From contig OX638340.1 of NCBI GenBank assembly GCA_951812955.1, positions 2,048,001-2,112,000 of the forward strand: DNA of 64,000 nucleotides. The letters run 5' to 3'. Below the pieces are notes generated by a model. The model searched no databases. It saw only the letters and a list, made by a program, of their open reading frames with translations, and had not been told where the DNA came from. This stretch comes from an uncultured Gemmatimonadota bacterium (GTDB lineage: Bacteria; JAAXHH01). The position numbers were made by a program, and so were the translations under genes. How positions within the stretch are numbered: position 1 is the first letter of the stretch; every line of letters begins with the position of its first letter. Shown piece by piece: positions 1 through 64,000 of this stretch.

Positions 1-792
1 CTCTGGGACATCGCGGGCAAGGCCGGCGGACGGCCCGTCTACCAACTCCTGGGTGGCGCGCACAGGCTGAAGTTCCGGGCCTATGCTTCCGTCCTGTTTG
101 GAGACACGCCTGCCACGACCCGGACAATCGGGCAGAAGTACGCCGACCAGGGATTCACGGCAGTCAAGTTCGGCTGGGGACCCATGGGCCAGGACGAAAC
201 GCAGGACGTCGCACTGGTGCGGGAGGCGCGCCGGGGCACGGGTGACGAGGTGGACGTACTCATCGACGCGGGGCAGGTCTGGGATTCGGAAACCGCGCTG
301 ATCCGGTCCCGCCAGTTTGCCGAATACCGACCCTTCTGGATCGAAGAGCCGCTGCACCCCGACGACATCGATGGGTATGCCTCACTGACCGCGGAGAGTC
401 CGGTTCCCATCGCCACAGGAGAAGCGGAATCCCGTCTCGAGGACTTTGAACGCCTGGTCACCAGGGGCGGGCTCGACTGGATTCAACCGGATCCGGGCCG
501 CTGCGGCATTACGACCATGGCCGCGGCCGGCCGGACCGCCCACCGGCACGGCCGCAAGGTCGTTAATCACAGTTACAAGAGCGGCATTACCATGGCGGCG
601 TCGCTCCATGCCCTGGCCTCCCTGCCCAACGCGTCCGTCTTCGAATTCTGCATGTCGGATTCGCCGCTGAGACATGAACTGACGCATGAACGTTTTACAA
701 TTGATGAAGACGGTTTCGTGGCGGTGCCGGAAGGACCCGGACTCGGCGTCACGGTGAACGAGGAAACCGTAAACCAGTACCGCGTAGCGTAG
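1..792 (+). CDS. enolase-superfamily (mandelate racemase/muconate lactonizing enzyme family) sugar-acid dehydratase-like protein, 5'-truncated at window edge
   Basis: C-terminal 202 aa with typical MR/MLE C-terminal domain signatures (EEP..D.. metal-ligand region, 'FWIEEPLHPDD', 'ATGE'); ORF open to position 1. Confidence 0.8.
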   Translation, partial: LWDIAGKAGGRPVYQLLGGAHRLKFRAYASVLFGDTPATTRTIGQKYADQGFTAVKFGWGPMGQDETQDVALVREARRGTGDEVDVLIDAGQVWDSETALIRSRQFAEYRPFWIEEPLHPDDIDGYASLTAESPVPIATGEAESRLEDFERLVTRGGLDWIQPDPGRCGITTMAAAGRTAHRHGRKVVNHSYKSGITMAASLHALASLPNASVFEFCMSDSPLRHELTHERFTIDEDGFVAVPEGPGLGVTVNEETVNQYRVA

Positions 793-816
793 TCTTATCT
801 CAAAGGAGTTGCAACG

Positions 817-1218
817 ATGGCCGCCCCCTCACCAGTCATGCATGCCGCACTCAACCGGATAAATATCGACGAGATCAAGGAACAGATAGGACCGCCGCCT
901 GCATCCTGCGCGGTCGTTGCAGCAGACCACGTGACGGCGGCGTTCATCTGGCAGGAATCGGGCACGATCAACGACAACCACTGCCACGATTACGACGAAT
1001 GGTGGCTCGTACTGGAAGGCGAGATCGACTGGGTGATCGAAGGCCGGAATGAACCGGTCCACGCAAAAGCGGGAGATTTCATCTACGTGCCCGCCCTGAC
1101 CTTCCATCACATATTCCCGGTGGGCGGCAAGCCTTCGATCCGACTGGGGGTCGCCCTGACGGGACACGGCCACCTCCACGAGCGGCCGGAGCGCAAGGTA
1201 AAGGTCACGTTGGAGTAG
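817..1218 (+). CDS. cupin-domain protein
   Basis: 133 aa; AAAGGAG RBS 8 nt upstream of ATG; cupin-like His/Glu pattern (HCHDYDEWWLVLEGE...H). Confidence 0.6.
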   Translation: MAAPSPVMHAALNRINIDEIKEQIGPPPASCAVVAADHVTAAFIWQESGTINDNHCHDYDEWWLVLEGEIDWVIEGRNEPVHAKAGDFIYVPALTFHHIFPVGGKPSIRLGVALTGHGHLHERPERKVKVTLE

Positions 1219-1253
1219 TATCACAACGGGTAGCGCCACAACGGAGTGAATGC

Positions 1254-1913
1254 ATGTCTACGAGAAATGAAAACCTCGCATCCATGAAGGAAGGCGGTGT
1301 GGTCGCGGTGCTCAGGGCAAGCAGTCCCGACGCGCTGGTCCACGTCGCCCAGGCTATCGGGAGGGGCGGGGTCGGGGCCGTCGAGATCACCATGACGACG
1401 CCCGGCGCCCTGGGCGTCATCGAAGAATGTGCGAGCAGGCTCGGGGGCGAACTGCTCCTTGGCGCAGGTTCCGTGCTGGACCCGGAGACGGCCCGCGCCG
1501 CCATACTGGCCGGCGCCGAATACATCGTGACACCAACGTTGAACCCGGACGTCATCACCCTCTGCCGCCGGTACGACAAGGTCGTCATCCCGGGCGCGTT
1601 GACGCCGACGGAAATACTGACGGCCTGGGAATGCGGCGCGGACATCGTGAAGGTGTTTCCTGCCACCGTGGTCGGACCTCGGTATTTCAGGGACGTGAAA
1701 GCGCCGCTTCCGCAGGTCGATCTCATGCCGACGGGTGGGGTAAACCTGGATAACGCCGGAGATTTCATCCGGGCCGGGGCCTGCGCCGTCGCCGTGGGCA
1801 GCAACCTGGTCGATAAGGCCGCCGTGGCCGCGGGCGAATGGCATGTGCTCACAGATACGGCCCGGGATTATGTGGATGCGGTCAGAAACGCCCGTCAGGA
1901 TGGTGGTGGATGA
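1254..1913 (+). CDS. eda: 2-dehydro-3-deoxyphosphogluconate (KDPG)/4-hydroxy-2-oxoglutarate aldolase
   Basis: 219 aa; characteristic Eda family sequence (VVAVLR..., GAVEITMTTPGAL, Schiff-base Lys region 'IVKVFPA', 'MPTGGV'). Confidence 0.85.
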   Translation: MSTRNENLASMKEGGVVAVLRASSPDALVHVAQAIGRGGVGAVEITMTTPGALGVIEECASRLGGELLLGAGSVLDPETARAAILAGAEYIVTPTLNPDVITLCRRYDKVVIPGALTPTEILTAWECGADIVKVFPATVVGPRYFRDVKAPLPQVDLMPTGGVNLDNAGDFIRAGACAVAVGSNLVDKAAVAAGEWHVLTDTARDYVDAVRNARQDGGG

Positions 1914-2743
1914 TTCGGAAGGCCGTGGTTCCCGTTGCGGGCCTGGGCACGCGGATGCTGCCCCTCACACGGTCAGTTCCCAAGGAAATGCTGCCCCTGG
2001 GCCGAAAACCGGCGATACACCGCGTGGTCGATGAACTGGCGGCGGCGGGAATCGAACATATCCTGTTCGTGACGTCCAGCCGAAAAACGGCGATCGAAGA
2101 GTACTTCGTGTCCGGCGGTCGGGAGGGTGGCCCGCCCCCGCTCGACTACGCTTTCGCCCGTCAGGATGTCCCGGCCGGAAACGGCGACGCCGTGCGGCTG
2201 GGCAAGGCCTTTGCGGGATCTGAACCCTTCGTCGTGGCCTGGGGCGACGCCGTGATCCGGTCGGCGACGGAAGGCAGCGTCGTGCGGCGCATGATGGAAA
2301 CCCACGCGAGAGCGCACGCCGCGTGCACCATTGCGGTGGAGTATGTACCCGAGGACAAGGTGTCGCGATACGGCATCGTAAAGCCCAGGTACGAATCCGA
2401 CACGGCCTTCCCCATCGACGATATCGTGGAGAAACCGGCGGCGGAAACCGCGCCCAGCCGCTACGCTGTTTCAGCCCGGTACATATGTGGCGCCGGGATC
2501 TTTACCGCGCTGGAGGAGACTCCCAGGGGAAGGAAAGGCGAGTTGTGGCTCGCCGACGCCATCCGCAGCTTGCTCCGTGAGGGCGGTCCGGTCTGGTGTG
2601 TGCCCCTGGACACTGACAGCAGGCGCTACGACATTGGCACACCCCTGACCTACTGGGAAGCCTTTGCCGATTACGCCCTGGAGGACGAGGCGGACGGAAC
2701 CTCCTTTCGTGAACTCCTGCAAGGGCGGTTGAACGATTCATAA
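1910..2743 (+). CDS. galU: UTP--glucose-1-phosphate uridylyltransferase-like sugar-1-phosphate nucleotidyltransferase
   Basis: N-terminus 'KAVVPVAGLGTRMLP...PKEMLPL' matches GalU signature; ATGA start/stop overlap with eda. Confidence 0.8.
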   Translation: MIRKAVVPVAGLGTRMLPLTRSVPKEMLPLGRKPAIHRVVDELAAAGIEHILFVTSSRKTAIEEYFVSGGREGGPPPLDYAFARQDVPAGNGDAVRLGKAFAGSEPFVVAWGDAVIRSATEGSVVRRMMETHARAHAACTIAVEYVPEDKVSRYGIVKPRYESDTAFPIDDIVEKPAAETAPSRYAVSARYICGAGIFTALEETPRGRKGELWLADAIRSLLREGGPVWCVPLDTDSRRYDIGTPLTYWEAFADYALEDEADGTSFRELLQGRLNDS

Positions 2744-2852
2744 CGAGCGAGTGGCAACGCGCATGGAGCATGCGTATCGGGGCACACACCTGCTTGACAA
2801 CACGCATCGGGCGTGCGTTCAGCGTGAATAGCGCGCACGCATTGGAGTCCAA

Positions 2853-3836
2853 TTGAACGGTACCGTAACCGCTTCCGCGCCCGGCCGGGTCGGCATCGTG
2901 GGCAATCCGACCGACATGTACGGCGGCAGCGTGATCTCGTGCTCGACGAAGGAAAGGGCGCGGGTCGATATACAGCCGGCGGACCGCCTGATTCTGGATG
3001 CCGGCGCCGAACAGCGGGTCATCTCGACGCCGGACGACCTGGTCACAAGGGAAGACATCTTCGATATCGCCCGGGTCGCGCTTTCCGGATCCGAATCGAC
3101 GGACCTGCGCGTCAGGATCTCCTGGACGACCGATATTCCTTTCCGTGCCGGACTGTCGGGGTCTACCGCGCTGCTCGTATCCATGGTAGCCGGCCTGCTC
3201 GCCTTCCGCGGCACCCGCCTCAGTCCCTATCACCAGGCGGAACTCGTCCGCAGAATCGAGTACCGGAACCTGACATTCTGCGGGTACCAGGATGCCTACA
3301 TGTGTACCTTCGGCGGGCTGCATTACATGGACTTCAGGGGGAAGGAATTCCACCTGGAATACGGGACCGATCCTTTCGCCACCATGGAACTGATCGAAAT
3401 GTCCGCAGCCCTGCCGGCCGTCGTGATCATCACAGGAGGGCAGCGCGTCTCCGGAGGCGTGCATACGCCCTTGCGGGAACGCTGGCTCGCCGGGGAGACA
3501 GAAGTGGTCGAGGCATACGAGGCCATCGCCGGCCTGGCCCGGGAAGGCAAGAAAGCAGTACTTGAAGACCGGCTCGACAAGCTGGGAAAGCTGATGAACG
3601 AGAACCAGACACTGACGCAGTCGCTCGGCGGATCCAATCTGGAGGACGACAGGTTCATCGAACTGGCCCGGCAGGCAGGCGCGTCCGGCGCCAAGCTCGC
3701 GGGCAGCAGCGGCGCTATCGTCGTGCTTCACGAGTCACCCGGAGATCTAGTAAAAGTAATGATGGACGCCGGTGCAGTGGGCATGCTGGAACCCGCACCG
3801 GGACCGGGGCTCCGTATCGAGCAGGAAGAATCATGA
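2853..3836 (+). CDS. GHMP-family sugar kinase (specificity unknown)
   Basis: TTG start with GGAG upstream; GHMP motif II-like 'PFRAGLSGSTALLVSMVAG'; 327 aa. Confidence 0.7.
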   Translation: MNGTVTASAPGRVGIVGNPTDMYGGSVISCSTKERARVDIQPADRLILDAGAEQRVISTPDDLVTREDIFDIARVALSGSESTDLRVRISWTTDIPFRAGLSGSTALLVSMVAGLLAFRGTRLSPYHQAELVRRIEYRNLTFCGYQDAYMCTFGGLHYMDFRGKEFHLEYGTDPFATMELIEMSAALPAVVIITGGQRVSGGVHTPLRERWLAGETEVVEAYEAIAGLAREGKKAVLEDRLDKLGKLMNENQTLTQSLGGSNLEDDRFIELARQAGASGAKLAGSSGAIVVLHESPGDLVKVMMDAGAVGMLEPAPGPGLRIEQEES

Positions 3837-3899
3837 GCGGGAAGAGCCATGAGCAGGAATGAATTATAGAAGAACTATATTGGTTGTAAGGGAGACGCC

Positions 3900-5192
3900 G
3901 TGAACATCACGCTCGACTACGACAGGTCCGGACTCGAAGTGCGTGTCCCGGACGAGAACCTCGTCGCGGTCCTGAACATGCGGGAGACGCCGCCGCTGGA
4001 TGACCCCGTTGCCGCGACTGGAGATGCGCTTTGCCAGCCCGTGGCCAGCCCACCGCTCGAGGAGATCGTCCGGGGCCGCCGGAACGCCTGCGTGGTTGTC
4101 TCCGACATCACGCGTCCCGTGCCCCACGACATTATCCTGCCGCCGCTGCTGGAGTGCCTGGAACGGTGCGAACTGCCGCCGGAGAATATCACCATCCTGG
4201 TCGCCACCGGGCTGCACGCTCCGATGGACGACGCGCAGCTTCGCGAGACCCTGACCGACGACGTGGTCGAGCGCTATCCCATCGTCAACCACATCGCACG
4301 CAACGGAAATGAACAGGCCGATCTGGGGACCACGAGCACCGGTATCCCCATCCACGTGGACCGCAGATATGTCGAAAGCGACCTCAAGGTGCTGACCGGG
4401 TTGATCGAGCCGCACTTCATGGCCGGGTATTCGGGTGGACGCAAGCTCGTCGCGCCCGGACTCGTGGGCGTCGAAACGATCGAGCACCTCCACGGACCTG
4501 GGATACTGGAACACCCCCGCGCCACGACGGGCGTCCTCGACGGCAACCCGCTTCACGAAGCCTCGCTTGAAATCGCCCGTAAGGCCTGGGTCGATTTCAT
4601 TCTCAACGTCGCCATGGACGAGGACCGCCGTGTCACCGGGGTGTTTGCCGGCGAACTCGACCGTGCGCACCGGTTCGGGGTCGACCACGTGAACGGCATG
4701 GTGGTGGCCACCGTCGAGGAACCGGTGGACATCGTCGTGACCTCAGCTGCAGGCTATCCCCTGGACACGACCTTCTACCAGGCCGTGAAGGGCATGGTCG
4801 GCGTGCTGGACATCCTGAAGGAGGGCGGATCCATCGTCATCGCCGCCGGATGCGCCGACGGGATCGGCAGCGCGGAGTTCGAAGGGTTGCTTCGGAAGAC
4901 GACGGACATCCACGCATTTGTCGAATGGATCCAGCAACCGGGCGTATTCACCATCGACCAGTGGGAGATCGAGGAACTGGTCAAGGCGTTGAAGAAGGGC
5001 CGGGTATATCTTTACACGGATGGATTGAGTGACGAGGACGTGCGCGCATGCCTGGTCGAGCCGGTTCCTTCCGTCGAGGCGGGCATCGCACGCGCCGTGG
5101 ATCGCCACGGCCCCAGCGCAACCATCGCCGTAGTCCCGAGAGGTCCCTACGTCATTCCCCGGGTTGTTCCCGGGCAGGACGCCGCCGGTTAG
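3900..5192 (+). CDS. larA: LarA-family (lactate racemase-like, nickel-pincer nucleotide dependent) 2-hydroxyacid racemase/epimerase homolog
   Basis: 430 aa; DUF2088/LarA N-terminal domain architecture; GTG start after AAGGGAGA RBS. Confidence 0.75.
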   Translation: MNITLDYDRSGLEVRVPDENLVAVLNMRETPPLDDPVAATGDALCQPVASPPLEEIVRGRRNACVVVSDITRPVPHDIILPPLLECLERCELPPENITILVATGLHAPMDDAQLRETLTDDVVERYPIVNHIARNGNEQADLGTTSTGIPIHVDRRYVESDLKVLTGLIEPHFMAGYSGGRKLVAPGLVGVETIEHLHGPGILEHPRATTGVLDGNPLHEASLEIARKAWVDFILNVAMDEDRRVTGVFAGELDRAHRFGVDHVNGMVVATVEEPVDIVVTSAAGYPLDTTFYQAVKGMVGVLDILKEGGSIVIAAGCADGIGSAEFEGLLRKTTDIHAFVEWIQQPGVFTIDQWEIEELVKALKKGRVYLYTDGLSDEDVRACLVEPVPSVEAGIARAVDRHGPSATIAVVPRGPYVIPRVVPGQDAAG

Positions 5193-5217
5193 CGCATGGC
5201 TTAACAACGAGCTTTCC

Positions 5218-5745
5218 ATGACCTCCAACAAGTACGTCCACCATACGCCCTGCATACACCCATCCGCCTTCGTTGCGGAAAGCGCCGATCTGATCGGTGC
5301 GGTCCACATCGGCAAGGACGCAAGCGTCTGGTACCAGGTGGTGATCCGGGCGGATGACGAACCCGTGACCATCGGCGGCGGGACCAACGTACAGGACGGT
5401 AGCGTTCTCCACATCGACACGGGCATGCCCACCGTACTTGGAGAGGGCGTAACCGTGGGGCACCGGGCGATTGTCCACGGCGCGGTAGTGGAAGATCACG
5501 TATTGGTCTCCATGGGCGCCGTGATCCTCAGTGGCGCGCACATCGGCCAGAACAGCATCATCGGCGCCGGCGCACTGGTGCTCGAAAACATGGAAGTGCC
5601 TCCGGGATCCCTTGTCGTGGGCGTTCCCGGACGCGTGGTTCGGTCCGTAACGGACGAGCAGATCGAACGCATTCACCGCACCGCGGAGGGGTATGTAACA
5701 CGTCGTGGAATCTACCTCGAACGGCGCGCTCACGGTACCTCTTGA
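5218..5745 (+). CDS. gamma-class carbonic anhydrase / hexapeptide-repeat (left-handed beta-helix) protein
   Basis: hexapeptide repeats and conserved His ligands (HxxxxH pattern 'HRAIVHGAVVEDH') typical of the YrdA/gamma-CA family. Confidence 0.75.
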   Translation: MTSNKYVHHTPCIHPSAFVAESADLIGAVHIGKDASVWYQVVIRADDEPVTIGGGTNVQDGSVLHIDTGMPTVLGEGVTVGHRAIVHGAVVEDHVLVSMGAVILSGAHIGQNSIIGAGALVLENMEVPPGSLVVGVPGRVVRSVTDEQIERIHRTAEGYVTRRGIYLERRAHGTS

Positions 5746-5794
5746 CCTCGTAATTTTGGGCGCTCCGGCTACCGTGCTTGGCTTCAAAATTCGC

Positions 5795-5823
5795 TTGACT
5801 TTCGCGGTCTCGACCTGTAGTTT
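5795..5823 (+). promoter_or_regulatory. candidate sigma70-type promoter for tRNA-Arg/tadA (TTGACT-17 bp-TAGTTT)
   Basis: TTGACT at 5795-5800, 17-bp spacer, TAGTTT at 5818-5823, ~27 nt upstream of tRNA 5' end. Confidence 0.4.
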
Positions 5824-5849
5824 CCGGTGCTCTGTTATGCAGGTCATGA

Positions 5850-5923
5850 GCGCCTGTAGCTCAATTGGATAGAGCACCTGACTACGGATCAGGAGGTTGG
5901 GGGTTCGACTCCCTCCGGGCGTA
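5850..5923 (+). tRNA. tRNA-Arg (anticodon ACG)
   Basis: cloverleaf with 7-bp acceptor stem, TTCGACT T-loop, anticodon loop CTACGGA. Confidence 0.9.
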
Positions 5924-5944
5924 TATTACGCGGGACGCGGCGCC

Positions 5945-6438
5945 ATGAGAAGCAACGGCGGAGAACACGAGGGATGGCTTCGGCTGGCCCTTGAAGAAGC
6001 CAGGTCGGCCGGCGCTGCCGGCGATGTGCCTGTCGGAGCCGTGATCGTACACGACGGCGTTGTGATCGGACGGGGTCAGAATCGCGTGGAACGTCTGCGT
6101 GATCCCACCGCCCATGCCGAAATGCTCGCGATCCGCGACGCCAGCGCCGCACTGGGTTACGAGCGGCTTGCCGGTGCCGCACTCTACGTTACGCTTGAAC
6201 CCTGCGCCATGTGCGCGGGCGCGATCGTGCTGGCCCGCTTGCAGCGCCTTGTGTACGGTGCCGCCGATCCCAAGACCGGAGCATGTGGTTCACTGCGCGA
6301 TATCGTGCGGGACACCCGGTTGAATCACCAGGTGGAAGTTGCGGGAGGTGTTCTGGCAGAGACCTGTTCAGGCCTGCTGAAGGACTTCTTCAGATCGAAA
6401 CGCAGAACGGGAGATACGGCTGTCGAACCGAGGTTGCC

Positions 6439-6460
<22 letters not shown>
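5945..6460 (+). CDS. tadA: tRNA-specific adenosine-34 deaminase
   Basis: CDA fold zinc motifs 'HAEMLAI' and 'PCAMCAGA'; 3' end overlaps the start of tRNA-Ser by ~20 nt. Confidence 0.85.
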
Positions 6461-6528
<68 letters not shown>

Positions 6529-6673
6529 CTTTCCATCTAAGCCACTCATTTAATTTGACTTATACTTTTGATACATGACAATTGCTCCGGATTCATTTCC
6601 GCAATTGTTCAGCATTTCGAATCCTAACCCTGCTTCATTCTCATCCATCCGCGTCATACCACACACACGTATC

Positions 6674-8644
6674 TCACCGCCCGGTTCGCGCGAAAGCAAC
6701 GAGCGACGCTTCTTCCCCTGAACCCGTTGCGATGACGACGAACTGCCGACCCGACCGGGTACGGTACGTCATCGGGTTCCCGTTTGCAGGATACGTCGTC
6801 CCGCCGCGCCAGATCTCGGCGCCGGTCGTCTTGTCGAAGGCGTACAGGTACGGATCGCCGCCGCCGAGGAATACGACGCCGCCCCGGGTCACCATCGGCC
6901 CGGAGTTCCCGATCGTGCCCATCCGCTCCGGCAGGTCGACACCGCTAAGCAACGGATGCTCGCGGATCTCCTCGCTACCTTCCCCGAACGGCACCCGCCA
7001 CGCAATCTCTCCCGCGTGAAGGTCAATCGCCACCAGGTGCGCGTAGGGTGGTTTGGTGAGCGGGATCGGGCCGAGTGGCCTCTCTGGGGCCTCCGCGGCA
7101 CCTGGGCCGCCGACCTCCCTGTACATGACGAGCGTCGCGCCAAAGGGACAGTTGTTGCTGTATTCCACGTCGACGCGCGGGTCGTCGCCCGTATTCTCGC
7201 AGAGCTGGTTCGTGTCGGCCTCCTCCGAAGTCCGCACGTACAGTATTCCGGTCTCGGGGTCGAAGGCCGCCCCGCCCCAGTTCGCTCCGCCGCTCGCGCC
7301 CGGGCGCTGGAGCGTCCCCCGGAGACTCGGCGGGGTGAATAGAGGACCCATCCGAAACTGCTTCATCTCTGCCACCGCGAGCGCATGGATCTCCGGTGTC
7401 AGGTCGTTCGCGTCGTCGAGCGACACCCCCTGCCTGCCGAATGGCGGCGGTTTGGTCGGGAACGGCTGCGTCGGATACAGCACCTCGCCAGGCACGTCCG
7501 TGGTCGTGTCCACGGCACGCTCCTCGATCGGCCATACCGGCTCACCTGTGACCCGGTCGAGCACGAATGTGAAGCCGTTTTTAGCTACTTGGGCCACCGC
7601 GTCGATTTCGCGGCCGCCCACCGTGATCGTCACCAGGTTCGGCGCCGCGGCCAAGTCGTAGTCCCACACGCCGTGGTGCACGGTCTGGAAGTGCCACCGC
7701 CGTTCGCCTGTGCGTGCGTCGAGACACACGAGGGACTCGGCGAAAAGATTCGCCCCCGGGCGTCGGCCTCCCCAGTAGTCGCTGCTTGGCGTGCTCGTCG
7801 GCGCATAGAGGAGTCCCCGCTCGGCGTCGAGCGACATCAGTCCCCACACGTTGGCGTGACCGCTATAACGCCAGGACTCGTCCTCCCAGGTCTCTGCACC
7901 GAAGTCGTCGCCTGATTGCGGGACAGTGAAGAATACCCAACGACGCTCGCCCGTTCGTACGTCGAAGGCCTGCACGGTTCCGGGCGGGTCAAACTTTCGC
8001 TGCACCCCGTCGGGCACCCGGCTCCCCACGATGACCAGATCTTCGAACACCACCGGAGGCGAGGTCTGGTCAAACTCATATCGGCTCACCTCGCGGCCAT
8101 GTCCCCTGGTCAACAGCACGCTCCCGTTCTCGCCAAAGTCCCTGACCAGTTTTCCGGTCACAGCGTTGATCGAATACAGCCGATCGCGGCTGTTGAGGAA
8201 TACACGGACAGCGCCTTCGTCTTTCCAGATAGCGATGCCCCGGTGCTTGAATCCGGTCGGCCCCGCACCTTCCTGCCCACCCTCGTACGCCCTGGGATCG
8301 AAAGCCCAGAGCACTACGCCAGTTTCGGCGTCAAGCGCAACGACGCGCGTGTACATGGTCGTCAGGTAGAGGACGTCACCCATCATGACGGGCGTTGCCT
8401 GGAAAGGCCCCGGTCGCGTGCCGTATTCCTGGAGGGGCGTCTCGTTTGGCTTCCACTCCCAGACGATCTCCAGATCACCGGCGTTGGCCGCCGTTATTTC
8501 TGCCGCCGCCGAGTACTTGGTGTGCTCCTGGTCGGACCCGACAAAGGGCCACTCGGCCATGACTGTCGGTTCCTGGGCGACCGAATTCCCTGTGTTCGCG
8601 AGGGAAAATGATATCAATAACGCTGTTGCAAGAATTCGTTTCAT
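6674..8644 (-). CDS. PQQ-dependent (quinoprotein) dehydrogenase, secreted (glucose/sugar dehydrogenase-like)
   Basis: 656 aa with N-terminal signal peptide; multiple W-rich beta-propeller repeats characteristic of PQQ quinoproteins. Confidence 0.8.
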   Translation of the reverse strand: MKRILATALLISFSLANTGNSVAQEPTVMAEWPFVGSDQEHTKYSAAAEITAANAGDLEIVWEWKPNETPLQEYGTRPGPFQATPVMMGDVLYLTTMYTRVVALDAETGVVLWAFDPRAYEGGQEGAGPTGFKHRGIAIWKDEGAVRVFLNSRDRLYSINAVTGKLVRDFGENGSVLLTRGHGREVSRYEFDQTSPPVVFEDLVIVGSRVPDGVQRKFDPPGTVQAFDVRTGERRWVFFTVPQSGDDFGAETWEDESWRYSGHANVWGLMSLDAERGLLYAPTSTPSSDYWGGRRPGANLFAESLVCLDARTGERRWHFQTVHHGVWDYDLAAAPNLVTITVGGREIDAVAQVAKNGFTFVLDRVTGEPVWPIEERAVDTTTDVPGEVLYPTQPFPTKPPPFGRQGVSLDDANDLTPEIHALAVAEMKQFRMGPLFTPPSLRGTLQRPGASGGANWGGAAFDPETGILYVRTSEEADTNQLCENTGDDPRVDVEYSNNCPFGATLVMYREVGGPGAAEAPERPLGPIPLTKPPYAHLVAIDLHAGEIAWRVPFGEGSEEIREHPLLSGVDLPERMGTIGNSGPMVTRGGVVFLGGGDPYLYAFDKTTGAEIWRGGTTYPANGNPMTYRTRSGRQFVVIATGSGEEASLVAFARTGR

Positions 8645-9048
8645 TATATCGGCAGTTCTTGAAAACCGCTTTGACTTCAGGAATCGCAGGTACGTATCCC
8701 GACATGGGACGCCAGGTGAAGAACCCGAGCAAGACGCGCGCGGTTCGAGATTTGGTCATGGTATATAGTTATTAAACACAATCAAGATGAATTCGGGGGG
8801 TTTTCTTGCTGTATAGCGCTTTTTAAACAAACGAGGCGATTACAACCCGACTGGTGAATTTCTATTGTTTCTGCAGGTTGGAAATGTTAAGTTACCTGAC
8901 CTGAAACGACGATGAGGTGTCGATGCAATGTGGTAGCAACTGTTTTGGTTTTTAAACTCGTGCGACAGTCAAAAACCCTGTCAACATTGGCCAGGGGAAC
9001 GAATTGTTGTGGGCATATTGGCGGTATTCGAGTATGCGACAATACCTG

Positions 9049-9133
9049 GGAGAGGTGCGAGAGCGGTCGAATCGGCACGCCTGGAGAGCGTGTGTTCACC
9101 ATGTGGACCGTGGGTTCGAATCCCACCCTCTCC
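9049..9133 (+). tRNA. tRNA-Ser (anticodon GGA)
   Basis: same acceptor/T-arm as the 6439 tRNA-Ser; anticodon loop CTGGAGA; long variable arm. Confidence 0.85.
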
Positions 9134-9229
9134 GTTGAAATCCGGGAAACCGGAATTGGAACGAAGGGGGAGTCGGATCTGGCCAGTCCTTGCCGGCCAT
9201 TTGGTACCGTGCCTCGTTCCACGAAATTT

Positions 9230-9302
9230 GGGGCAGTAGCTCAGTTGGGAGAGCGCCAGAATCGCAATCTGGAGGTCGGCGGTTCGATTCCGCTCTGCTC
9301 CA
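9230..9302 (+). tRNA. tRNA-Ala (anticodon CGC)
   Basis: GGGGCAG acceptor with G3:U70 Ala identity pair; anticodon loop ATCGCAA. Confidence 0.85.
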
Positions 9303-9376
9303 CTCGAGACGACGTGGCCGGCGTGATCATCAGACGGCCGTCCATGTCGTCCCGTAATACAGGCTTGGTACGAATA

Positions 9377-9650
9377 CGGTCGTGCTAGACGGGGAGTTAG
9401 CGGTGCCCTGTAACCCGCAATCCGCTACAGCGGGGTCGAATTCCCATCCCAAGGATCGCACTTGCGTCGCCGGTATGCGTTACAGCCGGTATTGAAAGTC
9501 AGGTCCTGCGCAACGTGACAACGCCCAACTCCGTCAGGACCGGAAGGTAGCAGCGGTAAGCGACTGAATCGTGTGCCGCGGGAGCGCCTGGCCGGAGCCG
9601 GCGGTACGGATGCCCCGATACGAGGAGATTCGAGGGTGGGTGCACGACCG
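9377..9650 (+). ncRNA. ffs: signal recognition particle RNA, long (Bacillus-type, Alu-domain-containing) form
   Basis: 5' segment 'CGGTCGTGCTAGACGGGGAGTTAGCGGTGCCCTGTAACCCGCAATCCGC...GAATTCCC' closely matches the B. subtilis scRNA 5' domain; domain IV motif 'GTCAGGACCGGAAGGTAGCAGC' at 9534-9555; 3' 'GCACGACCG' pairs with the 5' end; position just upstream of dnaX is the canonical ffs locus. Confidence 0.8.
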
Positions 9651-9702
9651 CTTAACTGTTTCCTCTTGATTTCGCCTGCCTTTCGTCCCGCTTAACCCAG
9701 GC

Positions 9703-11721
9703 ATGGAGGTTTGGGCATTGGCCTACGAAGTCACGGCCCGAAAGTGGCGTCCCCAGGCATTCGACGGCGTAATCGGCCAGGACCACGTCACCACCACGCT
9801 GAAAAACGCCATACAGGCCGGCCAGATCGCCCATGCTTATCTGTTCGCCGGACCGCGCGGCGTGGGAAAGACGACCACGGCCCGCATCCTGGCCAAGGCC
9901 CTGAACTGCGTCGATGGCCCCACCGTGACGCCCTGCAACGCCTGCACGTTCTGCCATGAGATCTCGGAAGGACGCAGCGTCGACGTGCTGGAAATCGACG
10001 GCGCGTCCAACAACCGGGTCGAGCAGGTTCGCTCGCACCTGCTCGAGAGCGTCAAGTACACGCCCAGCCAGGGCAAGCACAAGATCTACATCATCGATGA
10101 AGTGCACATGCTCACCAAGGAGGCCTTCAACGCGTTGTTGAAGACGCTGGAAGAGCCGCCGGCCCACGTTTACTTCATCTTCGCGACGACCGATCCCCGG
10201 AAAGTGCTCCCCACCGTGCTTTCCCGATGCCAGCGATTCGACTTCCGGCGCATATCGGGGCCCACCATCGTGGAACACCTTGCCATGATCAGCGACAAGA
10301 GCGGGTACGGCGTGCAGCGCGAGGCCCTGGCCCTGATCGCGCGGAGGGTGGACGGCAGCATGCGGGACGCCGAAAGCCTGCTGGACCAGGTCGTCGCCTT
10401 CGGCGGCTCCGGGTTGACCGCCAGCGAGGCGGCGGAGGTCCTGGGCATCGTGGATCAGGACGTCTATTTCGAGTTGCTGGACACCGTGGCGGATCAGGAC
10501 GTCCCGAAGGGGCTGGACCTGGTCGACCGGATCTTCCGCCAGGGCCACGACCTCGAAGAGATCATCCTGGGGATCCTGGAACACCTGCGCAACCTGCTCG
10601 TAGTCAAGGCGGCGCCGGAGGTGGAAGCGCTTATCGGCGATGCCGCGCTGGAGCTCGGCCGCTACAGGGAACAGGTCGAACGATTCGATACGGAAGACCT
10701 GCTCAGGCTATCGCAACTGGCTACGCAAATGGAGGAGGCCGTCAAGCAAAGCGCGCTGCCCAGGGTGCAACTCGAGACGGGTATCGTCCGCATGATACGC
10801 ATGTCGCGATCCGTGCAACTGACGGACGTTATGACTCGGCTGTCCGAAATGGCCCGGCGCGTGGGATCCCAGGAGGATGACGTCGATGCGTCCGAAGTAG
10901 CGCGTCCCGTAGGAACAAGCCCGCCCGCCATATCGCGGGATTCGTCCCCGGAAGATGATCCGCCGGCCTCACGGGACGCTACTGATTCAGCGACTTCGTC
11001 CGGCAAGACGGCCACAGCCCCGTCTTCCCGGTCTGCCGAAACCCCGTCTTCCCGGACTGCGGATCCACCGCGTGACACAGCGCCGGAAACGTCTGTTCAG
11101 GAGGTTCGCGGCCCGGCTGCATCCGCGGGATCATCGACGTCCACCACGACTGCGCCGATACTGGAACTGCGGACGGTCCAAGACCGTTGGTCCGCGGTCG
11201 TGGAAGAGGTCACCAGGCAACGAAGCGTCCTGGGGGGCCAGTTGAAGGAAGCCGAGCTTACGGGTTGGTCGCCGGCAGATCACTCCGGGTCGGGAGGACC
11301 CGCCACGATTACGCTCAGGTTCGGGCCCGGGCAGGACTTTCATAAGCAACGGACGGAAAAACGCGAAAACGCAGCGCTGATACAGTCGGTATGCTCCGAT
11401 ATCCTGGGGGTCCGGGTACGGATCGTATGCGAGATCGACGAAATCGACGCGGCGAAGGATACCGGGTCGGGAACGGATGCCGGCCTGGGAACGGACGAAG
11501 TCGAGCCGGGAACGGACCACATCAAAAACACGGCGGATGACGCCGGACCGGTCATGGACCCGCATTCCGGCATTGATGAAGATCCTTTCGGGGAACAACG
11601 GGAAAACGCGGCGACAGGCAAAACCGTCAGGCAGGCGGCAGATGCCCGCGCTGGCGCCGCGAAAGATCCGGCCGTCATGAAGATCGTCCAGGCTTTCGAC
11701 GGCCAGATTATAACGGACTGA
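9703..11721 (+). CDS. dnaX: DNA polymerase III subunits gamma/tau
   Basis: AAA+ clamp-loader motifs (GPRGVGKTT, Walker B DEVHML, SRC 'SRCQRF'); Ser/Thr/Pro-rich disordered linker in C-terminal half. Confidence 0.9.
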   Translation: MEVWALAYEVTARKWRPQAFDGVIGQDHVTTTLKNAIQAGQIAHAYLFAGPRGVGKTTTARILAKALNCVDGPTVTPCNACTFCHEISEGRSVDVLEIDGASNNRVEQVRSHLLESVKYTPSQGKHKIYIIDEVHMLTKEAFNALLKTLEEPPAHVYFIFATTDPRKVLPTVLSRCQRFDFRRISGPTIVEHLAMISDKSGYGVQREALALIARRVDGSMRDAESLLDQVVAFGGSGLTASEAAEVLGIVDQDVYFELLDTVADQDVPKGLDLVDRIFRQGHDLEEIILGILEHLRNLLVVKAAPEVEALIGDAALELGRYREQVERFDTEDLLRLSQLATQMEEAVKQSALPRVQLETGIVRMIRMSRSVQLTDVMTRLSEMARRVGSQEDDVDASEVARPVGTSPPAISRDSSPEDDPPASRDATDSATSSGKTATAPSSRSAETPSSRTADPPRDTAPETSVQEVRGPAASAGSSTSTTTAPILELRTVQDRWSAVVEEVTRQRSVLGGQLKEAELTGWSPADHSGSGGPATITLRFGPGQDFHKQRTEKRENAALIQSVCSDILGVRVRIVCEIDEIDAAKDTGSGTDAGLGTDEVEPGTDHIKNTADDAGPVMDPHSGIDEDPFGEQRENAATGKTVRQAADARAGAAKDPAVMKIVQAFDGQIITD

Positions 11722-11765
11722 AACCCGTCAGGGGCAACCGGGCGTGTAAAGGAAAGGATGAGGTT

Positions 11766-12083
11766 ATGGCAAAAGGCATGTCGGGCATGATGAAGCGCGT
11801 TCAGAGAATGCAGAAGAAGATGATGCAGCTTCAAGAAGAAATCGCCGGGCGCCGGGTCGAAGGCACGGCCGGCGGCGGCATGGTCACCGCGGTGGTCGAC
11901 GGCAAGCTGAACGTCGTTGAGCTCAGGATCGATCCGGCCGTGGTGGACGCCGATGACGTGGGGATGCTTGAGGATCTCGTACTGGCTGCCGTCAGCCAGG
12001 GTCAGCAGAAGGCGCAGGAAATGATGGATCAGGAGATGGGCCAGATCACCGGCGGACTCAACTTACCCGGCCTGGGTCAGTAA
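11766..12083 (+). CDS. ybaB: nucleoid-associated protein YbaB/EbfC
   Basis: 105 aa, canonical YbaB sequence and dnaX-ybaB-recR synteny. Confidence 0.9.
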   Translation: MAKGMSGMMKRVQRMQKKMMQLQEEIAGRRVEGTAGGGMVTAVVDGKLNVVELRIDPAVVDADDVGMLEDLVLAAVSQGQQKAQEMMDQEMGQITGGLNLPGLGQ

Positions 12084-12139
12084 CGCCCCGTCACGCGGCG
12101 TACCACTGAACCCGGCACAACGCATCAGGAATCGAAAGC

Positions 12140-12742
12140 ATGGCGCGCAAGTACAGTTCCGAGGCCCTGGCCATCCTGGTGGACGAACTGAGCCGCCTGC
12201 CCAACATCGGCAGGGTGACGGCCCAGCGGCTGGCCTTCCATATTCTGAAGGGACCGGCCGAACGCGCCTTCTCGTTGTCCGACGCCATTCGGGCGGTAAA
12301 GGAAAGGGTCCGGTACTGCGACGTGTGCTGGAACATCACCGAGTCCGAGACCTGCGAGATCTGTCACGACGCCCGGCGAAAACCGGAGACCATCTGCGTC
12401 GTGGAAGAACCACGGGACGTAATTACGCTCGAAAGCACCGGTGAGTACCGCGGCCTGTACCACGTGCTCCACGGCGCGCTTTCGCCTCTCGACAACATCA
12501 CCCCGGATGACATACGCGCCCGGGAGCTCATGCAGCGTATGGGCGAATCGGTGGAGGAGGTTATCATCGCGACCAATCCCAATATCGAGGGAGAGGCCAC
12601 CGCGCTCTACCTGAGCCGCCTGATCAAACCGCTGGGCGTACGGGTTACCCGCCTCGCCCGCGGTCTTCCCATGGGAGGCGATCTGGAATACGCCGACGAA
12701 GTGACCCTGGCCCGCGCCCTGGAAGGCCGTACAGAGTTGTAA
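12140..12742 (+). CDS. recR: recombination protein RecR
   Basis: HhH motif, C4 zinc finger (CxxC...CxxC), Toprim domain; conserved synteny. Confidence 0.9.
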   Translation: MARKYSSEALAILVDELSRLPNIGRVTAQRLAFHILKGPAERAFSLSDAIRAVKERVRYCDVCWNITESETCEICHDARRKPETICVVEEPRDVITLESTGEYRGLYHVLHGALSPLDNITPDDIRARELMQRMGESVEEVIIATNPNIEGEATALYLSRLIKPLGVRVTRLARGLPMGGDLEYADEVTLARALEGRTEL

Positions 12743-12793
12743 CACGGAACAGTATCGCGATCGCCGGACCGATCCGCCGATCCTCATACCGCC

Positions 12794-13378
12794 ATGAATC
12801 TGCCAAACAAACTGACCATATTCCGGATCATCCTGAGTCCCATCTTCATGGTCTTCTTCCTGGTGGATACATTGTATACGCGGTATATCGCCCTGGTGAT
12901 CTTCATGATCGCTTCGCTGACGGACCTGTACGACGGCTACCTGGCGCGGAAGACCGGCGTGATCACCAGTTTCGGCAAGTTCATGGACCCCCTGGCGGAC
13001 AAGATCCTCACGTCCACCGCCCTGATCTGCTTCGCGTCCCTCGGATACATCTACACCTGGATGGTCCTGGTCATCATCGGGAGAGACTTCATCGTGACCG
13101 GCCTGCGATGCATCGCGGCGTACCGGGGGCAGCTCATCCTGCCGACCCAGGTCGCCAAGTGGAAGACCGCTTCGCAGATGGTGGTCATCGTGATCATCCT
13201 GCTCTACATCAACGTCCAGACGACCATGGTCGCCTTCGGACAGTGGAACGGGGAGTTCGACGATATCGCCTGGTGGGTCCTCAACGGCATGGTTTTCGTC
13301 TCCATGTCGCTCACGGTCAGTTCCGGCCTCGATTACGTCGTCAAGAACCGGTCGATCTTCACCAGTCTGCTGAGGTAG
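12794..13378 (+). CDS. pgsA: CDP-diacylglycerol--glycerol-3-phosphate 3-phosphatidyltransferase
   Basis: CDP-alcohol phosphatidyltransferase motif 'DLYDGYLAR...G...DPLADK'; multi-TM. Confidence 0.85.
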   Translation: MNLPNKLTIFRIILSPIFMVFFLVDTLYTRYIALVIFMIASLTDLYDGYLARKTGVITSFGKFMDPLADKILTSTALICFASLGYIYTWMVLVIIGRDFIVTGLRCIAAYRGQLILPTQVAKWKTASQMVVIVIILLYINVQTTMVAFGQWNGEFDDIAWWVLNGMVFVSMSLTVSSGLDYVVKNRSIFTSLLR

Positions 13379-13380
13379 GA

Positions 13381-13836
13381 ATGGGCGCATTGATCATCCT
13401 GCTGTCGACCGGATGTTACGCCGGCTACACGCCGCGCGCGCCCGGCACGGCGGGGAGCGTGCTGGGAGTCGGACTGGTCTGGATACTTGCCGGACCGCTC
13501 GGGCTGACCCTCCCGTACTACCTGCTGGCCACCGCGGTCCTGTTCGTCCTCGGCGTCTGGGTATCGAGCCACGCGGAACCCCGGTTCGGCCACGACGGGC
13601 CCGAGATCGTAATCGACGAAATCGTGGGCGTCCTGATCGTCTTCGCCGGCATGCCGATCGATCTTTGGACGGTGGTTGCGGGCTTCGTCCTGTTTCGTGT
13701 CCTGGACATATGGAAACCATTCCCCTGCGACCGGATGCAGCGCCTCCCCGCCGGGCTTGGGGTCATGATGGACGACGCCGTGGCCGCGGTCTACGCCCAT
13801 CTCCTGTTATTGCTCATTGGATGGCTCGTTATATGA
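13381..13836 (+). CDS. pgpA: phosphatidylglycerophosphatase A
   Basis: 151 aa membrane protein, PgpA-like; starts 3 nt after pgsA stop. Confidence 0.75.
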   Translation: MGALIILLSTGCYAGYTPRAPGTAGSVLGVGLVWILAGPLGLTLPYYLLATAVLFVLGVWVSSHAEPRFGHDGPEIVIDEIVGVLIVFAGMPIDLWTVVAGFVLFRVLDIWKPFPCDRMQRLPAGLGVMMDDAVAAVYAHLLLLLIGWLVI

Positions 13837-15101
13837 AATCCGCCGCGATCATCACGATCGGCGACGAACTGCTCTACGGTTCCGTGGTCGACACCAACGC
13901 CGCCTACATCGGCCAGCGCCTGACGGAAACCGGTATCGAACCGGTCTTTTCCATAACCGTGGGCGACGAGGGTTCCCGCATCGGCGGGGCCCTGGAAGTC
14001 GCGTGCCGGCAGGCGGACGCCGTGCTCGTAACGGGCGGCCTGGGGCCGACCCACGACGATGTGACCAAGACCGTAATCGCCGAAGCAATCGGTCAGGACC
14101 TGGTGTTTCATCCCGATATACTCGAAACCGTGGAAAGCATGTTCACCCGGCGGGGCATGGCCATGCCGGAATCGAACCGCATCCAGGCCTACATGCCAAG
14201 GCACGCCGAGGTGCTCGACAATCCCGTCGGCACGGCACCCGGCTTTCTTGCGCACCATCACGGGACCGCTGTCTTCGTCATGCCGGGCGTTCCCCGCGAG
14301 ATGAAGCAGATGCTGAACGAACAGGTGCTGCCGCGGTTGAGGGACAAAGGCGCTGGCAGGGTCATCCTGCACCGGTGGATCCGAACGACCGGAATCGGCG
14401 AATCGAGCCTTACCCAGATCATCGGCGATGTCATCGATGAGGCCAAGGACGTAAAGATAGCTTCCCTGCCCCAGGAGACCGGCGTCAACTTCCGTCTCAC
14501 GGCCGAGGGCCGCACCGGGGACGAAGCCAGGCGGCGTATCGAAGCCGTCGAAACCCGGATGGTCTCCCGGGCCGGCGAACACATATACGGCGTGGACGAC
14601 GATACGCTCGAGGAAGTGGTTGGACGTCTGTTGAAGGACGCGGGCGCAACGGTGGCGGTCGCCGAGTCCTGCACCGGCGGCCTCGTGGCATCCCGCATGA
14701 CCGACGTGCCGGGCAGTTCCGATTACCTGAAGGAAGGGGTCGTATCCTATAGCAACGCCGCGAAAATGGCGCGCCTCGAGGTGCCCGTCGGGACGATCGA
14801 CCGGTACGGCGCGGTCAGCGCGGAAACGGCGGCCGCCATGGCCACGGGTATCCGGCAGACCAGCGGCGCCACTTACGGCCTGTCCACGACCGGCGTAGCA
14901 GGACCCGGCGGCGGAACCCCCGAGAAGCCTGTGGGACTGGTCTACCTGGGACTCGCTACTGCGGACGGCGTGGAGACGCGTAAACTCTTGCTGGGTCCGG
15001 ACCGGCATGTCAACAAGACGCGAGCCGCCCTGGCCGCCCTGAATCTGCTGCGGCAGGCGCTGACCCGCGCAGCCAGTACAAATCAGCTTCCGGGGAACTG
15101 A
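13833..15101 (+). CDS. cinA: CinA family competence/damage-inducible protein (N-terminal MoCF-binding-like domain plus C-terminal PncC NMN deamidase domain)
   Basis: 422 aa; ATGA overlap with pgpA; both CinA domains recognisable. Confidence 0.85.
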   Translation: MKSAAIITIGDELLYGSVVDTNAAYIGQRLTETGIEPVFSITVGDEGSRIGGALEVACRQADAVLVTGGLGPTHDDVTKTVIAEAIGQDLVFHPDILETVESMFTRRGMAMPESNRIQAYMPRHAEVLDNPVGTAPGFLAHHHGTAVFVMPGVPREMKQMLNEQVLPRLRDKGAGRVILHRWIRTTGIGESSLTQIIGDVIDEAKDVKIASLPQETGVNFRLTAEGRTGDEARRRIEAVETRMVSRAGEHIYGVDDDTLEEVVGRLLKDAGATVAVAESCTGGLVASRMTDVPGSSDYLKEGVVSYSNAAKMARLEVPVGTIDRYGAVSAETAAAMATGIRQTSGATYGLSTTGVAGPGGGTPEKPVGLVYLGLATADGVETRKLLLGPDRHVNKTRAALAALNLLRQALTRAASTNQLPGN

Positions 15102-15131
15102 ATGCCCGGCCGCACTGTAGAAAGGCTACCG

Positions 15132-15686
15132 ATGCGCACGTTCATCGCCGTGGAAGTTCCGGCTGCAATCAGGGACCGTATCGCGGAACTTGAAAATCGA
15201 CTGAAAGGGACGGAGACCGATATCAAGTGGGTCGAACCGGGGAATATCCACATTACGCTGAAGTTCCTGGGCAACATCGAGACGGACCAGTCGGCGGTGA
15301 TCCGGAATGGACTGTGTTCGGCGCTGGATGCCATCGACTCATTCGACTTGAAGCTGGGGCGCGTAGGCGCATTCCCGGATTTGAACCGCCCCCGCGTCTT
15401 CTGGGTTTCCGTCGATGAAGGCCGGGAGGAACTGACCGCCATGCAGCAGTGCATCGAAAGCGAATTGCACGCCTGCGGCTTCGTTCGGGAGGAAAGACCC
15501 TTTTCGCCGCACCTGACCATCGGAAGGGTTCGGTCGCCAAAGGGTCTGGCCAAACTCACCGAAAGGGTCCAGGCGACGACCTTCGAGACCGAACCGTTTC
15601 CGGTGACTCGAGTGGCAGTCGTGAAGAGCGACCTGAAACCGGACGGACCGATCTACACGGTCATCGATCACGTAGAGCTGGGATGA
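15132..15686 (+). CDS. thpR: RNA 2',3'-cyclic phosphodiesterase (2'-5' RNA ligase LigT/ThpR family)
   Basis: two H-x-T-x motifs ('HITLKFLG', 'HLTIGRV'); alternative upstream ATG at 15102. Confidence 0.8.
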   Translation: MRTFIAVEVPAAIRDRIAELENRLKGTETDIKWVEPGNIHITLKFLGNIETDQSAVIRNGLCSALDAIDSFDLKLGRVGAFPDLNRPRVFWVSVDEGREELTAMQQCIESELHACGFVREERPFSPHLTIGRVRSPKGLAKLTERVQATTFETEPFPVTRVAVVKSDLKPDGPIYTVIDHVELG

Positions 15687-16348
15687 ATATGCCGACCGTT
15701 ACGGACATCAGCGCCAGAGGCAGCGGCAGACGCCGGGAACGCAAGGTCACGATCGACGGCGAACGCACCTTGACGATCACGGAAGAAACCTTCCTCCGGT
15801 TTGGACTTTTCGACGGGCTGGCAATGGACCCGGAACGGCTGCAGGAAATGGAACTGGCCGACGGCGTCGCCCGCGCCATGACGGAAGCCCACCGGCTCAT
15901 CGACCATCGTATGCGGACCCGCCGCGAACTGACGGTTAAACTCAGATCCCGCGGCCGGCCGGAGGACGTCATCGAGGAGGTTATGGACCGGCTCGAGAAC
16001 GTGGGACTCATCGACGATGGACGTTTCGCCCGGCTGTGGATCGACGAACGGCTTCGGAAAAGGCCGGTCGGACTATCCCTGCTGCGCCGCGAGTTACGTC
16101 AGAAGGGGATCGACGCCGAGATCGTCGAAGCCGCCCTGGAGGAAAGTGCATCCGGCGAAGGGGAAACCAGCCGGGCCTACGAGGCACTGCGTCGACAGGC
16201 CCATCGCTATGCCCGGCTGGACCGCGACGCGGCCCACCGCCGCATGGTCGCATTCCTGGGAAGGCGGGGGTTCGGGCAGGCCGTGATCTACAGCGTCGTC
16301 CACCGCGTACTGGACGAGATAGACGAAATAGAGGAATCCGAAAATTGA
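15683..16348 (+). CDS. recX: RecX family regulatory protein
   Basis: helical repeat protein with RecX-like sequence; located where recA-recX normally follows cinA, but no recA is present. Confidence 0.7.
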   Translation: MNMPTVTDISARGSGRRRERKVTIDGERTLTITEETFLRFGLFDGLAMDPERLQEMELADGVARAMTEAHRLIDHRMRTRRELTVKLRSRGRPEDVIEEVMDRLENVGLIDDGRFARLWIDERLRKRPVGLSLLRRELRQKGIDAEIVEAALEESASGEGETSRAYEALRRQAHRYARLDRDAAHRRMVAFLGRRGFGQAVIYSVVHRVLDEIDEIEESEN

Positions 16349-18975
16349 CCGGAACCGAACTGCGCAAATCGTTTACGGGTTTTTTCGCCGACCGTGACCA
16401 CACCGTCGTCCCGAGCGCCAGCGTGGTACCCTGGGACGATCCTACCCTGCTGTTCACCAACGCAGGGATGAACCAGTTCAAGGACGTATTCCTGGGACAG
16501 AGCACCCGCGACTACGTGCGCGCGGTGGATTTCCAGAAATGCATCCGGGCCGGCGGCAAGCACAACGACCTCGAGGACGTGGGCAGGTCGCCCATCCACC
16601 AGACCTTCTTCGAGATGCTCGGCAACTGGTCCTTCGGAGACTACTACAAGGAAGAGGCCATCGTCTGGGCCTGGGAACTGCTGACCGAAGAATGGAAATT
16701 GTCCCCCGACCTGCTCTGGGCGACCGTGTTCCGGGAGGACGTCGAATCCGAGCAGCTCTGGAAGCGGCACACCGGCGTGGCGGCCGACCGGATCCTGAGA
16801 TTCGACGAGAAAGACAACTTCTGGGAGATGGGCGAGACCGGTCCGTGCGGGCCCAACTCCGAAATCCACTATGACCGGGGACCGGAACGCTGTGATTTGA
16901 AAGGCGATCCGGACCACATCTGCGAGGTTAACGGGGACTGCAAGCGGTTCGTGGAGATCTGGAACCTGGTCTTCATACAGTATGACCGGGGAACCGACGG
17001 CGTGCTGACGCCTCTGCCTGCCCGGCACGTTGACACTGGAATGGGATTCGAGCGCATGCTCAGCATATTCCAGGACGTGGATACGAATTACGAGACCGAC
17101 GTGTTCCAGCCGCTGATGGACCACATCGGCGCATTGTCGGAACGGCCCCGCATGGAAGAGGATACGGCCATGGCCTACCGCGTGGTCGCGGATCACATCC
17201 GCGCCCTTACTTTCGCCATTGCCGACGGCGTCCTGCCCTCCAACGATGGCCGGGGCTACGTGCTGCGCCGGATTCTGCGCCGTGCGTCGCGGTATGGCCG
17301 CACGCTGGGTCTTTCCAGACCCTTCCTGTATCGACTTGTGCCTACGCTGACGGAACAGATGGGCGAGGCGTACCCGGAACTCCCGGCCGCTCGTGAAAAA
17401 GTGGAGACGGTGGTCCAGTCCGAGGAAGTGGCCTTCGGCCGCACACTGGACCACGGAATCGAACTCTTCGAGGACATGGCGGAGCGGGCGGATGCCGAAG
17501 GACGCAGTGAGGTCCGGGGCGACGAGGCCTTCAAACTGTACGATACCTACGGCTTTCCCCTGGACCTGACGCAGTTGATGGCCGACGAAAAGGACCTGAC
17601 CGTGGACCTGGCCGGTTTCGAGACGGAAATGGCGCAGCAGCGGGCAAGGTCGAGGACATCTGGAACGACTTTCAGTGGCGAATCAATAGTAGGTGGCGGT
17701 CTTGCGGCCGAACGCCCTACGGAATTCGTCGGAGATGAGATGCTCTCCGTCGACAAGACCAGGGTGGAGGCGTGTGAGAACGGTTCCGTCGTCCTGACCA
17801 GCACCCCGTTCTACGGCGAATCGGGCGGACAGGTGGGCGACACAGGCTGGCTGGAGACGAAGGCGGGAGATCGGATCGCCGTGCGGGACACCACGCGGGT
17901 CGGCGACACAATCATCCACCACTGCGATCCTGACAGCGCCGCCCGTCTCGAACCCGGCATGGTCGTCGCCGCGCAAGTCGATGACGCGCGCAGGCAGGCC
18001 ATCATGCGTAACCACACGGCCACCCACTTGCTGCACGCCGTGCTGCGGGAGACCCTGGGCGCCCACGTGGAACAGCGAGGCTCCGTGGTCGCGCCCGACC
18101 GTCTTAGATTCGACTTCGCCCATTTCAAACCGGTAGACCCCGACGAACTGAACGCCATCGAACGCAGGGTCAACGAGTTGATCTGGGAAAACATCGGCGT
18201 CGAACCGTTCGAAACCGACCTGGAAGACGCCAGAAGCCAGGGCGCCATGGCGCTTTTCACGGAGAAGTACGAAGACAGGGTACGCGTGGTGCGCATCGGA
18301 GACGCGAGCCTTGAACTGTGCGGCGGCACGCACCTCGACGCCACGGGAGAGATCGGGTTGTTCCGGCTGGTCCGTGAATCGGGCATCTCTGCCGGCGTGC
18401 GGCGGGTGGAGGCCCTGACCGGCGCCGGCGCCTACGAAACCGTAAAGCGAGACGAAGGACTCGTCGCGGGAGCCGCGGAGGCCCTCAAGAGCGAGCCGGA
18501 GGACCTGTTGAAAAGAGCCGGCGACCTGAATGCGCGGGTCCGCGAACTGGAACGTCACATCAGGGAAATGGGCCGTTCCGCGGCACAGAACTGGGCCGAT
18601 GGCCTGGTCGACGGGGCCGTTGACGCGGACGGCGTCTCCGTGGCCGCCGGTCGCGTGGAATGCCCGGACATCGACACCCTCCGCGCCATGGGAGACACGT
18701 TGCGCGCGCGCCTTTCCGACGCCGCGGTGGGCGTACTCTTCGCGAGCTTCGAGGACCGGCCCGTCTGCATCGTCGTGGTGACAGATGGTGCGATCTCCGG
18801 ACACGGCCTGCACGCGGGCAGACTGGCGCGGGACGTGGCCGCCTTCATCGGCGGCGGTGGCGGCGGGAAAGCGCACATGGCGCAGGCCGGCGGAAAAGAC
18901 GCGTCCCGGATCGACGAAGCCGTCACCCGTGCCGCCGGGGTCGTTGAGAACCACCTGCGGACCGCCGGGCAATGA
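16345..18975 (+). CDS. alaS: alanine--tRNA ligase
   Basis: 876 aa; class II aaRS motifs, editing domain (HxxxH...CGGTH), C-terminal DHHA1; probable TTG start overlapping recX stop (TTGA). Confidence 0.9.
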   Translation: MTGTELRKSFTGFFADRDHTVVPSASVVPWDDPTLLFTNAGMNQFKDVFLGQSTRDYVRAVDFQKCIRAGGKHNDLEDVGRSPIHQTFFEMLGNWSFGDYYKEEAIVWAWELLTEEWKLSPDLLWATVFREDVESEQLWKRHTGVAADRILRFDEKDNFWEMGETGPCGPNSEIHYDRGPERCDLKGDPDHICEVNGDCKRFVEIWNLVFIQYDRGTDGVLTPLPARHVDTGMGFERMLSIFQDVDTNYETDVFQPLMDHIGALSERPRMEEDTAMAYRVVADHIRALTFAIADGVLPSNDGRGYVLRRILRRASRYGRTLGLSRPFLYRLVPTLTEQMGEAYPELPAAREKVETVVQSEEVAFGRTLDHGIELFEDMAERADAEGRSEVRGDEAFKLYDTYGFPLDLTQLMADEKDLTVDLAGFETEMAQQRARSRTSGTTFSGESIVGGGLAAERPTEFVGDEMLSVDKTRVEACENGSVVLTSTPFYGESGGQVGDTGWLETKAGDRIAVRDTTRVGDTIIHHCDPDSAARLEPGMVVAAQVDDARRQAIMRNHTATHLLHAVLRETLGAHVEQRGSVVAPDRLRFDFAHFKPVDPDELNAIERRVNELIWENIGVEPFETDLEDARSQGAMALFTEKYEDRVRVVRIGDASLELCGGTHLDATGEIGLFRLVRESGISAGVRRVEALTGAGAYETVKRDEGLVAGAAEALKSEPEDLLKRAGDLNARVRELERHIREMGRSAAQNWADGLVDGAVDADGVSVAAGRVECPDIDTLRAMGDTLRARLSDAAVGVLFASFEDRPVCIVVVTDGAISGHGLHAGRLARDVAAFIGGGGGGKAHMAQAGGKDASRIDEAVTRAAGVVENHLRTAGQ

Positions 18976-18988
18976 TCGGCTCGAATAC

Positions 18989-19873
18989 ATGCGCATTCTC
19001 ATAACCGGCGCCCGTGGACAACTGGGTACGGACCTGCAGCGTTCACTGACGGATCACGAGTTGATACCGTGCACACGCGACGAGCTCGACGTCACGGAGA
19101 AACACCGTGTGTACGCCCTGCTGAAGGACCACCGGCCCGATGCGGTGATTAACGCCGCGGCGTACCACCGGGTCGACGAGTGCGAGTCCCATCCCGACAA
19201 GACATTTACCGTCAATGCCTTCGGTCCCTGGCACCTGGCCATGGCATGCCGCATGTACGCGGCGAAACTGGTGCACATCAGCACGAATTTCGTGTTCGAC
19301 GGCACGGCGGACAGGCCGTACCGGGAAGATGACCTGCCCCTGCCGCTGAACGTATACGGCACGGCCAAGCTGTCCGGCGAGCATTTGGTACGGTCGACCT
19401 GGGACCGTCATTTCATCATCCGGACCACCGGCCTGTTCGGACATTCCGGCGGTGGTGGCAAAGGGTACAATTTCGTCGAGGCCATGATCCGGGCGGGGAT
19501 GGAAAGACGGGAAGTGGTCGTGGTTAGCGACCAGGTGATGTCGCCCACGGCGACGGCGGACCTGGCCAGGACACTCGGGGAACTCGTCACAACCGATACC
19601 TACGGCACCTACCACGTCACCAGTGGCGGCGCGTGCTCCTACTTCGACTTCGCGCGGACCATCTTCCAGAAAACAGGAATAGAAACTGCAGTGAAACCCA
19701 CGTCCACCGAATCGTACGGCGCGCCGGCCGCCCGTCCCCTGTATACCGTACTGGACAACGGCCGGATCCGGTCCCTGGGCATCGCGGAGATGCCCCCGTG
19801 GGAAGACGCCCTGGACGACTACCTGGCGCGACGGGCCGGTCATGGCGAAGAAGCGATCGGCAGGATCCCATGA
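18989..19873 (+). CDS. RmlD-like NAD(P)-dependent sugar nucleotide 4-reductase (dTDP-4-dehydrorhamnose reductase family)
   Basis: N-terminal 'ILITGARGQLG' Rossmann motif, YxxxK catalytic pair ('YGTAKLSGE'); RmlD-family length and sequence. Confidence 0.8.
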   Translation: MRILITGARGQLGTDLQRSLTDHELIPCTRDELDVTEKHRVYALLKDHRPDAVINAAAYHRVDECESHPDKTFTVNAFGPWHLAMACRMYAAKLVHISTNFVFDGTADRPYREDDLPLPLNVYGTAKLSGEHLVRSTWDRHFIIRTTGLFGHSGGGGKGYNFVEAMIRAGMERREVVVVSDQVMSPTATADLARTLGELVTTDTYGTYHVTSGGACSYFDFARTIFQKTGIETAVKPTSTESYGAPAARPLYTVLDNGRIRSLGIAEMPPWEDALDDYLARRAGHGEEAIGRIP

Positions 19874-20856
19874 TCATCACCCAGACCCCCCTGCGCATCA
19901 GCTTCGCAGGCGGGCTGACGGATTTCTCCGATTTCTACGAGCGGGAAGACGGCCTGGTCGTCAGCGCGGCCATCGACAAATACATCTTCGTCATCATCAA
20001 TGAACGATTCGACGACCGGATTTACATCAACTATTCGAAAAGGGAGGCCGTCGATCATCCCGACGAGATCGAGCACGACCTGATCCGGGAGGCCCTGCGG
20101 CTTACCGGCGTGAGCCGGGGCGTGGAAATCACGACGCTGACGGACATTCCCGCCGAAGGATCTGGCCTGGGGTCCTCGAGCAGTATTACCGTGGGCCTAT
20201 TGAACGCCCTGTATACCTATTGCGGCAATCCGCAGCCCACGGAGAAACTGGCGCGGGACGCCTGCGAGATTGAAATCGACCGGTGCGCACAGCCAATCGG
20301 GAAGCAGGACCAGTACATCGCGGCCTACGGCGGGCTGCGCGGTTTCACTTTCCGGCCCGTCGGCGTGGAGGTGGAACACCTCGGCCTCGCCAACGGACAT
20401 GCGGAATGGTTGAGTGACAGTCTGATGCTGTTCTACACCAACAAGACGCGCAAGGCGGAAACCATCCTGCGCGAGCAGAAAGCGAATATGTCCGACAAAT
20501 TCACCCTCGTTAAAGAAATCAAATCCGTGGCGCAAGGTGTGCGTGCAGCCCTGACGGCCGGCCGGATCGACGGCATGGGCGAGCTGCTGGACCGGGGCTG
20601 GAAGTGGAAGTACAGGATGTCCGGCCTGGTGAGCAACGCCGAGATCGACTCCATGTACCGACGGGCCAAGGACGCCGGCGCCACCGGGGGCAAGGTATGC
20701 GGTGCGGGAGGCGGTGGTTTCCTGCTCCTGTTTTGTCCCGCATCCACCCGTTCCAGGGTCCGCGAAGCGCTGTCCGACTACAGGGAACTGCCCTTCAACC
20801 TGGAGCGGGACGGCACCAAGGTGATCTTCAATATGCGGAGGCAGGTATCAAAGTGA
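19870..20856 (+). CDS. hddA: GHMP kinase, D-glycero-alpha-D-manno-heptose 7-phosphate kinase-like
   Basis: 'MIITQTPLRISFAGGLTD' N-terminus and 'PAEGSGLGSSSS' motif typical of HddA; adjacent SIS isomerase gmhA. Confidence 0.75.
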   Translation: MIITQTPLRISFAGGLTDFSDFYEREDGLVVSAAIDKYIFVIINERFDDRIYINYSKREAVDHPDEIEHDLIREALRLTGVSRGVEITTLTDIPAEGSGLGSSSSITVGLLNALYTYCGNPQPTEKLARDACEIEIDRCAQPIGKQDQYIAAYGGLRGFTFRPVGVEVEHLGLANGHAEWLSDSLMLFYTNKTRKAETILREQKANMSDKFTLVKEIKSVAQGVRAALTAGRIDGMGELLDRGWKWKYRMSGLVSNAEIDSMYRRAKDAGATGGKVCGAGGGGFLLLFCPASTRSRVREALSDYRELPFNLERDGTKVIFNMRRQVSK

Positions 20857-20890
20857 TCCGCGAGAACCACGACTGGACACGGGAGGTCCG

Positions 20891-21457
20891 ATGATCCGCG
20901 AATACCTCGACTGGACACGGGAGGTCCTGGACCGGATCGATCCCGGCGAAGTGCAGGAACTCATCGATCTCCTGATGGACGCGCGGAAGAAAGGGCGAGG
21001 CATCTTCGTCATAGGGAACGGCGGCAGCGCGGCCACGGCCTCGCATTTCGCCGTGGACCTGGGCAAGGGCACGCTGCGCGGCACGGAAGATCAACCCCGA
21101 TTCCGGGTCAACAGCCTTACCGACAACCTCCCCTACGTCACCGCATGGGCAAACGACTTCGACTACGACCTGGTCTTCGAACAGCAACTTCGCAACCTGG
21201 GCGCCCCCGGCGATGTGGTCATCGGCATCAGCGCGTCGGGGAACAGTCCCAACGTGGTCCGCGCCCTGGAATTCGCCCGTACCGCCGGGATGGTTTCGGT
21301 CGCGATGACGGGGTTCTCAGGCGGCACGCTCATGGAAATCGCAGATCATTCTGTCCATGTCCCCGTAGACGACTACGGCATGGCGGAGAACATGCACATG
21401 CTCATCGTCCACATCATCGTCACGCAGACCACGTCCCGCGTAGCGAACGGCGAATGA
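20891..21457 (+). CDS. gmhA: SIS-domain sedoheptulose-7-phosphate isomerase
   Basis: 'IFVIGNGGSAATASHFAVDL' SIS motif; 188 aa. Confidence 0.8.
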   Translation: MIREYLDWTREVLDRIDPGEVQELIDLLMDARKKGRGIFVIGNGGSAATASHFAVDLGKGTLRGTEDQPRFRVNSLTDNLPYVTAWANDFDYDLVFEQQLRNLGAPGDVVIGISASGNSPNVVRALEFARTAGMVSVAMTGFSGGTLMEIADHSVHVPVDDYGMAENMHMLIVHIIVTQTTSRVANGE

Positions 21458-22329
21458 CCCTACATTCCTTTGCCAAGATCAATCTCAGTATACACCTGCT
21501 CGGGAAGCGGCCCGACGGCTACCACGAGATCGTCACGCTGATGGAGACCGTAAACCTGGCCGATGACCTGGAAATAACCGGGCAGGAGGCAGGAACGACA
21601 GTCACGTGCTCCGACCCGTCCGTGCCGACGGACGGGCGTAACCTGGCGCACAGGGCGGCCGTTCTCGTGCGGGACCGTTACGGACTCGGCGACCGGGGTG
21701 TGCGCATCCATATCGAGAAGCGCATCCCGGTGACGGCGGGACTCGCCGGCGGGAGCGGCAACGCGGCCGCGACGCTGCACGGACTCAACGCGCTCTGGTC
21801 GCTGGGATTGCGGAAGGAAGACCTGATGGGCCTCGCCGGGGAGCTGGGATCCGATGTGCCCTTCTGTCTCTACGGCGGCGTGGCGGTAGCGACCGGCCGG
21901 GGAGAAAGGGTCGCCTGGTTGGATGCGGCCGGATCACGCAGCTATGTCCTGGTCTGCCCGCCCCTCGCGGTCACCAGCGGATGGGCCTACAGCAGGTGGA
22001 AAATGGAATTGACAAAAGACGGGTCCTGTATTAACTTAATCTCTTCTGTCATGCAGGCGGGGGACACAGGTAGACTGGCGTCCTGCCTGCATAACGACCT
22101 GGAACCGGCGGTCCGGGCGGCCTATCCCGAAATCGACAGGGCGAAGGGCCTGCTGGCGGACGCCGGAATGGAAGGCGTGCTGATGTCCGGCAGCGGTCCG
22201 GCGGTCTTCGGACTGGCGCCCGACCGGACGGCGGCGGAACGGATAGCAAGCGATCTGCGGGGACGGGTCGAACCGTCCTGGCGGGTCTTCGCGGTTTCCT
22301 CGTCTCCCCGCCGAAATGCCGCGGTTTAA
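21454..22329 (+). CDS. ispE: 4-(cytidine 5'-diphospho)-2-C-methyl-D-erythritol kinase
   Basis: 'KINLSIHLLGKRPDGYHEI' N-terminus and GHMP motif 'PVTAGLAGGSGNAAA'; ATGA overlap with gmhA; ispE-prs synteny. Confidence 0.85.
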   Translation: MTLHSFAKINLSIHLLGKRPDGYHEIVTLMETVNLADDLEITGQEAGTTVTCSDPSVPTDGRNLAHRAAVLVRDRYGLGDRGVRIHIEKRIPVTAGLAGGSGNAAATLHGLNALWSLGLRKEDLMGLAGELGSDVPFCLYGGVAVATGRGERVAWLDAAGSRSYVLVCPPLAVTSGWAYSRWKMELTKDGSCINLISSVMQAGDTGRLASCLHNDLEPAVRAAYPEIDRAKGLLADAGMEGVLMSGSGPAVFGLAPDRTAAERIASDLRGRVEPSWRVFAVSSSPRRNAAV

Positions 22330-22355
22330 ACGAGGATCCGGAAGGAGGACGGAGC

Positions 22356-23309
22356 ATGGCGGTCGGTTTGAAGATTCTGAGTGGGAATTCAAACGCACCG
22401 CTTGCTAACGACATCTGTGATTATCTCGGCGTATCCCTGGGCAAAGCCGCCGTTTCGCGTTTCAGCGACGAGGAGATCCGGATACACATCAATGAGGACA
22501 TCCGCGGGACGGACGTGTTCGTGGTCCAATCGACCAATTCTCCGGCGGAGAACCTCCTCGAGTTGCTGCTGCTGCTCGACGCGGCGAAACGGGCTTCGGC
22601 CCGCAGGGCTACCGCGGTGATCCCCTATTACGGCTATGCCCGGCAGGACCGCAAGGCGGGGCCCCGGGTACCCATTTCCGCCAAGGTCGTCGCAAACCTG
22701 ATCGCAGCGGCCGGGGCGGACCGCGTGCTGACGATGGACCTGCACGCGCCTCAGATCCAGGGATTCTTCGACATCCCCCTGGATCATCTGTACTCCGCGC
22801 CCGTGTTTACGGGCCGGCTCAGGGAACTGGGGACTTCGGATGAACTCGTAATCGCGTCACCGGACGCGGGAGGCATGGCCATGGCCCGGTCCTACGGCAG
22901 GCGGCTGAACTGCCCCCTGGCCCTGGTGGACAAGCGGCGGCCGAGACCCAACGTGTCCGAGGTCGTCAACGTGATCGGCGAAGTGGAAGGGAAAAACGTA
23001 ATCATCCGCGACGACATGATCGACACCGGGGGAAGCCTGACCGGAGCGGCCGAGGCCTTGAAGAAGAATGGCGCTGAAACGATATACGCGGCGTGCACCC
23101 ACGCGTTGCTCTCCGGAAACGCCGTGCAGAAGGTGGAGGATTCCGTACTGGACAGCCTGATCGTCTCAGACTCGATTCGACTGAGCAAGGACAAGCAGAG
23201 CGGCAAGCTGGAACAACTGTCCGTCGCGTCCCTGTTCGGCGAGGCAATCAAGCGCATACACGAAGAAAAATCCGTCAGTTCGCTCTTCGAATCGTCGGAT
23301 CAGACCTGA
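22356..23309 (+). CDS. prs: ribose-phosphate pyrophosphokinase
   Basis: PRPP-binding motif 'VIIRDDMIDTGGSL', 'YYGYARQDRK'. Confidence 0.9.
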   Translation: MAVGLKILSGNSNAPLANDICDYLGVSLGKAAVSRFSDEEIRIHINEDIRGTDVFVVQSTNSPAENLLELLLLLDAAKRASARRATAVIPYYGYARQDRKAGPRVPISAKVVANLIAAAGADRVLTMDLHAPQIQGFFDIPLDHLYSAPVFTGRLRELGTSDELVIASPDAGGMAMARSYGRRLNCPLALVDKRRPRPNVSEVVNVIGEVEGKNVIIRDDMIDTGGSLTGAAEALKKNGAETIYAACTHALLSGNAVQKVEDSVLDSLIVSDSIRLSKDKQSGKLEQLSVASLFGEAIKRIHEEKSVSSLFESSDQT

Positions 23310-23397
23310 GGCAGGTCATCCGTCCGGTGCCGCTGGTACGGGATAAACCACCGGCAACGGACTGCAACGGAACACCGGTATCACACAGGAGAAGGAA

Positions 23398-24063
23398 ATG
23401 AACCAGGTATCGCTAAAGGCCCGTCAACGCACGGTCACCGGTAAGCAGGTCACCAAGGTGCTTCGGCGGGACGGTGGTCTGCCCGCCGTGGTTTACGGCA
23501 GCGGGGAGTCCCCGACTTCGCTGACCATCGACTACCACGAATTCGAGGGATTTCTCAGGAAGACCAGGGGTGAAAGCGTCGTCATCAACCTGGAAATCGA
23601 AGGCATGGACGACAAAAAGGCCCTGTTGCGGGATATACAGCGGGACTATCTGAGAAACCAGCTGCTCCACGCCGATTTCCAGCAGATCAGGATGAGCGAC
23701 CAGATCACCACGGAGGTCTCGCTCGTGATGATGGGCGAACCTGTCGGCGTTACGAGAGACGGCGGGGTGCTGGACCAGTCTCTGCGGGTGATTGAGATCA
23801 GCTGTGTCGCTTCCGAGATTCCCGAACATCTGGAAGTGGACATAGGCAACCTGGGCATGGGCGAGACGATCCATGTCAGCGATCTTACCTTCGAGAACGT
23901 AGAAATCGTGACCGATGGAGAGGTCGCCGTGGTGTCCGTGCTTACGCCGATGGCCGAGGAGCCGGAAGAAGAAGAAGCCGACCTGGAGCAGGAAGAACCG
24001 GAAATCATTGGCCGGGCCCAGGAAGACGACGAGGACGAGGACGAAGACGGGGACGAAGCATAA
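23398..24063 (+). CDS. rplY: 50S ribosomal protein L25/general stress protein Ctc
   Basis: canonical L25 N-domain plus acidic C-terminal tail; prs-ctc-pth synteny. Confidence 0.85.
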   Translation: MNQVSLKARQRTVTGKQVTKVLRRDGGLPAVVYGSGESPTSLTIDYHEFEGFLRKTRGESVVINLEIEGMDDKKALLRDIQRDYLRNQLLHADFQQIRMSDQITTEVSLVMMGEPVGVTRDGGVLDQSLRVIEISCVASEIPEHLEVDIGNLGMGETIHVSDLTFENVEIVTDGEVAVVSVLTPMAEEPEEEEADLEQEEPEIIGRAQEDDEDEDEDGDEA

Positions 24064-24123
24064 GGCAGCCCGGTTATGTGTCAGCATGGCGATTCCGGAT
24101 CCTTGCGGCCTGATGGTCCGTCC

Positions 24124-24699
24124 ATGCATGCCTTCATCGGCCTTGGCAATCCGGGCGTCCGGTACGCGGGCACACGCCATAACGCCGGGTTCGACGTGAT
24201 CGACACCTGGCTTCGGCGTCTCGACCTTGAACTCGCTCCGGTAAGCGATCGGTTTCACGGTACCGTCGCGACGATCGCCGGACTTCCCGTGGCGCTGGTC
24301 AAGCCACTGACTTTCATGAACCGCAGCGGGCACGCGGTCCGGGAAGCGGTGGGACATTACGAACTCGGCGTCGATCGCATCGTGGTCGTCTGCGACGACG
24401 TAAACCTGCCTTTCGGCACGCTGCGTCTCAGGGCGAAGGGCAGTCATGGCGGCCACCGGGGCCTGGAATCCATCGTCGAAGCGCTCGGAACGGAAGCTTT
24501 CAACCGTCAGCGCATCGGGATCGACGTTCCCCGGGATGCCGATACGCTCATCGACTACGTGCTGGAGGCGTTTTCCGAAGAAGAAGCAACCGATCTGCCC
24601 ATCGTCCTCGACCGGGCATGCGACCAGCTCGAGCTGTTCGTCCGTAACGGCTGGGGCGAGGCCGCGAGCAGGTATAACGGTCCTTCGTTCGAGGACTGA
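24124..24699 (+). CDS. pth: peptidyl-tRNA hydrolase
   Basis: 'IGLGNPG..Y..TRHNAGF' N-terminal signature. Confidence 0.85.
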   Translation: MHAFIGLGNPGVRYAGTRHNAGFDVIDTWLRRLDLELAPVSDRFHGTVATIAGLPVALVKPLTFMNRSGHAVREAVGHYELGVDRIVVVCDDVNLPFGTLRLRAKGSHGGHRGLESIVEALGTEAFNRQRIGIDVPRDADTLIDYVLEAFSEEEATDLPIVLDRACDQLELFVRNGWGEAASRYNGPSFED

Positions 24700-24739
24700 A
24701 GGCAATCCGGACAAGCCAACCCGCATACAACCAAGGAGA

Positions 24740-25129
24740 ATGCACGTGCGGTCCTATGAAACAGTAGTGATTATCGATTCCAAGCTTGAAGAAGCGCCGC
24801 TCGATGAGGAGATCACCACCATCGAGGGCCTTATTTCGTCAAACCAGGGGGAAGTCGTCCACACGGAACGCTGGGGAAACCGGAAACTCAGTTACGAGAT
24901 CAACGATACCCACCAGGGTTTCTACACGTTGATCCGTTACGACGGCGAACCGGAGCTGGTAGACGTGCTGGACCGGTCGTTCAAGTTGAATAATCGCGTA
25001 CTCCGACACATGACGAAACGGGTCAGGAAACATCCAGCCCATGTATACGAAAAGGTGGAACAGATCGAAAAAGCGGAACAGGCCGAAAAGGCGGAACAGG
25101 CCGAAAAGGACAAGGGAGCGGAGTCATGA
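24740..25129 (+). CDS. rpsF: 30S ribosomal protein S6
   Basis: 'YETVVIID' S6 N-terminus; AAGGAGA RBS; C-terminal AEQAEK repeats. Confidence 0.85.
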
Positions 25130-25359
25130 ATAAAAACAAGATAACCAGGGCGAGAAAGCAGAAGCGCATTCCGGGCCGTATCAAGAACATCGATTACAAG
25201 GACCCGAAGCAACTCCGGCGCTTCGTCACCGAACGAGGCAAAATCGTGCCCAGTCGGATTTCCGGCGCCAGCGCGTTGTGCCAACGCCGCCTGGCCAAGG
25301 CCGTCAAGCGGGCGCGGCACATCGGCCTGCTCCCCTTCATCGAAGAGACCTACAAGTAG
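25126..25359 (+). CDS. rpsR: 30S ribosomal protein S18
   Basis: 77 aa, '[26 protein letters not shown]' signature. Confidence 0.9.
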
Positions 25360-25373
25360 CGGAGGAGTCGGAC

Positions 25374-25817
25374 GTGAAGCTCATATTGACCGAGTCTGTG
25401 CATAACCTGGGAAACATCGGTGAAATCGTCGACGTTTCCAATGGGTACGGCAGAAACTTCCTGATGCTGACGAAGAAGGCCATCCCGGCAACTCCCGGAA
25501 ACATGAAGATGCTCCAGGGCAAATTGAAGCAGCAGTTGGCCCTGGAAGCCAAGACCATCGAACAGACTTCCGAACTCGCCAAGATCCTGGAAGAGGTCTC
25601 TCTCACCGCCGTCGTGCAGGTCGGTGAAGAGGATCGTATGTTCGGTTCCGTCACCCAGCAGCACATCGCCGATCTGCTGAAGGAAAAAGGATACGAAATC
25701 GACCGGCGCAAGATCCGTATCGACGAGCCCATCAAGGTGCTGGGCATATATACCATACCCATTATGCTGCACGCCAGGGTAGAGGCCAACGTGAAGCTCT
25801 GGGTGGTCAAGGAGTAG
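25374..25817 (+). CDS. rplI: 50S ribosomal protein L9
   Basis: 'KLILTESVHNLGNIGEIVDVSNGYGRNFL' L9 N-domain; GTG start after GGAGGAG. Confidence 0.85.
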   Translation: MKLILTESVHNLGNIGEIVDVSNGYGRNFLMLTKKAIPATPGNMKMLQGKLKQQLALEAKTIEQTSELAKILEEVSLTAVVQVGEEDRMFGSVTQQHIADLLKEKGYEIDRRKIRIDEPIKVLGIYTIPIMLHARVEANVKLWVVKE

Positions 25818-25895
25818 GGCTCCTGCAGCGTTAAATTGGCCTTGACTTGGAGCGCCCGTTTTCATATATTGGCCGTTCGTGAAGGCGGAGGAGAA

Positions 25896-26186
25896 ATGGC
25901 GAGAAGATCGCAGTCAGAGCCCGGTTCAACCCGGTCGTCCGGACGGCGTCGCGCCACGGGTCCCCAGAAGTATGTTCCACCGTTCCGGGGTTCCCATTAT
26001 CGTCTCCTCGCCGTGGTTCTCGGCGTCATACTACTGGGTTTCGTCGTGTTGGCCTACGAATCGATCACCCTGGCGCCTTTGCTGATGGTTTCCGGTTATT
26101 GTGTGGGCATACCCATAATCCTGATCTGGAGGGGTAGATTTCCTTGGGCGGGTTCGGCCAACGACCGGGGATCGCGTCGACCGTAG
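25896..26186 (+). CDS. hypothetical small membrane protein (weak call)
   Basis: ORF with two predicted TM helices between rplI and tRNA-Val; no recognisable family. Confidence 0.3.
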   Translation: MARRSQSEPGSTRSSGRRRATGPQKYVPPFRGSHYRLLAVVLGVILLGFVVLAYESITLAPLLMVSGYCVGIPIILIWRGRFPWAGSANDRGSRRP

Positions 26187-26201
26187 CGTGAATACACGTA
26201 C

Positions 26202-26276
26202 GGGCGATTAGCTCAGTTGGTTCAGAGCGCATGCCTTACAAGCATGAGGTCACTGGTTCGAATCCAGTATCGCCCA
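26202..26276 (+). tRNA. tRNA-Val (anticodon TAC)
   Basis: GGGCGAT acceptor, anticodon loop CTTACAA, GGTTCGAATCC T-loop. Confidence 0.85.
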
Positions 26277-26288
26277 TGCAGCAAATTC

Positions 26289-26363
26289 GGGGGCGTAGTT
26301 CAATCTGGTTAGAGCACTGCCCTGTCACGGCAGAAGTTGCGGGTTCGAGTCCCGTCGTCCCCG
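26289..26363 (+). tRNA. tRNA-Asp (anticodon GTC)
   Basis: anticodon loop CTGTCAC; TTCGAGT T-loop; discriminator G. Confidence 0.85.
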
Positions 26364-26421
26364 TTTATCTCGATCGATAGCCCGTCGAACATGCATGGTT
26401 CCGGCGGGCTATCTTGATTAT

Positions 26422-26505
26422 GCCGGAGTGGTGGAATTGGTAGACGCGAGGGACTCAAAATCCCTTGACCGCAAGGTCGTGTCGGTTCGAGTCCGACCTC
26501 CGGCA
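26422..26505 (+). tRNA. tRNA-Leu (anticodon CAA), long variable arm
   Basis: GCCGGAG acceptor, anticodon loop CTCAAAA, long extra arm. Confidence 0.85.
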
Positions 26506-26596
26506 TCCCGATCCGTCGCCGGACGGGTCCTACCGGGCACGGTAGCATCCCGAATGCGGCACGACCGCCGGTTACCACGCGGATTCCGCTTTTCAG

Positions 26597-26656
26597 CAGG
26601 CCCGGCACGCCCGACAGGCCCGGCAGGCCCGGCACGCCCGGTAGGCCCGGCACGCC
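26597..26656. repeat. short GC-rich tandem repeat (GGCCCGGCAcGCCCG-like units) between tRNA-Leu and M20 peptidase gene
   Basis: 4-5 imperfect copies of a ~10-14 bp unit read directly in sequence. Confidence 0.6.
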
Positions 26657-26702
26657 TTCAGCGCCATTGCATTGTCCCTCAACAAGAAAGCAGGTTGAAG
26701 CG

Positions 26703-27818
26703 ATGTTTGATCCGGTCCAGGTCACCAGGGAACTGATCGCATTCAATTCGATCAGCGCCAACAGCAACGCGGCCGTTTCCGATTACCTGCAGGAGCAACT
26801 TGCCCGGGCGGGTTTCACGATCGAGCGCATCACCTACCAGGACGCCGGCGGCGTGGAGAAGGTCAATCTCGTCGGCCGCAAGGGCGAGGGGAAGGGCGGG
26901 CTGGCGTTGCTGGGCCATTCCGACACCGTCCCGGTGGACGGCTGGGAATCGGATCCCTTCGCGGCGGAGATCAGGGACAACCGGATATACGGCCGCGGGA
27001 GCTGCGACATGAAAGGCGCGCTGGCCACCATGCTAGCGGCTGGGGCGTCCTTCGAGCCGTCGGACCTTTCCGCACCGGTATATCTCGTGTTCACGGCCGA
27101 CGAGGAAGTCGGATGCTGGGGCGCGGCAGAAGTCAGCGAACGGTCCGAACTCCTGTCGGATAACGGCCTTCGCTACGGGATCATCTGCGAACCCACGCGC
27201 ATGGAAGTGGTGCGCGCGCACAAGGGCGCCATTTTCATCCGGGGGGAGACCAAAGGCCGGGCGGCCCACAGCAGCACCGGCAGAGGCGTCAACGCCCATC
27301 TCGCCATGATCCCATTTCTTTCGGAGATGAAGGCCATCCACGACGAGTTGCGATTGGATCCCGTCCACCTGAACGACGAATTCGATCCGCCCTTCTCCGA
27401 CTGGAACATCGGGATCAACGACGGCGGGATCGCCCTGAACATGACGGCGCCCGGCAGCGTATGTACGGTCTACTACCGGCCCATGCCCGGACAGGACCAG
27501 GAAGCCATCCTGGACCGCACGCGGCGGGCGGCCGAGGAAAACGGCGTGGAACTGACGATCCAGAAGATCGGGGATCCCTTCAGTACGTCCGAGGACTCGG
27601 AACTGGTCCGGACGGCCCTGCGGATCACGGATACGGATCGGGCCCATACGGTACCCTACGGCACCGATGGCCTGGTCTTCGGCAGGAAGATGGAGCTGAT
27701 CCTGCTGGGGCCGGGGGACATCAGCCAGGCTCATACGGTGGACGAGTGGATGGACCTGGACCAGTTCGACCTGGCCATCGACGCGTACAAGGCCATGATC
27801 CGCGCGTTCTGCGTGTGA
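26703..27818 (+). CDS. M20-family metallo-deacylase (ArgE/DapE/acetylornithine deacetylase-like)
   Basis: M20 metal-binding motifs ('LGHSDTVP', 'GRGSCDMKG', 'ADEEVG'); alternative TTG start at 26667. Confidence 0.75.
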   Translation: MFDPVQVTRELIAFNSISANSNAAVSDYLQEQLARAGFTIERITYQDAGGVEKVNLVGRKGEGKGGLALLGHSDTVPVDGWESDPFAAEIRDNRIYGRGSCDMKGALATMLAAGASFEPSDLSAPVYLVFTADEEVGCWGAAEVSERSELLSDNGLRYGIICEPTRMEVVRAHKGAIFIRGETKGRAAHSSTGRGVNAHLAMIPFLSEMKAIHDELRLDPVHLNDEFDPPFSDWNIGINDGGIALNMTAPGSVCTVYYRPMPGQDQEAILDRTRRAAEENGVELTIQKIGDPFSTSEDSELVRTALRITDTDRAHTVPYGTDGLVFGRKMELILLGPGDISQAHTVDEWMDLDQFDLAIDAYKAMIRAFCV

Positions 27819-27859
27819 TGGACTTTGACCGATAATTGCGATATGGTTGATATGGCATC

Positions 27860-28123
27860 ATGAAGACGACGCTCAACATCCAGGACGAATTGCTGGCGCG
27901 TGCCAAGCGACACGCGCAGCGGACCGGACGGCCGCTACGCGCCGTGGTAGAAGAGGGTCTGCGCGAAGAGGGTCTGCGCAAGGTGCTCTCAACCGAATCC
28001 CCCCATGATCGCTATATTCTGCCCGACCACAGCGTGGGCGAAGCCGGGGGAAGAGACCCCCTGGAGGCGTACTCCTGGCAGGACCTCCGGGAAGTGATCT
28101 ACGGAGAGCCTCACCTCCCGTGA
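27860..28123 (+). CDS. VapB-type (Rv0623-like) type II antitoxin, orphan
   Basis: 'MKTTLNIQDELLARAKRHAQRTGRPLRAVVEEGLR' matches the VapB antitoxin N-domain; no PIN toxin adjacent; internal 15-bp tandem duplication (EEGLREEGLR). Confidence 0.55.
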   Translation: MKTTLNIQDELLARAKRHAQRTGRPLRAVVEEGLREEGLRKVLSTESPHDRYILPDHSVGEAGGRDPLEAYSWQDLREVIYGEPHLP

Positions 28124-28150
28124 TTGCTGCGACGCAAGGAGGACACTGAA

Positions 28151-29224
28151 TTGCAGATCGGCCTCGTCGGCCTGCCCGGTTCCGGGAAAACCACGTTGTT
28201 CAACGCGCTGGTGCGAGCCAACGCCGAAACCGGGGCGTTCACGGGCAAAAACAAGGCCAACCGGGGGACGATAAAGGTTCCGGATCAACGGGTTACCCGA
28301 CTTTCGAGCCTCTTCAACCCCCTCAAGACCACCTTCGCCACCGTGGAATACCTCGATATCGGCGGTATAACCGCGGGATCCGGAAAACAAGAGGAGCAGC
28401 AGGGCGACGGAGGATTGAACGACCTGCGCAACATGGACGTGCTGGTGCATGTCCTCCGCGGGTTTCCCGACCTCTCCAATACGCCCGTTACCCCCCGCGA
28501 GGATTTCGAAACGGTGGAGCTCGAACTCGCCATCGCCGATCTCGAGATCATCGAGCGCCGGCTGGGGCGCCTATCCAAGGAAGCCCGGTCCACCAAGAGA
28601 CCGGAACTGGTGCGTGAATGGCAACTGCTTGAACAGTGCAAGGAGGAAATCGAGGGCGGCGGAGTCATCCGGAACCTCGAATTCGTTCCGGAAGATGAAA
28701 AAAGGCTGAGGGGCTATCGTTTTCTGTCCCAGAAACCCGTTCTGCTGGTGCTGAATATCCCCGAGGATAACCTGGGCCGGGAGGTGCAGGACGTGGAAGC
28801 ACTTCGCGATTACACCGACTGCAAGGACGTACTGGTCCTCTCCGCCAGGGTCGAAATGGAGATCGCCCAGCTCGACGAAGAGGATGCCGGCGCCTTCCTG
28901 GAAGACCTGGGCATTGGCGAATCCGCCCTGGACCGAATGATTATCGCCTCGTACGGGCTGCTGAACCTGATCTCCTTTTTCACGGTGGGCGAAGACGAGG
29001 TAAAGGCCTGGACCGTCACGAGAGGCGTCACGGCGCCCAAAGCGGCCGGGGCGATCCACTCCGACCTTGAACGGGGGTTCATCCGGGCCGAGACGCTGGA
29101 ATGTCAGACGCTGATCGATCTCGGCGGATTGCAGGCCGCGAAAGAGCAAGGTGCGCTGCGCGTGGAAGGCAAGCAATATGTCGTCCAGGACGGCGATGTG
29201 ATTAACGTGAGATTCAGTGTTTGA
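28151..29224 (+). CDS. ychF: ribosome-binding ATPase YchF (Obg-family GTPase)
   Basis: 'IGLVGLPGSGKTTLFNAL' P-loop, TGS C-terminal domain; TTG start 8 nt after AAGGAGG. Confidence 0.85.
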   Translation: MQIGLVGLPGSGKTTLFNALVRANAETGAFTGKNKANRGTIKVPDQRVTRLSSLFNPLKTTFATVEYLDIGGITAGSGKQEEQQGDGGLNDLRNMDVLVHVLRGFPDLSNTPVTPREDFETVELELAIADLEIIERRLGRLSKEARSTKRPELVREWQLLEQCKEEIEGGGVIRNLEFVPEDEKRLRGYRFLSQKPVLLVLNIPEDNLGREVQDVEALRDYTDCKDVLVLSARVEMEIAQLDEEDAGAFLEDLGIGESALDRMIIASYGLLNLISFFTVGEDEVKAWTVTRGVTAPKAAGAIHSDLERGFIRAETLECQTLIDLGGLQAAKEQGALRVEGKQYVVQDGDVINVRFSV

Positions 29225-29349
29225 TCGCGCCGGAATCATGCGTTGAAGATTTCGCTTGTCAACCAGTAAGCCAGGTCGATATCATAGAATACCCGTTCTG
29301 CCCGTGACTACCGGGACTAATTCCATCACCTGAAAATGGATCGAGGATA

Positions 29350-29925
29350 ATGAAAATCCGAACCCGCTTCGTGATCGCGCTGATCCTGGCCGGGGCCCTG
29401 TCGTGGGCTTCGCAGGCCGGCGCCCAGGTCGGTACCAGCGCCAGTTTCAATCCGGAGCCGCTCACCCTCGTAGATTTCAAGAAGGCATTCAACGGCGATA
29501 CGGGCAAGGTTCGCCTCGTCCTGATGTTCTCTCCTACGTGAGGCCACTGCATAAGCGGCGCCGGGGTGGCGCAGCAGGACATACTGAAACGGTATTCTTC
29601 CGACGACCTCCGGGTCTACGTGGTTTGGCAGCGCATACTTGCTGGAGATTCGGTTAATACGGCGCGGATGGCGGCGCGTCAGGTGTTCAGCGACAAACGG
29701 GTCAGCCAGATGTGGGACCCCGCCCACGCGCTGGGGTTATGGTATAAGCAGTCGGGTGACCTGGAGCACAAGGATCCCATGGTATGGGACGCTTACTTCC
29801 TCTACGGCGCGGATTCCGAATGGAAGGACGCGCCTACCGGGCTGATCGACGCCGGTACCACGGTGTGGAACCTGAGAGAACAGCTTTTGAAATCGGTTGG
29901 ATCTACGATGGAGTCCGGAGACTGA
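29350..29925 (+). CDS. secreted thioredoxin-fold protein with in-frame TGA in a T-U-G-H-C redox motif (candidate selenoprotein; alternatively a pseudogene)
   Basis: ORFs 29350..29541 and 29566..29925 are in the same frame, separated only by TGA at 29539-29541. The stop sits where the first Cys of a CGHC (PDI-like CxxC) motif is expected, directly after a beta-strand 'RLVLMFSPT'. There is an N-terminal signal peptide. A GC hairpin lies at 29558-29572. Confidence 0.5.
29558..29572 (+). promoter_or_regulatory. candidate bacterial SECIS-like hairpin (GCGCC-GGGGT-GGCGC) 17 nt downstream of the in-frame UGA
   Basis: perfect 5-bp GC stem with 5-nt G/U-containing apical loop at the spacing expected for a bSECIS. 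Confidence 0.35.
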
Positions 29926-31365
29926 TCATCCTTCCAGGCTGAGGAGGAAGGGTTCCTCGAATGCCTGGACCAGCCATTGCATGAAGCGGGCGCCGTCCGC
30001 GCCGTCTATGAGCCGGTGATCATAAGAGATCATCAACGGCAGCATGAGGCGGGGCTGAAACGCGCCGTCGATGTAAACCTGTTCCATGCGGCTGCGGGCG
30101 AGGCCGAGGATGGCCACGTCCGGCGCATTCACGATCGGTGCGAAGAAGGTTCCGCCGAACCCACCCAGGTTCGAGATCGTGAAAGTACTTCCCTGCATGT
30201 CGTCCGGCGAAAGCTTCCTGTCCCGCGCCCGGCCGGCGATCTCCGCCAACTCGATGGACAGCTCGATCATGTTCTTCCGGTCGACGTCCCGAATTACCGG
30301 CACGACCAGGCCGCGGTCCGTATCCACCGCCACACCCACGTGGTAGTATTTCTTGTAGACGATTTCGTGGCTTGCCATGTCGACGCTGGCGTTGAACCGT
30401 GGGAACCGCTTTAGCGCCGCGGCCACGATCTTCAGGGCGATTGCCGTCATGGTCAGTTTGCCGCCTGCGGCTTCGGCCGCGGGGCCGAACTGTTTGCGCA
30501 GGGCTTCCATATCGGTGACATCGGCCTTGTCCCCGTAGGTGACGTGGGGGATATTCGTCCACGCGGCGGACAGGTGCTCCGCGGCGGCCCGGCGCAGGTT
30601 GCTCATCGGCTCGGTTTCTACCGGGCCCCATTTGGAGAAGTCCGGCAGAGGCGCCGAAGGAGCGGGACCGGAAGTCGCCCCCCGGCCGGCGCTCAATTGC
30701 CTGGAATGTGATTTGACGTCTTCGACGGATATCCGGCCGGCGGGACCGGTCCCCGGTACCTGGCCGACGTCGAGCCCGATCTCCCGGGCAAAGCGGCGAA
30801 CGGAAGGCGCCGCTGGTACAGGCGCGCCTGAAGAGACGGCCGGAGCGGGCGGTATTGTCGGCGATGTCGGTGTCGGCGGCGTCGGTTCCTCCGCGGGACC
30901 AGTTTTCGCGGCAGGTGGTGCGCCGGTCTCCGGTGGTGCCTGTGTGGATGAATCCGCCTCTCCGCCGGCGTCCGCCTTGCCATCTCCTACAGTAGAGGAA
31001 GGCTCACCGGCAACTGTCTCCGAGGCCTTGGCAGCGGGCGCATCGGCAACCGTCTCCGGGGCCTCGGCAACAGGAGCTTCGGCCTCCGCCTGTCCGTCCG
31101 TTTCCGTTCCGGCGGCGGTCTCACTCCCCGCATCTTCGTACATGAGCACCGGAGCGCCCACGTCGGCCGTTGCGCCGTTCTCCACGAGGATTTCCGTGAC
31201 CACGCCGCTGAATCCCGACGGAACCTCGAGGTTGGCCTTGTCGGTCTCGATCTCCAGGACGGGCTGGTTTTCTTCGACTTTATCCCCGACCTCGACCAGG
31301 ATGCCGACTACGGTCCCGGCGTCTATGTTCTCGCCGAGGGCTGGAAGATTGAAAGGCATCGCCAT
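29926..31365 (-). CDS. aceF: dihydrolipoamide acetyltransferase, E2 component of the pyruvate dehydrogenase complex
   Basis: single lipoyl domain ('IETDKANLEV'), Ala/Pro-rich linkers, E3-binding domain, C-terminal catalytic 'DHRLIDGA' motif; immediately downstream of aceE. Confidence 0.85.
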   Translation of the reverse strand: MAMPFNLPALGENIDAGTVVGILVEVGDKVEENQPVLEIETDKANLEVPSGFSGVVTEILVENGATADVGAPVLMYEDAGSETAAGTETDGQAEAEAPVAEAPETVADAPAAKASETVAGEPSSTVGDGKADAGGEADSSTQAPPETGAPPAAKTGPAEEPTPPTPTSPTIPPAPAVSSGAPVPAAPSVRRFAREIGLDVGQVPGTGPAGRISVEDVKSHSRQLSAGRGATSGPAPSAPLPDFSKWGPVETEPMSNLRRAAAEHLSAAWTNIPHVTYGDKADVTDMEALRKQFGPAAEAAGGKLTMTAIALKIVAAALKRFPRFNASVDMASHEIVYKKYYHVGVAVDTDRGLVVPVIRDVDRKNMIELSIELAEIAGRARDRKLSPDDMQGSTFTISNLGGFGGTFFAPIVNAPDVAILGLARSRMEQVYIDGAFQPRLMLPLMISYDHRLIDGADGARFMQWLVQAFEEPFLLSLEG

Positions 31366-31384
31366 GGGTCTTGCTTCTCCGAAA

Positions 31385-34057
31385 TTACAGCATGAGCGGA
31401 TTCGGCTTGTCTGCGTCGATCTCCAGGTCGGCCATTGCCTGTTTCAACTTTGACGCAGGCAACTTTCCGTCACGCATCAGTCCATAGAGCGCCGATAGCG
31501 TGATATAACGGGCGTCCACCTCGAAGAAATCGCGCAGGGCTCCGCGGCTGTCGCTGCGACCGAAACCGTCGGCTCCGAGCGTGATCAAATGGCCCGGGAA
31601 CCAGGCGGACACGGTGTCCGGAAGCGCCTTCACGTAGTCGCAGGCCGCCACGTAGGGACCCGGGACATCGGCCACGCAGGAGGTCACGTAGGGTACGCGC
31701 GGCGTTTCCTCGGGATGCATGATATTCCATCGTTCCACGTCCACCGCTTCGTTGTGCAGGGCTTTGTAACTGGTGATGCTCCACACGTCCGCGGCCACGC
31801 CGTACTGTTCTTCCAGGATTCGGCCGGCCTTCAATACCTCGTTCAGTATAGCACCGCTGCCAAAGAGCTGGACGCGCAGTTCGCCGTCCTGCTTCTCAGA
31901 TTTGCGGAACAGGTACATCCCCTTCAGGATGCCCTCCCGGGTGGCTTCGGGGTCACCGGGCATGGGCGGCATGGCGTAGTTCTCGTTGTGCACGGTCAGG
32001 TAGTAGAACACGTCATCCTGCTCTTCGTACATGCGCCGGATACCTTCTTCGATAATCACCGCCAGCTCGTACCCATAGGCCGGATCGTAGGCCAGCAGGT
32101 TCGGCACCGGGTAGGCCAGCAGGTGGCTGTTTCCGTCCTGGTGCTGGAGCCCCTCGCCCGCCAGCGTGGTGCGGCCCGACGTTGCGCCGACGAGGAAACC
32201 CTTGCAGCGCATGTCGCCCGCGGACCAGACCAGGTCGCCGACGCGCTGCAGCCCGAACATGGAATAGTAGATGAAGAAGGGGATGGTGTTGATGTCGTAG
32301 GTGGCGTAGGCCGTTCCGGCGGCGATGAAGGATGACATGGCGCCAGCTTCCGAGATGCCCTCTTCCAGCAACTGGCCGTCCTTCGACTCGCGGTAGTACA
32401 GGAGCGTTTCGCTGTCCACCGGGTCGTAGAGCTGTCCCACCGGGGAGTAGATGCCGGACTGCCGGAACAGGGCCTCCATGCCGAAGGTCCTCGCCTCGTC
32501 GGGCACGATGGGTACGATGAGGTTCCCGATCTCCTTGTCCCGCATCAGGTCCGACAGGATATTGACGAAGGCCATGGTCGTCGACACCTGCCGGTCGGTC
32601 CCCTCGTAGTACTTGCTGTACTTGTCCTGTTTCGGTACGCGCAGCGGCGTGAAGGTCGTTCTCCGTGACGGTACGTATCCGCCGAGTTCCCTGCGCCGTT
32701 CGTGCAGGTATCGAATCTCCTCGCTGTCCTCGGACGGCTTGTAGAAGGGCACTTCGGCCACGTCTTCGTCGGAAATCGGGATCCGGAATCGGTCCCGGAA
32801 GGCCAGCAGGTCGCTGTCTTCCATCTTCTTGATCTGGTGCGTGGCATTGGCTCCCTGCCCGCTGTCTCCCATTCCGTATCCCTTGATCGTCTTCATCAGG
32901 ATGACCGTCGGCGCGCCTTCGGTTTCCACGGCCGCCTTGTAGGCATGGTAGACTTTGAGCGGATCGTGGCCCCCCCGCCGCAGGTGCTGCAGCTGGGAAT
33001 CGGAGAGATGCTCCACCATCTTCTTGAGATCGGGATGGACGCCGAAGAACTTGTTCCGGATATACTCGCCCGATGCCATGCTGTACTTCTGGTACTGGCC
33101 GTCCACCGTCTCGTGCATGCGGTTCACGAGGAGTCCGTCGCCGTCCTTCTCCAGGAGGGGATCCCAGTCGCTGCCCCAGATGCACTTGATCACGTTCCAT
33201 CCCGCGCCGCGGAAGATGGCTTCCAGTTCCTGGATGATCTTGTGGTTGCCCCGTACCGGACCGTCGAGCCGCTGCAGGTTGCAGTTGATGACGAAGACCA
33301 GGTTGTCGAGCTGTTCCAGGACCGGCACGGTGATAGCGCCGAGGGACTCGGGTTCGTCCATCTCTCCGTCGCCCATCATGACCCAGACCTTGGAATCGCT
33401 CGGTTTCTTGATCCCCCGGTTCTCCAGGTATTTCATGAAACGGGCCTGGTAGATGCCGGTGATGGCGCCGAGGCCCATGGATACCGTGGGGAATTCCCAG
33501 AAGTCCGGCATCAGCCATGGATGGGGATAAGAAGACAGGCCGGGCGGGTTCACCTCGTGGCGGAAGTTCTTGAGCTGATCTTCGGAGATGCGTCCTTCCA
33601 GGTAGGCTCGCGCGTAGATACCCGGCGCGGCGTGGCCCTGGACGAAAAGCAGGTCGCCCTCGTGGCTCCCGTTACGGTTGCGGAAGAAGTGGTTGAATCC
33701 CACCTCGTAGAGCGTCGCGGAAGACGCGAAGGTGGAGATGTGGCCGCCGATGGAACCATCGGCCCGGTTGGCCCGGACCACCATGGCCAGCGCGTTCCAG
33801 CGCACGATGTTCTTGATGCGCCGTTCCAGATCGCGGTCGCCGGGATAGGGGTCCTGCAGTTCTACGGGGATTGAGTTTACATAGGGCGTATTGGCTGAGA
33901 AAGGAAGGCGCACACCCGATTCGGCGGCGCGGGACTCCAGCGCCGCGAGAATGCGGCGAGTCCGCTCCGGGTCGCCCTGCTTAATGACGTACTCGATCGA
34001 TTCGAGCCACTCGTGGAGTTCCAGCGATGCTACATCGGGTTCCACGTCCGTTGTCAT
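31385..34057 (-). CDS. aceE: pyruvate dehydrogenase E1 component, homodimeric type
   Basis: ~890 aa with AceE-type N-terminus and ThDP-binding 'GDGEMDEPES' motif. Confidence 0.9.
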   Translation of the reverse strand: MTTDVEPDVASLELHEWLESIEYVIKQGDPERTRRILAALESRAAESGVRLPFSANTPYVNSIPVELQDPYPGDRDLERRIKNIVRWNALAMVVRANRADGSIGGHISTFASSATLYEVGFNHFFRNRNGSHEGDLLFVQGHAAPGIYARAYLEGRISEDQLKNFRHEVNPPGLSSYPHPWLMPDFWEFPTVSMGLGAITGIYQARFMKYLENRGIKKPSDSKVWVMMGDGEMDEPESLGAITVPVLEQLDNLVFVINCNLQRLDGPVRGNHKIIQELEAIFRGAGWNVIKCIWGSDWDPLLEKDGDGLLVNRMHETVDGQYQKYSMASGEYIRNKFFGVHPDLKKMVEHLSDSQLQHLRRGGHDPLKVYHAYKAAVETEGAPTVILMKTIKGYGMGDSGQGANATHQIKKMEDSDLLAFRDRFRIPISDEDVAEVPFYKPSEDSEEIRYLHERRRELGGYVPSRRTTFTPLRVPKQDKYSKYYEGTDRQVSTTMAFVNILSDLMRDKEIGNLIVPIVPDEARTFGMEALFRQSGIYSPVGQLYDPVDSETLLYYRESKDGQLLEEGISEAGAMSSFIAAGTAYATYDINTIPFFIYYSMFGLQRVGDLVWSAGDMRCKGFLVGATSGRTTLAGEGLQHQDGNSHLLAYPVPNLLAYDPAYGYELAVIIEEGIRRMYEEQDDVFYYLTVHNENYAMPPMPGDPEATREGILKGMYLFRKSEKQDGELRVQLFGSGAILNEVLKAGRILEEQYGVAADVWSITSYKALHNEAVDVERWNIMHPEETPRVPYVTSCVADVPGPYVAACDYVKALPDTVSAWFPGHLITLGADGFGRSDSRGALRDFFEVDARYITLSALYGLMRDGKLPASKLKQAMADLEIDADKPNPLML

Positions 34058-34170
34058 CAAATTTCCCCTGGGTGCATCACGATCGGGCTTTCGCCCTTTA
34101 TCCATTCGAAAACATCGACACAAAATAGGGGCGTGGCAGGCCTTCTGTCAATCATTATATTGTTTGGGAG

Positions 34171-34310
34171 CGCGTCCCGGACCCCTTGCGGAAAGGCGTC
34201 CCGGACCCCTTCCCGGAAACGCGTCCGGGATGCCCCTGGCGCAGTGCCCGGAGTACCCTTGGCGCGGTGCCCGGAGTATGCTTCGGCGCAGTGCCCGGGA
34301 TTCCACCTGG
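34171..34310. repeat. six degenerate ~23-bp GC-rich direct repeats in the aceE / dapA-like divergent intergenic region
   Basis: units cgcgtcccggaccccttgcggaaag / gcgtcccggaccccttcccggaaa / cgcgtccgggatgcccctgg / cgcagtgcccggagtacccttgg / cgcggtgcccggagtatgcttcgg / cgcagtgcccgggattccacctgg. Confidence 0.7.
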
Positions 34311-34360
34311 AGAAGTGCGCAGGCAGTCCTCGAAGAGCGATGAAAACCTGGGAGGTTGGC

Positions 34361-35260
34361 ATGAGAAGCGACGGCTGGCACGGCATATTCACCATACCGC
34401 AGACGTCCTTTACAGAAGATGGCGCGCTGGACGAGGAGGGGCTGCGGAGGCAGATCGATTTCTGCGTGGAAGTGGGCGCCCACGGCGTCGTCTATCCCGT
34501 CATGGTGAGCGAGTTCTGGCTGCTGTCGGACGACGAGCGCAAACGGGTCGTAGACGTGGCCGTGGAACAGGTGGACGGCCGCATCCCCATGATCGCGGGT
34601 GTGGCGGGGGTGAGTACCGAAGTCGCCGTGACGTTCAGTTGCCACGCGCGCGAGGCCGGCGCCGACGGCGCGATCGCCCTGCCGCCCTACGTGCTCAAGC
34701 CCGGCCTGGACGGCCTGGTCGACTACTACCGGCAGGTCTCGAAGGCCGTGGGGAACCCAGTTTTCATCCAGAACTTCGATCCGCCCCTCGGATCCAGCCT
34801 TTCACCGGCATTCATCCGGGAGTTGCTGCTCGACATCCCGCACGTCAAGTACATCAAGGAAGAGATGATGCCCGCCGGTCATTCGGTGACGGCGCTGCTG
34901 GAGACCTGCGGGGACGAACTGCACGGCGTCTTCACCGGCTTCGGGGGACGCTGGTTCATCGACGAACTGAACCGCGGCGCGAGCGGCACCATGCCGGCCT
35001 GCGAGTTCACCGACGTGCTGGTCCGGCTCTACGAACGCTACCGGTCGGGCGACGTGGAAGGCGCAAGGGAGATCCATAACAGGCTCCTGCCCCTCATCAA
35101 CATCGAGAGCCTGCACGGCGTCATATTCTGCAAGGAGATCCTGAAGCGCCGCGGCCTGATCGCGTCGACGTACACGCGGGCCCCGGGGAAGCTGGACCGC
35201 CACGACCTCGCCGAAATCGACCGCCTCATCCGGGACGTGGGAGAACTGTTCCACGCCTAG
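34361..35260 (+). CDS. DapA/NAL-family class I aldolase (4-hydroxy-tetrahydrodipicolinate synthase / N-acetylneuraminate lyase family)
   Basis: DHDPS-family fold motifs ('GVVYPVMVSEFWLLSDDERKRV', 'AGVAG', Schiff-base Lys region); GGAGG 5 nt upstream of ATG. Confidence 0.75.
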   Translation: MRSDGWHGIFTIPQTSFTEDGALDEEGLRRQIDFCVEVGAHGVVYPVMVSEFWLLSDDERKRVVDVAVEQVDGRIPMIAGVAGVSTEVAVTFSCHAREAGADGAIALPPYVLKPGLDGLVDYYRQVSKAVGNPVFIQNFDPPLGSSLSPAFIRELLLDIPHVKYIKEEMMPAGHSVTALLETCGDELHGVFTGFGGRWFIDELNRGASGTMPACEFTDVLVRLYERYRSGDVEGAREIHNRLLPLINIESLHGVIFCKEILKRRGLIASTYTRAPGKLDRHDLAEIDRLIRDVGELFHA

Positions 35261-35375
35261 CGCGGGCGCAGGGAACGGCCATCGCGGGTTCCGACTCGCG
35301 CTTCGCGACCGACTCGCGTCCTGCGCCCCTTACGTCCACTCGTGCAGGGCATGTCCGCACGCAACGGCTTTTCAG

Positions 35376-37361
35376 CTACGCCCATTCGTGCAGGGCGTGT
35401 CCCTGGCCGGGAAACCAGATCCAGTCCACGACAAAACCCAGAAACACCCCCACGCTGTACCCCACGAGCACGCCCCAGGCAAAGGGCTGGGCCCGGCGGT
35501 AGATGGTCACCCCGCCGATCCGCATCAGCAGCATCTTGATCAGCCAGGCCAGGAACAGCGAGAACATGAGCAGGCGGGTCACGTCGGCGAAGGCCACGGT
35601 GAAGCCCACAGGTGCCAGGGGCCAGCCGGGAAACCGGTAGGTCAGGGTCGTCATGACCAGCATGATGACGCCGCCGAGAGCCATGAACAGGAACTCGGGC
35701 GGCTGTAGCTGGTCGGCGTTGCGGATCCACCGCACGATATCGTCGAAGTAGATCTCGTTGATGCCGCCGAAGGCGTCGCGCGTACCGAAGTTGTACGCGC
35801 CGATGGTCGTATTCCCGATGTAGATTGTGTACAGGACGGACGTCAGCATGCTGACAATGAAGGTGACGGTCATGAGGCCGAGAAGCCCCCGCTTGTCCAG
35901 TCGCAGGTCGGACAGTACCTTGTCGGACTGGGCGATGGTGCCGATCCCCATGCCCCGCCAGTTCCGGGCGTAGACGGATCCTAGGCCCAGGGTGGTCAGG
36001 CTCTGGGGATCGATGTTTCCCGAGCCGACGGTCAGTATGGTGAAATGGTGGGCGTTGACCGGAAGGTCCATGAAGGCCAGGCCTGTCTGTGCGATGATCC
36101 GTGCCGTGCCCAGGTACAGGATGAATAAGAACAACAGGTACACGGGCAGCATCTGCCAGGAAAGGCCCGATCCCACGAGCCAGGCCACCAGGTAGACCAG
36201 GCTGCCCGAGAATCCAAGCACGGCCACGCGATAGGACATCAACTCCGTGGCCGGACGCTCGCCGCCACGCAGGGCCTGCCGAAATACATCGGCGATCTGA
36301 GCGCGGGCAGTCCACAGGTGCCAGAATACGAATACGATGAATCCGCCGAAGAACTGGGCCTTGACCACAGCATTCACCCCCACCGGGCTGCCGGAATACT
36401 GGAGCCCGACGCGGTCCAGCAGGCCGCCTTCCAGCACGCCGCACAGGGCGAAGAACCAGAGGCTGAACGTGATCTCCAGCGGCGCCAGGAAAGCGAAGCA
36501 CAGGGCGTAGATGTTGACGCTGACCCTGATGGGATCGATGCCCTCCGCCAGGGTCATCGAACTCTGATAGAGCACGCCAATAGGTATGGGCGAAATGCCG
36601 CCCCAGAACGCGGCGATGTTCCAGATCATCAGGGCCAGGGCGGCGCCGAAGCCCACCTGGAACATGCGGTCGTACACGAAGCCGGGAAAGGTCCGTTCGG
36701 TCCGTTCGTCGTGCCGGATCAGGTCGACGGCCATCTGTACGAGGGGAAAGGAAAGCCGCTCGTGGGCCACCCAGGTCCTCCGCATGATGGTGGACATGCA
36801 TGCGCCCATGAAGAACAGCACGACGAAGAGGGTCAGCCACCAGAAGAGGGGCGGGAGCCAGGGCCCCCAGATGACGTTGCCGGCTCCTTCCGGGATTCCT
36901 TCGTAGAACCACACCAGCGTGTTGCCCTGGCCGCTGACCAGCAGCCAGTCCGGCAGATATTCGAAGAAGGTGGCCTCCCACTGGTTCTCAGGCCGCGCAA
37001 AATAATACGGCGTGGCGATGACCCCCATGAGATAAGCGACCAGGACCTTGCCCGGCACGAGGGAGGAAACGAACATCATCACGAAGACCAGGGCCAGCTC
37101 GCTTCCGCTCAGCACCCAGGCCGGTCTCCATGTTCTCAGCGCCGGGTTGACGATGAGCAGGAGGAAGAAGAAGGGGATCAGGACCGCGATGGGCAGGTGG
37201 GACATCGTCATGCGGGAGGACTGCACGAGGAAGGAGCCGAAGGGGACCCAGATGTTGATCAGGACAGCGAGGGCCAGACCCAGGACTACGGCGCGGCGGG
37301 ATATGCCGGCTGATCGCGATATACCGGGTCGCGGGATACCAATGCGCGGTTTGGTTGCCAT
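35376..37361 (-). CDS. uncharacterised polytopic integral membrane protein (~14 predicted TM helices)
   Basis: 661 aa, highly hydrophobic, Trp-rich helices, no recognisable catalytic motif; divergently oriented from the 1542-aa permease fusion. Confidence 0.6.
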   Translation of the reverse strand: MATKPRIGIPRPGISRSAGISRRAVVLGLALAVLINIWVPFGSFLVQSSRMTMSHLPIAVLIPFFFLLLIVNPALRTWRPAWVLSGSELALVFVMMFVSSLVPGKVLVAYLMGVIATPYYFARPENQWEATFFEYLPDWLLVSGQGNTLVWFYEGIPEGAGNVIWGPWLPPLFWWLTLFVVLFFMGACMSTIMRRTWVAHERLSFPLVQMAVDLIRHDERTERTFPGFVYDRMFQVGFGAALALMIWNIAAFWGGISPIPIGVLYQSSMTLAEGIDPIRVSVNIYALCFAFLAPLEITFSLWFFALCGVLEGGLLDRVGLQYSGSPVGVNAVVKAQFFGGFIVFVFWHLWTARAQIADVFRQALRGGERPATELMSYRVAVLGFSGSLVYLVAWLVGSGLSWQMLPVYLLFLFILYLGTARIIAQTGLAFMDLPVNAHHFTILTVGSGNIDPQSLTTLGLGSVYARNWRGMGIGTIAQSDKVLSDLRLDKRGLLGLMTVTFIVSMLTSVLYTIYIGNTTIGAYNFGTRDAFGGINEIYFDDIVRWIRNADQLQPPEFLFMALGGVIMLVMTTLTYRFPGWPLAPVGFTVAFADVTRLLMFSLFLAWLIKMLLMRIGGVTIYRRAQPFAWGVLVGYSVGVFLGFVVDWIWFPGQGHALHEWA

Positions 37362-37711
37362 GGTCTGGTACGCCGAAAGGACAAAGGAAACCGGTTTTTA
37401 GCGGTGAAAGGATTCCGGGTCTGTACGCTGAATTCAATATATCCGGTTCCCAACAGGCGGCACAACCCTAGATTTGGAACGCAAAGCCAAGGTCATGGTT
37501 TTTGCTTGAACCGGTGCTTCAACCTTTTTATATTGCTTTGTTCAAGAATGCAACGGCTCACTACGCTCGGGATGTATGCGTCTGATCGGGCCTCGCGGCA
37601 GTTCCGGGCCTTCCCATGTTAATCAGCGATGTCAAACGCGAAAGCGGCGAAATGCGCGGCTGCGAGGGTGCGGAACCGCCGGTTGCCGGATACCGACAGG
37701 GGTAGCAAGTC

Positions 37712-40700
37712 ATGTGGTCAAAGATAAAAACAGGGATCGGCATCACCATAGCACTGCTGATGTTGTCCTCGGTCACCATATTCCATCCCAAGGATATTAC
37801 CGAGAACATCCTGATGAAGCTGATCTCCCTGCCCGAACCCCAGGAGATTCAGCCCTTCCTTGGCCACGACCGTCCCCTCGAGGAGGCCCTGCGGGCGGTC
37901 AGCGCAGATTCGATCTCAAACACGGTAAAAACCCTCTCTTCCTATACTTCCCGCGTCGTGGGCTACGCCGGCGCCGATTCAGCCTACGAGTACCTGAAGG
38001 CCGAGTTTGAAGAGATCGGACTGGAGGACATCCGCACGGAGACGTTCCCGGTCACGGTGCCTATGGACAAGGGCTCGAAACTGACGGTGCTGGAGACAGG
38101 CGAGGTAATCCCGCTTCATGCCCTCTGGCCGAATCTCGTGCGCACGCCGACCACCCCCAGGGACGGCCTGACCGGCCCGATCGTCTACGGCGGCAAGGGG
38201 GAATTCGGCGAATTCAACGGGTACGACATCCAGGGCAGCGTCGTACTCATGGATTTCGACTCGCAGGACCGGTTCATCAACGCCCGGATGCTGGGCGCCA
38301 GCGCCATCGTATTCTTCGACAACGGACGGGTGACGCGGAGCGAAGCAGAACTCAAATTCATGGGGCTTCCGCTGAACGTACCCCGCTACTGGGTAGACAA
38401 GGCGCACGTACCCGGCCTGCTGGAACTTGCCGAATCCGGAACGAACCAGGTGAATGTCCAGGCCCGTATGGAATGGGAGGTCGTGGAAGGAAAGAACATC
38501 TTCGGCTGGATTCCCGGCCTTGACGAGGAAATGCCAAACGCCCGGGACGAGACCCGCACAAAATGGAAGGACTACACGATCGTCATCGAGTCCTACTATG
38601 ACGCCATGTCGGTGGTCCCGGGTCTGGCGCCCGGTGCGGAAAGCGCCACCGGCGTCGCCGCGCTGCTTGAGGTCGCCAGGGCGATGAAGCGGTACAGTCC
38701 CAAGTATTCGGTGGTCATCCTGGCCACGTCCGCTCATTTCATGGGACTGGAAGGGACGCACAACTGGTTGTACCGGCACGGCAGGGCGAGCAGTTACTTC
38801 ATGTCGAGAATCCCCGAGGAAGACAAGATCGATTTCGACATTTTCTTCGGGATCGATCTCTCAAGCCACGATTCCCGCATCGGAAGTTTCGCCTTCGGCA
38901 CCTTCGACAACGCGGCCTGGGCGACCAACCACTACATCAAGAACATCTTCGCGCCTTATTCGAGGAAATTCGCGGGCTACATCCAGGAGGCCTTCGGGGC
39001 CGGGGCGGACTCGGCCAGGTACGTCAACGCCATCGTGCCGCCGCAGCGAACCTGGAAGGACTTCATGCCCGTCAAGCTGGGGCTGGACAGCGAGGCCGTC
39101 ACGTACTTCGGCAAGAAGGGCATGTCCTTCGTCACACCGAACGGGACCCGTGGCCTGGTGGACACGCCCCAGGACCGATTCGAGTCGGTCAACATCGACA
39201 ATATCACCGAGCAGGCGCGTTCCCTCGCGGTCATGCTCGCCCGGGCCTCCACCGACGGCGAACTCTTCGAGGAGACCAAGCTCAAGATCCAGGACACGGC
39301 CCATGACATGGCGGGCACCGTTTATGAATTCGACCGGGACGTCAATTTCTTCGTCCCCAAGAAACCCATCCCCGGCGCGCTGGTCACCTACTTCAAGAGC
39401 CTGACCAATACGGGCGTGCGGGGCATCCTGATCAACAAGGCCGATTCCCTGGGCCGTTTCAACTTCCGTCCGCTGAAACAGCAGAAGGGTCCGATCAAGC
39501 TTCGGTCGTACGCCCTTGACGACGAGGGCGAGATCATCTACGCGCCGGACCTGGGCCAGGAAGGCGACAAGACCTTCCCCCTGAACGCGGCGAGCGGCGC
39601 AAACGAGAACACCACCCTCCAGATCGTTTTCCGCGCCAAGGCCCTCGACGTGTACGAGATCATCGACTCCCGTTACCTGACCGCGCTGGACCAGTTGACC
39701 GTCCTGGCGCAGAACGACGCCGAGCCCCAGTGGTACGGCCACAGTTACATTGAAAAGCAGAGCGGCTCGGAGGGTCGGACCGTGCCCGCGGCCGTCGTCT
39801 TCGCCAAGCCGGGCCAACACGTCAAGCTGCTCATGAGCACAAGCCTCTTCGGCGTCAAGTACCTGTTGACCAACGCGCCTGATTCCTTCCTGAAGGACCC
39901 CGTCGAGCCGGGCGAAGTGACTCTGGAACTCCTGGAACAGGCCCAGGGACAGGGCTACCCGATCGACCAGGGGCTGATCGTAAATCCGTCCTACCAGGGC
40001 ACGCGGGACATGTGGGTCGTGGACGACGTCCGGCTCAAGCAACTCGCGCGCTTCGGCGTGGAGAACCAGCGCATCGAGCAATTGCACGAACAGGCGCGCG
40101 TCACCCTCCTCGAGGCGGAGGAGCACCTCGCGAACAGGGAGTACGACGCCTTCATCTCCAAGTCGCGTGAGGCCTGGGGCCTCGAGGCGCGGGGCTACCC
40201 GGAGGTCAAGTCCACGGCGGACGACACGGTCAAGGGCGTGATCTTCTATTTCATCCTGCTCATCCCCTTTTCCTTCTTCATGGAACGTCTGGTCTTCGGT
40301 TTTCCGACGATCAACAAGCGGATCTTCGGTTTCTCCGTCTTCTTCATTGCGGTTTTTCTCGTGCTGCAGCTGGTACATCCCGCCTTCAAGCTCAGCACGT
40401 CGCCCTACGTCATCTTCCTGGCCTTCGTCATCTTCGCGCTGGGGACGACCGTGCTCATCATCGTCCTGTCGAAGTTCAACCAGGAAGTACAGAAGATCAA
40501 GCGCGCGCAGACCGGCATGCACGAGGCCGACATCGGCCGGTTGAGCGCCACGGCCGTAGCCCTGTCGCTGGGCGTTTCCAATCTGCGCAAGCGAAAGGTC
40601 CGCACGGCCCTCACGGCGGCCACCATCACGCTGCTCACTTTTACCGTGCTGTCCTTCACGTCCATCACGACGTCGCTGAGATACTACAAGCTGGAACGGT

Positions 40701-42340
40701 ACAACGAACCGACCTATGAAGGGACGCTGGTCCGGGACCGTAACTGGAAAGGGCTGCAGCCCTCCGTATACGATTATCTGAAGAGCACTTTCCAAGACAA
40801 GGCCACGCTGATACCCCGCGCCTGGTACATGTCCCAGGTCAAGGGTGAGAAGGGCTTCTTCGCCTTCTCGTCGCCCAGTTCGTCCCGCGAAAGCTACGTG
40901 AACAGCATCCTGGGACTGACGCCGGACGAGCCAAGGGCGACCGGGCTCGATGATTACCTCCTTGGGGGAAGATGGTTCCTGCCCGGCGAACGGGACGCCG
41001 TCATACTGCCCGACGACGTTGCAAGAGTGGTGGGCATCGCGCCGGAAGACGCTGGTTCCGCCTTCGTCGACATGTTCGGCATGCGGCTGCAGGTCGTCGG
41101 CGTGATCGATTCCCGCCGGTTCAACCAGCTCAAGGACCTGGACGACGAAAAGCTCACGCCCGTCGACCTGGTCCAGGAGAAAGGCAAGATCGCGCAGCGC
41201 ATCGGCGAGGACCCCCGCCTGCAGGCCGAATCCCCGCCTGAAGCCTTCATACACCTCGAATCCAATAACGTCATGATCCTGCCGTACGAGACGGTCATGG
41301 ACCTCGATGGAAAGACCTATTCGGTCGCCATCACCGACTTCCTGGACGAGAGCGGGCAGCCGAACCCCGATTTCGATCGCGATATCGAGGACTTCCTCTC
41401 GCGGGTCGCCATGACCATGTTCGTCGGCAAGGACGGTACCGTAAACGTATACAGTTCCATCGGTTCCACCTCCATCGGCGGCATCGGCAACTTCCTCATC
41501 CCCATCCTCGTCGCCGCCATGATCGTGCTGAACACCATGATGGGCGCGGTCCACGAACGCTTCCGGGAGATCGGCGTCTACAGCTCGGTCGGACTGGCGC
41601 CGAGCCATATCGCGGCGCTGTTCCTGGCGGAGTCCTCCGTCTTTGCCACGGTCGGCGCCGTACTGGGCTACCTGGGGGGACAGACCATCACCCTCGTACT
41701 GTCGAATTACGACATCCTCGCCGGTCTTTCGCTGAACTATTCCTCCCTGTCGGCCGTCTGGTCGGTCGTCGTGGTCATGGCCACGGTGTTCCTGTCGACG
41801 GCCTACCCGGCCAAGAGGGCGGCGGACATGGCCGTGCCTGACGTGGGCCGGGAATGGAAATTCCCCGAGCCCGATGGAGACGACTGGAGCTTCGATTTCC
41901 CCTTCACCATCGGAAGCGTCGAGGTACTGGGCATGTACGCCTATCTCACGCGGGTCTTCGAATCCTACGAGGAGGGTTCCCTGGGCGCGTTCGTCACGGA
42001 GAACGTCCGGTTGACCGCCGTGGAAGGCCCATCGGACCAACCCATGTACCACATCTCGATGATGACCTGGCTCGCGCCCTACGACCTGGGTATCAGCCAG
42101 AAGGTTTCTCTCAGTGCCGCGCCGGCGGAAAATGAAAAAGATCTCTACGCCGTGTGGGTGGACATCCACCGCGAGAGCGGCGACGTGGCGTCCTGGCAGC
42201 GCATTAACCGGCGCTTCCTGAGCGTGCTGCGCAAACGCTTCCTGGTCTGGCGCACCCTTTCCCAGGATCTCAAGAACGAATACGCGGCGACTGGGAGGGA
42301 AGCGACCAAAAAGACGCAAGAAGCGGAACTGCCCGTATGA
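37712..42340 (+). CDS. giant fusion protein: N-terminal signal-anchor plus degenerate M28-peptidase-like domain, central unknown domain and 3 TM helices, C-terminal MacB/FtsX-type permease module
   Basis: 1542 aa. The M28-like region ('AESATGVAALLEVARAMKR...VVILATSAHFMGLEGTHNW') has the canonical Asp/Glu-Glu metal ligands substituted. FtsX TM1 is at 'VRTALTAATITLLTFTVLSF', followed by a large extracytoplasmic domain. The FtsX C-terminal 3-TM bundle is at 'GNFLIPILVAAMIVLNTMMGAVHERFREIGVYSSVGLAP...AVWSVVVVMATVFLSTAYPAKRAA'. Confidence 0.8.
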   Translation: MWSKIKTGIGITIALLMLSSVTIFHPKDITENILMKLISLPEPQEIQPFLGHDRPLEEALRAVSADSISNTVKTLSSYTSRVVGYAGADSAYEYLKAEFEEIGLEDIRTETFPVTVPMDKGSKLTVLETGEVIPLHALWPNLVRTPTTPRDGLTGPIVYGGKGEFGEFNGYDIQGSVVLMDFDSQDRFINARMLGASAIVFFDNGRVTRSEAELKFMGLPLNVPRYWVDKAHVPGLLELAESGTNQVNVQARMEWEVVEGKNIFGWIPGLDEEMPNARDETRTKWKDYTIVIESYYDAMSVVPGLAPGAESATGVAALLEVARAMKRYSPKYSVVILATSAHFMGLEGTHNWLYRHGRASSYFMSRIPEEDKIDFDIFFGIDLSSHDSRIGSFAFGTFDNAAWATNHYIKNIFAPYSRKFAGYIQEAFGAGADSARYVNAIVPPQRTWKDFMPVKLGLDSEAVTYFGKKGMSFVTPNGTRGLVDTPQDRFESVNIDNITEQARSLAVMLARASTDGELFEETKLKIQDTAHDMAGTVYEFDRDVNFFVPKKPIPGALVTYFKSLTNTGVRGILINKADSLGRFNFRPLKQQKGPIKLRSYALDDEGEIIYAPDLGQEGDKTFPLNAASGANENTTLQIVFRAKALDVYEIIDSRYLTALDQLTVLAQNDAEPQWYGHSYIEKQSGSEGRTVPAAVVFAKPGQHVKLLMSTSLFGVKYLLTNAPDSFLKDPVEPGEVTLELLEQAQGQGYPIDQGLIVNPSYQGTRDMWVVDDVRLKQLARFGVENQRIEQLHEQARVTLLEAEEHLANREYDAFISKSREAWGLEARGYPEVKSTADDTVKGVIFYFILLIPFSFFMERLVFGFPTINKRIFGFSVFFIAVFLVLQLVHPAFKLSTSPYVIFLAFVIFALGTTVLIIVLSKFNQEVQKIKRAQTGMHEADIGRLSATAVALSLGVSNLRKRKVRTALTAATITLLTFTVLSFTSITTSLRYYKLERYNEPTYEGTLVRDRNWKGLQPSVYDYLKSTFQDKATLIPRAWYMSQVKGEKGFFAFSSPSSSRESYVNSILGLTPDEPRATGLDDYLLGGRWFLPGERDAVILPDDVARVVGIAPEDAGSAFVDMFGMRLQVVGVIDSRRFNQLKDLDDEKLTPVDLVQEKGKIAQRIGEDPRLQAESPPEAFIHLESNNVMILPYETVMDLDGKTYSVAITDFLDESGQPNPDFDRDIEDFLSRVAMTMFVGKDGTVNVYSSIGSTSIGGIGNFLIPILVAAMIVLNTMMGAVHERFREIGVYSSVGLAPSHIAALFLAESSVFATVGAVLGYLGGQTITLVLSNYDILAGLSLNYSSLSAVWSVVVVMATVFLSTAYPAKRAADMAVPDVGREWKFPEPDGDDWSFDFPFTIGSVEVLGMYAYLTRVFESYEEGSLGAFVTENVRLTAVEGPSDQPMYHISMMTWLAPYDLGISQKVSLSAAPAENEKDLYAVWVDIHRESGDVASWQRINRRFLSVLRKRFLVWRTLSQDLKNEYAATGREATKKTQEAELPV

Positions 42341-43245
42341 AGTTCGCCTTCTGCAACGAGATGTTCCGGGACGTGCCCCTCCGGCAGATCTTCCGCACCG
42401 CCGCGGAAATCGGCTACGACGGCGTGGAGATCGCCCCGTTTACGGTGGCCTCTTCGGTGAACCAGGTCGGTCCGGACACACGGAAGGCGATCCGCGACGA
42501 CGCAGCGGAATTCGGACTGGAGATCACGGGACTCCACTGGCTCCTGCTCAGTCCGGAAGGCCTTTATCTGAACCACCCCGACGACGGCATCCGGTACTGC
42601 ACCCGGCTGTATCTCTGCGACCTGATCAAATTCTGCGGTGACATTGGGGGCCGGGTCATGGTGGCCGGGTCACCGAAGCAGCGCGACGTGCTGCCGGACC
42701 AGACCTACGAGGCGACCTGGGAACGGACCCGTCAGGCATACCTGGAATGCCTGCCCGCGGCGGAGGAACACGGGGTGACCATCTGCCTCGAGCCCCTGGA
42801 CAGCGCCCAGACCAATTTCATCAACACCCCAGCCGAAGCCGCCCGGATGGTCCGGGAGATCGATCATCCGAATTTCCGCATGATCATCGACGTGCGGGCG
42901 ACCCTGTGCCAGGGTCTGGACGCAGCCGCGGCCATTCACGAGCATAAGGACGATATGGCCTACGTCCACTTCAACGACGCCAGCGGCAACGGCCCGGGTT
43001 TCGGAGAAACCGATTTCACGCCCATTCTGCAGGCGCTTCGAGACACCGGATACGAAGGGTACGGTTCGGTGGAGGTGTTCGACTATTCCTACGGAGCGGA
43101 GCACATCGCCAGGAAGAGCCTCGAGACGTTGAAGACGGCCTGGGCGGCAACGGACGCTGCGGAAGAGGGGGCGGCGACGGACGCGGCGGGTGAGCGCGCG
43201 ACCGGGCCGGATCAGGACGCGGCGGAAGAGGGGGCGGCCCGTTGA
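42337..43245 (+). CDS. sugar phosphate isomerase/epimerase (xylose isomerase-like TIM barrel) with acidic Ala/Glu-rich C-terminal tail
   Basis: AP-endonuclease-2/xylose isomerase-like TIM barrel motifs ('GYDGVEI', 'ICLEPL', 'HFND'); ATGA overlap with upstream giant gene. Confidence 0.7.
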   Translation: MKFAFCNEMFRDVPLRQIFRTAAEIGYDGVEIAPFTVASSVNQVGPDTRKAIRDDAAEFGLEITGLHWLLLSPEGLYLNHPDDGIRYCTRLYLCDLIKFCGDIGGRVMVAGSPKQRDVLPDQTYEATWERTRQAYLECLPAAEEHGVTICLEPLDSAQTNFINTPAEAARMVREIDHPNFRMIIDVRATLCQGLDAAAAIHEHKDDMAYVHFNDASGNGPGFGETDFTPILQALRDTGYEGYGSVEVFDYSYGAEHIARKSLETLKTAWAATDAAEEGAATDAAGERATGPDQDAAEEGAAR

Positions 43246-43775
43246 AACAACAGGTCCTCGATAAGGACGGTATCGACCGGGCAGTGTCCCGTATCGCCCG
43301 CCAGATCCTGGAACGCAACAAGGGCGCGTCCGGCATCGTCATCGTCGGCATCCAGCGGCGTGGAGACTGGATCGCGCGGCGGCTGGCCGGCGCCATATGC
43401 GAGGCGGAAGACACGGCCGTTCCGGTCGGCGTACTGGACATCAACCTGTACCGGGACGACCTCCAGGTCCGCGCGGACTACCCCGTCGTCCGCACCACGG
43501 ACATCCCTTTCGACATCGAAGGGCGCACTGTCATCCTGGTCGACGATGTCCTCTACACCGGCCGAACCATCCGGGCAGCGCTGGACGAATTGAAGGATTT
43601 CGGCAGGGCACGGCGCATCGAGCTCGCCGTTCTAATCGAACGGGAGGGCAGGGAACTTCCCATCCAGGCGGATTACGTGGGTGAGCATATCGAAGTCGGC
43701 GCCGGCAGGACCGTGGTGGTGCACGTCCATGAGCTGGACCGGGACGACAACGTCGCGGTGGAGGAGGCGGTGTGA
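43242..43775 (+). CDS. pyrR: bifunctional pyrimidine operon regulator/uracil phosphoribosyltransferase
   Basis: PRT motif 'VILVDDVLYTGRT'; pyrR-pyrB-pyrC order. Confidence 0.85.
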   Translation: MKQQVLDKDGIDRAVSRIARQILERNKGASGIVIVGIQRRGDWIARRLAGAICEAEDTAVPVGVLDINLYRDDLQVRADYPVVRTTDIPFDIEGRTVILVDDVLYTGRTIRAALDELKDFGRARRIELAVLIEREGRELPIQADYVGEHIEVGAGRTVVVHVHELDRDDNVAVEEAV

Positions 43776-44731
43776 TGAGTGAAGATCATCTATACGCGCT
43801 GCGCCACCGGCACCTGATCGGCCTCGAGGACTACTCCCATGCTGAAATCCGCCTTATCCTGGATACGGCGGACTCCTTCAAGGAAGTGATCCGGCGGCCC
43901 ATACGCAAGGTACCCGCCCTGCGGGGGAAGAACGTCGTCAACCTCTTCTTCGAATCGAGCACCCGCACGCGGCTGTCCTTCGAACTGGCCGAGAAGCAGC
44001 TCTCTGCGGACACACTGAATTTCGCTTCCACCGGCAGCAGCGTTTCCAAGGGAGAATCCCTGGGCGACACGGCGCGGAACATAGAGGCCATGCAGGTGGA
44101 CTGCGTGGTGGTGCGTCATGCCGCGGCGGGCGCACCCCTTTTCCTTTCGCAGTGCCTGTCGAACGCGGTCGTCATCAACGCGGGCGACGGCGCCCACGAA
44201 CATCCCACACAGGGCCTGCTGGACCTCTTGACCATGCGGGACGCGCTGGGCGGACTGGAAGGCCTGAAGGTCGTGCTCGTCGGCGACATCGCCCACAGCC
44301 GGGTGGCGCGATCCAACATATGGGGACTCCGGAAAATGGGCGCCCGCGTCGTCGTCTGCGGTCCGCCCACGCTGATCCCCGTCGACATCGAAGATATGGG
44401 CGTGGAGGTATGCTACCGGGTCGAGGACGCCCTCCGCGACGCCGACGTGGTCTACGCCCTGCGGATACAGCTTGAAAGACAGCACGAAGCCTTCTTCCCT
44501 TCGCTCCGCGAATACACACGGTTGTTCGGCATCGACCCCGAACGGCTGGAACTCGCGAAGCCCGGCGCCGTCGTCATGCATCCCGGACCCATCAACCGCG
44601 GCGTGGAACTCGACAGCCGGGTGGCGGACAGCGGCAGGTCGGTCATCCTGGACCAGGTGACCAATGGGGTCGCCGTTCGCATGGCGGTCCTCTATCTCCT
44701 CAACGGCGGAGGCGAGCGCGATGCGGCCTGA
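43772..44731 (+). CDS. pyrB: aspartate carbamoyltransferase catalytic subunit
   Basis: 'FFESSTRTR' and 'HPTQ' carbamoyltransferase motifs. Confidence 0.9.
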   Translation: MMSEDHLYALRHRHLIGLEDYSHAEIRLILDTADSFKEVIRRPIRKVPALRGKNVVNLFFESSTRTRLSFELAEKQLSADTLNFASTGSSVSKGESLGDTARNIEAMQVDCVVVRHAAAGAPLFLSQCLSNAVVINAGDGAHEHPTQGLLDLLTMRDALGGLEGLKVVLVGDIAHSRVARSNIWGLRKMGARVVVCGPPTLIPVDIEDMGVEVCYRVEDALRDADVVYALRIQLERQHEAFFPSLREYTRLFGIDPERLELAKPGAVVMHPGPINRGVELDSRVADSGRSVILDQVTNGVAVRMAVLYLLNGGGERDAA

Positions 44732-46046
44732 CGGACCGGATACATCCGGAAGCGCGGGGATCACGGAGATCCGCAACGGACGCATCATCGATCCCGCTTC
44801 CGGCCGTGACGAACAGGGCGATCTCTGGATCCGCGAGGGAAGGATCGTCGATCGGCCCGCGGACGGCGATGCAAAGGGCGCCACCGTCATTGACGCTACC
44901 GGCCAACTCGTCCTGCCCGGTCTGGTCGATATGCACGTCCACCTCTGCGAACCCGGATACGAATACAGGGAAACCCTTGAAAGCGGGGCGCTCGCGGCCG
45001 TCGCGGGCGGCATCACCGGCGTGGCGTGTATGCCGGATACCGATCCGGTCGTCGACGACGCGCCCGCCGTGAGATTCGTTCGAGCCCGGGCAGCCGGAGC
45101 GGCGGCGAAGGTTTATCCTATTGCCGCGCTCACGGCCGGAAGAGCGGGAGAACGCCTGACCGAAATAGGCGAACTGGCCGAGGCTGGCGCCGTGGCGCTG
45201 TCCGAAGCGGACCGGTCCATCCGGAATCCAGCCATCCTGCGGCGCGCCTTCGAATACGGCCGGATGTTCGACCTGCCCATCATCGTGCACTGCGAAGACC
45301 CGTCGCTCTCCGCCGGCGGCGTCATGCACGAAGGAAGCCACGCAACCCGGCTGGGCCTGAAGGGCATACCCTCCATCGCGGAAGAAACCGTCGTGGCAAG
45401 GGACCTCATGCTGGCGGAGTGGACGGGCGGGCGGATCCACATCACCCAGGCCAGTACGGCCGTGACGGCCGGTCTCATAAGAGCGGCTAAGCAGCGGGGC
45501 GTCAACGTGACCGCCGATGTCAGTCCTCACCACCTGGCGCTGACCGATGAAGCGCTGTCCACGTTCGATACCCATCTGAAAACCAACCCGCCCCTCAGGA
45601 GCAAGGCGGACGTCGACGCGCTCCGGGAGGGCCTGGCGGACGGGACCATCGACGCCATCGCATCGGATCACACGCCGCGGTCCGTGGACGAAAAGAACAC
45701 GGAGTTCCAGGAAGCGCTGTCAGGCGCCACGGGTCTTGAAACCATGCTGGCCGTCGTGTTTACCGAGATGGTCGGACCCGGCCTGCTGACCCTGAACGAC
45801 GCGGTGAGGGTCATGTCCACGTCCCCCGCGGGAATACTGGGGATTGAAGGCGGCAGCCTGTCTTCCGGCGCTCCGGCCGACCTCACCCTCTTCGACCCGG
45901 ATGGAACCTGGACCGTGGACCCCGCGTCCTTTAAATCAAGATCCGCCAATACGCCTTTCGCTGGCCGCGAACTGAAAGGAAGCGTAACGGTAACCATCGT
46001 CGGCGGCCAGGTAAGATACCGGCGCGATGGTCCCGAATCATCTTGA
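44721..46046 (+). CDS. pyrC: dihydroorotase (pyrC, amidohydrolase type)
   Basis: 'GLVDMHVHL' metal-binding motif, 'ASDHTP' motif; 11-nt overlap with pyrB. Confidence 0.85.
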   Translation: MRPDGPDTSGSAGITEIRNGRIIDPASGRDEQGDLWIREGRIVDRPADGDAKGATVIDATGQLVLPGLVDMHVHLCEPGYEYRETLESGALAAVAGGITGVACMPDTDPVVDDAPAVRFVRARAAGAAAKVYPIAALTAGRAGERLTEIGELAEAGAVALSEADRSIRNPAILRRAFEYGRMFDLPIIVHCEDPSLSAGGVMHEGSHATRLGLKGIPSIAEETVVARDLMLAEWTGGRIHITQASTAVTAGLIRAAKQRGVNVTADVSPHHLALTDEALSTFDTHLKTNPPLRSKADVDALREGLADGTIDAIASDHTPRSVDEKNTEFQEALSGATGLETMLAVVFTEMVGPGLLTLNDAVRVMSTSPAGILGIEGGSLSSGAPADLTLFDPDGTWTVDPASFKSRSANTPFAGRELKGSVTVTIVGGQVRYRRDGPESS

Positions 46047-46177
46047 CTGTGAGGCGTCAATTACGTAGATTTAAACGTCTGTGTTATTTTGATTTCACCG
46101 GAATCGCTCATTAAAATGCGTACCCATGGCAGGCCTCGAAGATGCGCAGTCGACGTACCTGTCGAAAGGAGTCTCTA

Positions 46178-47377
46178 ATGTTATTCAGGAAAGTTGGCAT
46201 CTGCGTTTTGTTTGCCCTCGGGTTCGCCATGCTGGTACCCGTCGCGGCCGACGCGCAGAAAATCGAACTACGTTCCGCGAAAATCTACATCCGCGAAACA
46301 CCGCCCCAGTGGGACAAGGCCATGGAACTGCTCGAGACCGCATTGGAAAAGGATCCGGGCAACAACGACGCCCACTATCTCCTCGGGCTAATTCATTACT
46401 ACCAGGGAAATTTCGACCTGATGTTCCATAATTGGAAAGCGGTTACCTTTGACGATCTGGACAGGCAAGACAAAAGCCGGTACAGGGATACCCTGACCTC
46501 GATGATCCGCAGGAACTACGAGACGGCCACGCGAAACTATGAACAAGGTGTATTCGCGGAAGCGGCCGTTTACTACAGTCGTTCCGTCGACGCGACCTCG
46601 ATGCTGCAGGACATGTTGCGATCAACAGGCAAGAATGATGATGCAAAGACCGCCGACGAGCTGGATCCCGCCAAGCAACAGGGCTACCTGTACTGGGGTT
46701 ACGCCGCCCTGGCCGCGGAAGATTATGAAGATGCCGGGATGGCGCTGGAGACACTTCTCGAATCGGACCCGAACAAGTTCGAAGCCTGGGACGGCCTGGT
46801 CAACGTGTACTTCAACACACAAAACTGGGACAAGGTGATCACGGCCTCCGACAAGGTCATCGGTTTGTCTGAAGAAGTGGATCTCAACGCCTTCCTCATC
46901 ATGCGCAACGCCTATTTCGCACAAGCCGACACGGCCGGTGTGATCTCGTCGTACGAGCGGGCGATCGCAGCGTTTCCGGAAGAAAAGTCGCTGTACCGGG
47001 ACGTCAGTTCGATCCATGTCACCCGGAGCAACCTGGGTATGGCGATCGAAGTGCTGGAAAGGGGACACGCCGCCCTTCCCGAGGACATCGATTTGCTGAG
47101 TTACCTGGGAACCCACTATTACAACAAGGCGTTGTCCGATCGGGATGCCGGAAACAGTGAAGCCGCCCTGTCGGCGTTTCAGGGTTCGGTGGACAGCATG
47201 AACAAACTATTGGTGCTGCAGCCGAATAACATCGAAGCCTACGATGTACTCGGCGATGCCTATATCGGACTGGCCAGCATCGAAACCGACGAGGCCAAGA
47301 AAATGGAGTTGTTTACCAAGGGAGAAGCATACCAGAAGAAGAAACTGGAACTGATCACTTCGGGAGACGGCATGTAG
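46178..47377 (+). CDS. secreted TPR-repeat protein
   Basis: signal peptide 'MLFRKVGICVLFALGFAMLVPVAADA', multiple TPR-like helical repeats; AAAGGAG RBS. Confidence 0.7.
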   Translation: MLFRKVGICVLFALGFAMLVPVAADAQKIELRSAKIYIRETPPQWDKAMELLETALEKDPGNNDAHYLLGLIHYYQGNFDLMFHNWKAVTFDDLDRQDKSRYRDTLTSMIRRNYETATRNYEQGVFAEAAVYYSRSVDATSMLQDMLRSTGKNDDAKTADELDPAKQQGYLYWGYAALAAEDYEDAGMALETLLESDPNKFEAWDGLVNVYFNTQNWDKVITASDKVIGLSEEVDLNAFLIMRNAYFAQADTAGVISSYERAIAAFPEEKSLYRDVSSIHVTRSNLGMAIEVLERGHAALPEDIDLLSYLGTHYYNKALSDRDAGNSEAALSAFQGSVDSMNKLLVLQPNNIEAYDVLGDAYIGLASIETDEAKKMELFTKGEAYQKKKLELITSGDGM

Positions 47378-47694
47378 ATCCCGGGGATGGTCCCCGGCGG
47401 TCGAACAAGCGGCAAAAGCAACTGGTTCTGGAGAGGATTCCGGGGGTTCCCGGAATCCTCTTTTGATTCGACCAATTTGATTGACACCCCTATGGCTACC
47501 TCCTATACTACCGTTGCCTTTGTCCCATGTCCTTCAGTCGAACAGTCCGATCGATCCTGGACAGGACGACGTGTTTCAGGCTCATGAGACGGTTCCTGGA
47601 CACGGGATCGCACGTTTGCATACCGGTATCCGCGTACCGCGATCCACATTTCCGGACCTTCATGCCATTCGCCTTGCCAATATGGGCGCCGACC

Positions 47695-48192
47695 ATGCGA
47701 TTTGATTTTCCAATATATAAGCCGTGCCATGTTGCGGCGATCGTTCTCTGCCTTGTGTTCGGCATGTTTGCCGGGGGCTGCGGTCTATTTACATCGGCGA
47801 GAAACGTACCCGCCGCGACGCCGGAGGCTCAACCCGAAGTGTCGGAGACCGATGATGTAACACCGGGACCGGAAACCGGGCTGTCCGGTGATCCGGCCGA
47901 ACCGGCCGCCGAGACCTCGACGGCCACTCCTGTTGCGGAACCCACCGAGGGATACAGGGTCCAGCTCTATTCGTTTACGAACCGCGAGGCGGCCGAAGCC
48001 GCGTTAGAGCGGGTGAAGCGAACGCTGGAGGAGTGGTCTTACGGTGTTTACCTGCAAGAAGAAACCGGAAGCTTCAAGGTCCGCGTGGGTGACTTCGTAG
48101 AGAAGGCAGATGCCGACTTATTGCGAGACTGGTTCAGAGACAAGGGCTTTGTCGATGCCTGGACAGCCAGTACGCTGGTTCGTGCGCCCTGA
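47695..48192 (+). CDS. SPOR-domain lipoprotein
   Basis: lipobox 'FAGGCG'; Pro/Glu/Thr-rich linker; C-terminal SPOR domain 'GYRVQLYSFTNREAAEAALERVK...FKVRVGDFVEKADADLL'. Confidence 0.6.
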   Translation: MRFDFPIYKPCHVAAIVLCLVFGMFAGGCGLFTSARNVPAATPEAQPEVSETDDVTPGPETGLSGDPAEPAAETSTATPVAEPTEGYRVQLYSFTNREAAEAALERVKRTLEEWSYGVYLQEETGSFKVRVGDFVEKADADLLRDWFRDKGFVDAWTASTLVRAP

Positions 48193-48263
48193 CGAATAGA
48201 CCCGAACAACATACGTTCCGGATTTCAAAGGGAATACCTCCGCTCCGAAGGGAACACCTCCAT

Positions 48264-49448
48264 ATGTCCGCGCGTCATGATTCCTATGCCCCCCTGGATC
48301 CAGGCCGGCGTGTCCTCATGGGACCCGGTCCGAGCGACATGCATCCGAGGGTCTACCAGGCCATGGGCGCTCCGCTTACGGGACACCTGGACCCCTATTT
48401 CATCGGGGTCATGGACGATATCAAGGCGTTGCTTCGTTACGCATTCCAGACCCGGAACGACATGACGCTCGCGATCTCCGCCACCGGTTCGGCCGGCATG
48501 GAGACCTGTATCTGCAATCTCGTCGAGCCGGGAGACGAAGTGCTCATCTGCGTGGGCGGCGTCTTCGGAGACCGCATGGCCCAGATGGTCGAGCGCCACG
48601 GAGGCCGGCTGATTCGACTCGAAAGCGAACCCGGTCAGCCGTTTACGCCGGAACAGCTAAGGAACGCGCTGACAGGCTGCCAGCCTAAACTCGTGGGCCT
48701 GGTACACGCGGAAACGTCCACGGGCGTGTTGCAGCCCCTCGAGGAGATCATCGCCGTCATCCACGAGCACGACGCCCTCGTCCTGGTCGACACCGTGGCG
48801 TCCCTGGGCGGAACGCCGGTCAAGGTCGACGAATGGGGCATCGACGTCTGCTATACCGGCAGCCAGAAATGCCTGAGCGCCCCGCCGGGTCTGGCGCCCC
48901 TTACGTTCAATGACCGCGCGCTGGAGGCGATTGCCTCGCGCAAGACACCAGTAGACAGCTGGTACCTGGACCTCTCCTTGATCAACGCATACTGGGACGG
49001 CGACCGGGTCTATCACCATACCGCGCCCGTGAGCCTGTTCTACGCGTTGCGGGAAGCCCTCGTCCTCATCCACGAGGAGGGTCTGGAGGACGGCCACCTC
49101 CGGCATGTGCTGAATTACGAGGCGTTCCGGGCCGGGATCGACGCCATGGGCCTCGCGTTCTTCGTCGATCCGCCCCACCGCGCCCCGACCATCAACCCCG
49201 TCCTGGCCCCGGAGGGTATCGACGAAGCAGGGGTTCGGCGCCGCTTGCTCGAGGAATACGGACTCGAACTCGGTGGCGGCCTCGGCGCGTTGAAGGGCAA
49301 GGCCTGGCGGGTGGGGCTCATGGGACAGTCCTCCCAGCGGGACCATGTCATGTTATGCCTGGGCGCCCTCGAACAGGCCCTGCTGACGGAAGGCCACGAA
49401 GCAGCGGGCAGCGGTGTGGCTGCGGCGAGCGCTGTTTACGCCGGGTAG
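48264..49448 (+). CDS. class V aminotransferase (alanine/serine--glyoxylate or serine--pyruvate aminotransferase family)
   Basis: PLP-lysine region 'YTGSQKCLSAPPGLAP', AGXT-like sequence over 394 aa. Confidence 0.8.
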   Translation: MSARHDSYAPLDPGRRVLMGPGPSDMHPRVYQAMGAPLTGHLDPYFIGVMDDIKALLRYAFQTRNDMTLAISATGSAGMETCICNLVEPGDEVLICVGGVFGDRMAQMVERHGGRLIRLESEPGQPFTPEQLRNALTGCQPKLVGLVHAETSTGVLQPLEEIIAVIHEHDALVLVDTVASLGGTPVKVDEWGIDVCYTGSQKCLSAPPGLAPLTFNDRALEAIASRKTPVDSWYLDLSLINAYWDGDRVYHHTAPVSLFYALREALVLIHEEGLEDGHLRHVLNYEAFRAGIDAMGLAFFVDPPHRAPTINPVLAPEGIDEAGVRRRLLEEYGLELGGGLGALKGKAWRVGLMGQSSQRDHVMLCLGALEQALLTEGHEAAGSGVAAASAVYAG

Positions 49449-49511
49449 ACTTAGATTGACCGTTTGACCATTCATCATTACCTGACATCCTGGTAGCTGC
49501 CGGAGGAGCAA

Positions 49512-49835
49512 ATGTATTTCGTAGAAGAAGAAAACTTGTCCACAAAATCGATCGCCCCGGGCGTAAGTATCGCCGTAGCGGGAGGCGACAAGGCCCAGAT
49601 GTCCTTCGTCACGCTCTCGCCTGGATCGCAGGTACCCTTGCACGATCATCCCCACGAACAGTTGGGTGTCGTGCTGGAAGGTGAATTCGTCATGGTCATC
49701 GGCGAAGAAAGCCGGACCATCAGACCGGGCGACAAATACGTGATTCCCGGCGGGGTCCGGCATGGCGTGACCGAGGTCATGGTCAAGTCCGTCGCCCTGG
49801 ACATATTCAGTCCACCCCGGGAGGATTACGCCTAA
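49512..49835 (+). CDS. small cupin-domain protein
   Basis: 107 aa, 'PLHDHPHEQLGVVLEGEF...GGVRHG' cupin 2 motifs. Confidence 0.65.
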   Translation: MYFVEEENLSTKSIAPGVSIAVAGGDKAQMSFVTLSPGSQVPLHDHPHEQLGVVLEGEFVMVIGEESRTIRPGDKYVIPGGVRHGVTEVMVKSVALDIFSPPREDYA

Positions 49836-49853
49836 GCGAACATTGCCATTGTC

Positions 49854-49933
49854 CGCGTCGCCCGGTCCGTTCGCGTTACCTGGTCCGATCGCGTCGCCCG
49901 GTTCGTTCGCGTTACCCGGTCCGATCGCGTCGC
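49854..49933. repeat. 36-bp tandem repeat, 2.2 copies, immediately upstream of the creatininase-family gene
   Basis: cgcgtcgcccggtccgttcgcgttacctggtccgat / cgcgtcgcccggttcgttcgcgttacccggtccgat / cgcgtcgc. Confidence 0.8.
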
Positions 49934-49957
49934 AGGCCAACCAGTCAGGAGTCTTCC

Positions 49958-50707
49958 ATGTCCGATGCACTACCCCACGACCGGCCCGTACAGCTATGGA
50001 AAATGACCCGCAGGCAGTTCCGCGAGGGAATACACGACGGCAACCTCAGGGGAGCGATAATCCCCACGGGCAGCACCGAACAGCATAACGAACACCTGGA
50101 GATGTCCCACGACACCGCCAGCGCCGTACACGTGTCCGAGCGTGCGGCGCAGATGCTCTACCCGGAGGTCGTGGTCACCACGCCGCTGGCCATCGGCGTG
50201 TCTGAGCACTGGATGGACCACAAGGGCACGCTGACGACACGGCCCGAGATCTTCACGGAACTCCTCTACGACGTGGCCGACAGCATGAAAAGAGGTGGGA
50301 TCAACCATATCCTGGCGGTCAACGGACACGCCGGGAACGCCGGTCCCGTCATAAACGTGCTGGAGGATATCAAATCCCGCCTAGGGATCAATTTCGCATT
50401 CTGCAGCTATTGGGAAGCCTACACGCCGGAAATCGTCGAGAAGTACATGGAATCGAAGAATTGTCCCGGCCACGCCAGCGAGTTCGAGACGTCCTTCGCC
50501 TACTCGGCTTTCCCCCGGCACGTCCACTGGGAAGGCGTCGATTACGATTCGGCCAGGCTGTCCATCTCCCAGGCCGACCGGGCCGCACAGGATCGCGAGT
50601 TCCACCACGAAGCCAAACTCGCCGACGCCGTGAAGGGACAGGGCATGATCGACGCGGCGGTCGACTGGGTCGCGGCCAGGATGAATGCGATGATCGAGGG
50701 CGCCTGA
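49958..50707 (+). CDS. creatininase-family amidohydrolase (creatinine amidohydrolase/ArfB/MftE family)
   Basis: 'IIPTGSTEQHNEHLEM' and 'VNGHAGN' metal-binding motifs; AGGAG RBS. Confidence 0.8.
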   Translation: MSDALPHDRPVQLWKMTRRQFREGIHDGNLRGAIIPTGSTEQHNEHLEMSHDTASAVHVSERAAQMLYPEVVVTTPLAIGVSEHWMDHKGTLTTRPEIFTELLYDVADSMKRGGINHILAVNGHAGNAGPVINVLEDIKSRLGINFAFCSYWEAYTPEIVEKYMESKNCPGHASEFETSFAYSAFPRHVHWEGVDYDSARLSISQADRAAQDREFHHEAKLADAVKGQGMIDAAVDWVAARMNAMIEGA

Positions 50708-50710
50708 CCC

Positions 50711-51472
50711 GTGTCTGACGAAACCCAACCCATCATCGCGTTTGAGAATGTAAGCAAGTGGTTCGGGACTTTCCAGGTCCTGCGGGACATCGATCTGCGC
50801 ATCGGCGACGGTGAGTGCATCGTCATCTGCGGCCCGTCCGGCTCGGGGAAGTCCACGCTGATACGCTGCATGAACCGCCTTGAAACACATGACCGGGGCG
50901 TGGTCCGCGTAGAAGGCGTTGAGCTGGGACCGGGCGAGCGGCTTCCCCGCGAACTGCGCGGCAAAATCGGCATGGTCTTCCAGAGTTTCAACCTTTTCCC
51001 GCACATGACGGTCCTGCGCAACCTGTCGCTCGCCCCCATGCGCAACCTGGGGATGGATAAAGAAAGGGCGGAACAAACCGCCCTGGCCTATCTCGAGCGC
51101 GTGCACATCGGCGAACAGGCCGAGAAGTACCCCGACCAGCTCTCCGGCGGCCAGCAGCAGCGAGTGGCGATCGCCCGCGCGCTTTGCATGAAGCCCGATA
51201 TCCTGCTCTTCGACGAACCCACGTCCTCCCTCGACCCGGAAATGATCCGCGAGGTCCTGGACGTGATCTACGAACTCACCGACGACGGCATCACCATGGT
51301 CTGCGTGACCCACGAAATGGGTTTCGCCCGCAAGGTATCCGACCGGGTCATCTTCATGGACCACGGCGAAATCGTCGAGAGCGCCGCGCCGGACGAGTTC
51401 TTCGACGCGCCCCGGGAAGAAAGAACCCGGGCCTTCCTCAACCAGATCCTCCATTACGAGGCTTCGGCGTGA
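50711..51472 (+). CDS. polar amino acid ABC transporter ATP-binding protein
   Basis: Walker A 'GPSGSGKST', signature '[15 protein letters not shown]', Walker B 'ILLFDEPTS'. Confidence 0.9.
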
Positions 51473-52266
51473 TCAGCCCATTAAGCGGGCCATGGGTCAA
51501 GCGTGTCCTGTCGAACTGGATACAGCCGGCGGCCATGGCCGGCATCCTCGTCTTCGCGGTCATGCGAGGCGCGGAGAACATCAACTACCGGTGGCAATGG
51601 TACCGCGTGGACGACTTTCTGTTCACGTCCGAGCAGGGCGCCTGGTCCGCCGGCCCCCTGGTACAAGGCCTGTTCGTCACCCTCGAAATATCGGTCCTGA
51701 GCCTTTTCCTGACCCTTGTCATCGGACTCGCGGCCGCGCTCCTGCGCCTGTCGTCTTCGGTGATCGGACGCGGTCTCGCCCGCGGGTACCTGGAGCTTAT
51801 CCGCAACACCCCCTTGCTGATCCAGCTTTATGTGATGTATTTCGTCCTCGGACCCATTCTCGGGTGGGGACAGATCACCACGGCGATCGCTTGTCTCGCC
51901 GCGTTCCAGGGCGCATACACTTCCGAGATCTTCCGGGCCGGCCTGCGCGCTATCCCCCGGGGGCAGATCGAAGCGGGTGACAGCCTGGGACTGTCGCGCA
52001 TCGACAACTACCGGTACGTCATCCTGCCGCAGGTGCTCCGCCACATGCTGCCGCCGCTTACCAACGAGGCGGTCTCCCTCGTGAAGAACTCCTCGATCGT
52101 CAGCGTCATCGCCATCTTCGATCTAACCACGCAGGGCCGCAACCTCATCGCGGATACTTTTCTGACTTTCGAGATCTGGCTGACCGTGGCCGCGATCTAC
52201 CTGGTCGTGACCCTGGCGCTTTCGACCGCGGCGGCCATGGCCGAACGGCGAAGGGCGGGCGCCTGA
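51469..52266 (+). CDS. amino acid ABC transporter permease (His/Gln/Glu family)
   Basis: EAA-like loop and HisM/HisQ-type TM topology; GTGA overlap with ATPase gene. Confidence 0.8.
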
Positions 52267-53165
52267 TGTCGACGACCGGTCACATAGTGAGCCGATTCAG
52301 GCCCACCCGGCTCGACGGGATCCTGCTGGCCGTGCTGATTGTGGTGGCCGCCTGGCTGTGGTACCGCTCGGCCATCGGCGTGGCGTACCGTTGGGACTGG
52401 GCCCAAGCGCTGTCGACCGTCTTCGCCTCAGGCGAGTCCGGCGACACGCCCTTCTTTCTGACGGGGATCTACGCGACCCTGCGCCTCAGCGCCTGGGGGG
52501 CGGTGCTCGCCACCATTATGGGGGTATTGATCGGCGTGGGGAGATACTCGGGGGTACGCGCCCTGCGCGTGTTCTGCGGGACCTATATCCAGATCCTCCG
52601 GAACATCCCGCCGCTGGTGTTTATCTTCATCTTCTACTTCTTCATCAGCAGCCAGTTGATGCCCCTGCTGGGCCTGGACGCCCTGTTCAACCGGCCCGCC
52701 GAGGATGCGTCGGGATGGCAGCGCTTCCTCTTCGGTCCCCCGGCGCTCTGGGAGAACCTGATCTCCGGCGTGCTGTGCATCTCCTTCATCAGCGCCGCAT
52801 ACATAGCGGAAGTCGTCCGCGCCGGTCTCGCCGCCATACCCCGGGGTCAGTGGGAAGCCGGGGAAAGCCTGGGTATTCCGTTACTGGACCGCTACCGGTT
52901 CGTCATCTTTCCCCAGGCGCTGGCGCGCATCGCGCCGCCGCTCACGGGCCAGTACATCTCCCTGGTGAAGGACTCTTCCATCGTCTCGCTGATCTCCGTC
53001 CAGGAACTGACCTTCGTCGGATCGGAGATTGCCAATTCGAGCGGGCTGCTCTTCGAGGTCTGGCTGTTGGTGGCCTTCGTGTATTTCCTGCTCTGCCTGT
53101 CCCTGTCCATCCTGCTCAGGCAGGTGGAACGGCGCATGACCCGGCACTTCCACCAGTTTGCCTAG
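52266..53165 (+). CDS. amino acid ABC transporter permease, second subunit
   Basis: paralogous to preceding permease ('AIPRGQ-EAGESLG', 'SLVKDSSIVS'). Confidence 0.8.
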   Translation: MSTTGHIVSRFRPTRLDGILLAVLIVVAAWLWYRSAIGVAYRWDWAQALSTVFASGESGDTPFFLTGIYATLRLSAWGAVLATIMGVLIGVGRYSGVRALRVFCGTYIQILRNIPPLVFIFIFYFFISSQLMPLLGLDALFNRPAEDASGWQRFLFGPPALWENLISGVLCISFISAAYIAEVVRAGLAAIPRGQWEAGESLGIPLLDRYRFVIFPQALARIAPPLTGQYISLVKDSSIVSLISVQELTFVGSEIANSSGLLFEVWLLVAFVYFLLCLSLSILLRQVERRMTRHFHQFA

Positions 53166-53172
53166 GACTGGC

Positions 53173-54630
53173 CTAGCGGCGGCGGTTTTCCGCGTCGATC
53201 CCGCCGCGCAACGGATCGAAGACCTTTTTCACGGTCTCGAACTGATCCTCGACCGCAGAGGGCCTGCCCAGCAACCGGTCGCTGACCATGCGCGCCGCCA
53301 CCGTGGCGTAGGCGTTGCCCCGGCCCGTGAAACCGGCAACGATGTGGACGCCCGGCGTTTCCGTCTCGCCCACAAATGGGCTGCTGTCGTAGGAGAAGCC
53401 CATGACGCCGCCCCAGCGGTGGGAGCGCCCGAGCGCGGCAAGGTGGGGGAAGGTGCTGTTGAATGACCGGTCGTTCGATCGTTGTACCGCCCGGGTGGGT
53501 CTTTCTTTGTAACCCCTGTAAGTCCGGATCTGCCGGCCCCTGCGCCTCAGGAAATGAAATCCCCGTTCGGCGCGGATATGGTGATTGCGCCCACCGCCGA
53601 AGAGCAGCCGGCCGCCTTCGCCTGGTCCGTCGTGCAACTGGCGCCAGAATTCCCACCCGTCGTTGGCGTAGAAGACGCCATTGAACAGCCGTTCTGAAAC
53701 GGGTTCCGTCGTGAAGACCTGTCCGCGTTGAGGAATGATGCGCCGTTCGTACCGGGCATCGAGCTGGGGCGTGTACGCGTTCATCCCCAGCAGCACGTGC
53801 TGCGTCCTGATCCTTCCGCCCGGTGTCTGGACCACGAGGCCGCCGGGTGATGAAACGCCCGAGCCGGCCCTTGAAACCGACGAGACGCCGCGTCCACCCG
53901 CGTCTCCGCGTCCACCCGCGTCTCCACGTCCATTCCCGTCCGCTCCGCGCCGCGCGATTGAGGTGACGGGCGTGTTTTCAAAGAACAGGACGCCCAGTCC
54001 GCTAGCGGCGCTGGCGAGGCCGCGCACGTACTTGACCGGGTGGAGTTCGCCGTCGAACTTGTTCCACAGGGCGCCGGCGAGCTGGGGGCTGCGCTTGATG
54101 CCGTATAGTCTGTCCTCGTCCAGGTACTCCACGTCGAAACCATCTTCCTGGAGAAGGTTGTATGATCGGACGATCCGTTCCAGGGGATCCGCGTGAGAAC
54201 CGCGGTCCGGCCGCTTCATCGCCATCACGTAGCTGCCGTGCCGGTAGTAGTCGCACTGTATTTTGTACTTCTCCATGAGACCGGCCATCAGATCATGATT
54301 CTCGAGGGCGATCCGCCACGCCTCCCCGGCCATCCTCCTGCCGTCCGCTCCGTACAGATCCGTCAATTCTTCCACGGCCTCGACGTAGTACTCATGGGTA
54401 CCGGCCAGCATGAACCCCCCGTTACGGCCCGTGGCGCCCGAGGCGACCTCGCGCCGTTCGAGCACGGCCACGCGCGCTCCGCCCTCGGCCAGGAACAGGG
54501 CGCCGGTCACCCCCGTCACGCCGCCGCCGATCACCACGACGTCCACATCGAGTTCGCCCGACAGGGGCCCCGAAGGTGTGTAAGGCATGTCCAGCCAGTA
54601 GGAGTCACGGATCATGGAGAGGTTCACCAA
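53173..54630 (-). CDS. FAD-dependent oxidoreductase (DAO family; D-amino acid/sarcosine oxidase-like) with internal Gly/Arg/Asp repeat insertion
   Basis: N-terminal 'DVVVIGGGVTGVTGALFLAEGG' dinucleotide motif; C-terminal DAO-like 'GFTGRGNAYA'; 15-bp tandem DNA repeat encoding GRGDAGGRGDAGGRG at ~53878-53930. Confidence 0.7.
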   Translation of the reverse strand: MVNLSMIRDSYWLDMPYTPSGPLSGELDVDVVVIGGGVTGVTGALFLAEGGARVAVLERREVASGATGRNGGFMLAGTHEYYVEAVEELTDLYGADGRRMAGEAWRIALENHDLMAGLMEKYKIQCDYYRHGSYVMAMKRPDRGSHADPLERIVRSYNLLQEDGFDVEYLDEDRLYGIKRSPQLAGALWNKFDGELHPVKYVRGLASAASGLGVLFFENTPVTSIARRGADGNGRGDAGGRGDAGGRGVSSVSRAGSGVSSPGGLVVQTPGGRIRTQHVLLGMNAYTPQLDARYERRIIPQRGQVFTTEPVSERLFNGVFYANDGWEFWRQLHDGPGEGGRLLFGGGRNHHIRAERGFHFLRRRGRQIRTYRGYKERPTRAVQRSNDRSFNSTFPHLAALGRSHRWGGVMGFSYDSSPFVGETETPGVHIVAGFTGRGNAYATVAARMVSDRLLGRPSAVEDQFETVKKVFDPLRGGIDAENRRR

Positions 54631-55012
54631 TCTTGGATATTGCTTTCAAAAAAGGCCATAGTGGACTTAATCTGTTGGTTTTTTACGAGATTTCTGACTG
54701 ATTTCCGACTGTTATAGGATAAGGTGTAGTATTCTCCTGCGTCAAGGGCACGACATCGAATGGACCGTCCATGTGGCGTCGGATTGTTTATAGTTGTCAT
54801 AATCTATTGTAAACCACAAAAGTATTCCACTAAGTTTAAGTAAATACCCGGTTTTATCAATGCCAAGGAAGTTAAGAGAACTCAGACATGTCAAAGAGTT
54901 TGCAGGACGTTCAACAACCATGGTTTTAACAGCGAGGTTGTTTGGGGTCAGGTGCGATGAGCGTACTTGATTTTCCCGGCGGAATAGATGGCCGCGATGA
55001 GGAGTAAATCCG
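54631..55012. other. AT-rich (~40% GC) divergent intergenic island in a ~65% GC background
   Basis: composition read directly; lies between divergent starts of the FAD oxidoreductase and the repeat-protein gene. Confidence 0.6.
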
Positions 55013-55309
55013 TTGGTTCGTAGACCATGGATGGACGTGACAATCAAGGCCGCGCTGATTGGCGCCGCAGTTCTGGTATATCTGGACCTGAAGGCCGAGA
55101 TCAGATCCGTACGGGTCGACCTGGGAACCAGGATCGACAGGTTGGAAACCAGGATGGGAACCAGGATCGGCAGGTTGGAAACCAGGATGGACAGGTTGGA
55201 AACCAAGGTGGACGGGTTGGAAACCAAAATCGACGAAGTACGGGGACATTTCAGGTTCGAAATGACCGAGCCAAACGAAAATCCGCCTCCCACGGACGTG
55301 AATCAATAG
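55013..55309 (+). CDS. small membrane-anchored coiled-coil protein built from 11-residue repeats (GTRIDRLETRM)
   Basis: N-terminal TM helix 'VTIKAALIGAAVLVYL'; 33-bp DNA tandem repeats 55120-55240 encoding (x-R-[IL]-[DG]-R-L-E-T-[RK]-[MV]-[GD]) units. Confidence 0.45.
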   Translation: MVRRPWMDVTIKAALIGAAVLVYLDLKAEIRSVRVDLGTRIDRLETRMGTRIGRLETRMDRLETKVDGLETKIDEVRGHFRFEMTEPNENPPPTDVNQ

Positions 55310-55361
55310 CCTTCCTCAACCGGAGAAACCGGGGAATCGCAACAGGCTCGTCGACCCCGTC

Positions 55362-56279
55362 TCACACCTCCAGGACGGCGGCCAGGGTCTCCCCTTCATG
55401 CACGCGGTTGTAAGTCCGCAGGACCAGCACGTGACCGGACTGCGTGCACACGATTTCGTCCCGCCGGTCGCCCAGCAAGTCGGTGACCACGCCGAAAACG
55501 TCTCCCGGCGCGACGCGGTCCATCAGTTCCACCCAGGGCTCGAAGAACCCTGAGAACGGCGACGGATAGTTTAATTGGATATGGCCGGCCCCTTCCCGGT
55601 CGTCTTCCACCGTATGAATGATCCTCGATGGCGGCTGGTCCCGCTCGATCATGCCCAGCACGCCCATGACGTTAAGGCAACCTTCGTAGTACTGTTCAAC
55701 CCCCTCGGGATCGCAGTCCCCGGCACCCAACCATTCCGAGTAGATCGCAGGTATGCGGGCGTCGCGTGCTATGGACAGCGTGCGGCCGTCGTGGCCCGCG
55801 TACGTACCCCAGACGATCGGCATGTTGAAGGCCCGGGCCATCTCGCGCTGGGTCTCAAGGACCCCGGCATCGGGATGCAGCATGTACCCCACCGTCGGAT
55901 AGAACCTCGATATGAGCCCACCGCTGTGCAGATCAATCAGGTAGTCGGCCTCGCGGATCATTGCGCTTACCGCGTGGGCCACGCGCTCGGTGATGGTGCC
56001 GTCCTCCCGGCCCGGGCACGTGCGGGCCAGATCCAGGCCGTCCTCGGCGGTTCGCTGCCCGCGCCAGTACGCCGCCTCGTTGACGACGGGCACCAGGGTG
56101 ATGCTTCCCCGTAGATCATCGGGGTCCAGGGCATCTTTCAGGCGCCGGATGGTCCACATGGATTCGAATTCGTCGCCGTGGACGCCTCCGAGTATGAGCA
56201 GTTTCGGTCCGAGCGCCTTTCCTTTGATTGTGATGGACTTCAGCGTGACGGGGCCTGACATCTCGACGGGGCCTGACAT
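55362..56279 (-). CDS. succinylglutamate desuccinylase/aspartoacylase (AstE/AspA) family zinc deacylase
   Basis: 'ILGGVHGDEFE' and 'DLHSG' zinc-binding motifs; N-terminus carries an 18-bp tandem duplication (MSGPVEMSGPV). Confidence 0.75.
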   Translation of the reverse strand: MSGPVEMSGPVTLKSITIKGKALGPKLLILGGVHGDEFESMWTIRRLKDALDPDDLRGSITLVPVVNEAAYWRGQRTAEDGLDLARTCPGREDGTITERVAHAVSAMIREADYLIDLHSGGLISRFYPTVGYMLHPDAGVLETQREMARAFNMPIVWGTYAGHDGRTLSIARDARIPAIYSEWLGAGDCDPEGVEQYYEGCLNVMGVLGMIERDQPPSRIIHTVEDDREGAGHIQLNYPSPFSGFFEPWVELMDRVAPGDVFGVVTDLLGDRRDEIVCTQSGHVLVLRTYNRVHEGETLAAVLEV

Positions 56280-56487
56280 GATGTTCTCCTTGATTTATAT
56301 TCCCGGATATCCGGATTTAGTATCTACAGCATCTTCCCAGAATAGTTCTGTTTCAAAAACGGAGAAGGTCCGAACACAACGACTTGCGCATCGGGTGGAA
56401 ACTCGCCCGTAGCTGCGCGGAGGAATATACCGGCTCGGGCGGGACGGATCAAGCGATGCACGCCGGCCGTACCAAACTGGAGAGGCC

Positions 56488-59220
56488 ATGATCTCGATCC
56501 CCCTCGAGTTCTCCCATGATACCACGCGGAACCCGAAGTGCTGGCCCGTGACCCGCGGCGTCCCCATACTCGAAGGCGCGCTCCTCGCTACGGATGGACT
56601 GCACGTCGTGCATCCCGGCGGCGTCCGGCTTCCCGCCCAGTTCCGGGTACTCGGCCGATGGCCGGACGGATCGGTGAAGTGGGTGCTCGTGGATTTCCAG
56701 GCGGATGCCGACCCATCGGGCAGGGTGGTATATACCCTGACCGATGAAGCGGCCGGGTGTACGGGCGACCTTCCAGCGCCGCCACCCACCAATACCGTGC
56801 GGATCACAGAAACAGACCAGGACCTCCACGTGGTTACGGGTGCGCTGAGTTTCAAGATAAGCCGCCACCAATACGGACTTTTCCATTCCGTGTCGTTCGC
56901 CCACGCCCCGGATGAAACGCCCAACCGGGCGAACCCGATCCCCGGCCAAGGTGGCGACGCCTGGGTACGGATCAGCGAAGGCGCCTCCGACGGGAGTCTG
57001 AAACGCCGGCTGTACGGTCCGGGCGGCCACTGCCGGGCATCCCTGGCCGGTGACTCCTACGAGGTGACGGTCGAGGAACATGGCCCAATGCGCGCCGTCA
57101 TCCGGATGGAGAGCGCCCTGGAAGCCGACATCCCCATGCACCATTACGCCGGGTACAGGCCGGTGCGTTGTATAACCCGGATTCACGCCTATGCAGGCCA
57201 CGCCTTGGTCCGGATTCTGCAGACCCACGTCTTTACCTGCAATCCACGGGAAGTGGAAATCGAAGACCTGGCCCTGAATGTTCCCGCCCCCTGCGCCGGA
57301 ACCGGTCTTGGCTACGCTTTCGGACTGTATGGGGTCGAGGCGGGAACGCTCGATTCGGATGAACTGCTGAAAATCGCCCAGAAGAAAGATGACTTGGTGC
57401 AGGTATCCCGCGGTCGACCAGGATGTGAAACCACGATCGCGGAGGGCGAAACCTGCGAAGGCTGGGCGACGCTCGGAGACGGGATATCTGGAGTAGGCGT
57501 CGCCTGCCGGAACATGGCGGAGGAGCATCCGCGGGCCATCGAAGCCACCGGTGACGGCCGTGTTACCCTGTACGCGCGCCACGACCCGGATGGCGCCCGC
57601 CTGTCCCTGGCACGTTACTCCGAAGAGGTCTCATGGCACGAAGGAGAAGGGGTATATGCCGACGGTACGGGCATAGCGAAGACCTCCGAGTTCTTCGTAC
57701 AATACTTCGAGGAAGATCGACGGGACAAGGGGGAGAATACGCAGCGGGACGAGGCGATTGAAATACTCCGATGCGCCCTGTCGCAACCCCACGTATCGGT
57801 TCCACCGGCGTGGATGGCCCGATGCGAGGCCGCGGGTGGATTCGCGGTCCCAAGTTTCCCGGAAGCTGGCGACCGGGTTGACCAAGGGAACCCGACAGAG
57901 GGTGACCAGTCAGGCCCTGAAGCGTGTAATCAAGCGGACTCTAAACCGGGCGGTAGAGTGGCCCTGAAAGTGGGCGACCAGGCGGATCCGAGAGCGGAGC
58001 GGAAACGGGGAGGAGCGGCCGATCCTGAGATCCTGCCAGCCGCGGACCGCATGCTGACGGGCTTTGCCGACTGGCTCGCACGAAACGTCCAGCTTGGACG
58101 CTGGTACGGGTACCTGGACTACGGGGACGTGCGCGCTACCTGGGATGAAGAGGAAGATGAGTGGATGGACCGGGGCCGCTGGGGCTGGTGCAACAGCGAG
58201 TGGGACCCCCGCCACGCGATCTGGATACAGTACCTGCGCACCGGCGACCCGCACTACTTCAGCCTGGGCGAAGCCATGACCCGCCACTCCATGGACGTAG
58301 ACACGTGCCACTGGCATCCCTTCAGGCCCTACATGGTTGGTGGCGGCTACCGCCATGGGGTTGGCCACTTCAGCGACGAGCCCTGCGCTTCCCATACCTT
58401 CATCGACAACTGGATGGACCACTACCATCTGACCGGAGATGGCAGGACCCTGGAAGTCCTTCGCGAAGCGGGCGGGTTCTTCCTGCGGTACAGGTGGACC
58501 GAGGAGCCATCCTTCAGTTTCAGCTTGCGGTCCATTGCTAATGTATTGCGCGGACTGCTTTACGTATATGACGCCACCGGCGAGGAACGCTTCCTGCGGC
58601 GGGCGGAGGAAGTGTATACCATTATCGCAAGAGGACAGAATAATGACGGGAGCTGGCACAAGCGCTTCCAGATCGCGACCCCAGACCGGCTTCCGCAACG
58701 GCTTCCCTACGGCATGGCGACGGAAGGCACTACGCTGGCGGTCGAAATGGGTACGGCCGCGCCCTTCACAGACGACGAGTACAGGGGACTTGGCGGCCCC
58801 TTCACCCGGTTGATCCGCGACCTTCCGTACGAGGAGCAGAAGGGGTACCAGACCCACTACCTGATGGTCGGACTGGAACTGATGCACCGGATAACCGGCC
58901 GCGCTGATGTCGCCGAGACCTATGTGCGGGGAGTGGACTGGTTCTGCGGCTTTCCCGAAACCTTCGCGACCGACCGGCCATTGAAGGAACATTACGGCGG
59001 CATCCTCTGCCGTCACCTGGGCTACGCCTATCGCCTGACGGGGGACAGCAGCTACCTGGAAACCGGCATGAAGATCCTGGAATTGCTTATCAATGCGCAG
59101 GACTGGAGCGACGATCCCCGGAAGCGCGGATCCGTGGGCATGAGTCCCATGCACCTTAGCTTGTTGTTCTTCGGGGTGCCGAGTTTTCTTACCGAACTAC
59201 GTGGAATAGACCATTGTTGA
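56488..59220 (+). CDS. large hypothetical cytoplasmic protein (910 aa), probable N-terminal beta-rich domain plus C-terminal alpha/alpha-toroid-like domain
   Basis: GGAGAGG RBS; no signal peptide; 'QNNDGSW' motif reminiscent of QxxDGxW toroid repeats; no confident family assignment. Confidence 0.65.
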   Translation: MISIPLEFSHDTTRNPKCWPVTRGVPILEGALLATDGLHVVHPGGVRLPAQFRVLGRWPDGSVKWVLVDFQADADPSGRVVYTLTDEAAGCTGDLPAPPPTNTVRITETDQDLHVVTGALSFKISRHQYGLFHSVSFAHAPDETPNRANPIPGQGGDAWVRISEGASDGSLKRRLYGPGGHCRASLAGDSYEVTVEEHGPMRAVIRMESALEADIPMHHYAGYRPVRCITRIHAYAGHALVRILQTHVFTCNPREVEIEDLALNVPAPCAGTGLGYAFGLYGVEAGTLDSDELLKIAQKKDDLVQVSRGRPGCETTIAEGETCEGWATLGDGISGVGVACRNMAEEHPRAIEATGDGRVTLYARHDPDGARLSLARYSEEVSWHEGEGVYADGTGIAKTSEFFVQYFEEDRRDKGENTQRDEAIEILRCALSQPHVSVPPAWMARCEAAGGFAVPSFPEAGDRVDQGNPTEGDQSGPEACNQADSKPGGRVALKVGDQADPRAERKRGGAADPEILPAADRMLTGFADWLARNVQLGRWYGYLDYGDVRATWDEEEDEWMDRGRWGWCNSEWDPRHAIWIQYLRTGDPHYFSLGEAMTRHSMDVDTCHWHPFRPYMVGGGYRHGVGHFSDEPCASHTFIDNWMDHYHLTGDGRTLEVLREAGGFFLRYRWTEEPSFSFSLRSIANVLRGLLYVYDATGEERFLRRAEEVYTIIARGQNNDGSWHKRFQIATPDRLPQRLPYGMATEGTTLAVEMGTAAPFTDDEYRGLGGPFTRLIRDLPYEEQKGYQTHYLMVGLELMHRITGRADVAETYVRGVDWFCGFPETFATDRPLKEHYGGILCRHLGYAYRLTGDSSYLETGMKILELLINAQDWSDDPRKRGSVGMSPMHLSLLFFGVPSFLTELRGIDHC

Positions 59221-59293
59221 TTCCCGGCCTATTGGTTACCTTGAAAACAACTCCCCTTCGTTCGTCGGTAAAGCGAATCGACGATTCCACATC

Positions 59294-61768
59294 TTGATTC
59301 GTCCACGGAGGCGCCACGTGTACGTCCATCTGCTCCTGACGATCGCCGCACTATCGCTGAGCCTCCCCGGCCATTCCCAAGCCCAGGTCGTCCTTCCGGA
59401 ATCGGGCGCAGCCGTTGAGAACCTCTCCGCCCTCGACACGGGCAAATCACTCTATCAACAGGCACGCTTCGACGCAGCCCTTGAACGCCTTCGGCAGGCG
59501 GTGCGCGAGGACGGGAGATCTGCTCACGCCCGTTATTGGCTCGGTATGGCCTGGTTTGCCCTTGGAAACATTGACGAAGCATTGAAAGCGTTCAGACGGG
59601 CCGTCCAATTGGACAAGAATTGGGCGCCTGGCCACGTCGGTATGGGTATGGTTTACATGAGCCTGGCCAACAGGCGCCTGGATGCTCGTAGAGCCTTTCG
59701 AAAGGCCGTCGAGGCGGATCCTGAAAACACGGACGTTCAGTACAACCTGGGCATGACCTACATGGACCAGGAACGCACAGGCCAGTTGATTGGCAGTGAC
59801 CGTGACGGCAGGAAGTATTTCCTGCAAGCCGTAGCACTGGATCCTTCCCACCCGGACGCTTACTTCCAACTAGGCCGATGTTATGACAGTCCTGAGGTAC
59901 CGGAGAGTGACAAGGCGATCTCTGCTTACATCAGACAATACCGTGTCAATCCCAATCACAGCGAGGCGTTGCTGCGCTTTGCCAACGCAAGCCATCGCTC
60001 CGAACGATACGATCTGGGCGCCGAGGAACTCAGAGCACTCGTCCGGGACTTGGGAGATGACACGCCGGACAGGATCCACGCCATGCTTTCCCAGTTCGAG
60101 GTGCTGGCACTCGGATCAGACCAGCAGTACGATCGACTTCAGAAGGCGCTGGAGTCCTACATCTCACAGTTGGACGCCGATGAACAGGAAGTGTACAGGG
60201 ATTTGACTCATGTCGCCCCGCCGGACGAACTGAAAGCCTGGGAAGCCGCATCCGGACCGGAACGCGACGCGTTCTGGCAGGCCTTCTGGAACGAGCGGGA
60301 CGCCAACCCGGCCACGATCGAAAACGAACGGTTGGTGGAGCACTACAGACGTGTAATGCACGCCCGGATCCATTTTTCGGAGAAGCGATACCCCTACGAC
60401 CGCCGTGGTGAGATTTACGTGAGATACGGTCCGCCGGATGACCGGCGTCGTTTCGTGGTCAGGGCGAACGAGGACCCGTATAAGTCATTCCAGTCTTCCG
60501 ATGACCCGGCGGTGGACGCAATCCGGGAACAGAACCTTCAATTCGGCTACCAGTTGCAGGTCAATCGTGGCGAAGTGTCGAAAATCCTGGATAGCGATAA
60601 GGCAAAACGACTTGGATTCGGGACGGAGACAATGGCTGATGAGCTATCTGCTAAGTCGTTGGATCAGATTTTAGCAGAAATGGCAGTAAAACAGAGAAGA
60701 GAGATGGGATCCTTGTTTATTGCAGAGAGCTGGGTGTACGTACCACATAGACTGGAACTGTTCTTCGTCGACCAGATGGGTGGCGGCCGATACGACTATC
60801 CCTTGGAAACCCTGACCATTGATGAAAGCAGCGGTTTGACAACACTTCCCGGTATGGCGAGTAGCCAGGATATGAACCACCCCCGTCGCCTAGCTTCTGC
60901 ACTTATCGCAAGCAGTCCCACAGACTACCGACACGACTTTGGCGGAGATCCTCTCGAATACGCTTTCGACGCCGTCTCCTTCCGCGGGGACGGCGGCGTT
61001 ACGGAGGTGGATCTCTCCTACAGTATTCCCGTCTGGCAGTTCGGCGACATCACCGACGACAAGGGCGACCGGACCTGGCTGGACAACCAGGTTACCCTTC
61101 GTGACTCGATCCACACGCCTGCCTTCTCCCGCAAGTTCCGGTTTGGACCCGTTGCCCGGCCCGAACGGCAACTGGGGAGCCAGGTGTTTCAGGGAGCCGC
61201 GTTCACGCTGGCAGCGAATCTGGTTATGCCTGCCGGTACTTTCGCGGTTGCTGTGGAAATGCGGGACGAAGCCACGCAGCGAATTGGCGTTTACAAAAAA
61301 CCGGTATCCATCTCAGACTACCGCGGCAGCGGCCTGCTCATCAGCGATCTCAAGCTATCGACGGGAATCACGCCTGCAACGACGGCGGGGCCCTTCGTGC
61401 GCAAGGGACTGAATGTCGTGCCCAATCCCGGACGGCTTTACGCTCGGGGGCAGTTAGTTTACGTGTATTACGAGGTGTACAACCTGGATATGGACGAGGG
61501 CGGCCGCACTTCCTACGAGACGCTCTACGAAATCACGCCGCTGGGCATGCCCGCACTGAGGAATCGCCGGGCCAGAAGGCCGGACGACATCCAGACGGTG
61601 ATGTCGTTCTTCGAGGGCGAGGGGAGTTCATCGGAAGAGGCTGAATACACAGCCCTGGACACCACGGATCTCGAGGCCGGGGAGTATGTATTGACGGTGA
61701 CGCTGACGGACCGCGGCGCGGACAGGTCCGTCACCAGGTCGGTCAACTTTATGGTGGTAGTGCAGTAG
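59294..61768 (+). CDS. secreted TPR-repeat plus GWxTD-domain protein
   Basis: signal peptide 'VYVHLLLTIAALSLSLPGHSQA'; TPR repeats ('ARYWLGMAWFALGNIDEALKAFRRAVQLD'); GWxTD-family core 'RGEIYVRYGPPD'. Confidence 0.75.
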   Translation: MIRPRRRHVYVHLLLTIAALSLSLPGHSQAQVVLPESGAAVENLSALDTGKSLYQQARFDAALERLRQAVREDGRSAHARYWLGMAWFALGNIDEALKAFRRAVQLDKNWAPGHVGMGMVYMSLANRRLDARRAFRKAVEADPENTDVQYNLGMTYMDQERTGQLIGSDRDGRKYFLQAVALDPSHPDAYFQLGRCYDSPEVPESDKAISAYIRQYRVNPNHSEALLRFANASHRSERYDLGAEELRALVRDLGDDTPDRIHAMLSQFEVLALGSDQQYDRLQKALESYISQLDADEQEVYRDLTHVAPPDELKAWEAASGPERDAFWQAFWNERDANPATIENERLVEHYRRVMHARIHFSEKRYPYDRRGEIYVRYGPPDDRRRFVVRANEDPYKSFQSSDDPAVDAIREQNLQFGYQLQVNRGEVSKILDSDKAKRLGFGTETMADELSAKSLDQILAEMAVKQRREMGSLFIAESWVYVPHRLELFFVDQMGGGRYDYPLETLTIDESSGLTTLPGMASSQDMNHPRRLASALIASSPTDYRHDFGGDPLEYAFDAVSFRGDGGVTEVDLSYSIPVWQFGDITDDKGDRTWLDNQVTLRDSIHTPAFSRKFRFGPVARPERQLGSQVFQGAAFTLAANLVMPAGTFAVAVEMRDEATQRIGVYKKPVSISDYRGSGLLISDLKLSTGITPATTAGPFVRKGLNVVPNPGRLYARGQLVYVYYEVYNLDMDEGGRTSYETLYEITPLGMPALRNRRARRPDDIQTVMSFFEGEGSSSEEAEYTALDTTDLEAGEYVLTVTLTDRGADRSVTRSVNFMVVVQ

Positions 61769-61925
61769 AGAAGTGAGTTTTCCGATATGCTGCGGGAAGC
61801 GTACCTTTACAATGAATCGCACTGGATTAGCGGGAAGCGACCCCATCAGCGAATCGTGAAGGATCAGCGAATCGCCTGAATAAAGTAAGGCGCGTCAGAA
61901 TATGGGCAACGGCCCGCCGTTCCCG

Positions 61926-64000
61926 CTAGTCCTGCATTTCGACGGACTTCCCGTCACCCGCTGCCAACTCAAGCGTCGAATCGAACACCGCCTCGCCCGA
62001 ATCTCCCAGTCGCAGCCGCGATAGCGCAAGCGCGCCGTGCAGGACGCTCAACTCGGCCTGCAGTCCTTCCCCGACACGCGACACAACGCACACGCCCCAC
62101 GCGAATCCGGTCGACCAGAAGTATCTGCCCGACCGGGCGGTCAAGGTCATGGTCTTCGTGACCGCCGAGTAGTTAAAACCGGTCAACGCAAGGTGGGCGG
62201 CCCAGGCGGCCATGGCCCGGGCGTAGTGATGGCCGCACTCGGCCTCGTCGAAGGGGTTCCTCCTCCGTCCGTCGTACCGATCGCGGATGTCCTGGATGCA
62301 CGAAATGCCCTCGTCCGCCATGCCCTCGTAGATCATGCCGATGGCGGCGGTGTATTCAAAACCGGTCATGACTTCGGTGAAGTACGAGAAGGGATTTTCG
62401 GGCCGGTCCTTCGGGTAGGACGCCATGAGCAGGGCCGATTCGTCGCCGAGGACGTAGGAGCGCATAACGTTCGTGTGCGCGTGGAAGTCCTCGAGCCGGT
62501 TGTACTTCAGGATGCTCTGCAGCGAACTACGGACTTTGCCGGAATCCGCGAGGTATCCCAGGCCACAGACATGGGCCATGTACTGGCCGACGAGCTGGTC
62601 CACCAGGCAGCCGGAACCGAGTTGGTAATCCGGATTTCCCAGATCCTTCGGCCCCATCCCCACCGTCAGGCCTTCCGCTACATCCTCCGCCCGCTCGGGC
62701 GCACGGATCTCGTGTTCGTAGTACTCCCCGTTGAAGAGGTTCGCGTCGGTCCAGGTGCGGCCGCGCTCGTATAGGTCCCGGCATTCCCGCGCGAAGTCGC
62801 CGTCCTCCAGATAGCGGGCCATTTCCTCCGCGGCCCGGAGGGCGCCCAGGTACCAGAACTCCATCTGGGGATTCGGACCGAAGTATTCGACGTCCATGGT
62901 ATTGTGCTGGCAGCCTTCCATCACGCCGTCGCAGTCGGCGTCCCACCCGCCGGGTATCCAGCAGAACGCCAGCGCCTTCTTGACCCCCGGCCATAGCGCT
63001 CGAAGCTGCTCGTCGTCACCCGACAGCTGCCAGTCCCGGTACATCTTCATTACGCAACCCATCTGGCCGTCGGCCGCCGCGCGATTGAAGTTGCGGGCCC
63101 GGGCCAGCGGCAGCCAGACGCGGAAGCTCATCAGGCCGTTCTCGTCGGTGGCGTGGGCAAATTCCACCTCGCGCATGGTCTGCGTCAGGTCGCCGAAGAG
63201 GAAGGCCGTGGACTGCTCGTAGTTCCATACGTGGGTGCAGGAACCCAGGCAGCACCCCGCCTCGTCGTGGCATCCCTCCCAGCCGTAGAAGCGGCCATCG
63301 GGCGTGCGGAAGCAGGTCTGGCTCCGCAGCGTGCTCAGGTTGAACAATGCCGCCTCCTTGACCACCTCCGGCAGGTCCGATCCGCAGAACGCCTCGACGA
63401 ACCGGAGCGTATTCACTTCCAGGCTTTCCAGATCGGGCACGACTTGCTCCACCACGTCCCAGGCGTCCTCGAACCGCGTCGTATAGTAGTTCCCGATCCG
63501 GTCTCCCGTGTCACAGCAGTCGTCGCCGCCCGCGCAGCAGTCACTGTTGTCGTCGCAACAGTCGTCGCTGCTGTCGTCCCCGTCCTCGCAACAGCCCTCA
63601 TCGCTCTCGCAATCGTCCGGACCGCCGTCACAACAGGCGTTTTCTTCGGTGGTCTCCGTATCACCGCCGACTGGCAGGTCTTCCTTCGTCGCCGGTGTCC
63701 ACGTGTACCGGTTGGGGAAATGCCAGGCCAGAACGAAGGTCACGCTTGCCGTTTTTTCCGGCGGCAGGTCGACCCGGGTCGCCAGGGAGGCGATGGGGCG
63801 GTTGTTGTTGCCGGCGTCCCGGTCCGAGAGCATGCCGTCCGCGCTGAAATCGTCCCAGAAGTCGAGTAGCGGGGTACCCCAGCGGTCGTCGCGCCAGGCA
63901 GTCCGGTAGCTGACCGTCTCCGCCGTGGTCGCCAGCGCCATCGTGCCCCACTGCGCGGCCTGACGGTCCACGCCCTTCGATGACATGAAGAGTCCGCGGT
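61926..64000 (-). CDS. glycoside hydrolase family 116 (GBA2-type beta-glucosidase/glucosylceramidase-like), N-terminus beyond window end; contains Cys/Asp-rich insertion
   Basis: C-terminal catalytic domain aligns to GBA2/DUF608 ('DCDGVMEGCQHNTMDVEYFGPNPQMEFWYLGALRAAEEMARYL', 'LFNGEYYEHE'); ORF open at window edge; 'CCDGGPDDCESDEGCCEDGDDSSDDCCDDNSDCCAGGDDCCDTGD' insertion. Confidence 0.75.
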   Translation of the reverse strand, partial: RGLFMSSKGVDRQAAQWGTMALATTAETVSYRTAWRDDRWGTPLLDFWDDFSADGMLSDRDAGNNNRPIASLATRVDLPPEKTASVTFVLAWHFPNRYTWTPATKEDLPVGGDTETTEENACCDGGPDDCESDEGCCEDGDDSSDDCCDDNSDCCAGGDDCCDTGDRIGNYYTTRFEDAWDVVEQVVPDLESLEVNTLRFVEAFCGSDLPEVVKEAALFNLSTLRSQTCFRTPDGRFYGWEGCHDEAGCCLGSCTHVWNYEQSTAFLFGDLTQTMREVEFAHATDENGLMSFRVWLPLARARNFNRAAADGQMGCVMKMYRDWQLSGDDEQLRALWPGVKKALAFCWIPGGWDADCDGVMEGCQHNTMDVEYFGPNPQMEFWYLGALRAAEEMARYLEDGDFARECRDLYERGRTWTDANLFNGEYYEHEIRAPERAEDVAEGLTVGMGPKDLGNPDYQLGSGCLVDQLVGQYMAHVCGLGYLADSGKVRSSLQSILKYNRLEDFHAHTNVMRSYVLGDESALLMASYPKDRPENPFSYFTEVMTGFEYTAAIGMIYEGMADEGISCIQDIRDRYDGRRRNPFDEAECGHHYARAMAAWAAHLALTGFNYSAVTKTMTLTARSGRYFWSTGFAWGVCVVSRVGEGLQAELSVLHGALALSRLRLGDSGEAVFDSTLELAAGDGKSVEMQD

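Follow-up and report, generated by a model that had tools for sequence, protein, structure and literature searches.

A LarA homolog beside a glucuronokinase-like kinase in an uncultured marine lineage: probably a short-chain racemase among separate metabolic modules

Introduction

Does a LarA homolog that lies among sugar-related genes act on sugar acids together with its neighbours, or does it only share their address? The question arises from positions 1 to 5745 of a 64,000-nucleotide stretch of an uncultured Gemmatimonadota bacterium (the window, 64 kb), where genes for a dehydratase-like protein, a cupin, an aldolase, a nucleotidyltransferase and a GHMP sugar kinase precede a LarA gene. 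A first-pass annotation read this arrangement as one coherent uronate/aldonate island, in which LarA, as a sugar-acid 2-epimerase, feeds a mannonate dehydratase. Members of the lineage are labelled by NCBI as Gemmatimonadetes, Latescibacterota or Zixibacteria and are uncultured and marine. The analysis covers the domains of the encoded proteins, the residues of their active sites, the families to which they belong and the order of the genes among relatives.

The locus and its genes

Seven genes lie on the plus strand, co-directional and separated by short gaps, and may be co-transcribed. The six named in the first-pass annotation are indeed encoded at or near the positions given there, with database matches too strong to be due to chance. 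The block sits among housekeeping genes, which include eno, divIC, recO, tadA, dnaX, ybaB and recR.

The first gene (1..792, +) encodes an acid-sugar-dehydratase-like protein of the enolase superfamily, mandelate racemase subgroup (MR_MLE_C, E 2.5e-59), of which the C-terminal 263 aa are present, the gene being truncated by the window start. For a full-length ortholog from a relative (L014), 95% identical to the window protein, the top PDB match is 3SJN, which belongs to MR/MLE and is uncharacterised (275 bits). Its best NCBIfam matches are galactonate, gluconate and arabinonate dehydratases, and it reaches no equivalog cutoff in that collection: GalD scores 178 against 311, ManD (NF043051) 125.7 against 550 and RhamD 123 against 393. 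The enolase-superfamily protein of acid-sugar type expected at this place is present, and its assignment as the mannonate dehydratase ManD is not upheld (126 bits against 550, with the other specificity cutoffs also missed).

Next come a cupin of 133 aa (817..1218, +; Cupin_2, E 1.3e-10) and a KDPG/KHG aldolase, Eda (1254..1913, +; PF01081, E 1.2e-41), the latter also as anticipated and above its family cutoff (TIGR01182 eda, 184.2 bits against 156). The dehydratase-like protein, the cupin and Eda would form a catabolic trio for sugar acids. They are followed by a GalU-like sugar-1-phosphate nucleotidyltransferase (1910..2743, +), a glucuronokinase-like GHMP sugar kinase (2853..3836, +; GHMP_kinases_N and GHMP_kinases_C) and the LarA homolog (3900..5192, +), in which Lar_N (PF09861, E 1.8e-58) and LarA_C (PF21113, E 4e-26) are both full length. 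A seventh gene (5218..5745, +), passed over in the first-pass annotation, encodes a gamma-carbonic-anhydrase-like hexapeptide-repeat protein (Hexapep, E 9.6e-14; NF050158, 169 bits, below the cutoff of 250). It ends the co-directional run, and a tRNA-Arg gene comes next.

Active site and family placement of the LarA homolog

The LarA homolog retains all catalytic and nickel-pincer-binding residues. Its catalytic histidine pair, H106 and H172, aligns with His108 and His174 in Lactiplantibacillus plantarum numbering and is kept in 13 of 13 aligned relatives. The residues that bind the nickel-pincer nucleotide (NPN), namely D69, R72, K182 (the tether) and H198 (the nickel ligand), correspond to Asp72, Arg75, Lys184 and His200 of the L. 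plantarum enzyme. This combined set of Asp, Arg, two His, Lys and His persists in orthologs from 96% to ~50% identity, which argues for an active NPN enzyme.

Substrate preference in this superfamily is reported to follow a few specificity residues, which are F,F,W,E/Q in lactate racemases and E,V,A,H in gluconate epimerases. At the corresponding positions (F175, F176, W358 and T359 of L. plantarum) the LarA homolog carries F,M,W,E. Its wider signature reads D R H H F M K H Y Q V K F I D W E I E and agrees with group 02 ("SAR") at 19 of the 19 positions compared, which are the 20 of Dataset S2 except I220. All ingroup orthologs that were examined keep this signature, at identities as low as 68%. 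The published signature of group 2, or Sar, is D R H H L/F M K H. Y Q V K F/V V D W Q/E. E/K (Desguin 2020), and apart from two V-to-I changes the sequence is identical at these positions to the group-02 member Mahau_0818.

Comparison with solved structures gives the same placement (the neighbour-joining tree carries no support values). The top PDB match is 9EID, a broad-spectrum lactate racemase from Isosphaera pallida, at 452 bits; other solved LarA homologs score at most 245 bits, the lactate racemases proper reaching 236-245 (L. plantarum LarA 236) and a malate racemase 217. The best-scoring NCBIfam model is the LarA equivalog NF033504, whose cutoff of 460 is not reached at 410.7 bits. With the hexonate-epimerase model NF052594 the score is 25 bits where the cutoff is 500, and with the model for LarAH14/15/16 it is 68 where the cutoff is 740.

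The predicted active site is that of a short-chain (lactate-type) 2-hydroxyacid racemase, as opposed to one of the sugar-acid epimerases. Judged from the aligned residues, the pocket belongs to the small-substrate type. A gluconate 2-epimerase or other hexonate epimerase was considered and rejected, both on the F,M,W,E residues and on the NF052594 score. Since the residues of gluconate 2-epimerases at these sites are E,V,A,H, the gluconate-to-mannonate step is not supported, nor is the proposal that LarA supplies a mannonate dehydratase. By its lactate/short-chain signature and its closest structure, the I. pallida racemase, the protein groups instead with bona fide lactate racemases. It would take a hydride from C2 of lactate, or of a similar short 2-hydroxyacid, and return it to the opposite face, using NPN tethered to Lys182 with His106 and His172 as the acid/base pair. 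Such racemisation would enable the cell to consume or produce either enantiomer.

The GHMP kinase and its GalU-like partner

The resemblance of the kinase to glucuronokinases, first suggested in the earlier annotation, is confirmed by profile alignment with the plant enzymes (hhalign probability 99.9%, E 3.3e-37 over 294 columns) and by BLASTP against Arabidopsis glucuronokinase P0242 (29% identity, E 1e-32). The protein carries the motifs GNP[ST]D.Y and RWL.G, in agreement with the sequenced peptides VGFLGNPSDVYFGR and WLDGDEF from the Lilium enzyme. Its best structural relative outside the glucuronokinases scores 62 bits only, and its AlphaFold model has a pLDDT of 88. At 29% identity to the Arabidopsis enzyme the sugar may differ.

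The start codon of the transferase overlaps the eda stop as ATGA, by which the gene is apparently translationally coupled to eda. The protein is GalU-like (PF00483, E 3e-30) yet falls under the GalU cutoff, with TIGR01099 scoring 213.8 bits, in two stretches, against 326.8. This sub-cutoff score and the pairing of its orthologs with the GHMP kinase across phyla suggest a specialised GalU paralog.

The pairing itself, also proposed at first pass, recurs widely. Of 55 outgroup loci, drawn from Chloroflexota, Latescibacterota, Planctomycetota and others, 48 have a transferase ortholog as the gene immediately upstream of the kinase, mostly with a gap of 6-50 nt. Outside the lineage of the window this two-gene module almost always occurs without LarA. 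The two enzymes may constitute a salvage pair, in which the kinase would add a phosphate at C1 of a free sugar (probably a uronic acid), giving a sugar-1-phosphate for the transferase to turn into an NDP-sugar. In some fish, amphibians and fungi, the kinase and transferase activities are fused in a single protein.

Gene order among relatives

LarA adjoins the GHMP kinase in 25 of 26 ingroup species, as opposed to none of 54 scanned outgroup loci, and the spacing between the two genes is 6-28 nt in most ingroup genomes. The hexapeptide gene follows LarA in 24 of 26; one genome (L030) keeps LarA and has no hexapeptide gene. In another, L034, the kinase is followed directly by the hexapeptide gene and LarA is cleanly missing, together with the dehydratase and cupin, the remainder of the cluster being kept.

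The upstream part is more variable. The dehydratase and the cupin are confined to closer relatives, where each is found in 21 of the 26 genomes of the ingroup; four of the five genomes that lack them retain LarA, L034 being the exception. At more distant ingroup loci, at least in the five that have gene calls, a PfkB kinase precedes eda in place of the dehydratase and cupin, and in distant ingroup relatives a hybrid histidine kinase is inserted between the transferase and the GHMP kinase.

Beyond the ingroup, a metagenome scan of 80 loci with group-2-like LarA revealed no recurrent neighbour, and 77 of them have neither the transferase nor the kinase. One LarA homolog of 53% identity is found by itself, with rplQ and fabD as its neighbours. 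LarA adjoins the kinase or transferase only in the lineage of the window and in one small separate clade. In this second LarA clade, L012 has the order transferase-kinase-methylase-LarA, with a different LarA pocket (V,V,W,M), and in L122, L133 and L135 LarA comes directly after the transferase. The transferases of these three loci are 46-48% identical to that of the window, and the kinase-paired transferases of other phyla lie in the same range. The occurrence of a second LarA clade beside the same transferase family counts against a pure independence of the modules.

Interpretation of the locus

The reading that we favour, and consider reasonably probable from sequence comparison, is that of three independent small metabolic modules within a conserved housekeeping block of an uncultured marine lineage, LarA being a group-2 short-chain racemase. 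The idea of a single coherent island is not supported: among relatives each module is present or absent irrespective of the others, and the block sits amid housekeeping genes. Adjacency of LarA and the kinase is then inherited gene order and not a common pathway. With a short-chain racemase active site and separate modules in an inherited order, the finding is mostly ordinary. One observation runs against a modules-only view: the tight spacing of the GHMP kinase and LarA outlasted rearrangement of the surrounding genes, which could reflect selection for co-expression.

It is unlikely, though worth setting out, that LarA is a working partner of the nucleotidyltransferase and GHMP kinase in an undescribed pathway. 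One possibility is that LarA inverts the carbon beside the carboxylate of a uronic acid or of a sugar bearing a 2-hydroxyacid, before or after activation; another is that it supplies one enantiomer of lactate or glycerate, which is then phosphorylated and nucleotidylated. The gap of 6-28 nt in most of the 25 ingroup species would fit such a partnership, as would the second LarA clade, which lies next to that transferase family in two distinct gene orders and whose L122/L133/L135 transferases, at 46-48% identity to the window's, resemble the kinase-paired ones of other phyla. Against it, the transferase-kinase pairs of 48 of 55 outgroup loci stand without LarA, 77 of 80 group-2-like LarA loci have neither partner, and both associated LarA clades may descend from one ancestral arrangement. 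LarA was lost in L034 and the kinase in L122-type loci, so that neither gene requires the other. The small-substrate pocket of LarA, and the different one of L012, also speak against it. LarA does recur beside this transferase family in two of its clades and with three gene orders, which leaves a rather slim chance that group-2 LarA is a genuine component of the kinase/nucleotidyltransferase module. If it were, the locus would encode a pathway not yet described: a nickel-pincer enzyme would invert the carbon beside the carboxylate of a uronic acid, of another carboxylated sugar or of a small hydroxyacid, and this compound would then be phosphorylated and nucleotide-activated.

Less credible still is the uronate/aldonate island, in which LarA would epimerise a sugar acid (for example gluconate to mannonate) for the dehydratase, with KDG and KDPG leading to Eda and with the kinase and pyrophosphorylase included. 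Its appeal lies in the co-directional genes and short gaps, the acid-sugar-type dehydratase with its galactonate, gluconate and arabinonate relatives, the presence of Eda, the glucuronokinase-like kinase and a reported weak gluconate epimerase activity of LarAH10, an enzyme of hydrophobic substrates. It is opposed by the F,M,W,E pocket in place of E,V,A,H, by the hexonate-epimerase and LarAH14/15/16 scores (25/500 and 68/740) and by the characterised group-2 enzyme LarAH2, which has no gluconate 2-epimerase activity. The dehydratase score for ManD (126/550) and the absence of a KDG kinase from the cluster of the window clade further disfavour it. So do the relatives, since four of the five ingroup genomes without dehydratase and cupin keep LarA, and the one genome without LarA keeps everything else but those two genes.

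Genes for the nickel-pincer cofactor

As first noted from the sequence, the window contains no larB, larC or larE: Pfam scans of all its sizeable ORFs found none of the LarB (AIRC), LarC (PF01969) or LarE (PP-loop) domains, and none of the three genes lies within 8-10 kb on either side of LarA in five relatives. This absence is not anomalous, as published group-2 members have neither adjacent larBCE nor a conserved gene context; Table S1 lists COG3875 alone for group 2, with no LarB, LarC, LarE or further COG. The three genes would sit at other places in the genome, as they usually do in this group. That the genome truly lacks them, leaving LarA inactive, reliant on scavenged cofactor or using a different one, would agree with their absence from the window and from the surroundings of LarA in relatives but is most improbable, given the conservation of every NPN-binding and catalytic residue from 96% to ~50% identity, the published group-2 genomes likewise without adjacent larBCE, and reports that larBCE are commoner than larA, with ~15% of genomes carrying larBCE and no larA.

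Comparison with known systems

The dehydratase-like protein shares its MR_MLE N- and C-terminal domains with the enolase-superfamily acid-sugar dehydratases GalD, GnaD, AraD, TalrD/GalrD, ManD and RhamD. It differs from them in satisfying none of their equivalog cutoffs, and its closest structure, 3SJN, is functionally uncharacterised.

The kinase has its motifs and the 294-column homology (99.9%) in common with Arabidopsis glucuronokinase GlcAK (At3g01640), at 29% identity only. Searchable literature yielded no characterised bacterial glucuronokinase-like member. In the zebrafish glucuronokinase/pyrophosphorylase fusion DrGKUP, a bacterial-type nucleotidyltransferase domain is N-terminal, so that the order mirrors that of the bacterial transferase and kinase, which are two separate genes here; the pyrophosphorylase activity of the zebrafish domain was not demonstrable in vitro.

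The gluconate 2-epimerases GntE1 and GntE2 (LarAH19 and LarAH20) and the putative hexonate epimerases of group 18 belong to the same superfamily as the LarA homolog and diverge at the pocket (E,V,A,H as opposed to F,M,W,E; hexonate-epimerase model 25/500). With L. plantarum LarA, of group 1, the LarA homolog shares the superfamily, the mechanism residues and the expected cofactor, and the two specificity signatures are alike in type (F,F,W,T/E/Q compared with F,M,W,E). Overall similarity to it amounts to 236 bits only (NCBIfam LarA 411, cutoff 460), and unlike the L. plantarum larABCDE operon, the present locus has no larB, larC, larD, larE, larR or lactate permease near LarA.

The nearest known system is LarAH2 of I. 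pallida (Sar or LarA_Ip; PDB 9EIA, 9EID and 9EIF), which has the same two-domain fold family and ~49% identity over 399 positions (452 bits). Both proteins occur without adjacent larBCE or a conserved gene context. Their catalytic, NPN-binding and carboxylate-binding residues are identical, and they share a pocket architecture made up of the residue after the second histidine, then Met, Trp and Gln/Glu. Within this common frame, the LarA homolog has Phe after the catalytic histidine, where I. pallida has Leu, and Glu in place of the flexible Gln357 of I. pallida, a combination that resembles the uncharacterised group-2 Mahau_0818 and the lactate racemase LarAH51. These two differences suggest that its substrate range may be narrower than that of the I. 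pallida enzyme, or shifted.

A probable mosaic gene run along a housekeeping block

Seven genes, all on the + strand, occupy the first 5.7 kb of the window. The run opens with an enolase-superfamily protein (1..792), truncated by the window edge to its C-terminal 263 residues (MR_MLE_C, E 2.5e-59), followed by a 133-aa cupin (817..1218) and a KDPG/KHG aldolase (1254..1913; TIGR01182 eda, 184 bits, passing the cutoff of 156). The ATG of a GalU-like NTP_transferase (1910..2743) and the stop codon of eda overlap in the sequence ATGA. Further downstream are a GHMP kinase (2853..3836), a LarA homolog carrying the Lar_N and the LarA_C domain (3900..5192) and a gamma-carbonic-anhydrase-like hexapeptide protein (5218..5745), which the first-pass annotation had left unnamed. 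The run ends at tRNA-Arg(ACG) (5850..5923). Coordinates, domain matches and Pfam scans confirmed the genes that this annotation did list, as well as its observation that the window contains no larBCE. Promoter and terminator consensus scans of 1..6600 gave nothing above shuffled background, and we infer the operon boundaries solely from spacing.

The best-supported reading of the window start is a mosaic of three modules. The first would be a sugar-acid catabolic trio of unspecified substrate, and the second a salvage pair consisting of a glucuronokinase-like kinase and a pyrophosphorylase. The third would be a nickel-pincer racemase of the ordinary group-2 kind, acting on lactate-type acids, with the gamma-carbonic-anhydrase-like protein after it. 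Inherited gene order would string all modules along a housekeeping block, with eno, divIC and recO upstream in relatives and tadA, dnaX, ybaB, recR, pgsA, cinA, ligT and alaS downstream in the window. Directly after tRNA-Arg(ACG) lies tadA, encoding the tRNA adenosine-34 deaminase (ORF 5897..6460, start likely near 5945), for which this tRNA is the substrate; the order may permit co-transcription of enzyme and substrate. The 3′ end of tadA overlaps tRNA-Ser(CGA) (6439..6526) by ~20 nt.

Independent variation of the modules

Across 26 species-level genomes of the window's own lineage (the ingroup), the transferase is found in all 26, LarA in 25, the hexapeptide gene and Eda in 24 each, and the dehydratase with the cupin in 21. 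In the more distant ingroup members for which genes are called, a PfkB kinase stands before eda, a hybrid histidine kinase lies between the transferase and the GHMP kinase, and neither dehydratase nor cupin was detected. One ingroup locus (L034) passes from the kinase directly to the hexapeptide gene, LarA being missing, and another (L030) has LarA and no hexapeptide gene. In other lineages, none of the 54 kinase loci scanned had an adjacent group-2 LarA. When metagenomes were scanned with an alignment of group-2 LarAs, the 80 loci obtained showed no recurrent neighbour, the commonest real neighbours being an ABC ATPase (4) and the transferase (3). Four of the 80 have a neighbour that, by inspection, putatively resembles FAD-linked GlcD/D-lactate-dehydrogenase-type oxidases. 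A LarA homolog at 53% identity is the only gene between rplQ and fabD. On these counts, loci and scans, the modules vary independently, and LarA adjacency is in essence confined to one lineage.

A real functional coupling of LarA to the kinase and transferase is improbable, even with several arrangements in its favor. The kinase-to-LarA gap is just 6-28 nt in most ingroup genomes, one locus outside the ingroup (L012) has the order transferase-kinase-methyltransferase-LarA, and three more (L122, L133 and L135) place the transferase directly before LarA with the kinase absent. The LarAs of these four loci form one clade apart from the ingroup clade in a rough NJ tree, so the LarA-transferase association arose once or twice. 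The pocket of the L012 LarA differs, reading V,V,W,M. In L122 and L133, LarA is followed by a 365-aa protein, whose reading as a diverged GHMP kinase was considered and rejected (hhalign probability 0.2%).

The gene inserted between the kinase and LarA in L012, an unrelated metagenomic contig, encodes an N6/N4 DNA methyltransferase (7849..9129) whose start overlaps the kinase end. L122 (1..15357) and L133 represent a lineage with a T9SS-signal protein. Their shared order is an AMP-binding enzyme, transferase-LarA, two conserved proteins without a Pfam match (one of 365 aa, lipoprotein-like and 53% identical between the two loci; the other of about 150-165 aa) and a PlsC-type acyltransferase. 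Their dehydratase, 70% identical to that of the window, is on the opposite strand.

A probable group-2 racemase rather than a sugar-acid epimerase

Against solved structures, the window LarA scores highest with the broad-spectrum lactate racemase from Isosphaera pallida (9EID/9EIA, 452 bits); the lactate racemases of L. plantarum and T. thermosaccharolyticum score 236-245 bits and the malate racemase Mar2 217. Its top NCBIfam model is the lactate racemase equivalog, below cutoff (411 vs 460), and it gets 25 bits with the putative hexonate-epimerase model (cutoff 500). Desguin et al. (PMC7583248) listed 20 signature positions for 354 LarA homologs, 19 of which were read by aligning the window LarA with the group-02 sequences Isop_3476 and Mahau_0818. 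The resulting signature, D R H H F M K H Y Q V K F I D W E I E, is of the group-02 'SAR' type and differs from Mahau_0818 solely by two Val-to-Ile changes. At four specificity positions, lactate racemases carry F,F,W,E/Q and gluconate 2-epimerases E,V,A,H (Urdiain-Arraiza et al., PMC11770544); the window LarA has F,M,W,E. LarAH2, a group-2 enzyme, racemises lactate, 2-hydroxyisovalerate and 2-hydroxyisocaproate and has no gluconate 2-epimerase activity. The window protein keeps the catalytic H106 and H172, the cofactor-tethering K182, the H198 that binds nickel, and R72, Y293, Q294 and K297 for carboxylate binding; these catalytic, cofactor and carboxylate residues are unchanged in all orthologs checked, to ~50% identity. 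The window LarA is apparently a functional nickel-pincer nucleotide enzyme of the short-chain racemase type and, judged from its residues and family scores, is not a sugar-acid epimerase.

The first-pass annotation had proposed that LarA acts as an aldonate epimerase feeding a mannonate dehydratase (ManD), a pathway contradicted by these specificity residues and family scores. Its dehydratase step is likewise unsupported. With the full-length L014 ortholog (95% identical to the window fragment) as query, the structure that comes nearest is that of an uncharacterised MR/MLE protein, 3SJN, on which a literature search found nothing. The ortholog falls under all NCBIfam equivalog cutoffs: galactonate dehydratase (178/311), gluconate/galactonate (157/750), arabinonate (156/650), ManD (126/550) and RhamD (123/393). 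By these matches the window protein is acid-sugar-dehydratase-like, without a specificity assignment. The tempting sugar-acid context of LarA is mostly inherited gene order, and recognizing this guards against mis-annotating this LarA as an epimerase of sugar acids. Gene context has so far not helped to explain what group-2 LarA racemases do in the cell.

No LarB, LarC or LarE domain came up when all sizeable ORFs of the 64 kb window were scanned with Pfam, and Pfam-annotated gene calls in five relatives found no larB, larC or larE within 8-10 kb on either side of LarA. Group 2 is without any associated COG, LarB/LarC/LarE included, in Table S1 of PMC7583248, and larBCE are reported to be more widely distributed than larA. 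The absence of larBCE from the window is therefore normal for group-2 LarAs. A link between the gamma-carbonic-anhydrase-like gene and the LarB carboxylation step was rejected: the gene is retained in L034 without LarA and is missing from 80/80 outgroup LarA loci.

Other features of the window and its relatives

A PQQ-dependent dehydrogenase of the glucose/quinate type (6674..8644, minus strand; PF01011, E 5e-191; region 6674..9303) is without the N-terminal membrane domain found in the TIGR03074 family. Its slot lies between tRNA-Ser(CGA) and a tRNA-Ser(GGA)/tRNA-Ala pair and holds a Big_2/LRR protein in a relative (L001), which makes it a tRNA-flanked site of variable insertion. GC content falls to 0.58 in 8001..10000. 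A second GHMP kinase (407 aa, in 19633..21457), best matched by the heptose-7-phosphate kinase HddA (149 bits vs a cutoff of 600), precedes a GmhA-like SIS protein (sedoheptulose-7-phosphate isomerase, 124 bits vs 209). The two look like part of a nucleotide-heptose pathway, and no cognate nucleotidyltransferase lies beside them. Within 35376..42340, a DUF6785/DUF6784 protein (661 aa, minus strand) adjoins a 1542-aa protein with peptidase M28 and FtsX-like permease domains. Genes for polysaccharide degradation lie at the far end of the window (56488..63986), unlinked to the sugar genes at its start; they encode a 910-aa PcRGLX-like/GH127-like protein and a GH116 beta-glucosidase-like protein (minus strand).

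The ingroup genomes with the conserved block (L014-L039) are labeled Gemmatimonadetes, Candidatus Latescibacterota or Candidatus Zixiibacteriota at NCBI, so the phylum assignment of the lineage is inconsistent in public records. Several of the record names suggest marine-invertebrate metagenome isolates, possibly from sponge or coral.

A bacterial transferase-kinase pair

The more useful by-product of the analysis is the widespread and tightly linked pair of transferase and kinase. By sequence, the window kinase has only weak matches in the PDB, to mevalonate kinase (62 bits) and heptokinase WcbL. A Foldseek search of its confident structure model (pLDDT 88) against the PDB, which holds no glucuronokinase structure, returned generic GHMP kinases only (mevalonate kinase, heptokinase WcbL, galactokinase and fucokinase). 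The kinase matches P0242, an A. thaliana record titled putative glucuronokinase, with E 1e-32; this record is 99% identical to the Arabidopsis glucuronokinase sequence. A profile of 22 bacterial orthologs aligned with a profile of 10 plant glucuronokinases over 294 columns (probability 99.9%, E 3.3e-37), and the kinase motifs include those in peptides sequenced from the purified Lilium enzyme.

Scanning one genome per species gave 433 kinase relatives, and the 80 loci kept are mostly from Chloroflexota and Latescibacterota. Of 55 outgroup loci, from Chloroflexota, Latescibacterota, Planctomycetota and Armatimonadota, 48 have an ortholog of the window transferase directly upstream of the kinase, mostly with gaps of 6-50 nt; in two of the other seven there is no upstream sequence. 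In 16 Chloroflexota loci (within L040-L093, e.g. L079 8185..9069; L013 5401..6216), a xylose-isomerase-like TIM-barrel protein, of the AP_endonuc_2 family in L013, is directly upstream of the pair and may be a third member of the module. The window has an AP_endonuc_2 protein far from the pair (42337..43245), best matched by the 5-keto-L-gluconate epimerase IolO (94 bits vs a cutoff of 300).

An F420-type phospholactate route, with a lactate kinase and a guanylyltransferase, was rejected as unsupported; the transferase is GalU-like, not CofC-like, and no F420 genes are nearby. No characterisation of the pair in bacteria was found in the literature searched. If it does turn free glucuronate into UDP-glucuronate, it would constitute a salvage route that we did not find described in bacteria. 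Homology and conserved pairing support the proposed analogy to an anomeric kinase with a pyrophosphorylase, given the profile match to glucuronokinases, the conserved upstream transferase and a zebrafish fusion; at 29% identity, the sugar may differ. In the zebrafish protein, a nucleotidyltransferase domain of bacterial type is fused N-terminally to the glucuronokinase, and this domain order, transferase then kinase, is the gene order of the bacterial pair. The pair looks like a bacterial counterpart of the eukaryotic glucuronokinase/pyrophosphorylase fusion.

Follow-up and report, generated by a model that had tools for sequence, protein, structure and literature searches.

Three sugar-metabolism genes that lie between alaS and ispE in the 64-kb stretch of DNA analysed here (the window) probably represent the compacted remnant of an ancestral Wza/Wzc/Wzx-type surface-polysaccharide locus rather than an insertion; we put the probability of this reading at roughly 0.65. 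The first gene of the trio encodes an NAD(P)H-dependent 4-ketoreductase of the RmlD type, a member of the dTDP-4-dehydrorhamnose reductase family; the other two encode an HddA/WcbL-type GHMP kinase and an SIS protein resembling GmhA. As enzymes they are unremarkable, but their evolutionary history is informative. We favor shrinkage of an older locus over insertion because, in a related clade whose flanking synteny is the same, alaS and ispE enclose a polysaccharide locus of approximately 50 kb that holds homologues of all three genes in unchanged order. The direction of change, deletion as opposed to expansion, was judged from parsimony and outgroup context and not from a dated phylogeny.

Gene content and junctions of the locus

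All features described here are encoded on the forward strand. The upstream flank is formed by alaS (alanine-tRNA ligase; 16345–18975, recognized by its open reading frame and translation, with a putative TTG start), the homologues of which are 873–883 aa long and comprise the tRNA-synt_2c, tRNA_SAD and DHHA1 domains. It is followed, in the positions originally predicted, by the open reading frames of the reductase (18989–19873, 294 aa; TIGR01214, PF04321), the kinase (19870–20856, 328 aa; GHMP_kinases_N and GHMP_kinases_C) and the SIS protein (20891–21457, 188 aa; SIS_2/SIS, TIGR00441). Next come ispE (CDP-ME kinase; 21454–22329; TIGR00154, 228.5 bits vs a cut-off of 138.7) and, as the downstream flank, prs (ribose-phosphate diphosphokinase; 22356–23309; NF002320, 449 bits vs 297), with ctc, pth, rpsF, rpsR and rplI located 3' of prs in the window. 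The arrangement of the trio is not due to chance, because at least 12 metagenome-assembled genomes of relatives share the order alaS-rmlD-kinase-SIS-ispE-prs, with kinase identities as low as 73%. The clade that possesses this bare trio consists of sponge-associated and marine uncultured bacteria, whose genomes were deposited under the names Gemmatimonadetes or Latescibacterota.

Both 4-bp ATGA overlaps that had been described for this locus are present in the sequence, one between the kinase start and the rmlD stop (19870–19873) and the other between the ispE start and the SIS stop (21454–21457). The latter is conserved in the clade and is also seen in two members, L001 and L003, in which the rmlD/kinase overlap is replaced by gaps of 3–4 nt. 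A further overlap, TTGA at 16345–16348, joins the recX stop to the putative TTG start of alaS. The kinase/SIS junction, overlooked in the original prediction, was ancestrally an ATGA overlap as well, and in the window a 38-bp tandem duplication (20854–20927; 1.9 copies, score 127 and 91% identity according to tandem repeat finder) has broken it apart. Across nine related loci that were compared, the copy number of this junction repeat is 1, 2 or 3. Translation of the first copy yields a 13-codon mini-ORF with a GTG start (20853–20894; VIRENHDWTREVR, then the stop codon), which acts on paper as a relay, its start overlapping the kinase stop and its TGA overlapping the SIS ATG; as a further effect of the duplication, GGGAGG stands 4 nt 5' of the SIS start. 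In the alaS-to-prs interval, promoter- or terminator-like signals did not rise above chance. Judging by gene packing, the trio is now probably co-transcribed within a compact run of genes that extends from recX to prs, all in one direction.

The RmlD-type reductase

The reductase scored 300.2 bits with the TIGR01214 rmlD model, above the equivalog cut-off of 224.05, and 300.7 bits with RmlD_sub_bind (PF04321), so the RmlD substrate-binding domain is present. The best solved structure was that of Bacillus anthracis RmlD (3sc6, E 1.4e-70), and GDP-sugar 4-reductase structures matched at E 1e-7 to 1e-8 only, compared with 1e-70 for RmlD. The protein resembles RmlD of the dTDP-L-rhamnose pathway (TIGR01214; 3sc6, 1vl0, 1kbz) in its full-length match above the equivalog cut-off and in its recognizable GxxGxxG and YxxxK motifs, but differs from it in genomic context, as rmlA, rmlB and rmlC are not nearby, and none of them was found in the 64 kb by reading of the open reading frames. 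The closest homologues outside the clade (57–61% identical) are not part of rmlABCD operons; they are encoded in glycan loci, where their neighbors are a pair of radical SAM/SPASM genes together with genes for an NTP-transferase, an SDR and an aminotransferase. No cupin domain of the RmlC type was seen beside the reductase homologues in the glycan loci of the related clade. The enzyme would most likely act apart from the heptose branch, reducing an NDP-4-keto-6-deoxy sugar of the rhamnose type that is destined either for the glycan that receives the heptose or for a different one.

The kinase and the SIS protein

The kinase contains the two expected domains (PF00288, 52.9 bits; PF08544, 37 bits), and its best NCBIfam match is HddA (NF049969; 150.4 bits, below the equivalog cut-off of 600). 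The closest solved structures, 3k85, 4usk (WcbL) and 4n3o, are all of the HddA type (E approximately 7.5e-38 to 2.4e-35), although their identity to the window kinase is low; fucokinase (5.8e-15), mevalonate kinase (1.5e-10) and galactokinase (2.5e-9) follow far behind. A grouping with galacto- or fucokinases, which had been named as the point to check, was accordingly not found, HddA-type structures being the best matches. The enzyme appears to represent a distinct, widely conserved subfamily, apart from curated HddA, with approximately 55–60% identity between phyla. The HldE-type heptose pathway shares the GmhA-type isomerase as the first step and the same bisphosphate/phosphatase logic, but employs HldE, a kinase of the ribokinase family, and not a GHMP kinase as in the window.

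In WcbL, mutation of R13, D22, S118-S120, Q162 or D163 abolishes activity; Q162 is involved in heptose binding, D163 is the catalytic base, and the Q162L substitution, which mimics the galactokinase residue, causes the loss of all activity (PMC4691232). WcbL R13, D22, S118-120, Q162 and D163 correspond to R9, D18, S102-104, Q146 and D147 in the window kinase, and all five equivalent positions are invariant in an alignment of 11 subfamily sequences.

The SIS protein (PF13580, 64 bits) has gmhA as its best NCBIfam match (TIGR00441; 124.2 bits, below the equivalog cut-off of 209.45), and the solved structures that match it best are all of GmhA (1tk9, 3.4e-31; 1x94; 2xbl), with DiaA behind at 2e-21. 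It is predicted to be a sedoheptulose-7-phosphate isomerase. The zinc and catalytic residues of GmhA are reportedly, in work attributed to Harmer and dated 2010, H64, E68, Q175 and H183 (B. pseudomallei numbering). Both histidines are retained in the window protein, which shows the substitutions E68 to D, Q175 to E and D61 to T. In a motif census of 68 subfamily members, E68 is replaced by D in 66 of 66 and Q175 by E in 62 of 68, and D61 is replaced by T, N, I or A, so that the H-E-Q-H active site of GmhA becomes H-D-E-H in this subfamily. These substitutions look conservative for metal binding, but because they alter catalytic or zinc residues of GmhA, the substrate or the stereochemistry of the product may differ.

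Cassettes of the kinase subfamily and the missing partners

The genomic context of the kinase subfamily was surveyed in 84 loci from about ten phyla. The genes found beside the kinase most often encode an SIS protein (67 loci), an SDR of 371 aa (49) and an NTP-transferase of 238 aa (46–49). A GmhB phosphatase is encoded next to the kinase or SIS gene in 21 of the 84 loci, and in two (L078 and L056) the phosphatase and the SIS protein form a single fused polypeptide; the GmhB proteins of L035 and L040 scored 186 and 184 bits, respectively, passing the NF006506 equivalog cut-off of 178. These cassettes occur in EPS loci together with polyprenyl glycosylphosphotransferase, Wzi and GT2. Taken with the structural matches and the retained WcbL residues, the GmhB and NTP-transferase neighbors bear out the assignment of the kinase and SIS protein as heptose-precursor enzymes of the HddA/GmhA type.

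The likeness to HddA/WcbL-type heptose systems includes the SIS isomerase beside an HddA/WcbL-type GHMP kinase, the validated WcbL residues kept by that kinase and, at the level of the subfamily, the clustering of isomerase, kinase, GmhB and NTP-transferase in polysaccharide loci. Unlike in those systems, the window kinase and SIS protein both score far below the cut-offs of the HddA and GmhA NCBIfam equivalogs, and the cassette nucleotidyltransferase is closer to the mannose-1-phosphate guanylyltransferase model (188 bits) than to HddC (100 bits), both scores being below cut-off. The window also differs in having no phosphatase and no transferase. As originally noted, gmhB and the nucleotidyltransferase are missing locally: tblastn searches of the 64 kb with the cassette GmhB, NTP-transferase and SDR returned a GalU-like gene only, at 27% identity, and reading of the open reading frames likewise revealed no gmhB, cassette-type nucleotidyltransferase or cassette SDR. 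The suggestion that the GalU-like gene could substitute for the nucleotidyltransferase finds no support, given this low identity to the cassette enzyme and its place in a separate conserved cluster. There it has a GHMP kinase of its own as partner, alongside genes for LarA, KDPG aldolase and a member of the enolase superfamily; of these, the GHMP kinase and LarA recur in the related clade. The location of gmhB outside a heptose locus has a precedent in Campylobacter jejuni, Cj1152, and in this respect the two systems may be alike (PMC10680097).

The polysaccharide locus of the related clade

The approximately 50-kb locus is a composite of contigs from at least two related organisms. It has the RmlD-like gene mid-way and the genes for SDR, kinase, SIS protein and Wzi at its 3' end. 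On contig L094, alaS is followed by genes for PcrB-like and LPG_synthase_TM proteins, Wza, Wzc, PMT_2, a methyltransferase and GT4s. L094 and L095 share a 1993-bp overlap that is 100% identical, and L095 continues with NTP-transferase, SDR, DegT, a flippase, radical SAM, the RmlD-like protein (57% identical to the window reductase), two radical SAM/SPASM proteins and GTs. A single 38-kb contig carries an RmlD-like gene and, about 29 kb downstream, the series Bac_transf-SDR373-kinase-SIS-Wzi and then ispE-prs, with a kinase 69% identical to that of the window. In L092 and L093, Wzi is followed by ispE-prs-ctc-pth-rpsF-rpsR-rplI-M20-ychF in the same order as in the window, and a groundwater Latescibacterota metagenome-assembled genome has the order kinase-SIS-Wzi-ispE-prs.

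Origin and function of the trio

In the history proposed here, deletions would have removed the export genes, the glycosyltransferases, the priming transferase, the nucleotidyltransferase, the SDR and Wzi, leaving the RmlD-type 4-ketoreductase and the kinase-isomerase pair, and the adjacency of rmlD and the kinase gene is best explained in this way. In the pathway that may persist, the GHMP kinase would add a phosphate at C1, forming heptose-1,7-bisphosphate, and an unlinked GmhB-type phosphatase and nucleotidyltransferase would carry this product on to an NDP-heptose for use in an envelope glycan. The trio appears to be still functional because it is under purifying selection, with dN/dS of 0.08–0.13 for rmlD, the kinase and the SIS gene (rmlD compared with L010/L011, 0.08–0.09; kinase, 0.09); the values for the comparison genes were 0.09 (prs), 0.2 (alaS) and 0.3 (ispE). 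These ratios, comparable to that of prs, contradict a reading of the three genes as decaying relics devoid of current function. The local lack of pathway partners and the apparent loss of the surrounding locus speak for such decay, but at least 12 genomes have uninterrupted reading frames and identity to the marine branch is higher for the kinase (73%) than for ispE (67%) or alaS (63%), which makes this the most improbable of the explanations considered.

The original prediction saw the trio as inserted into the ispE-prs-ctc-pth operon and the reductase as the source of a deoxy- or epimerised heptose. A mobile cassette of this kind, working as one functional unit with a reductase acting on NDP-heptose to give a 6-deoxy or epimerised product, would account for the 4-bp rmlD/kinase overlap and for the adjacency of the two genes in every member of the clade, and known heptose pathways do employ C4 reductases after a 4,6-dehydratase or a C4 dehydrogenase (PMC10680097). 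It is nevertheless rather unlikely. The genes lie 5' of ispE, where relatives carry the 50-kb locus; the related-clade RmlD-like gene, some 29 kb from the kinase, belongs to a sub-cluster with NTP-transferase, SDR and aminotransferase; and in none of the other 70-odd cassette loci does an RmlD gene stand beside the kinase. Moreover, the RmlD equivalog cut-off is passed and the GDP-sugar reductase structures match weakly, neither a 4,6-dehydratase nor a C4 dehydrogenase is encoded in the window, the GC content shows no compositional break at 19–22 kb, and the rmlD/kinase overlap is not kept in L001 and L003. The reverse history, with the trio ancestral and the 50-kb locus built by successive insertions around its three genes, is formally equal in the number of events (at least three insertions vs at least three deletions) and fits the presence of the trio in both the marine (Tara) and the sponge-associated branches. 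We still consider it unlikely, as the kinase-SIS pair occurs elsewhere, in many phyla, within SDR-(NTP)-kinase-SIS-(GmhB)-(Wzi) modules of EPS loci, the groundwater Latescibacterota genome already has kinase-SIS-Wzi directly 5' of ispE-prs, and an orphan reductase with two pathway steps but no transferase is an improbable starting point. A separate doubt concerns the product. The pair might make no manno-heptose at all, the H-D-E-H SIS protein isomerising another ketose phosphate that is then 1-phosphorylated; the E68-to-D, Q175-to-E and D61-to-T/N substitutions in 62–66 of 68 subfamily members, the sub-threshold equivalog scores of both enzymes and the cassette 371-aa SDR, which has no assigned function, would agree with this. 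We regard this as quite improbable in view of the GmhB-type heptose-1,7-bisphosphate phosphatases adjacent in 21 loci and SIS-fused in two, the retention by the kinase of Q162, the residue whose change to leucine inactivated WcbL, and the conservative nature of the SIS substitutions with respect to metal binding.

Under the favored history of locus reduction, one speculative extension, to which we give little credence, is that after the loss of the polysaccharide machinery this host-associated and marine clade retained the pair, wired to essential genes, for some purpose besides the bulk production of capsule. In animals, heptose phosphates and ADP-heptose act as innate-immune agonists. If the extension were true, the pair, from a subfamily with the unusual H-D-E-H isomerase site, would yield heptose-1,7-bisphosphate or a nucleotide-heptose, the recurrent 38-bp duplication that keeps the stop/start relay would reflect selection for coupled expression of the two genes, and the product might serve as a minimal envelope decoration that life in a host requires, or as a soluble heptose metabolite that the animal host senses.

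The nucleotide-sugar genes between alaS and ispE

Three genes are located between alaS and ispE on the forward strand of the window, within a co-directional string that comprises dnaX, ybaB, recR, pgsA, pgpA, cinA, thpR, recX, alaS, the three genes themselves, ispE, prs, ctc, pth, rpsF, rpsR and rplI. The ORFs and their profile matches confirm the original prediction of an RmlD-type reductase (18989-19873, + strand, 294 aa; 300.2 bits against TIGR01214 with a cut-off of 224, and 300.7 bits against PF04321), a GHMP kinase (19870-20856, + strand, 328 aa) and a SIS protein (20891-21457, + strand, 188 aa), and the predicted ATGA overlaps at 19870 and 21454 are present in the sequence. The best NCBIfam match of the kinase is HddA (150 bits, cut-off 600) and that of the SIS protein is gmhA (124 bits, cut-off 209); both proteins belong to an uncharacterised subfamily that falls below the curated cut-offs. 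At the local level, the heptose pathway is incomplete.

The putative TTG start of alaS overlaps the TGA stop of recX (TTGA, 16345-16348), so the tight packing of stops and starts reaches upstream of the originally reported region. There is no GC break across the three genes, and a simple scan of 15-27 kb, including alaS-prs, detected no promoter-like or terminator-like signals above chance, using signal models that may not fit the host phylum. Seven tRNA genes are encoded at 5850-5923, 6439-6526, 9049-9303 and 26202-26508 (Arg-ACG, Ser-CGA, Ser-GGA, Ala-CGC and a Val-TAC/Asp-GTC/Leu-CAA cluster immediately downstream of rplI). Further downstream, a 9-bp repeat, GCAGGCCCG, is present in 6.8 copies (26596-26656) between the tRNA-Leu and M20 peptidase genes, and an 87-aa ORF (27860-28123), the N-terminus of which resembles a type II antitoxin (MKTTLNIQDELLARAKRHAQRTGRPLRAVVEEGL), abuts the start of ychF, with no toxin partner seen. 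Tandem repeats of 33 and 21 bp (55122-55234) lie within a stretch of lower GC content (0.56) at 54-55.3 kb, where ORFs overlap on both strands and no gene is obvious.

A large polysaccharide locus at the same site in related genomes

The closest homologues of the kinase (87-97% identical) come from MAGs deposited as Gemmatimonadetes or Latescibacterota, which we take to be of sponge origin from isolate labels such as APA_bin, IRC1_bin and SB0665, and a 73%-identical homologue is found in Tara and other marine metagenomes. The order alaS-rmlD-kinase-SIS-ispE-prs-ctc-pth is common to all of these genomes. In comparisons with relatives at ~90% protein identity, rmlD and the kinase gene give dN/dS values of 0.08-0.09 and 0.09, respectively, and the SIS gene gives 0.12-0.13, next to 0.09 for prs, ~0.2 for alaS and ~0.3 for ispE; the three genes are thus as constrained as their housekeeping neighbours.

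Outside this clade, the nearest kinase homologues (64-69% identical) are encoded at the 3' end of a large glycan locus. The 3' part of this locus contains YfhO, several GT4s, a methyltransferase, the priming transferase Bac_transf, a 373-aa SDR, the kinase, the SIS gene and Wzi, and it is followed directly by ispE-prs-ctc-pth-rpsF-rpsR-rplI-M20-ychF, which is the downstream order of the window. On one 38-kb contig, an RmlD-like homologue (58% identical) is located ~29 kb upstream of the kinase on the same strand, and two radical SAM/SPASM genes and GT2s come after it. A search with AlaS recovered a contig of the related clade (L094; AlaS 58% identical) with an upstream string matching that of the window, namely GHMP kinase, LarA, hexapeptide protein, deaminase, dnaX, ybaB, recR, pgsA, pgpA, cinA, thpR and recX, and with a PcrB-like gene, LPG_synthase_TM, Wza, Wzc, PMT_2, a methyltransferase and GT4s downstream of alaS. 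This contig shares a 1993-bp overlap at 100% identity with another one (L095), which continues through an NTP-transferase, an SDR, an aminotransferase, a flippase, a radical SAM gene, the RmlD-like gene, two radical SAM/SPASM genes and more GTs. Pieced together from several contigs, the alaS-ispE interval of the related clade is filled by ~50 kb of polysaccharide genes: rmlD lies ~18 kb after alaS, the kinase a further ~29 kb on, and ispE ~4-6 kb beyond the kinase. The same interval measures 2.5 kb in the window.

With such a locus at this site in relatives that have the same flanks, the proposed insertion of heptose genes into a housekeeping operon is not supported, and the three genes are most likely what is left of a large capsule/EPS locus. 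Under the most parsimonious reading of the compared gene orders, the large locus would be ancestral and the clade of the window would have lost three segments by deletion, joining rmlD to the kinase and the SIS gene to ispE. This reading also draws on a groundwater Latescibacterota MAG with the order kinase-SIS-Wzi-ispE-prs, and on the SDR-kinase-SIS-Wzi module, which is found in other phyla too. The opposite polarity, with the three genes as the ancestral state and the large locus built up by later insertions, appears improbable to us.

The reductase and the GalU-like gene

The best solved relative of the reductase is Bacillus anthracis RmlD (3sc6, E 1.4e-70), and structures of GDP-sugar 4-reductases match it weakly. 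Its closest homologues outside the window's clade (57-61% identical) all lie in glycan loci, each directly upstream of two radical SAM/SPASM genes (L087, 1302-4508; L088, 8001-11276; L089, 8001-11212; L095, 10001-13248), and no RmlC-type gene is listed at these four loci. This conserved group of an RmlD-like and two radical SAM/SPASM genes may mark an unusual sugar modification. Any exact substrate predicted for the window reductase is tentative, since these close relatives are found beside radical SAM/SPASM genes and not in rmlABCD operons. The suggestion that the reductase modifies a heptose is not sustained: the protein is RmlD by profile, and its sole link to heptose is an adjacency to the kinase that the deletion model accounts for. 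No RmlD gene adjoins the kinase among the other cassette loci of the 84-locus set described below.

The GalU-like nucleotidyltransferase (1910-2743), originally mentioned as a conceivable substitute for the missing nucleotidyltransferase, was rejected in this role, being only 27% identical to the transferase of the cassettes and part of a separate cluster with its own GHMP kinase. This sugar-acid or sugar-salvage cluster (184-5192) encodes an enolase-superfamily protein (MR_MLE_C), a KDPG aldolase, the GalU-like protein, the second GHMP kinase (2853-3836, no confident family) and a LarA-family nickel-dependent racemase (3900-5192; 411 bits, slightly below the LarA cut-off of 460). The related clade (L094) has conserved the GHMP kinase-LarA part upstream of dnaX, and in a single case, an Armatimonadota locus, a 47%-identical homologue of the second GHMP kinase follows kinase-SIS-GmhB (L024, 4003-5022).

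A widespread subfamily of heptose-type kinases and SIS proteins

The solved structures nearest to the kinase are HddA-type 3k85, Burkholderia pseudomallei WcbL (4usk) and the Campylobacter jejuni protein 4n3o, with E-values of 1e-38 to 1e-35, as against 1e-15 for a fucokinase structure and 1e-10 or weaker for mevalonate kinases and galactokinases. With the HddA-type structures so far ahead, the kinase does not group with galacto- or fucokinases and the heptose-type reading stands. In WcbL, mutation of R13, D22, S118-120, Q162 or D163 abolishes activity; Q162 binds heptose, and the inactive Q162L variant mimics the galactokinase residue (PMC4691232). In a phmmer alignment these residues correspond to R9, D18, S102-104, Q146 and D147 of the window kinase, and none of them varies when subfamily members from several phyla are aligned. 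The subfamily, 55-60% identical across Armatimonadota, Verrucomicrobiota, KSB1, Nitrospirota, Chloroflexota, Acidobacteriota and others, is also present in Latescibacterota.

All ORFs neighbouring the subfamily kinase were clustered in 84 loci. Of these, 67 have the SIS gene next after the kinase, 46-49 have a 238-aa NTP-transferase, 49 a 371-aa SDR and 21 a HAD phosphatase; two of the phosphatases score above the GmhB equivalog cut-off (186 and 184 vs 178 bits). A natural SIS-GmhB fusion within an SDR-NTP-kinase-(SIS-GmhB)-Wzi module is encoded in KSB1-type genomes (L078, 11025-12230; also L056, 6836-7957), as a single protein of 401 aa in L078. The cassettes are located in EPS loci with polyprenyl glycosylphosphotransferase, Wzi and GT2, and show the same four-activity logic as the nucleotide-heptose pathway of C. 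jejuni (PMC10680097). For the NTP-transferase of the cassettes, the mannose-1-phosphate guanylyltransferase model scores above HddC, both below cut-off. We found no literature on the cassette, or on heptose in Latescibacteria or sponge symbionts.

The kinase-linked SIS subfamily, represented by 68 proteins of loci L001-L086, differs from B. pseudomallei GmhA by a common active-site signature: E68 is replaced by D in 66/66, Q175 by E in 62/68, and D61 by T, N, I or A. Given these replacements, the subfamily may have a variant chemistry. A DiaA-like role, considered because the gene sits among DNA-replication genes, was rejected, as the SIS gene accompanies the kinase across all phyla and the protein scores higher against GmhA than against DiaA. 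Altogether, residues and comparative context support the predicted assignment of the kinase and the SIS protein as heptose-type enzymes.

The kinase-SIS junction

A 38-bp tandem unit (1.9 copies, 20854-20927, Tandem Repeats Finder) spans the kinase stop and the SIS start. Among close relatives, one copy is found in L003, L008, L010 and L027, where the kinase stop and the SIS start form an ATGA overlap; two are present in the window, L001, L009, L011, L012 and L013, and three in L007. As 38 = 36 + 2, each added copy creates a 13-codon mini-ORF, which in the window occupies 20853-20894 and reads VIRENHDWTREVR before its stop. The mini-ORF overlaps the stop before it with its start and the following ATG with its TGA, so that a relay of ATGA-type overlaps is regenerated; a further effect of the duplication is a GGGAGG located 4 nt upstream of the true SIS ATG. 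The patchy distribution of copy numbers suggests that the unit has been gained and lost repeatedly. The junction illustrates, as a small case from nature, how coupled translation can outlast a tandem duplication of a length that is not a multiple of three.

Implications

Annotating these genes as a heptose cassette placed inside an essential operon is thus likely an error, and the main interest lies in the likely reduction of the locus over evolutionary time and in the defined subfamily. A very widespread, uncharacterised HddA/GmhA-like subfamily is now delineated by a constant SDR-NTP-kinase-SIS(-GmhB) module and a diagnostic active-site signature of the isomerase. In the sponge-associated and marine clade, ~50 kb of surface-polysaccharide genes have apparently been pruned at this site and three precursor genes have been kept under strong constraint, which raises the question of which envelope glycan remains in these bacteria.

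Follow-up and report, generated by a model that had tools for sequence, protein, structure and literature searches.

Within a 64,000-nucleotide stretch of DNA from an uncultured Gemmatimonadota bacterium (hereafter the window, meaning the whole stretch that was analysed), two adjacent open reading frames are separated by a single TGA located where the first cysteine of a CxxC active site would be expected. Does this codon end a short gene, or is it decoded as selenocysteine (Sec) in the middle of a longer one? The second answer had been proposed in an original prediction made from the letters alone. The comparisons described here lead us to conclude that positions 29350-29925 (forward strand) very probably constitute one gene, encoding an exported thioredoxin-fold selenoprotein.

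One reading frame interrupted by a single TGA

As had been claimed, the ORFs at 29350-29541 and 29566-29925 belong to a single frame, the sole interruption of which is the TGA at positions 29539-41. The read-through product would be MKIRTRFVIALILAGALSWASQAGA/QVG...KVRLVLMFSPT-[TGA]-GHC-ISGAGVAQQDIL..., where the slash marks the probable signal peptide cleavage. The features predicted for the locus are the following:

29256..29285, + strand: promoter-like site TTGTCA-18-TATCAT (consensus scan only, 10/12 matches)
29343..29347, + strand: Shine-Dalgarno-like GAGGA, purine-rich, just 5' of ATG 29350 (read from the sequence)
29350..29925, + strand: predicted coding sequence for a 191-residue product (Sec at position 64, the other 190 residues standard), with the real stop TGA at 29923-25
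29350..29424, + strand: signal peptide MKIRTRFVIALILAGALSWASQAGA, probable cleavage AGA/QV (sequence inspection)
29539..29550, + strand: predicted active-site motif U-G-H-C, with TGA 29539-41 as the Sec codon and TGC 29548-50 as the resolving Cys
29558..29572, + strand: bSECIS-like hairpin, stem 29558-29563 / 29567-29572, loop GGG 29564-66

The promoter-like site sits about 65 nt 5' of the start codon. A motif comparable to GAGGA was not seen before GTG 29566, which is the start used by gene callers for the downstream ORF. At its 3' end the gene meets the convergent PDH E2 gene of the reverse strand: the two stop codons abut in the sequence TGATCA at 29923-29928, with no intergenic base and no terminator-like site at these positions.

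Same-frame ORF pairs split by a TGA are frequent in the window, whose GC content is 62%; we counted on the order of 200 such pairs, each split by one TGA and having at least 40 codons on either side. The ORF pair alone is thus not beyond chance, nor is the hairpin that follows it unusually stable, so that the case rests on comparison with related loci. The abundance of chance pairs favours one alternative, namely that the TGA is an ordinary stop which leaves two small genes, one for a secreted peptide of 63 residues and one for a cytoplasmic protein of 119, or that the locus is a pseudogene or carries an assembly error. The existing annotation points the same way, gene callers and NCBI giving pieces of 63 aa and 118 aa, 'hypothetical protein'. 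The related loci, to which we now turn, make this alternative extremely unlikely. A scan of the window for TGA-split coding ORFs with a nearby Cys returned no second selenoprotein candidate.

The TGA is conserved and takes the place of a cysteine

A search with the read-through protein retrieved 23 close relatives that were 71-96% identical, plus two at 35-41%. The close relatives in the database were all pieces of about 118 residues starting just 3' of the TGA, and they bear the NCBI label 'hypothetical protein' (Gemmatimonadetes and Zixibacteria MAGs). The DNA of three of them contains the same in-frame TGA, in the contexts SPT-[TGA]-GQC, SPT-[TGA]-PTC and SPT-[TGA]-PVC. A scan of one genome per species yielded 43 loci, and the TGA motif was present in every intact one, with the part upstream conserved too. 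In all, the in-frame TGA was found within the motif [S/A]PT-U-x-x-C in 45 of the 45 TGA-carrying homologous loci with DNA (37 distinct sequences). These loci, 34-99% identical, span at least four phyla; their MAGs are assigned to Gemmatimonadota/'Latescibacterota', Dormibacterota, Chloroflexota and Acidobacteriota, and several of those in the first group are sponge-derived according to the isolate name.

In the 45 loci both the frame and the amino-acid conservation run on past the TGA. Three residues are invariant upstream of it (F47, R55 and P62) and five downstream (W93, D100, R117, D147 and W158). In the Gemmatimonadota clade the active site is UGHC, UGQC or UGVC; in the rest of the family it is U-P-x-C or U-A-x-C, and the overall consensus is U/C-P-x-C. 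When a profile of the C-terminal part was used, 1290 cluster representatives (50% identity clusters) were collected at E<=1e-3, and at least 74 of the best 150 of these 1290 start inside helix 1, just past the Sec site, like the second ORF of the window. The family appears to be large, with Sec forms in the majority. No homolog was detected by tblastn against 72,556 plasmids.

Whether a cysteine aligns to the U position had been named as a check of the original prediction, and it does so in 22 full-length representatives, which read SPTCPVC, SPTCPAC, SPTCPEC and similar, as well as in about 50 metagenome loci having TGC or TGT at the TGA column. When Sec and Cys forms are aligned jointly, every sequence has U or C in this column, and nearly all have the second Cys. 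A relative with Gly at this site (P0065) was considered as a possible mistranslation of TGA and rejected, its codon being a true GGT.

An ordinary stop is hard to reconcile with these results. The identical codon, TGA, recurs in 45 independent assemblies across phyla, and conservation spans it, the 8 codons from there to the called GTG being conserved as well. Full-length homologs carry a Cys codon at the position of the TGA. Gene callers place the start of the second piece differently from one homolog to another, and that start lacks a Shine-Dalgarno sequence. Furthermore, according to the structure model described below, a stop would part beta-strand 1 and the CxxC from the remainder of one thioredoxin domain. 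The view that the locus is one gene with a recoded UGA was thus upheld, the TGA, the frame and the hairpin all being conserved in the TGA-form loci examined.

A covarying hairpin is specific to the TGA forms

A SECIS-like hairpin 17 nt past the UGA had also been predicted and is indeed present. Its sequence is GCGCC GGGGU GGCGC, which can alternatively be read as 6 bp, including a G-U closing pair, with a GGG loop; in the clade of the window a 2-bp extension (29555-56 with 29574-75) is possible. The stem begins 17 nt past the UGA and the loop 23 nt past it, leaving 22 nt between. Bacterial SECIS elements, as described in the bSECISearch literature, have an apical loop about 16-37 nt after the UGA and a G in the loop. 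The hairpin agrees with these literature values in spacing and in loop. Among Sec forms the loop is GGG, GUU, GGC, GGU or GUG.

Folding of the region 3' of the UGA had been suggested as a further check; the hairpin is there, but the folding energy of the single sequence was no better than that of shuffled sequences (z = +0.46 and +0.72), a calculation that is uninformative in GC-rich coding sequence. A search of Rfam with gathering and E-value thresholds gave no matching SECIS model.

We aligned 30 Sec-form sequences without gaps and found the 6-bp stem and 3-nt loop in a fixed register, with 99.4% of the cells paired, whereas control registers slid by 1-3 nt showed 28-57% pairing. Compensatory changes occur in two of the six pairs (C-G to G-C between clades at one, C-G to U-A at another), and the covariation score was reached by 0 of 500 shuffles. 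The bases of the hairpin also encode a conserved Gly-Ala-(Gly/Arg), so part of their conservation is driven by the protein, and for this reason we set the Sec forms against the Cys forms. Of the 37 distinct Sec forms 36 have the complete hairpin, as against 1 of 38 Cys forms (Fisher p = 4e-19, a value that overstates independence because the Sec-form sequences are phylogenetically related, although they do span several phyla). At the third positions of the five hairpin codons, entropy was 0-0.7 bit in the Sec forms compared with 1.55-1.88 bit in the Cys forms; beyond the hairpin it was similar in both. Synonymous sites in the hairpin are therefore frozen in the Sec forms only. Conserved, covarying and specific to UGA forms, the hairpin qualifies as a SECIS by comparative criteria, albeit a short one of 6 bp and a 3-nt loop.

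Sec forms of a second subfamily (L110 and L111) have a different hairpin, of 8 bp and 9 nt after the UGA, which is absent from L112, the one Cys-form relative of that subfamily examined. Two loci carry a complete Sec-type hairpin behind another codon: L063, where the codon at 667 is TGC (Cys), and L109 (806-1300), a Gly form with GGT. They look like recent replacements of Sec in which a fossil SECIS would have been kept.

Selenocysteine is the most plausible reading of the UGA

The UGA might also be read through without selenocysteine, either being reassigned (to Trp or Gly) or being decoded by a near-cognate tRNA (Cys or Trp) with the aid of the hairpin. Two database relatives, P0031 and P0061, are recorded with Trp at the Sec site (protein records only), as this alternative would have it. 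The same may be said of the search for the Sec machinery in the window and its flanks: no tRNA-Sec was found by ARAGORN in the 64-kb window and 45 loci, and neither selB nor selD by tblastn of the E. coli SelB and SelD proteins against the window and loci L001-L048, these searches covering about 1 Mb of flanks in related loci. However, ychF and the selenoprotein gene itself both terminate in TGA, which argues that UGA is a stop in this genome and is not reassigned. The recoded site is the catalytic Cys column of a CxxC, the classical Sec/Cys signature, and the hairpin, at bSECIS spacing, is specific to the TGA forms, as judged from the single complete copy among the 38 Cys forms. The one 'Gly' variant that was checked, P0065, has GGT and not TGA. 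As indirect support, SelA, SelB and SelD are all encoded in each of the two Gemmatimonadetes bins obtained from the sponge Aplysina aerophoba (Slaby et al. 2017, PMC5649159, Table S4). Altogether, we regard read-through without selenocysteine as very unlikely.

The protein is predicted to be an exported thioredoxin fold

Sequence models do not recognise the protein. With Pfam-A, the window protein had no match even when E was allowed up to 10, and six single-domain Cys homologs had none up to E = 0.1. No NCBIfam 20.0 model recognised the domain when the window protein and ten homologs were scanned with hmmscan, and a profile search of the PDB returned nothing below E = 0.1, the best value being E = 0.14. 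We modelled P0026, a Cys homolog that is 35% identical to the window protein, with an alignment of 60 sequences (pLDDT 88, about 97 in the core). The topology of the model, beta1 - CxxC - alpha1 and so on, is that of a thioredoxin fold, and the U-G-H-C motif of the window is placed between beta-strand 1 and helix 1; the model thus agrees with the expectation of a U-x-x-C straight after beta-strand 1. The nearest folds are the extracytoplasmic reductases TlpA, ResA, DsbE and CcmG. By way of this homolog, the window protein is predicted to have a thioredoxin fold with its active site between beta-strand 1 and helix 1.

The N-terminal signal peptide that had been claimed was recognised by inspection, and export signals are found in the stand-alone homologs as well: all of them have a signal peptide, a lipobox-like sequence or a single N-terminal membrane anchor (again by inspection). 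The exception to these N-terminal export signals is a MerA-fused member. From its signal peptide (AGA/Q), the window protein is predicted to be extracytoplasmic.

Genomic context differs between branches of the family

Throughout the Gemmatimonadota clade the order ychF - gene - PDH E2/E1 is kept. These neighbours of the window gene are housekeeping genes, and the genomic context of the window ortholog gives no functional hint; in particular, the window gene, flanked by ychF and PDH E2/E1, shows no linkage to merR, merT or merA. A tRNA-Val/Asp/Leu cluster upstream (window 26202-26508) and rpsF-rpsR-rplI are also syntenic with the selenoprotein gene in this clade (L001-L027), and the S6/S18/L9 genes again lie upstream of Sec forms in Pyrinomonadaceae loci. 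One close relative (L002:5998-8844) has two additional genes, for an AAA_13 ATPase and a Bflower-domain protein, that separate ychF from the selenoprotein gene, which marks a variable spot within an otherwise syntenic region. Two further elements of the window were recorded in passing. At 27860-28123 (forward strand), between an M20 peptidase gene and ychF, is an ORF for an 87-residue VapB-like antitoxin (PF09957, 22.7 bits, just below the cut-off), no gene being called there in the syntenic relative L001. At 9380-9647 (forward strand), a bacterial large-type SRP RNA (RF01854, 160 bits) adjoins a tRNA-Ser/tRNA-Ala pair.

Elsewhere in the family, two kinds of partner recur. The first is a CcdA-like membrane protein, the assignment of which rests on motifs: its gene is directly downstream of a Sec form in Terriglobales (L039) and adjoins the gene in three Cys-form loci (L064-66), and P0141 is a fusion with a CcdA-like domain. 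The second consists of mer-type genes. In soil metagenomes, Cys forms follow MerR in 12 loci (TIGR02051, 155 bits, above cut-off) and a MerT-like Cys-Cys membrane protein in 16 loci, and the Sec form L110 is directly 3' of a MerT-like gene and a DUF2703-like gene. A conserved module in which a small DUF2703/'DF family'-like protein and a MerT-like Cys-Cys membrane protein accompany a member of the window family is seen at L110:4334-5706 and at L112:6888-8582, the latter headed by MerR. The mer-linked members have an extra vicinal Cys-Cys.

The domain also occurs in fusions. At L052:212-2200, a Sec-form domain that has SPT-[TGA]-PVC and the same hairpin but lacks a signal peptide continues in frame into a full MerA (TIGR02053, 516 bits, above cut-off), and its product would be a selenocysteine-containing MerA. 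Further fusions of the family domain involve HMA and 'DF family (seleno)protein' domains. The merR-merT-like, CcdA and MerA contexts suggest a role in periplasmic thiol/selenol redox or in the handling of Hg(II) and other soft metals. We conclude that the family as a whole is an exported redox module built on a selenol or a thiol.

A redox function is the most likely for the window protein

We propose the following sequence of events. The ribosome would reach the UGA at 29539-41, where the 6-bp hairpin (29558-29572) would recruit SelB carrying Sec-tRNA(Sec); selenocysteine would be inserted at the UGA and translation would proceed to the real stop, TGA 29923-25. The product would comprise a cleavable signal peptide and a TlpA/ResA/DsbE-like thioredoxin domain with Sec64-Gly-His-Cys67 at the N-terminus of helix 1. 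The dependence of the recoding on SelB and the formation of a selenenylsulfide (Se-S) redox couple are what we infer from the features of the locus and of the predicted active site. Drawing on relatives that are 25-35% identical, we think it most likely that the protein serves as a periplasmic thiol/selenol-disulfide reductant and would itself be reduced via a CcdA/DsbD-type membrane partner, while some branches may be specialised in capturing Hg(II) or other soft metals or in handing them over.

A different function can be conceived for the same selenoprotein: the window ortholog would be a binder of mercury or soft metals, analogous to MerP or NmerA, rather than a redox enzyme, capturing Hg(II) on the selenolate-thiolate pair and passing it to a transporter or a reductase. 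The 12-16 loci in which Cys forms come after merR and a merT-like gene agree with such a function, as do the Sec form L110 in its merT-like module, the fusions with HMA and DF-family domains, the extra vicinal Cys-Cys of mer-linked members and, in L052, the replacement of the usual N-terminal metal-binding domain of MerA by a Sec-form domain. Nevertheless, in the window as in all of the Gemmatimonadota clade the gene is placed between ychF and the PDH operon, away from any mer gene, and the extra Cys-Cys is missing; identity to the mer-linked branch is low, at 25-35%, and other branches pair with CcdA-like genes, as do disulfide reductases. Thiol-disulfide exchange and metal binding are, besides, compatible within one fold; in Sco proteins, which have a thioredoxin-type fold, the two coexist. 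For the window ortholog we thus hold metal binding to be possible but rather unlikely, and a periplasmic reductant remains the preferred function.

A broader proposal, which we put forward as speculative and consider doubtful, is that this previously unrecognised family, with Sec as the dominant form, originally served to capture Hg(II) or other soft metals on a selenolate-thiolate pair and to hand them on. If this were true, the family would stand in both for the periplasmic MerP and for the cytoplasmic N-terminal domain of MerA, and the sponge-symbiont and soil orthologs, the window gene included, would be constitutive, housekeeping-linked versions of the detoxification system.

Comparison with known systems

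The family can be set against three groups of known proteins. To the first, TlpA, ResA, CcmG (DsbE) and Mpt53 (CDD cd02966), the relation is undetectable by sequence: the TlpA-like models tested (the Pfam Redoxin, AhpC-TSA and Thioredoxin families and the NCBIfam dsbE and ResA models) did not match. Unlike these families, most members of the window family have Sec in place of the first Cys, and a conserved W-D motif and other invariant residues are specific to them.

The second group comprises PDI and DsbA-type proteins with CGHC or CPHC sites. The tetrapeptide U-G-H-C of the window does resemble the CGHC of PDI, and a PDI-like site had been part of the original prediction. This reading fails, since the PDI domain model TIGR01126 gave 12.1 bits with the window protein, against a cut-off of 107.2, and since the Gly-His pair is restricted, within the family, to part of the Gemmatimonadota clade. 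In contrast to DsbA, the model of P0026 has no DsbA-type helical insertion.

The third group is formed by MerP and the N-terminal domain of MerA, whose slot, after merR-merT or at the N-terminus of MerA, is taken by family members in related loci. With MerP/NmerA and with the HMA-type UxxU protein NF041115 the family shares two soft ligands spaced x-x apart. It differs from the HMA modules of MerP and MerA in having a thioredoxin fold and not the ferredoxin-like HMA fold, and the window gene has no mer context.

Among catalogued selenoproteins, an inventory of 2026 lists 119 prokaryotic families, every one of them linked to a model from Pfam, NCBIfam or CDD (PMC13188914). Its thioredoxin-fold UxxC families are Sec-thioredoxin, the Prx-like thiol:disulfide oxidoreductase and the thiol:disulfide interchange protein, together with DsbA-like, DsbG-like, SaoT, the HUIPC-motif family and GOS_C (PMC13188914). 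None of the Pfam or NCBIfam models of the inventory families matches the window protein or its Cys homologs, in a comparison covering the entries other than the two defined only by CDD cd02966 ('thiol-disulfide isomerase-like' and 'UGC-containing TlpA family'). Among the NCBIfam selenoprotein models, SaoT NF040730, HUIPC NF047660, GOS_C NF045500, DsbG-like NF041057, VPGUxxT NF041383 and others all stayed below cut-off.

The window family has no Pfam or NCBIfam model, and gene callers cut the gene in two in every genome examined. Because it is split in this way and its pieces are filed as hypothetical proteins, the family is absent from selenoproteome counts. The phyla concerned, rarely discussed as selenium users, are Acidobacteriota, Dormibacterota, Chloroflexota and, for its sponge-associated members, Gemmatimonadota. 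With a curated model, the full-length protein could be recovered in many MAGs and those lineages would gain an additional marker of the Sec trait, and the links to merR-merT-like genes and MerA suggest that selenocysteine may be used in mercury handling, an idea open to testing. With the known thioredoxin-fold UxxC selenoproteins the family shares Sec in place of the first Cys of CxxC, the existence of Cys homologs and a bSECIS close behind the UGA. Relative to the entries compared, we would class it as a new family, so far unannotated, within a familiar kind, that of the thioredoxin-fold UxxC selenoproteins with a bSECIS.

Follow-up and report, generated by a model that had tools for sequence, protein, structure and literature searches.

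Genes and predicted promoters at the locus

The repeat array lies in a 303-nt intergenic region of the window (the whole 64-kb stretch of DNA that was analysed), and gene calls and Pfam domains confirmed its placement in the control region of two divergent genes, aceE and a DHDPS-family gene. On the minus strand, aceE (31385–34057, with its ATG start codon at 34057) encodes a pyruvate dehydrogenase E1 of 890 aa with matches to Pfam PDH_E1_M (2.4e-92) and to transketolase domains; its orthologues in two related contigs (L077 and L080) were also 890 aa long, and the E2 gene was located downstream of E1. On the plus strand, a gene of the DHDPS (DapA) family (34361–35260) encodes 299 aa matching Pfam PF00701 (2.8e-44, profile positions 3–270), and its homologues are named ‘dihydrodipicolinate synthase family protein’. 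The neighbouring genes encoded peptidase M20, YchF, E2, E1, the DHDPS-family protein, DUF6785/6784, an FtsX/M28 protein, a xylose-isomerase-like protein, and ATCase.

The Shine–Dalgarno sequence and start codon of the DHDPS-family gene occupy 34350–34363 on the plus strand (GGGAGG at 34350–34355 and ATG at 34361), and the sequence GGGAGGnnGGCATG was conserved in the relatives. The Pfam DHDPS profile begins at residue 7 counted from ATG 34361, which is therefore the true start. In minimum-free-energy folds of the window and of two relatives (L001 and L011), GGGAGG was partly paired in a small hairpin, AACCU/AGGUU (34343–34358 in the window), which was replaced by a CUCC...GGAG pairing in leaders of the L006 type.

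Two promoter-like sites were found between the aceE start and the array, both of them consensus matches only, compared with an average of 0.2 such sites in shuffled sequences. The stronger one (34122–34151, minus strand) comprises TTGACA (34151–34146), an 18-nt spacer, and TATTTT (34127–34122), with 10 of 12 consensus matches, and would place the aceE transcription start site (TSS) at about 34115. It recurred in L004 and L015, and the low-GC locus L025 had TTGACT-16-CATAAT according to the promoter scan. The weaker site (34133–34161, plus strand) comprises GTGGCA, a 17-nt spacer, and TATATT, with 9 of 12 matches, and predicts a TSS at about 34168; it was also present in L004 and was not called in L015 or L025. 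If this plus-strand promoter is real, the whole array would form the 5' leader of the DHDPS-family mRNA, and given the predicted TSS positions it would also lie upstream of the aceE promoter.

A 14-mer, TCAATCATTATATT (34148–34161), showed no change across the window and 19 related loci, even in L025. Its position overlaps that of the aceE −35 hexamer together with the adjacent upstream AT-rich stretch (or that of the plus-strand −10), and it may combine a −35 with a UP-like element or be an additional regulator site. The aceE 5' untranslated region and promoter core as a whole (CATTCGAAAACAnCGACnCAAAATAGGGGCGTGGCACCCCTTCTGTCAATCATTATATT; 34058–34161 in the window and its equivalents in L001–L025) were conserved far above four-fold degenerate sites. 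Neither the core nor the repeat units could be read as a sigma-54 or ECF promoter, since by eye the consensus spacing does not fit.

Structure of the repeat array

The array consists of head-to-tail, imperfect, GC-rich direct repeats at 34172–34314, comprising six units of 23–25 nt on the plus strand followed by a decayed seventh. Tandem Repeats Finder (TRF) reported three overlapping tracts, i.e., 34171–34230 (period 24, 2.4 copies, score 92), 34225–34318 (period 23, 4.0 copies, score 84), and 34233–34298 (period 23, 2.8 copies, score 95). A separate repeat search recovered the 14-mer GGCGCRGTGCCCGG three times at a spacing of 23–24 nt and the motif GGrArsGCGTCCsGGA three times at a spacing of 24–25 nt. 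When the intergenic region was shuffled 200 times with dinucleotide frequencies preserved, TRF scores peaked at 43 and stayed below 50 in every case; the array, with scores of 84–95, is therefore real and non-random. The six imperfect GC-rich repeats reported in the initial annotation were thus recovered by sequence inspection, TRF, and the repeat search, and they stood out against the shuffled sequences.

The units fall into two types. Units 1 (34172–34195) and 2 (34196–34220) are of A type, with lengths of 24 and 25 nt, respectively, the consensus GCGTCCCGGACCCCTTsCGGAAAs, and a repeat-search identity of 87%. Units 3 (34221–34243), 4 (34244–34266), 5 (34267–34290), and 6 (34291–34314) are of B type, with lengths of 23–24 nt and the consensus GyGyCCGGrrTnnCCyyGGmGmr; they scored 33.8, 25.2, 13.2, and 23.4 bits, respectively, against a covariance model (R1). 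Pairwise identity among the units was 67–93%, and the start-to-start spacings were 24, 25, 23, 23, and 24 nt. The segment at 34315–34338 on the plus strand (GTGCGCAGGCAG...), assigned as unit 7 by leader comparison, matches the GCGCGC found after the single unit in genomes that carry one unit, and probably represents either a decayed terminal unit or the 3' flank of an ancestral single box.

The units abut without spacers, and a CRISPR array was rejected because they are contiguous and lack unique spacers, in agreement with the earlier view of the tract as unlike CRISPR. A minus-strand G-quadruplex was also rejected, as no motif was present at loops of ≤7 nt, and the array motif found at loops of ≤12 nt was one of 16 in the window.

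Copy-number variation among related genomes

Scanning species-representative genomes with the DHDPS-family protein yielded 25 close loci (L001–L025; 74–94% protein identity), all of them in metagenome-assembled genomes labelled Latescibacterota, Gemmatimonadota, or ‘bacterium’; several of the isolate names suggest a sponge origin. An exact look-up of the window's own DHDPS-family protein gave no entry in the collection searched. The DHDPS-family gene was still divergent from aceE in 19 of the 25 loci. Four more contigs (L077–L080) were added through cluster members.

Across the 20 related genomes that retain the promoter core, the arrays ranged from no unit to about 7 units; copy number thus differs between relatives, a comparison that the initial annotation had proposed. 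No unit was present in L005 and L025, one in L004, L014, L016, L017, L021, and L022, two in L007, L023, and L077–L079, four to five in L009, L010, and L013, and six to seven in L001, L002, L006, and L011, as in the window. In genome pairs whose flanking genes were 92–96% identical, the leaders were only 61–90% identical, and the gaps in the leader alignments (22–25, 45–46, 66–71, and 93 nt) corresponded to 1–4 whole units. Some distal units were orthologous between genomes (units 3–6 of L002 and L011, and unit 3 of L009 and L013), others were recent local duplicates (units 4/5 in the window, and units 4/6 and 3/5 in L006), and the distal units of L001, L002, and L011 had decayed. This variation was documented between species-level genomes rather than strains. 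Length polymorphism was not seen in the one strain-level case examined, in which three independent samples with an identical DHDPS-family protein carried an identical two-unit allele.

The distance from the promoter core to the ATG was 97–227 nt in the relatives, and its differences were not multiples of three; together with unit lengths of 23–25 nt, this indicates that the tract is untranslated. A translated low-complexity N-terminal extension of the DHDPS-family protein, which had been considered as a condition that would overturn the description of the repeats as non-coding, was accordingly rejected, since the reading frame is not kept and the DHDPS profile starts at residue 7 of the protein read from ATG 34361. 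The DHDPS-family proteins of several relatives did carry a variable Gly/His/Gln-rich N-terminal repeat (L005 at 5944–6010, and L007, L012, L016, and L024 near 6000; e.g., MGSDGRHGEHGEQGRQERHGWHG), and the window protein has only MRSDGWHG at this place. Duplication-prone sequence thus reaches the coding start in some lineages.

In four genomes (L008, L012, L024, and L080), the whole array was replaced by 1.0–5.3 kb of low-GC DNA, and both genes were kept. As these four had lost the array and two others (L005 and L025) had no units, the array is dispensable. The inserted DNA (L008, 4981–6000; L012, 663–6000; L024, 4831–6000; L080, 441–1500) had a GC content of 44–47% and in each genome was joined at TCAATCATTAT^CTAT, in the segment that separates the aceE promoter from the DHDPS-family gene; in L012, the island contained open reading frames (ORFs) of 338, 531, and 414 aa. 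The junction has the appearance of a hot spot at which accessory DNA is repeatedly inserted. The leader of L015 contained a terminator-like hairpin, GCCTGCATTCAGGCTTTTT (5950–5975), upstream of the ribosome-binding site; it scored below the terminator-scan threshold and was not seen in other genomes.

Conservation of the promoter-proximal box

The 5' half of unit 1 (34172–34182, plus strand; GCGTCCCGGAC) was delimited as a promoter-proximal box by its offset and conservation. The 11-nt box has the consensus GCGYCCSGGAY and starts about 15 nt past the invariant TCAATCATTATATT core; the first CCBGG pentamer begins 14–15 nt after TATATT in 17 of 21 genomes. This fixed position was occupied by the single unit in one-unit genomes and by the A unit in multi-unit genomes.

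Identity over 16 genomes was 89% for the first 11 nt of the first B unit (B1, unit 3 of the window; GCGYCCGGGAT), compared with 67–79% for four-fold degenerate sites, a figure that refers to the equivalent 11-mer of the B1 unit and to 11 positions in related, non-independent genomes. The 3' half of B1 was 59% identical. In the one-unit group, the box was 96% identical, compared with 67% for four-fold sites and 62% for the rest of the leader. Whole units gave a different picture: among the 11 multi-unit (‘G-group’) genomes, the A unit and the first B unit were 80 and 73% identical, respectively, and four-fold sites 79–81%, so that whole units diverge at about the neutral rate. Because the box is conserved in sequence and kept at a fixed offset, one short box looks constrained and the rest does not, and it is the promoter-proximal box alone that looks like a functional element. 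It is a candidate for a short protein-recognition site: its centre would lie at about −62 from the predicted aceE TSS, an activator-type position, and at about +10 from the predicted plus-strand TSS, a position suited to an operator or leader element.

These data also bear on the possibility that the array arose by pure neutral slippage and has no functional part, the conservation of the box being due only to the evolutionary closeness of the genomes and to their GC-biased composition. The near-neutral rate at which whole units diverge, the absence or replacement of the array in six genomes, and the occurrence of several unrelated minisatellites in the same window are all consistent with this reading. 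However, the levels of box identity over 16 genomes and within the one-unit group, as well as the offset from the core that is fixed in most genomes, argue against it, and we regard a history entirely free of function as quite improbable.

Candidate roles in transcriptional regulation

The initial annotation had proposed iterated operator-like sites that bind a regulator cooperatively. In its full form, this would be a functional operator array in which a regulator binds every unit (GYGYCCSGGAT), oligomerises along the DNA, and controls aceE and/or the DHDPS-family gene, with the number of units setting the strength of control. Consistent with such an array, all units share one orientation, with every significant model match on the plus strand; the 5' half is the best-kept part, with G3, C5, C6, and G8 at least 90% conserved in 27 units; the proximal copy is kept in sequence and position; and, relative to the predicted aceE TSS, the array would span about −57 to about −200. 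Many distal units of the window, L006, L010, and L013 also keep a good copy of the 5' half, which could reflect selection for several sites instead of recent duplication.

Several observations nevertheless speak against one binding site per unit. Unit number changes from 0 to about 7 where the flanking genes are 92–96% identical, distal units diverge at about the rate of four-fold sites and have decayed in three genomes, and four genomes have lost the array and kept both genes. At 10.5 bp per turn, the 23–25 bp spacing would rotate each site by about 70–140 degrees relative to the one before it. The motif shows no enrichment elsewhere, and no transcription-factor gene lies within 26–45 kb of the window; likewise, domain annotation revealed no linked regulator gene among the neighbours of the array. 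We therefore consider an operator function for the array as a whole unlikely: the earlier proposal agrees in part with the conserved proximal box, and cooperative binding along the distal units, which are near-neutral, out of helical phase, and lost with the array in four relatives, is improbable.

Comparison with a known regulator site of the pyruvate dehydrogenase genes gave no match. The PdhR box is AATTGGTnnnACCAATT, and inspection of the window and the leaders found no unit with TGGTnnnACCA, so the similarity to PdhR/GntR-type operators that had been put forward for checking was not found; the A box GTCCCGGAC fits only a very generic GT-Nx-AC pattern. A direct half-site model (CCSGGA at 10 + 13 nt) was rejected because variant units with CCGAGA/TTCGGA lose the direct similarity. 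The suggestion of a phase-variable tract was not supported, given the long, imperfect units and the identical allele in three independent samples; a phase-variable simple sequence repeat was rejected since the units are 23–25 nt long and 67–93% identical rather than short, identical repeats of 1–9 nt.

A more specific proposal is that the array acts as a tuning knob, in which a regulator or RNA polymerase would read the GYGYCCSGGAT boxes and the gain or loss of boxes would reset the balance between the DHDPS-family aldolase, taken here as pyruvate-producing, and pyruvate dehydrogenase across sponge-symbiont species. We hold this to be improbable on the present sequence comparisons; if true, it would provide a new regulator–motif pair and a case of copy-number-encoded regulation.

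RNA secondary structure of the leader

If the array is transcribed from the plus-strand promoter, it could act as a structured 5' leader RNA, in which a hairpin in each unit (CCGGG/CCUGG) would influence how stable the DHDPS-family mRNA is or how well it is translated. Unit 1 begins just after the predicted plus-strand TSS, the units can be drawn as 4–6 bp hairpins when G–U pairs are used, and a 10-pair hairpin was predicted in common for the one-unit genomes, with a compensatory change in one pair. In addition, the z-scores of the window fold were −1.63 (plus strand) and −0.52 (minus strand), and G·T mismatches outnumbered A·C mismatches (17 and 8, respectively).

Against this, the minimum free energy of the whole leader was no better than that of shuffled sequences in most of the 19 genomes tested, and the two strands did not differ consistently. 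In a strand-symmetric count, the best 5-bp Watson–Crick hairpin per unit scored 3.83 pairs, compared with 3.72 ± 0.075 in shuffled units. As CCSGG is self-complementary, some hairpin potential is to be expected in any case. No pair was changed on both sides in the canonical units, the 3' half of the putative stem was the least conserved part (59%), and a covariance model with a 5-bp stem recovered the units and detected no covariation. Rfam, run on the whole window, returned no hit for the region at the gathering threshold, and relaxing the search to E-values of up to 10 produced only chance matches to miRNA and IRES families. A leader-RNA function is thus possible but unsupported, and we consider it doubtful.

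A long inverted repeat between the A and B1 units, TCCCGGAC-N15-GTCCGGGA, was rejected by inspection, as changes in L007, L023, and L006 break its pairs without compensation; it is a trivial consequence of each box being near-palindromic.

Search for dispersed copies and other minisatellites

A profile HMM of the B units (nhmmer) and the covariance model R1 were run against the window and L001–L025 (368 kb in total), i.e., 64 kb of a roughly 3.9-Mb genome and the same region of roughly 13 kb in each relative. In these 368 kb, every match with E<0.5 (nhmmer) or E<0.13 (covariance model) fell in the aceE/DHDPS-family intergenic region on the plus strand, and nothing above noise was detected by either model elsewhere in the 64-kb window. 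Elsewhere in the window, the 5' half-motif (the 10-mer GYGYCCSGGA) was counted five times, where 4.5 occurrences were expected. A scan of metagenome contigs with the 20-nt unit pattern returned 41 matches, all of them isolated and in unrelated contexts; none had the promoter core nearby and none was in tandem. The clade seems to be absent from the scanned metagenome collection.

The initial annotation had linked the array to similar minisatellites at 26597–26656 and 49854–49933 and suggested a genome-wide repeat family. Both tracts exist according to TRF (26596–26656 and 49854–49933), but their units are unrelated to the aceE-side unit; as, in addition, no copy of that unit was found in the rest of the 64-kb window or in about 300 kb of DNA from relatives, the idea of a genome-wide family was rejected. 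A dispersed family of the REP/BIME kind, connected to these two arrays, would accord with the GC-rich, weakly palindromic units and with the presence of several other GC-rich intergenic arrays in the window. It is nonetheless very improbable in view of the lack of any further copy by HMM or covariance model, the chance frequency of the half-motif, the unrelated 9-nt and 18-nt units of the other arrays, the single orientation of all copies, and the isolated, chance-like character of the metagenome matches.

Each of the other minisatellites in the window had its own unrelated unit. They comprised 6.8 copies of the 9-mer GCAGGCCCG beside a tRNA gene (26596–26656), an 18/36-nt unit upstream of the ORF at 49958 (49854–49933), an 18-nt unit (53888–53940), a 21/33-nt unit (55122–55234), and 1.9 copies of a 38-nt unit (20854–20927). 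The genome thus seems generally prone to tandem duplication. The window also contained a large-type bacterial SRP RNA (9380–9647; 160 bits) and three tRNA clusters (5850–6523, 9049–9302, and 26202–26505).

Proposed origin and significance

We favour, with a probability of about 0.55, the interpretation that the array is a locus-specific minisatellite, or variable-number tandem repeat (VNTR), that was seeded by a small cis-regulatory box and whose extra copies are mostly passengers. An ancestral single segment of ~23 nt beside the shared aceE/DHDPS-family promoter core would have undergone head-to-tail duplication through slippage or unequal recombination, and its copies would then have been gained, lost, and degraded independently across the lineages of a sponge-associated clade, in which the array changes fast. 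The extra copies would be largely passengers; at most, they would make the DHDPS-family 5' leader longer or shorter, shift its composition, and change the DNA upstream of the aceE promoter. By analogy with the clbR VNTR of E. coli, such changes could modestly tune expression.

A striking GC-rich repeat in a control region of central metabolism can therefore be a local, mostly neutral expansion, and the array should not be annotated as CRISPR-like, as a REP-like family, or as riboswitch-like. What remains of practical use is the conserved 11-nt box by the aceE promoter core, a candidate site for a regulator in this uncultured clade of sponge symbionts. Array length could, in addition, be used as a marker to distinguish related species or strains of symbionts in metagenomes. 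Should unit number alter expression, the array would add another case of VNTR-tuned transcription in bacteria, like that of clbR.

Comparison with known repeat systems

The aceE-side array fits the class of bacterial intergenic minisatellites, or VNTRs, and represents a known architecture: its tandem copies exceed chance, and related genomes differ by whole units. Like the minisatellites used in MIRU-VNTR and MLVA typing, it is intergenic, is built head to tail from imperfect units of tens of nucleotides, and gains and loses whole units. Mycobacterial MIRU-VNTRs, however, form a dispersed family in which about 40 loci in each genome have a unit in common, and their units measure 40–100 bp, whereas the aceE-side unit was found at one locus only in the 368 kb searched.

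REP/BIME elements resemble the aceE-side units in being GC-rich, weakly palindromic, extragenic, about 20–40 nt long, and sometimes clustered. They occur as hundreds of dispersed copies whose orientation alternates within clusters; the aceE-side array, in contrast, occupies a single locus, consists of direct copies, and has a hairpin potential similar to that of shuffled sequences. Iteron and operator arrays likewise consist of direct repeats of similar length by promoters, and the conserved first copy of the aceE-side array occupies a position like that of a regulator site. In functional arrays of this kind, the sites are conserved in number, spacing, and sequence, whereas the number of aceE-side units varies from 0 to about 7, their spacing is out of helical phase, and the distal copies are near-neutral.

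Among documented architectures, the one most like the aceE-side array is the VNTR in the clbR 5' untranslated region, located in the divergent clbR–clbB intergenic region of the E. coli pks (colibactin) island (PMC7364221). That tract consists of perfect 8-bp units present in 2–20 copies across isolates, and its size has an about two-fold effect on expression (PMC7364221). Both are tandem tracts in a divergent intergenic region and lie downstream of the TSS of one of the genes, a position that is predicted for the aceE-side array. The two differ in that the aceE-side units are 23–25 nt long, imperfect, and of two sub-types, and in that variation was seen between species-level genomes rather than between isolates; the role of the two tracts, either tuning expression or being carried as a passenger, is likely the same.
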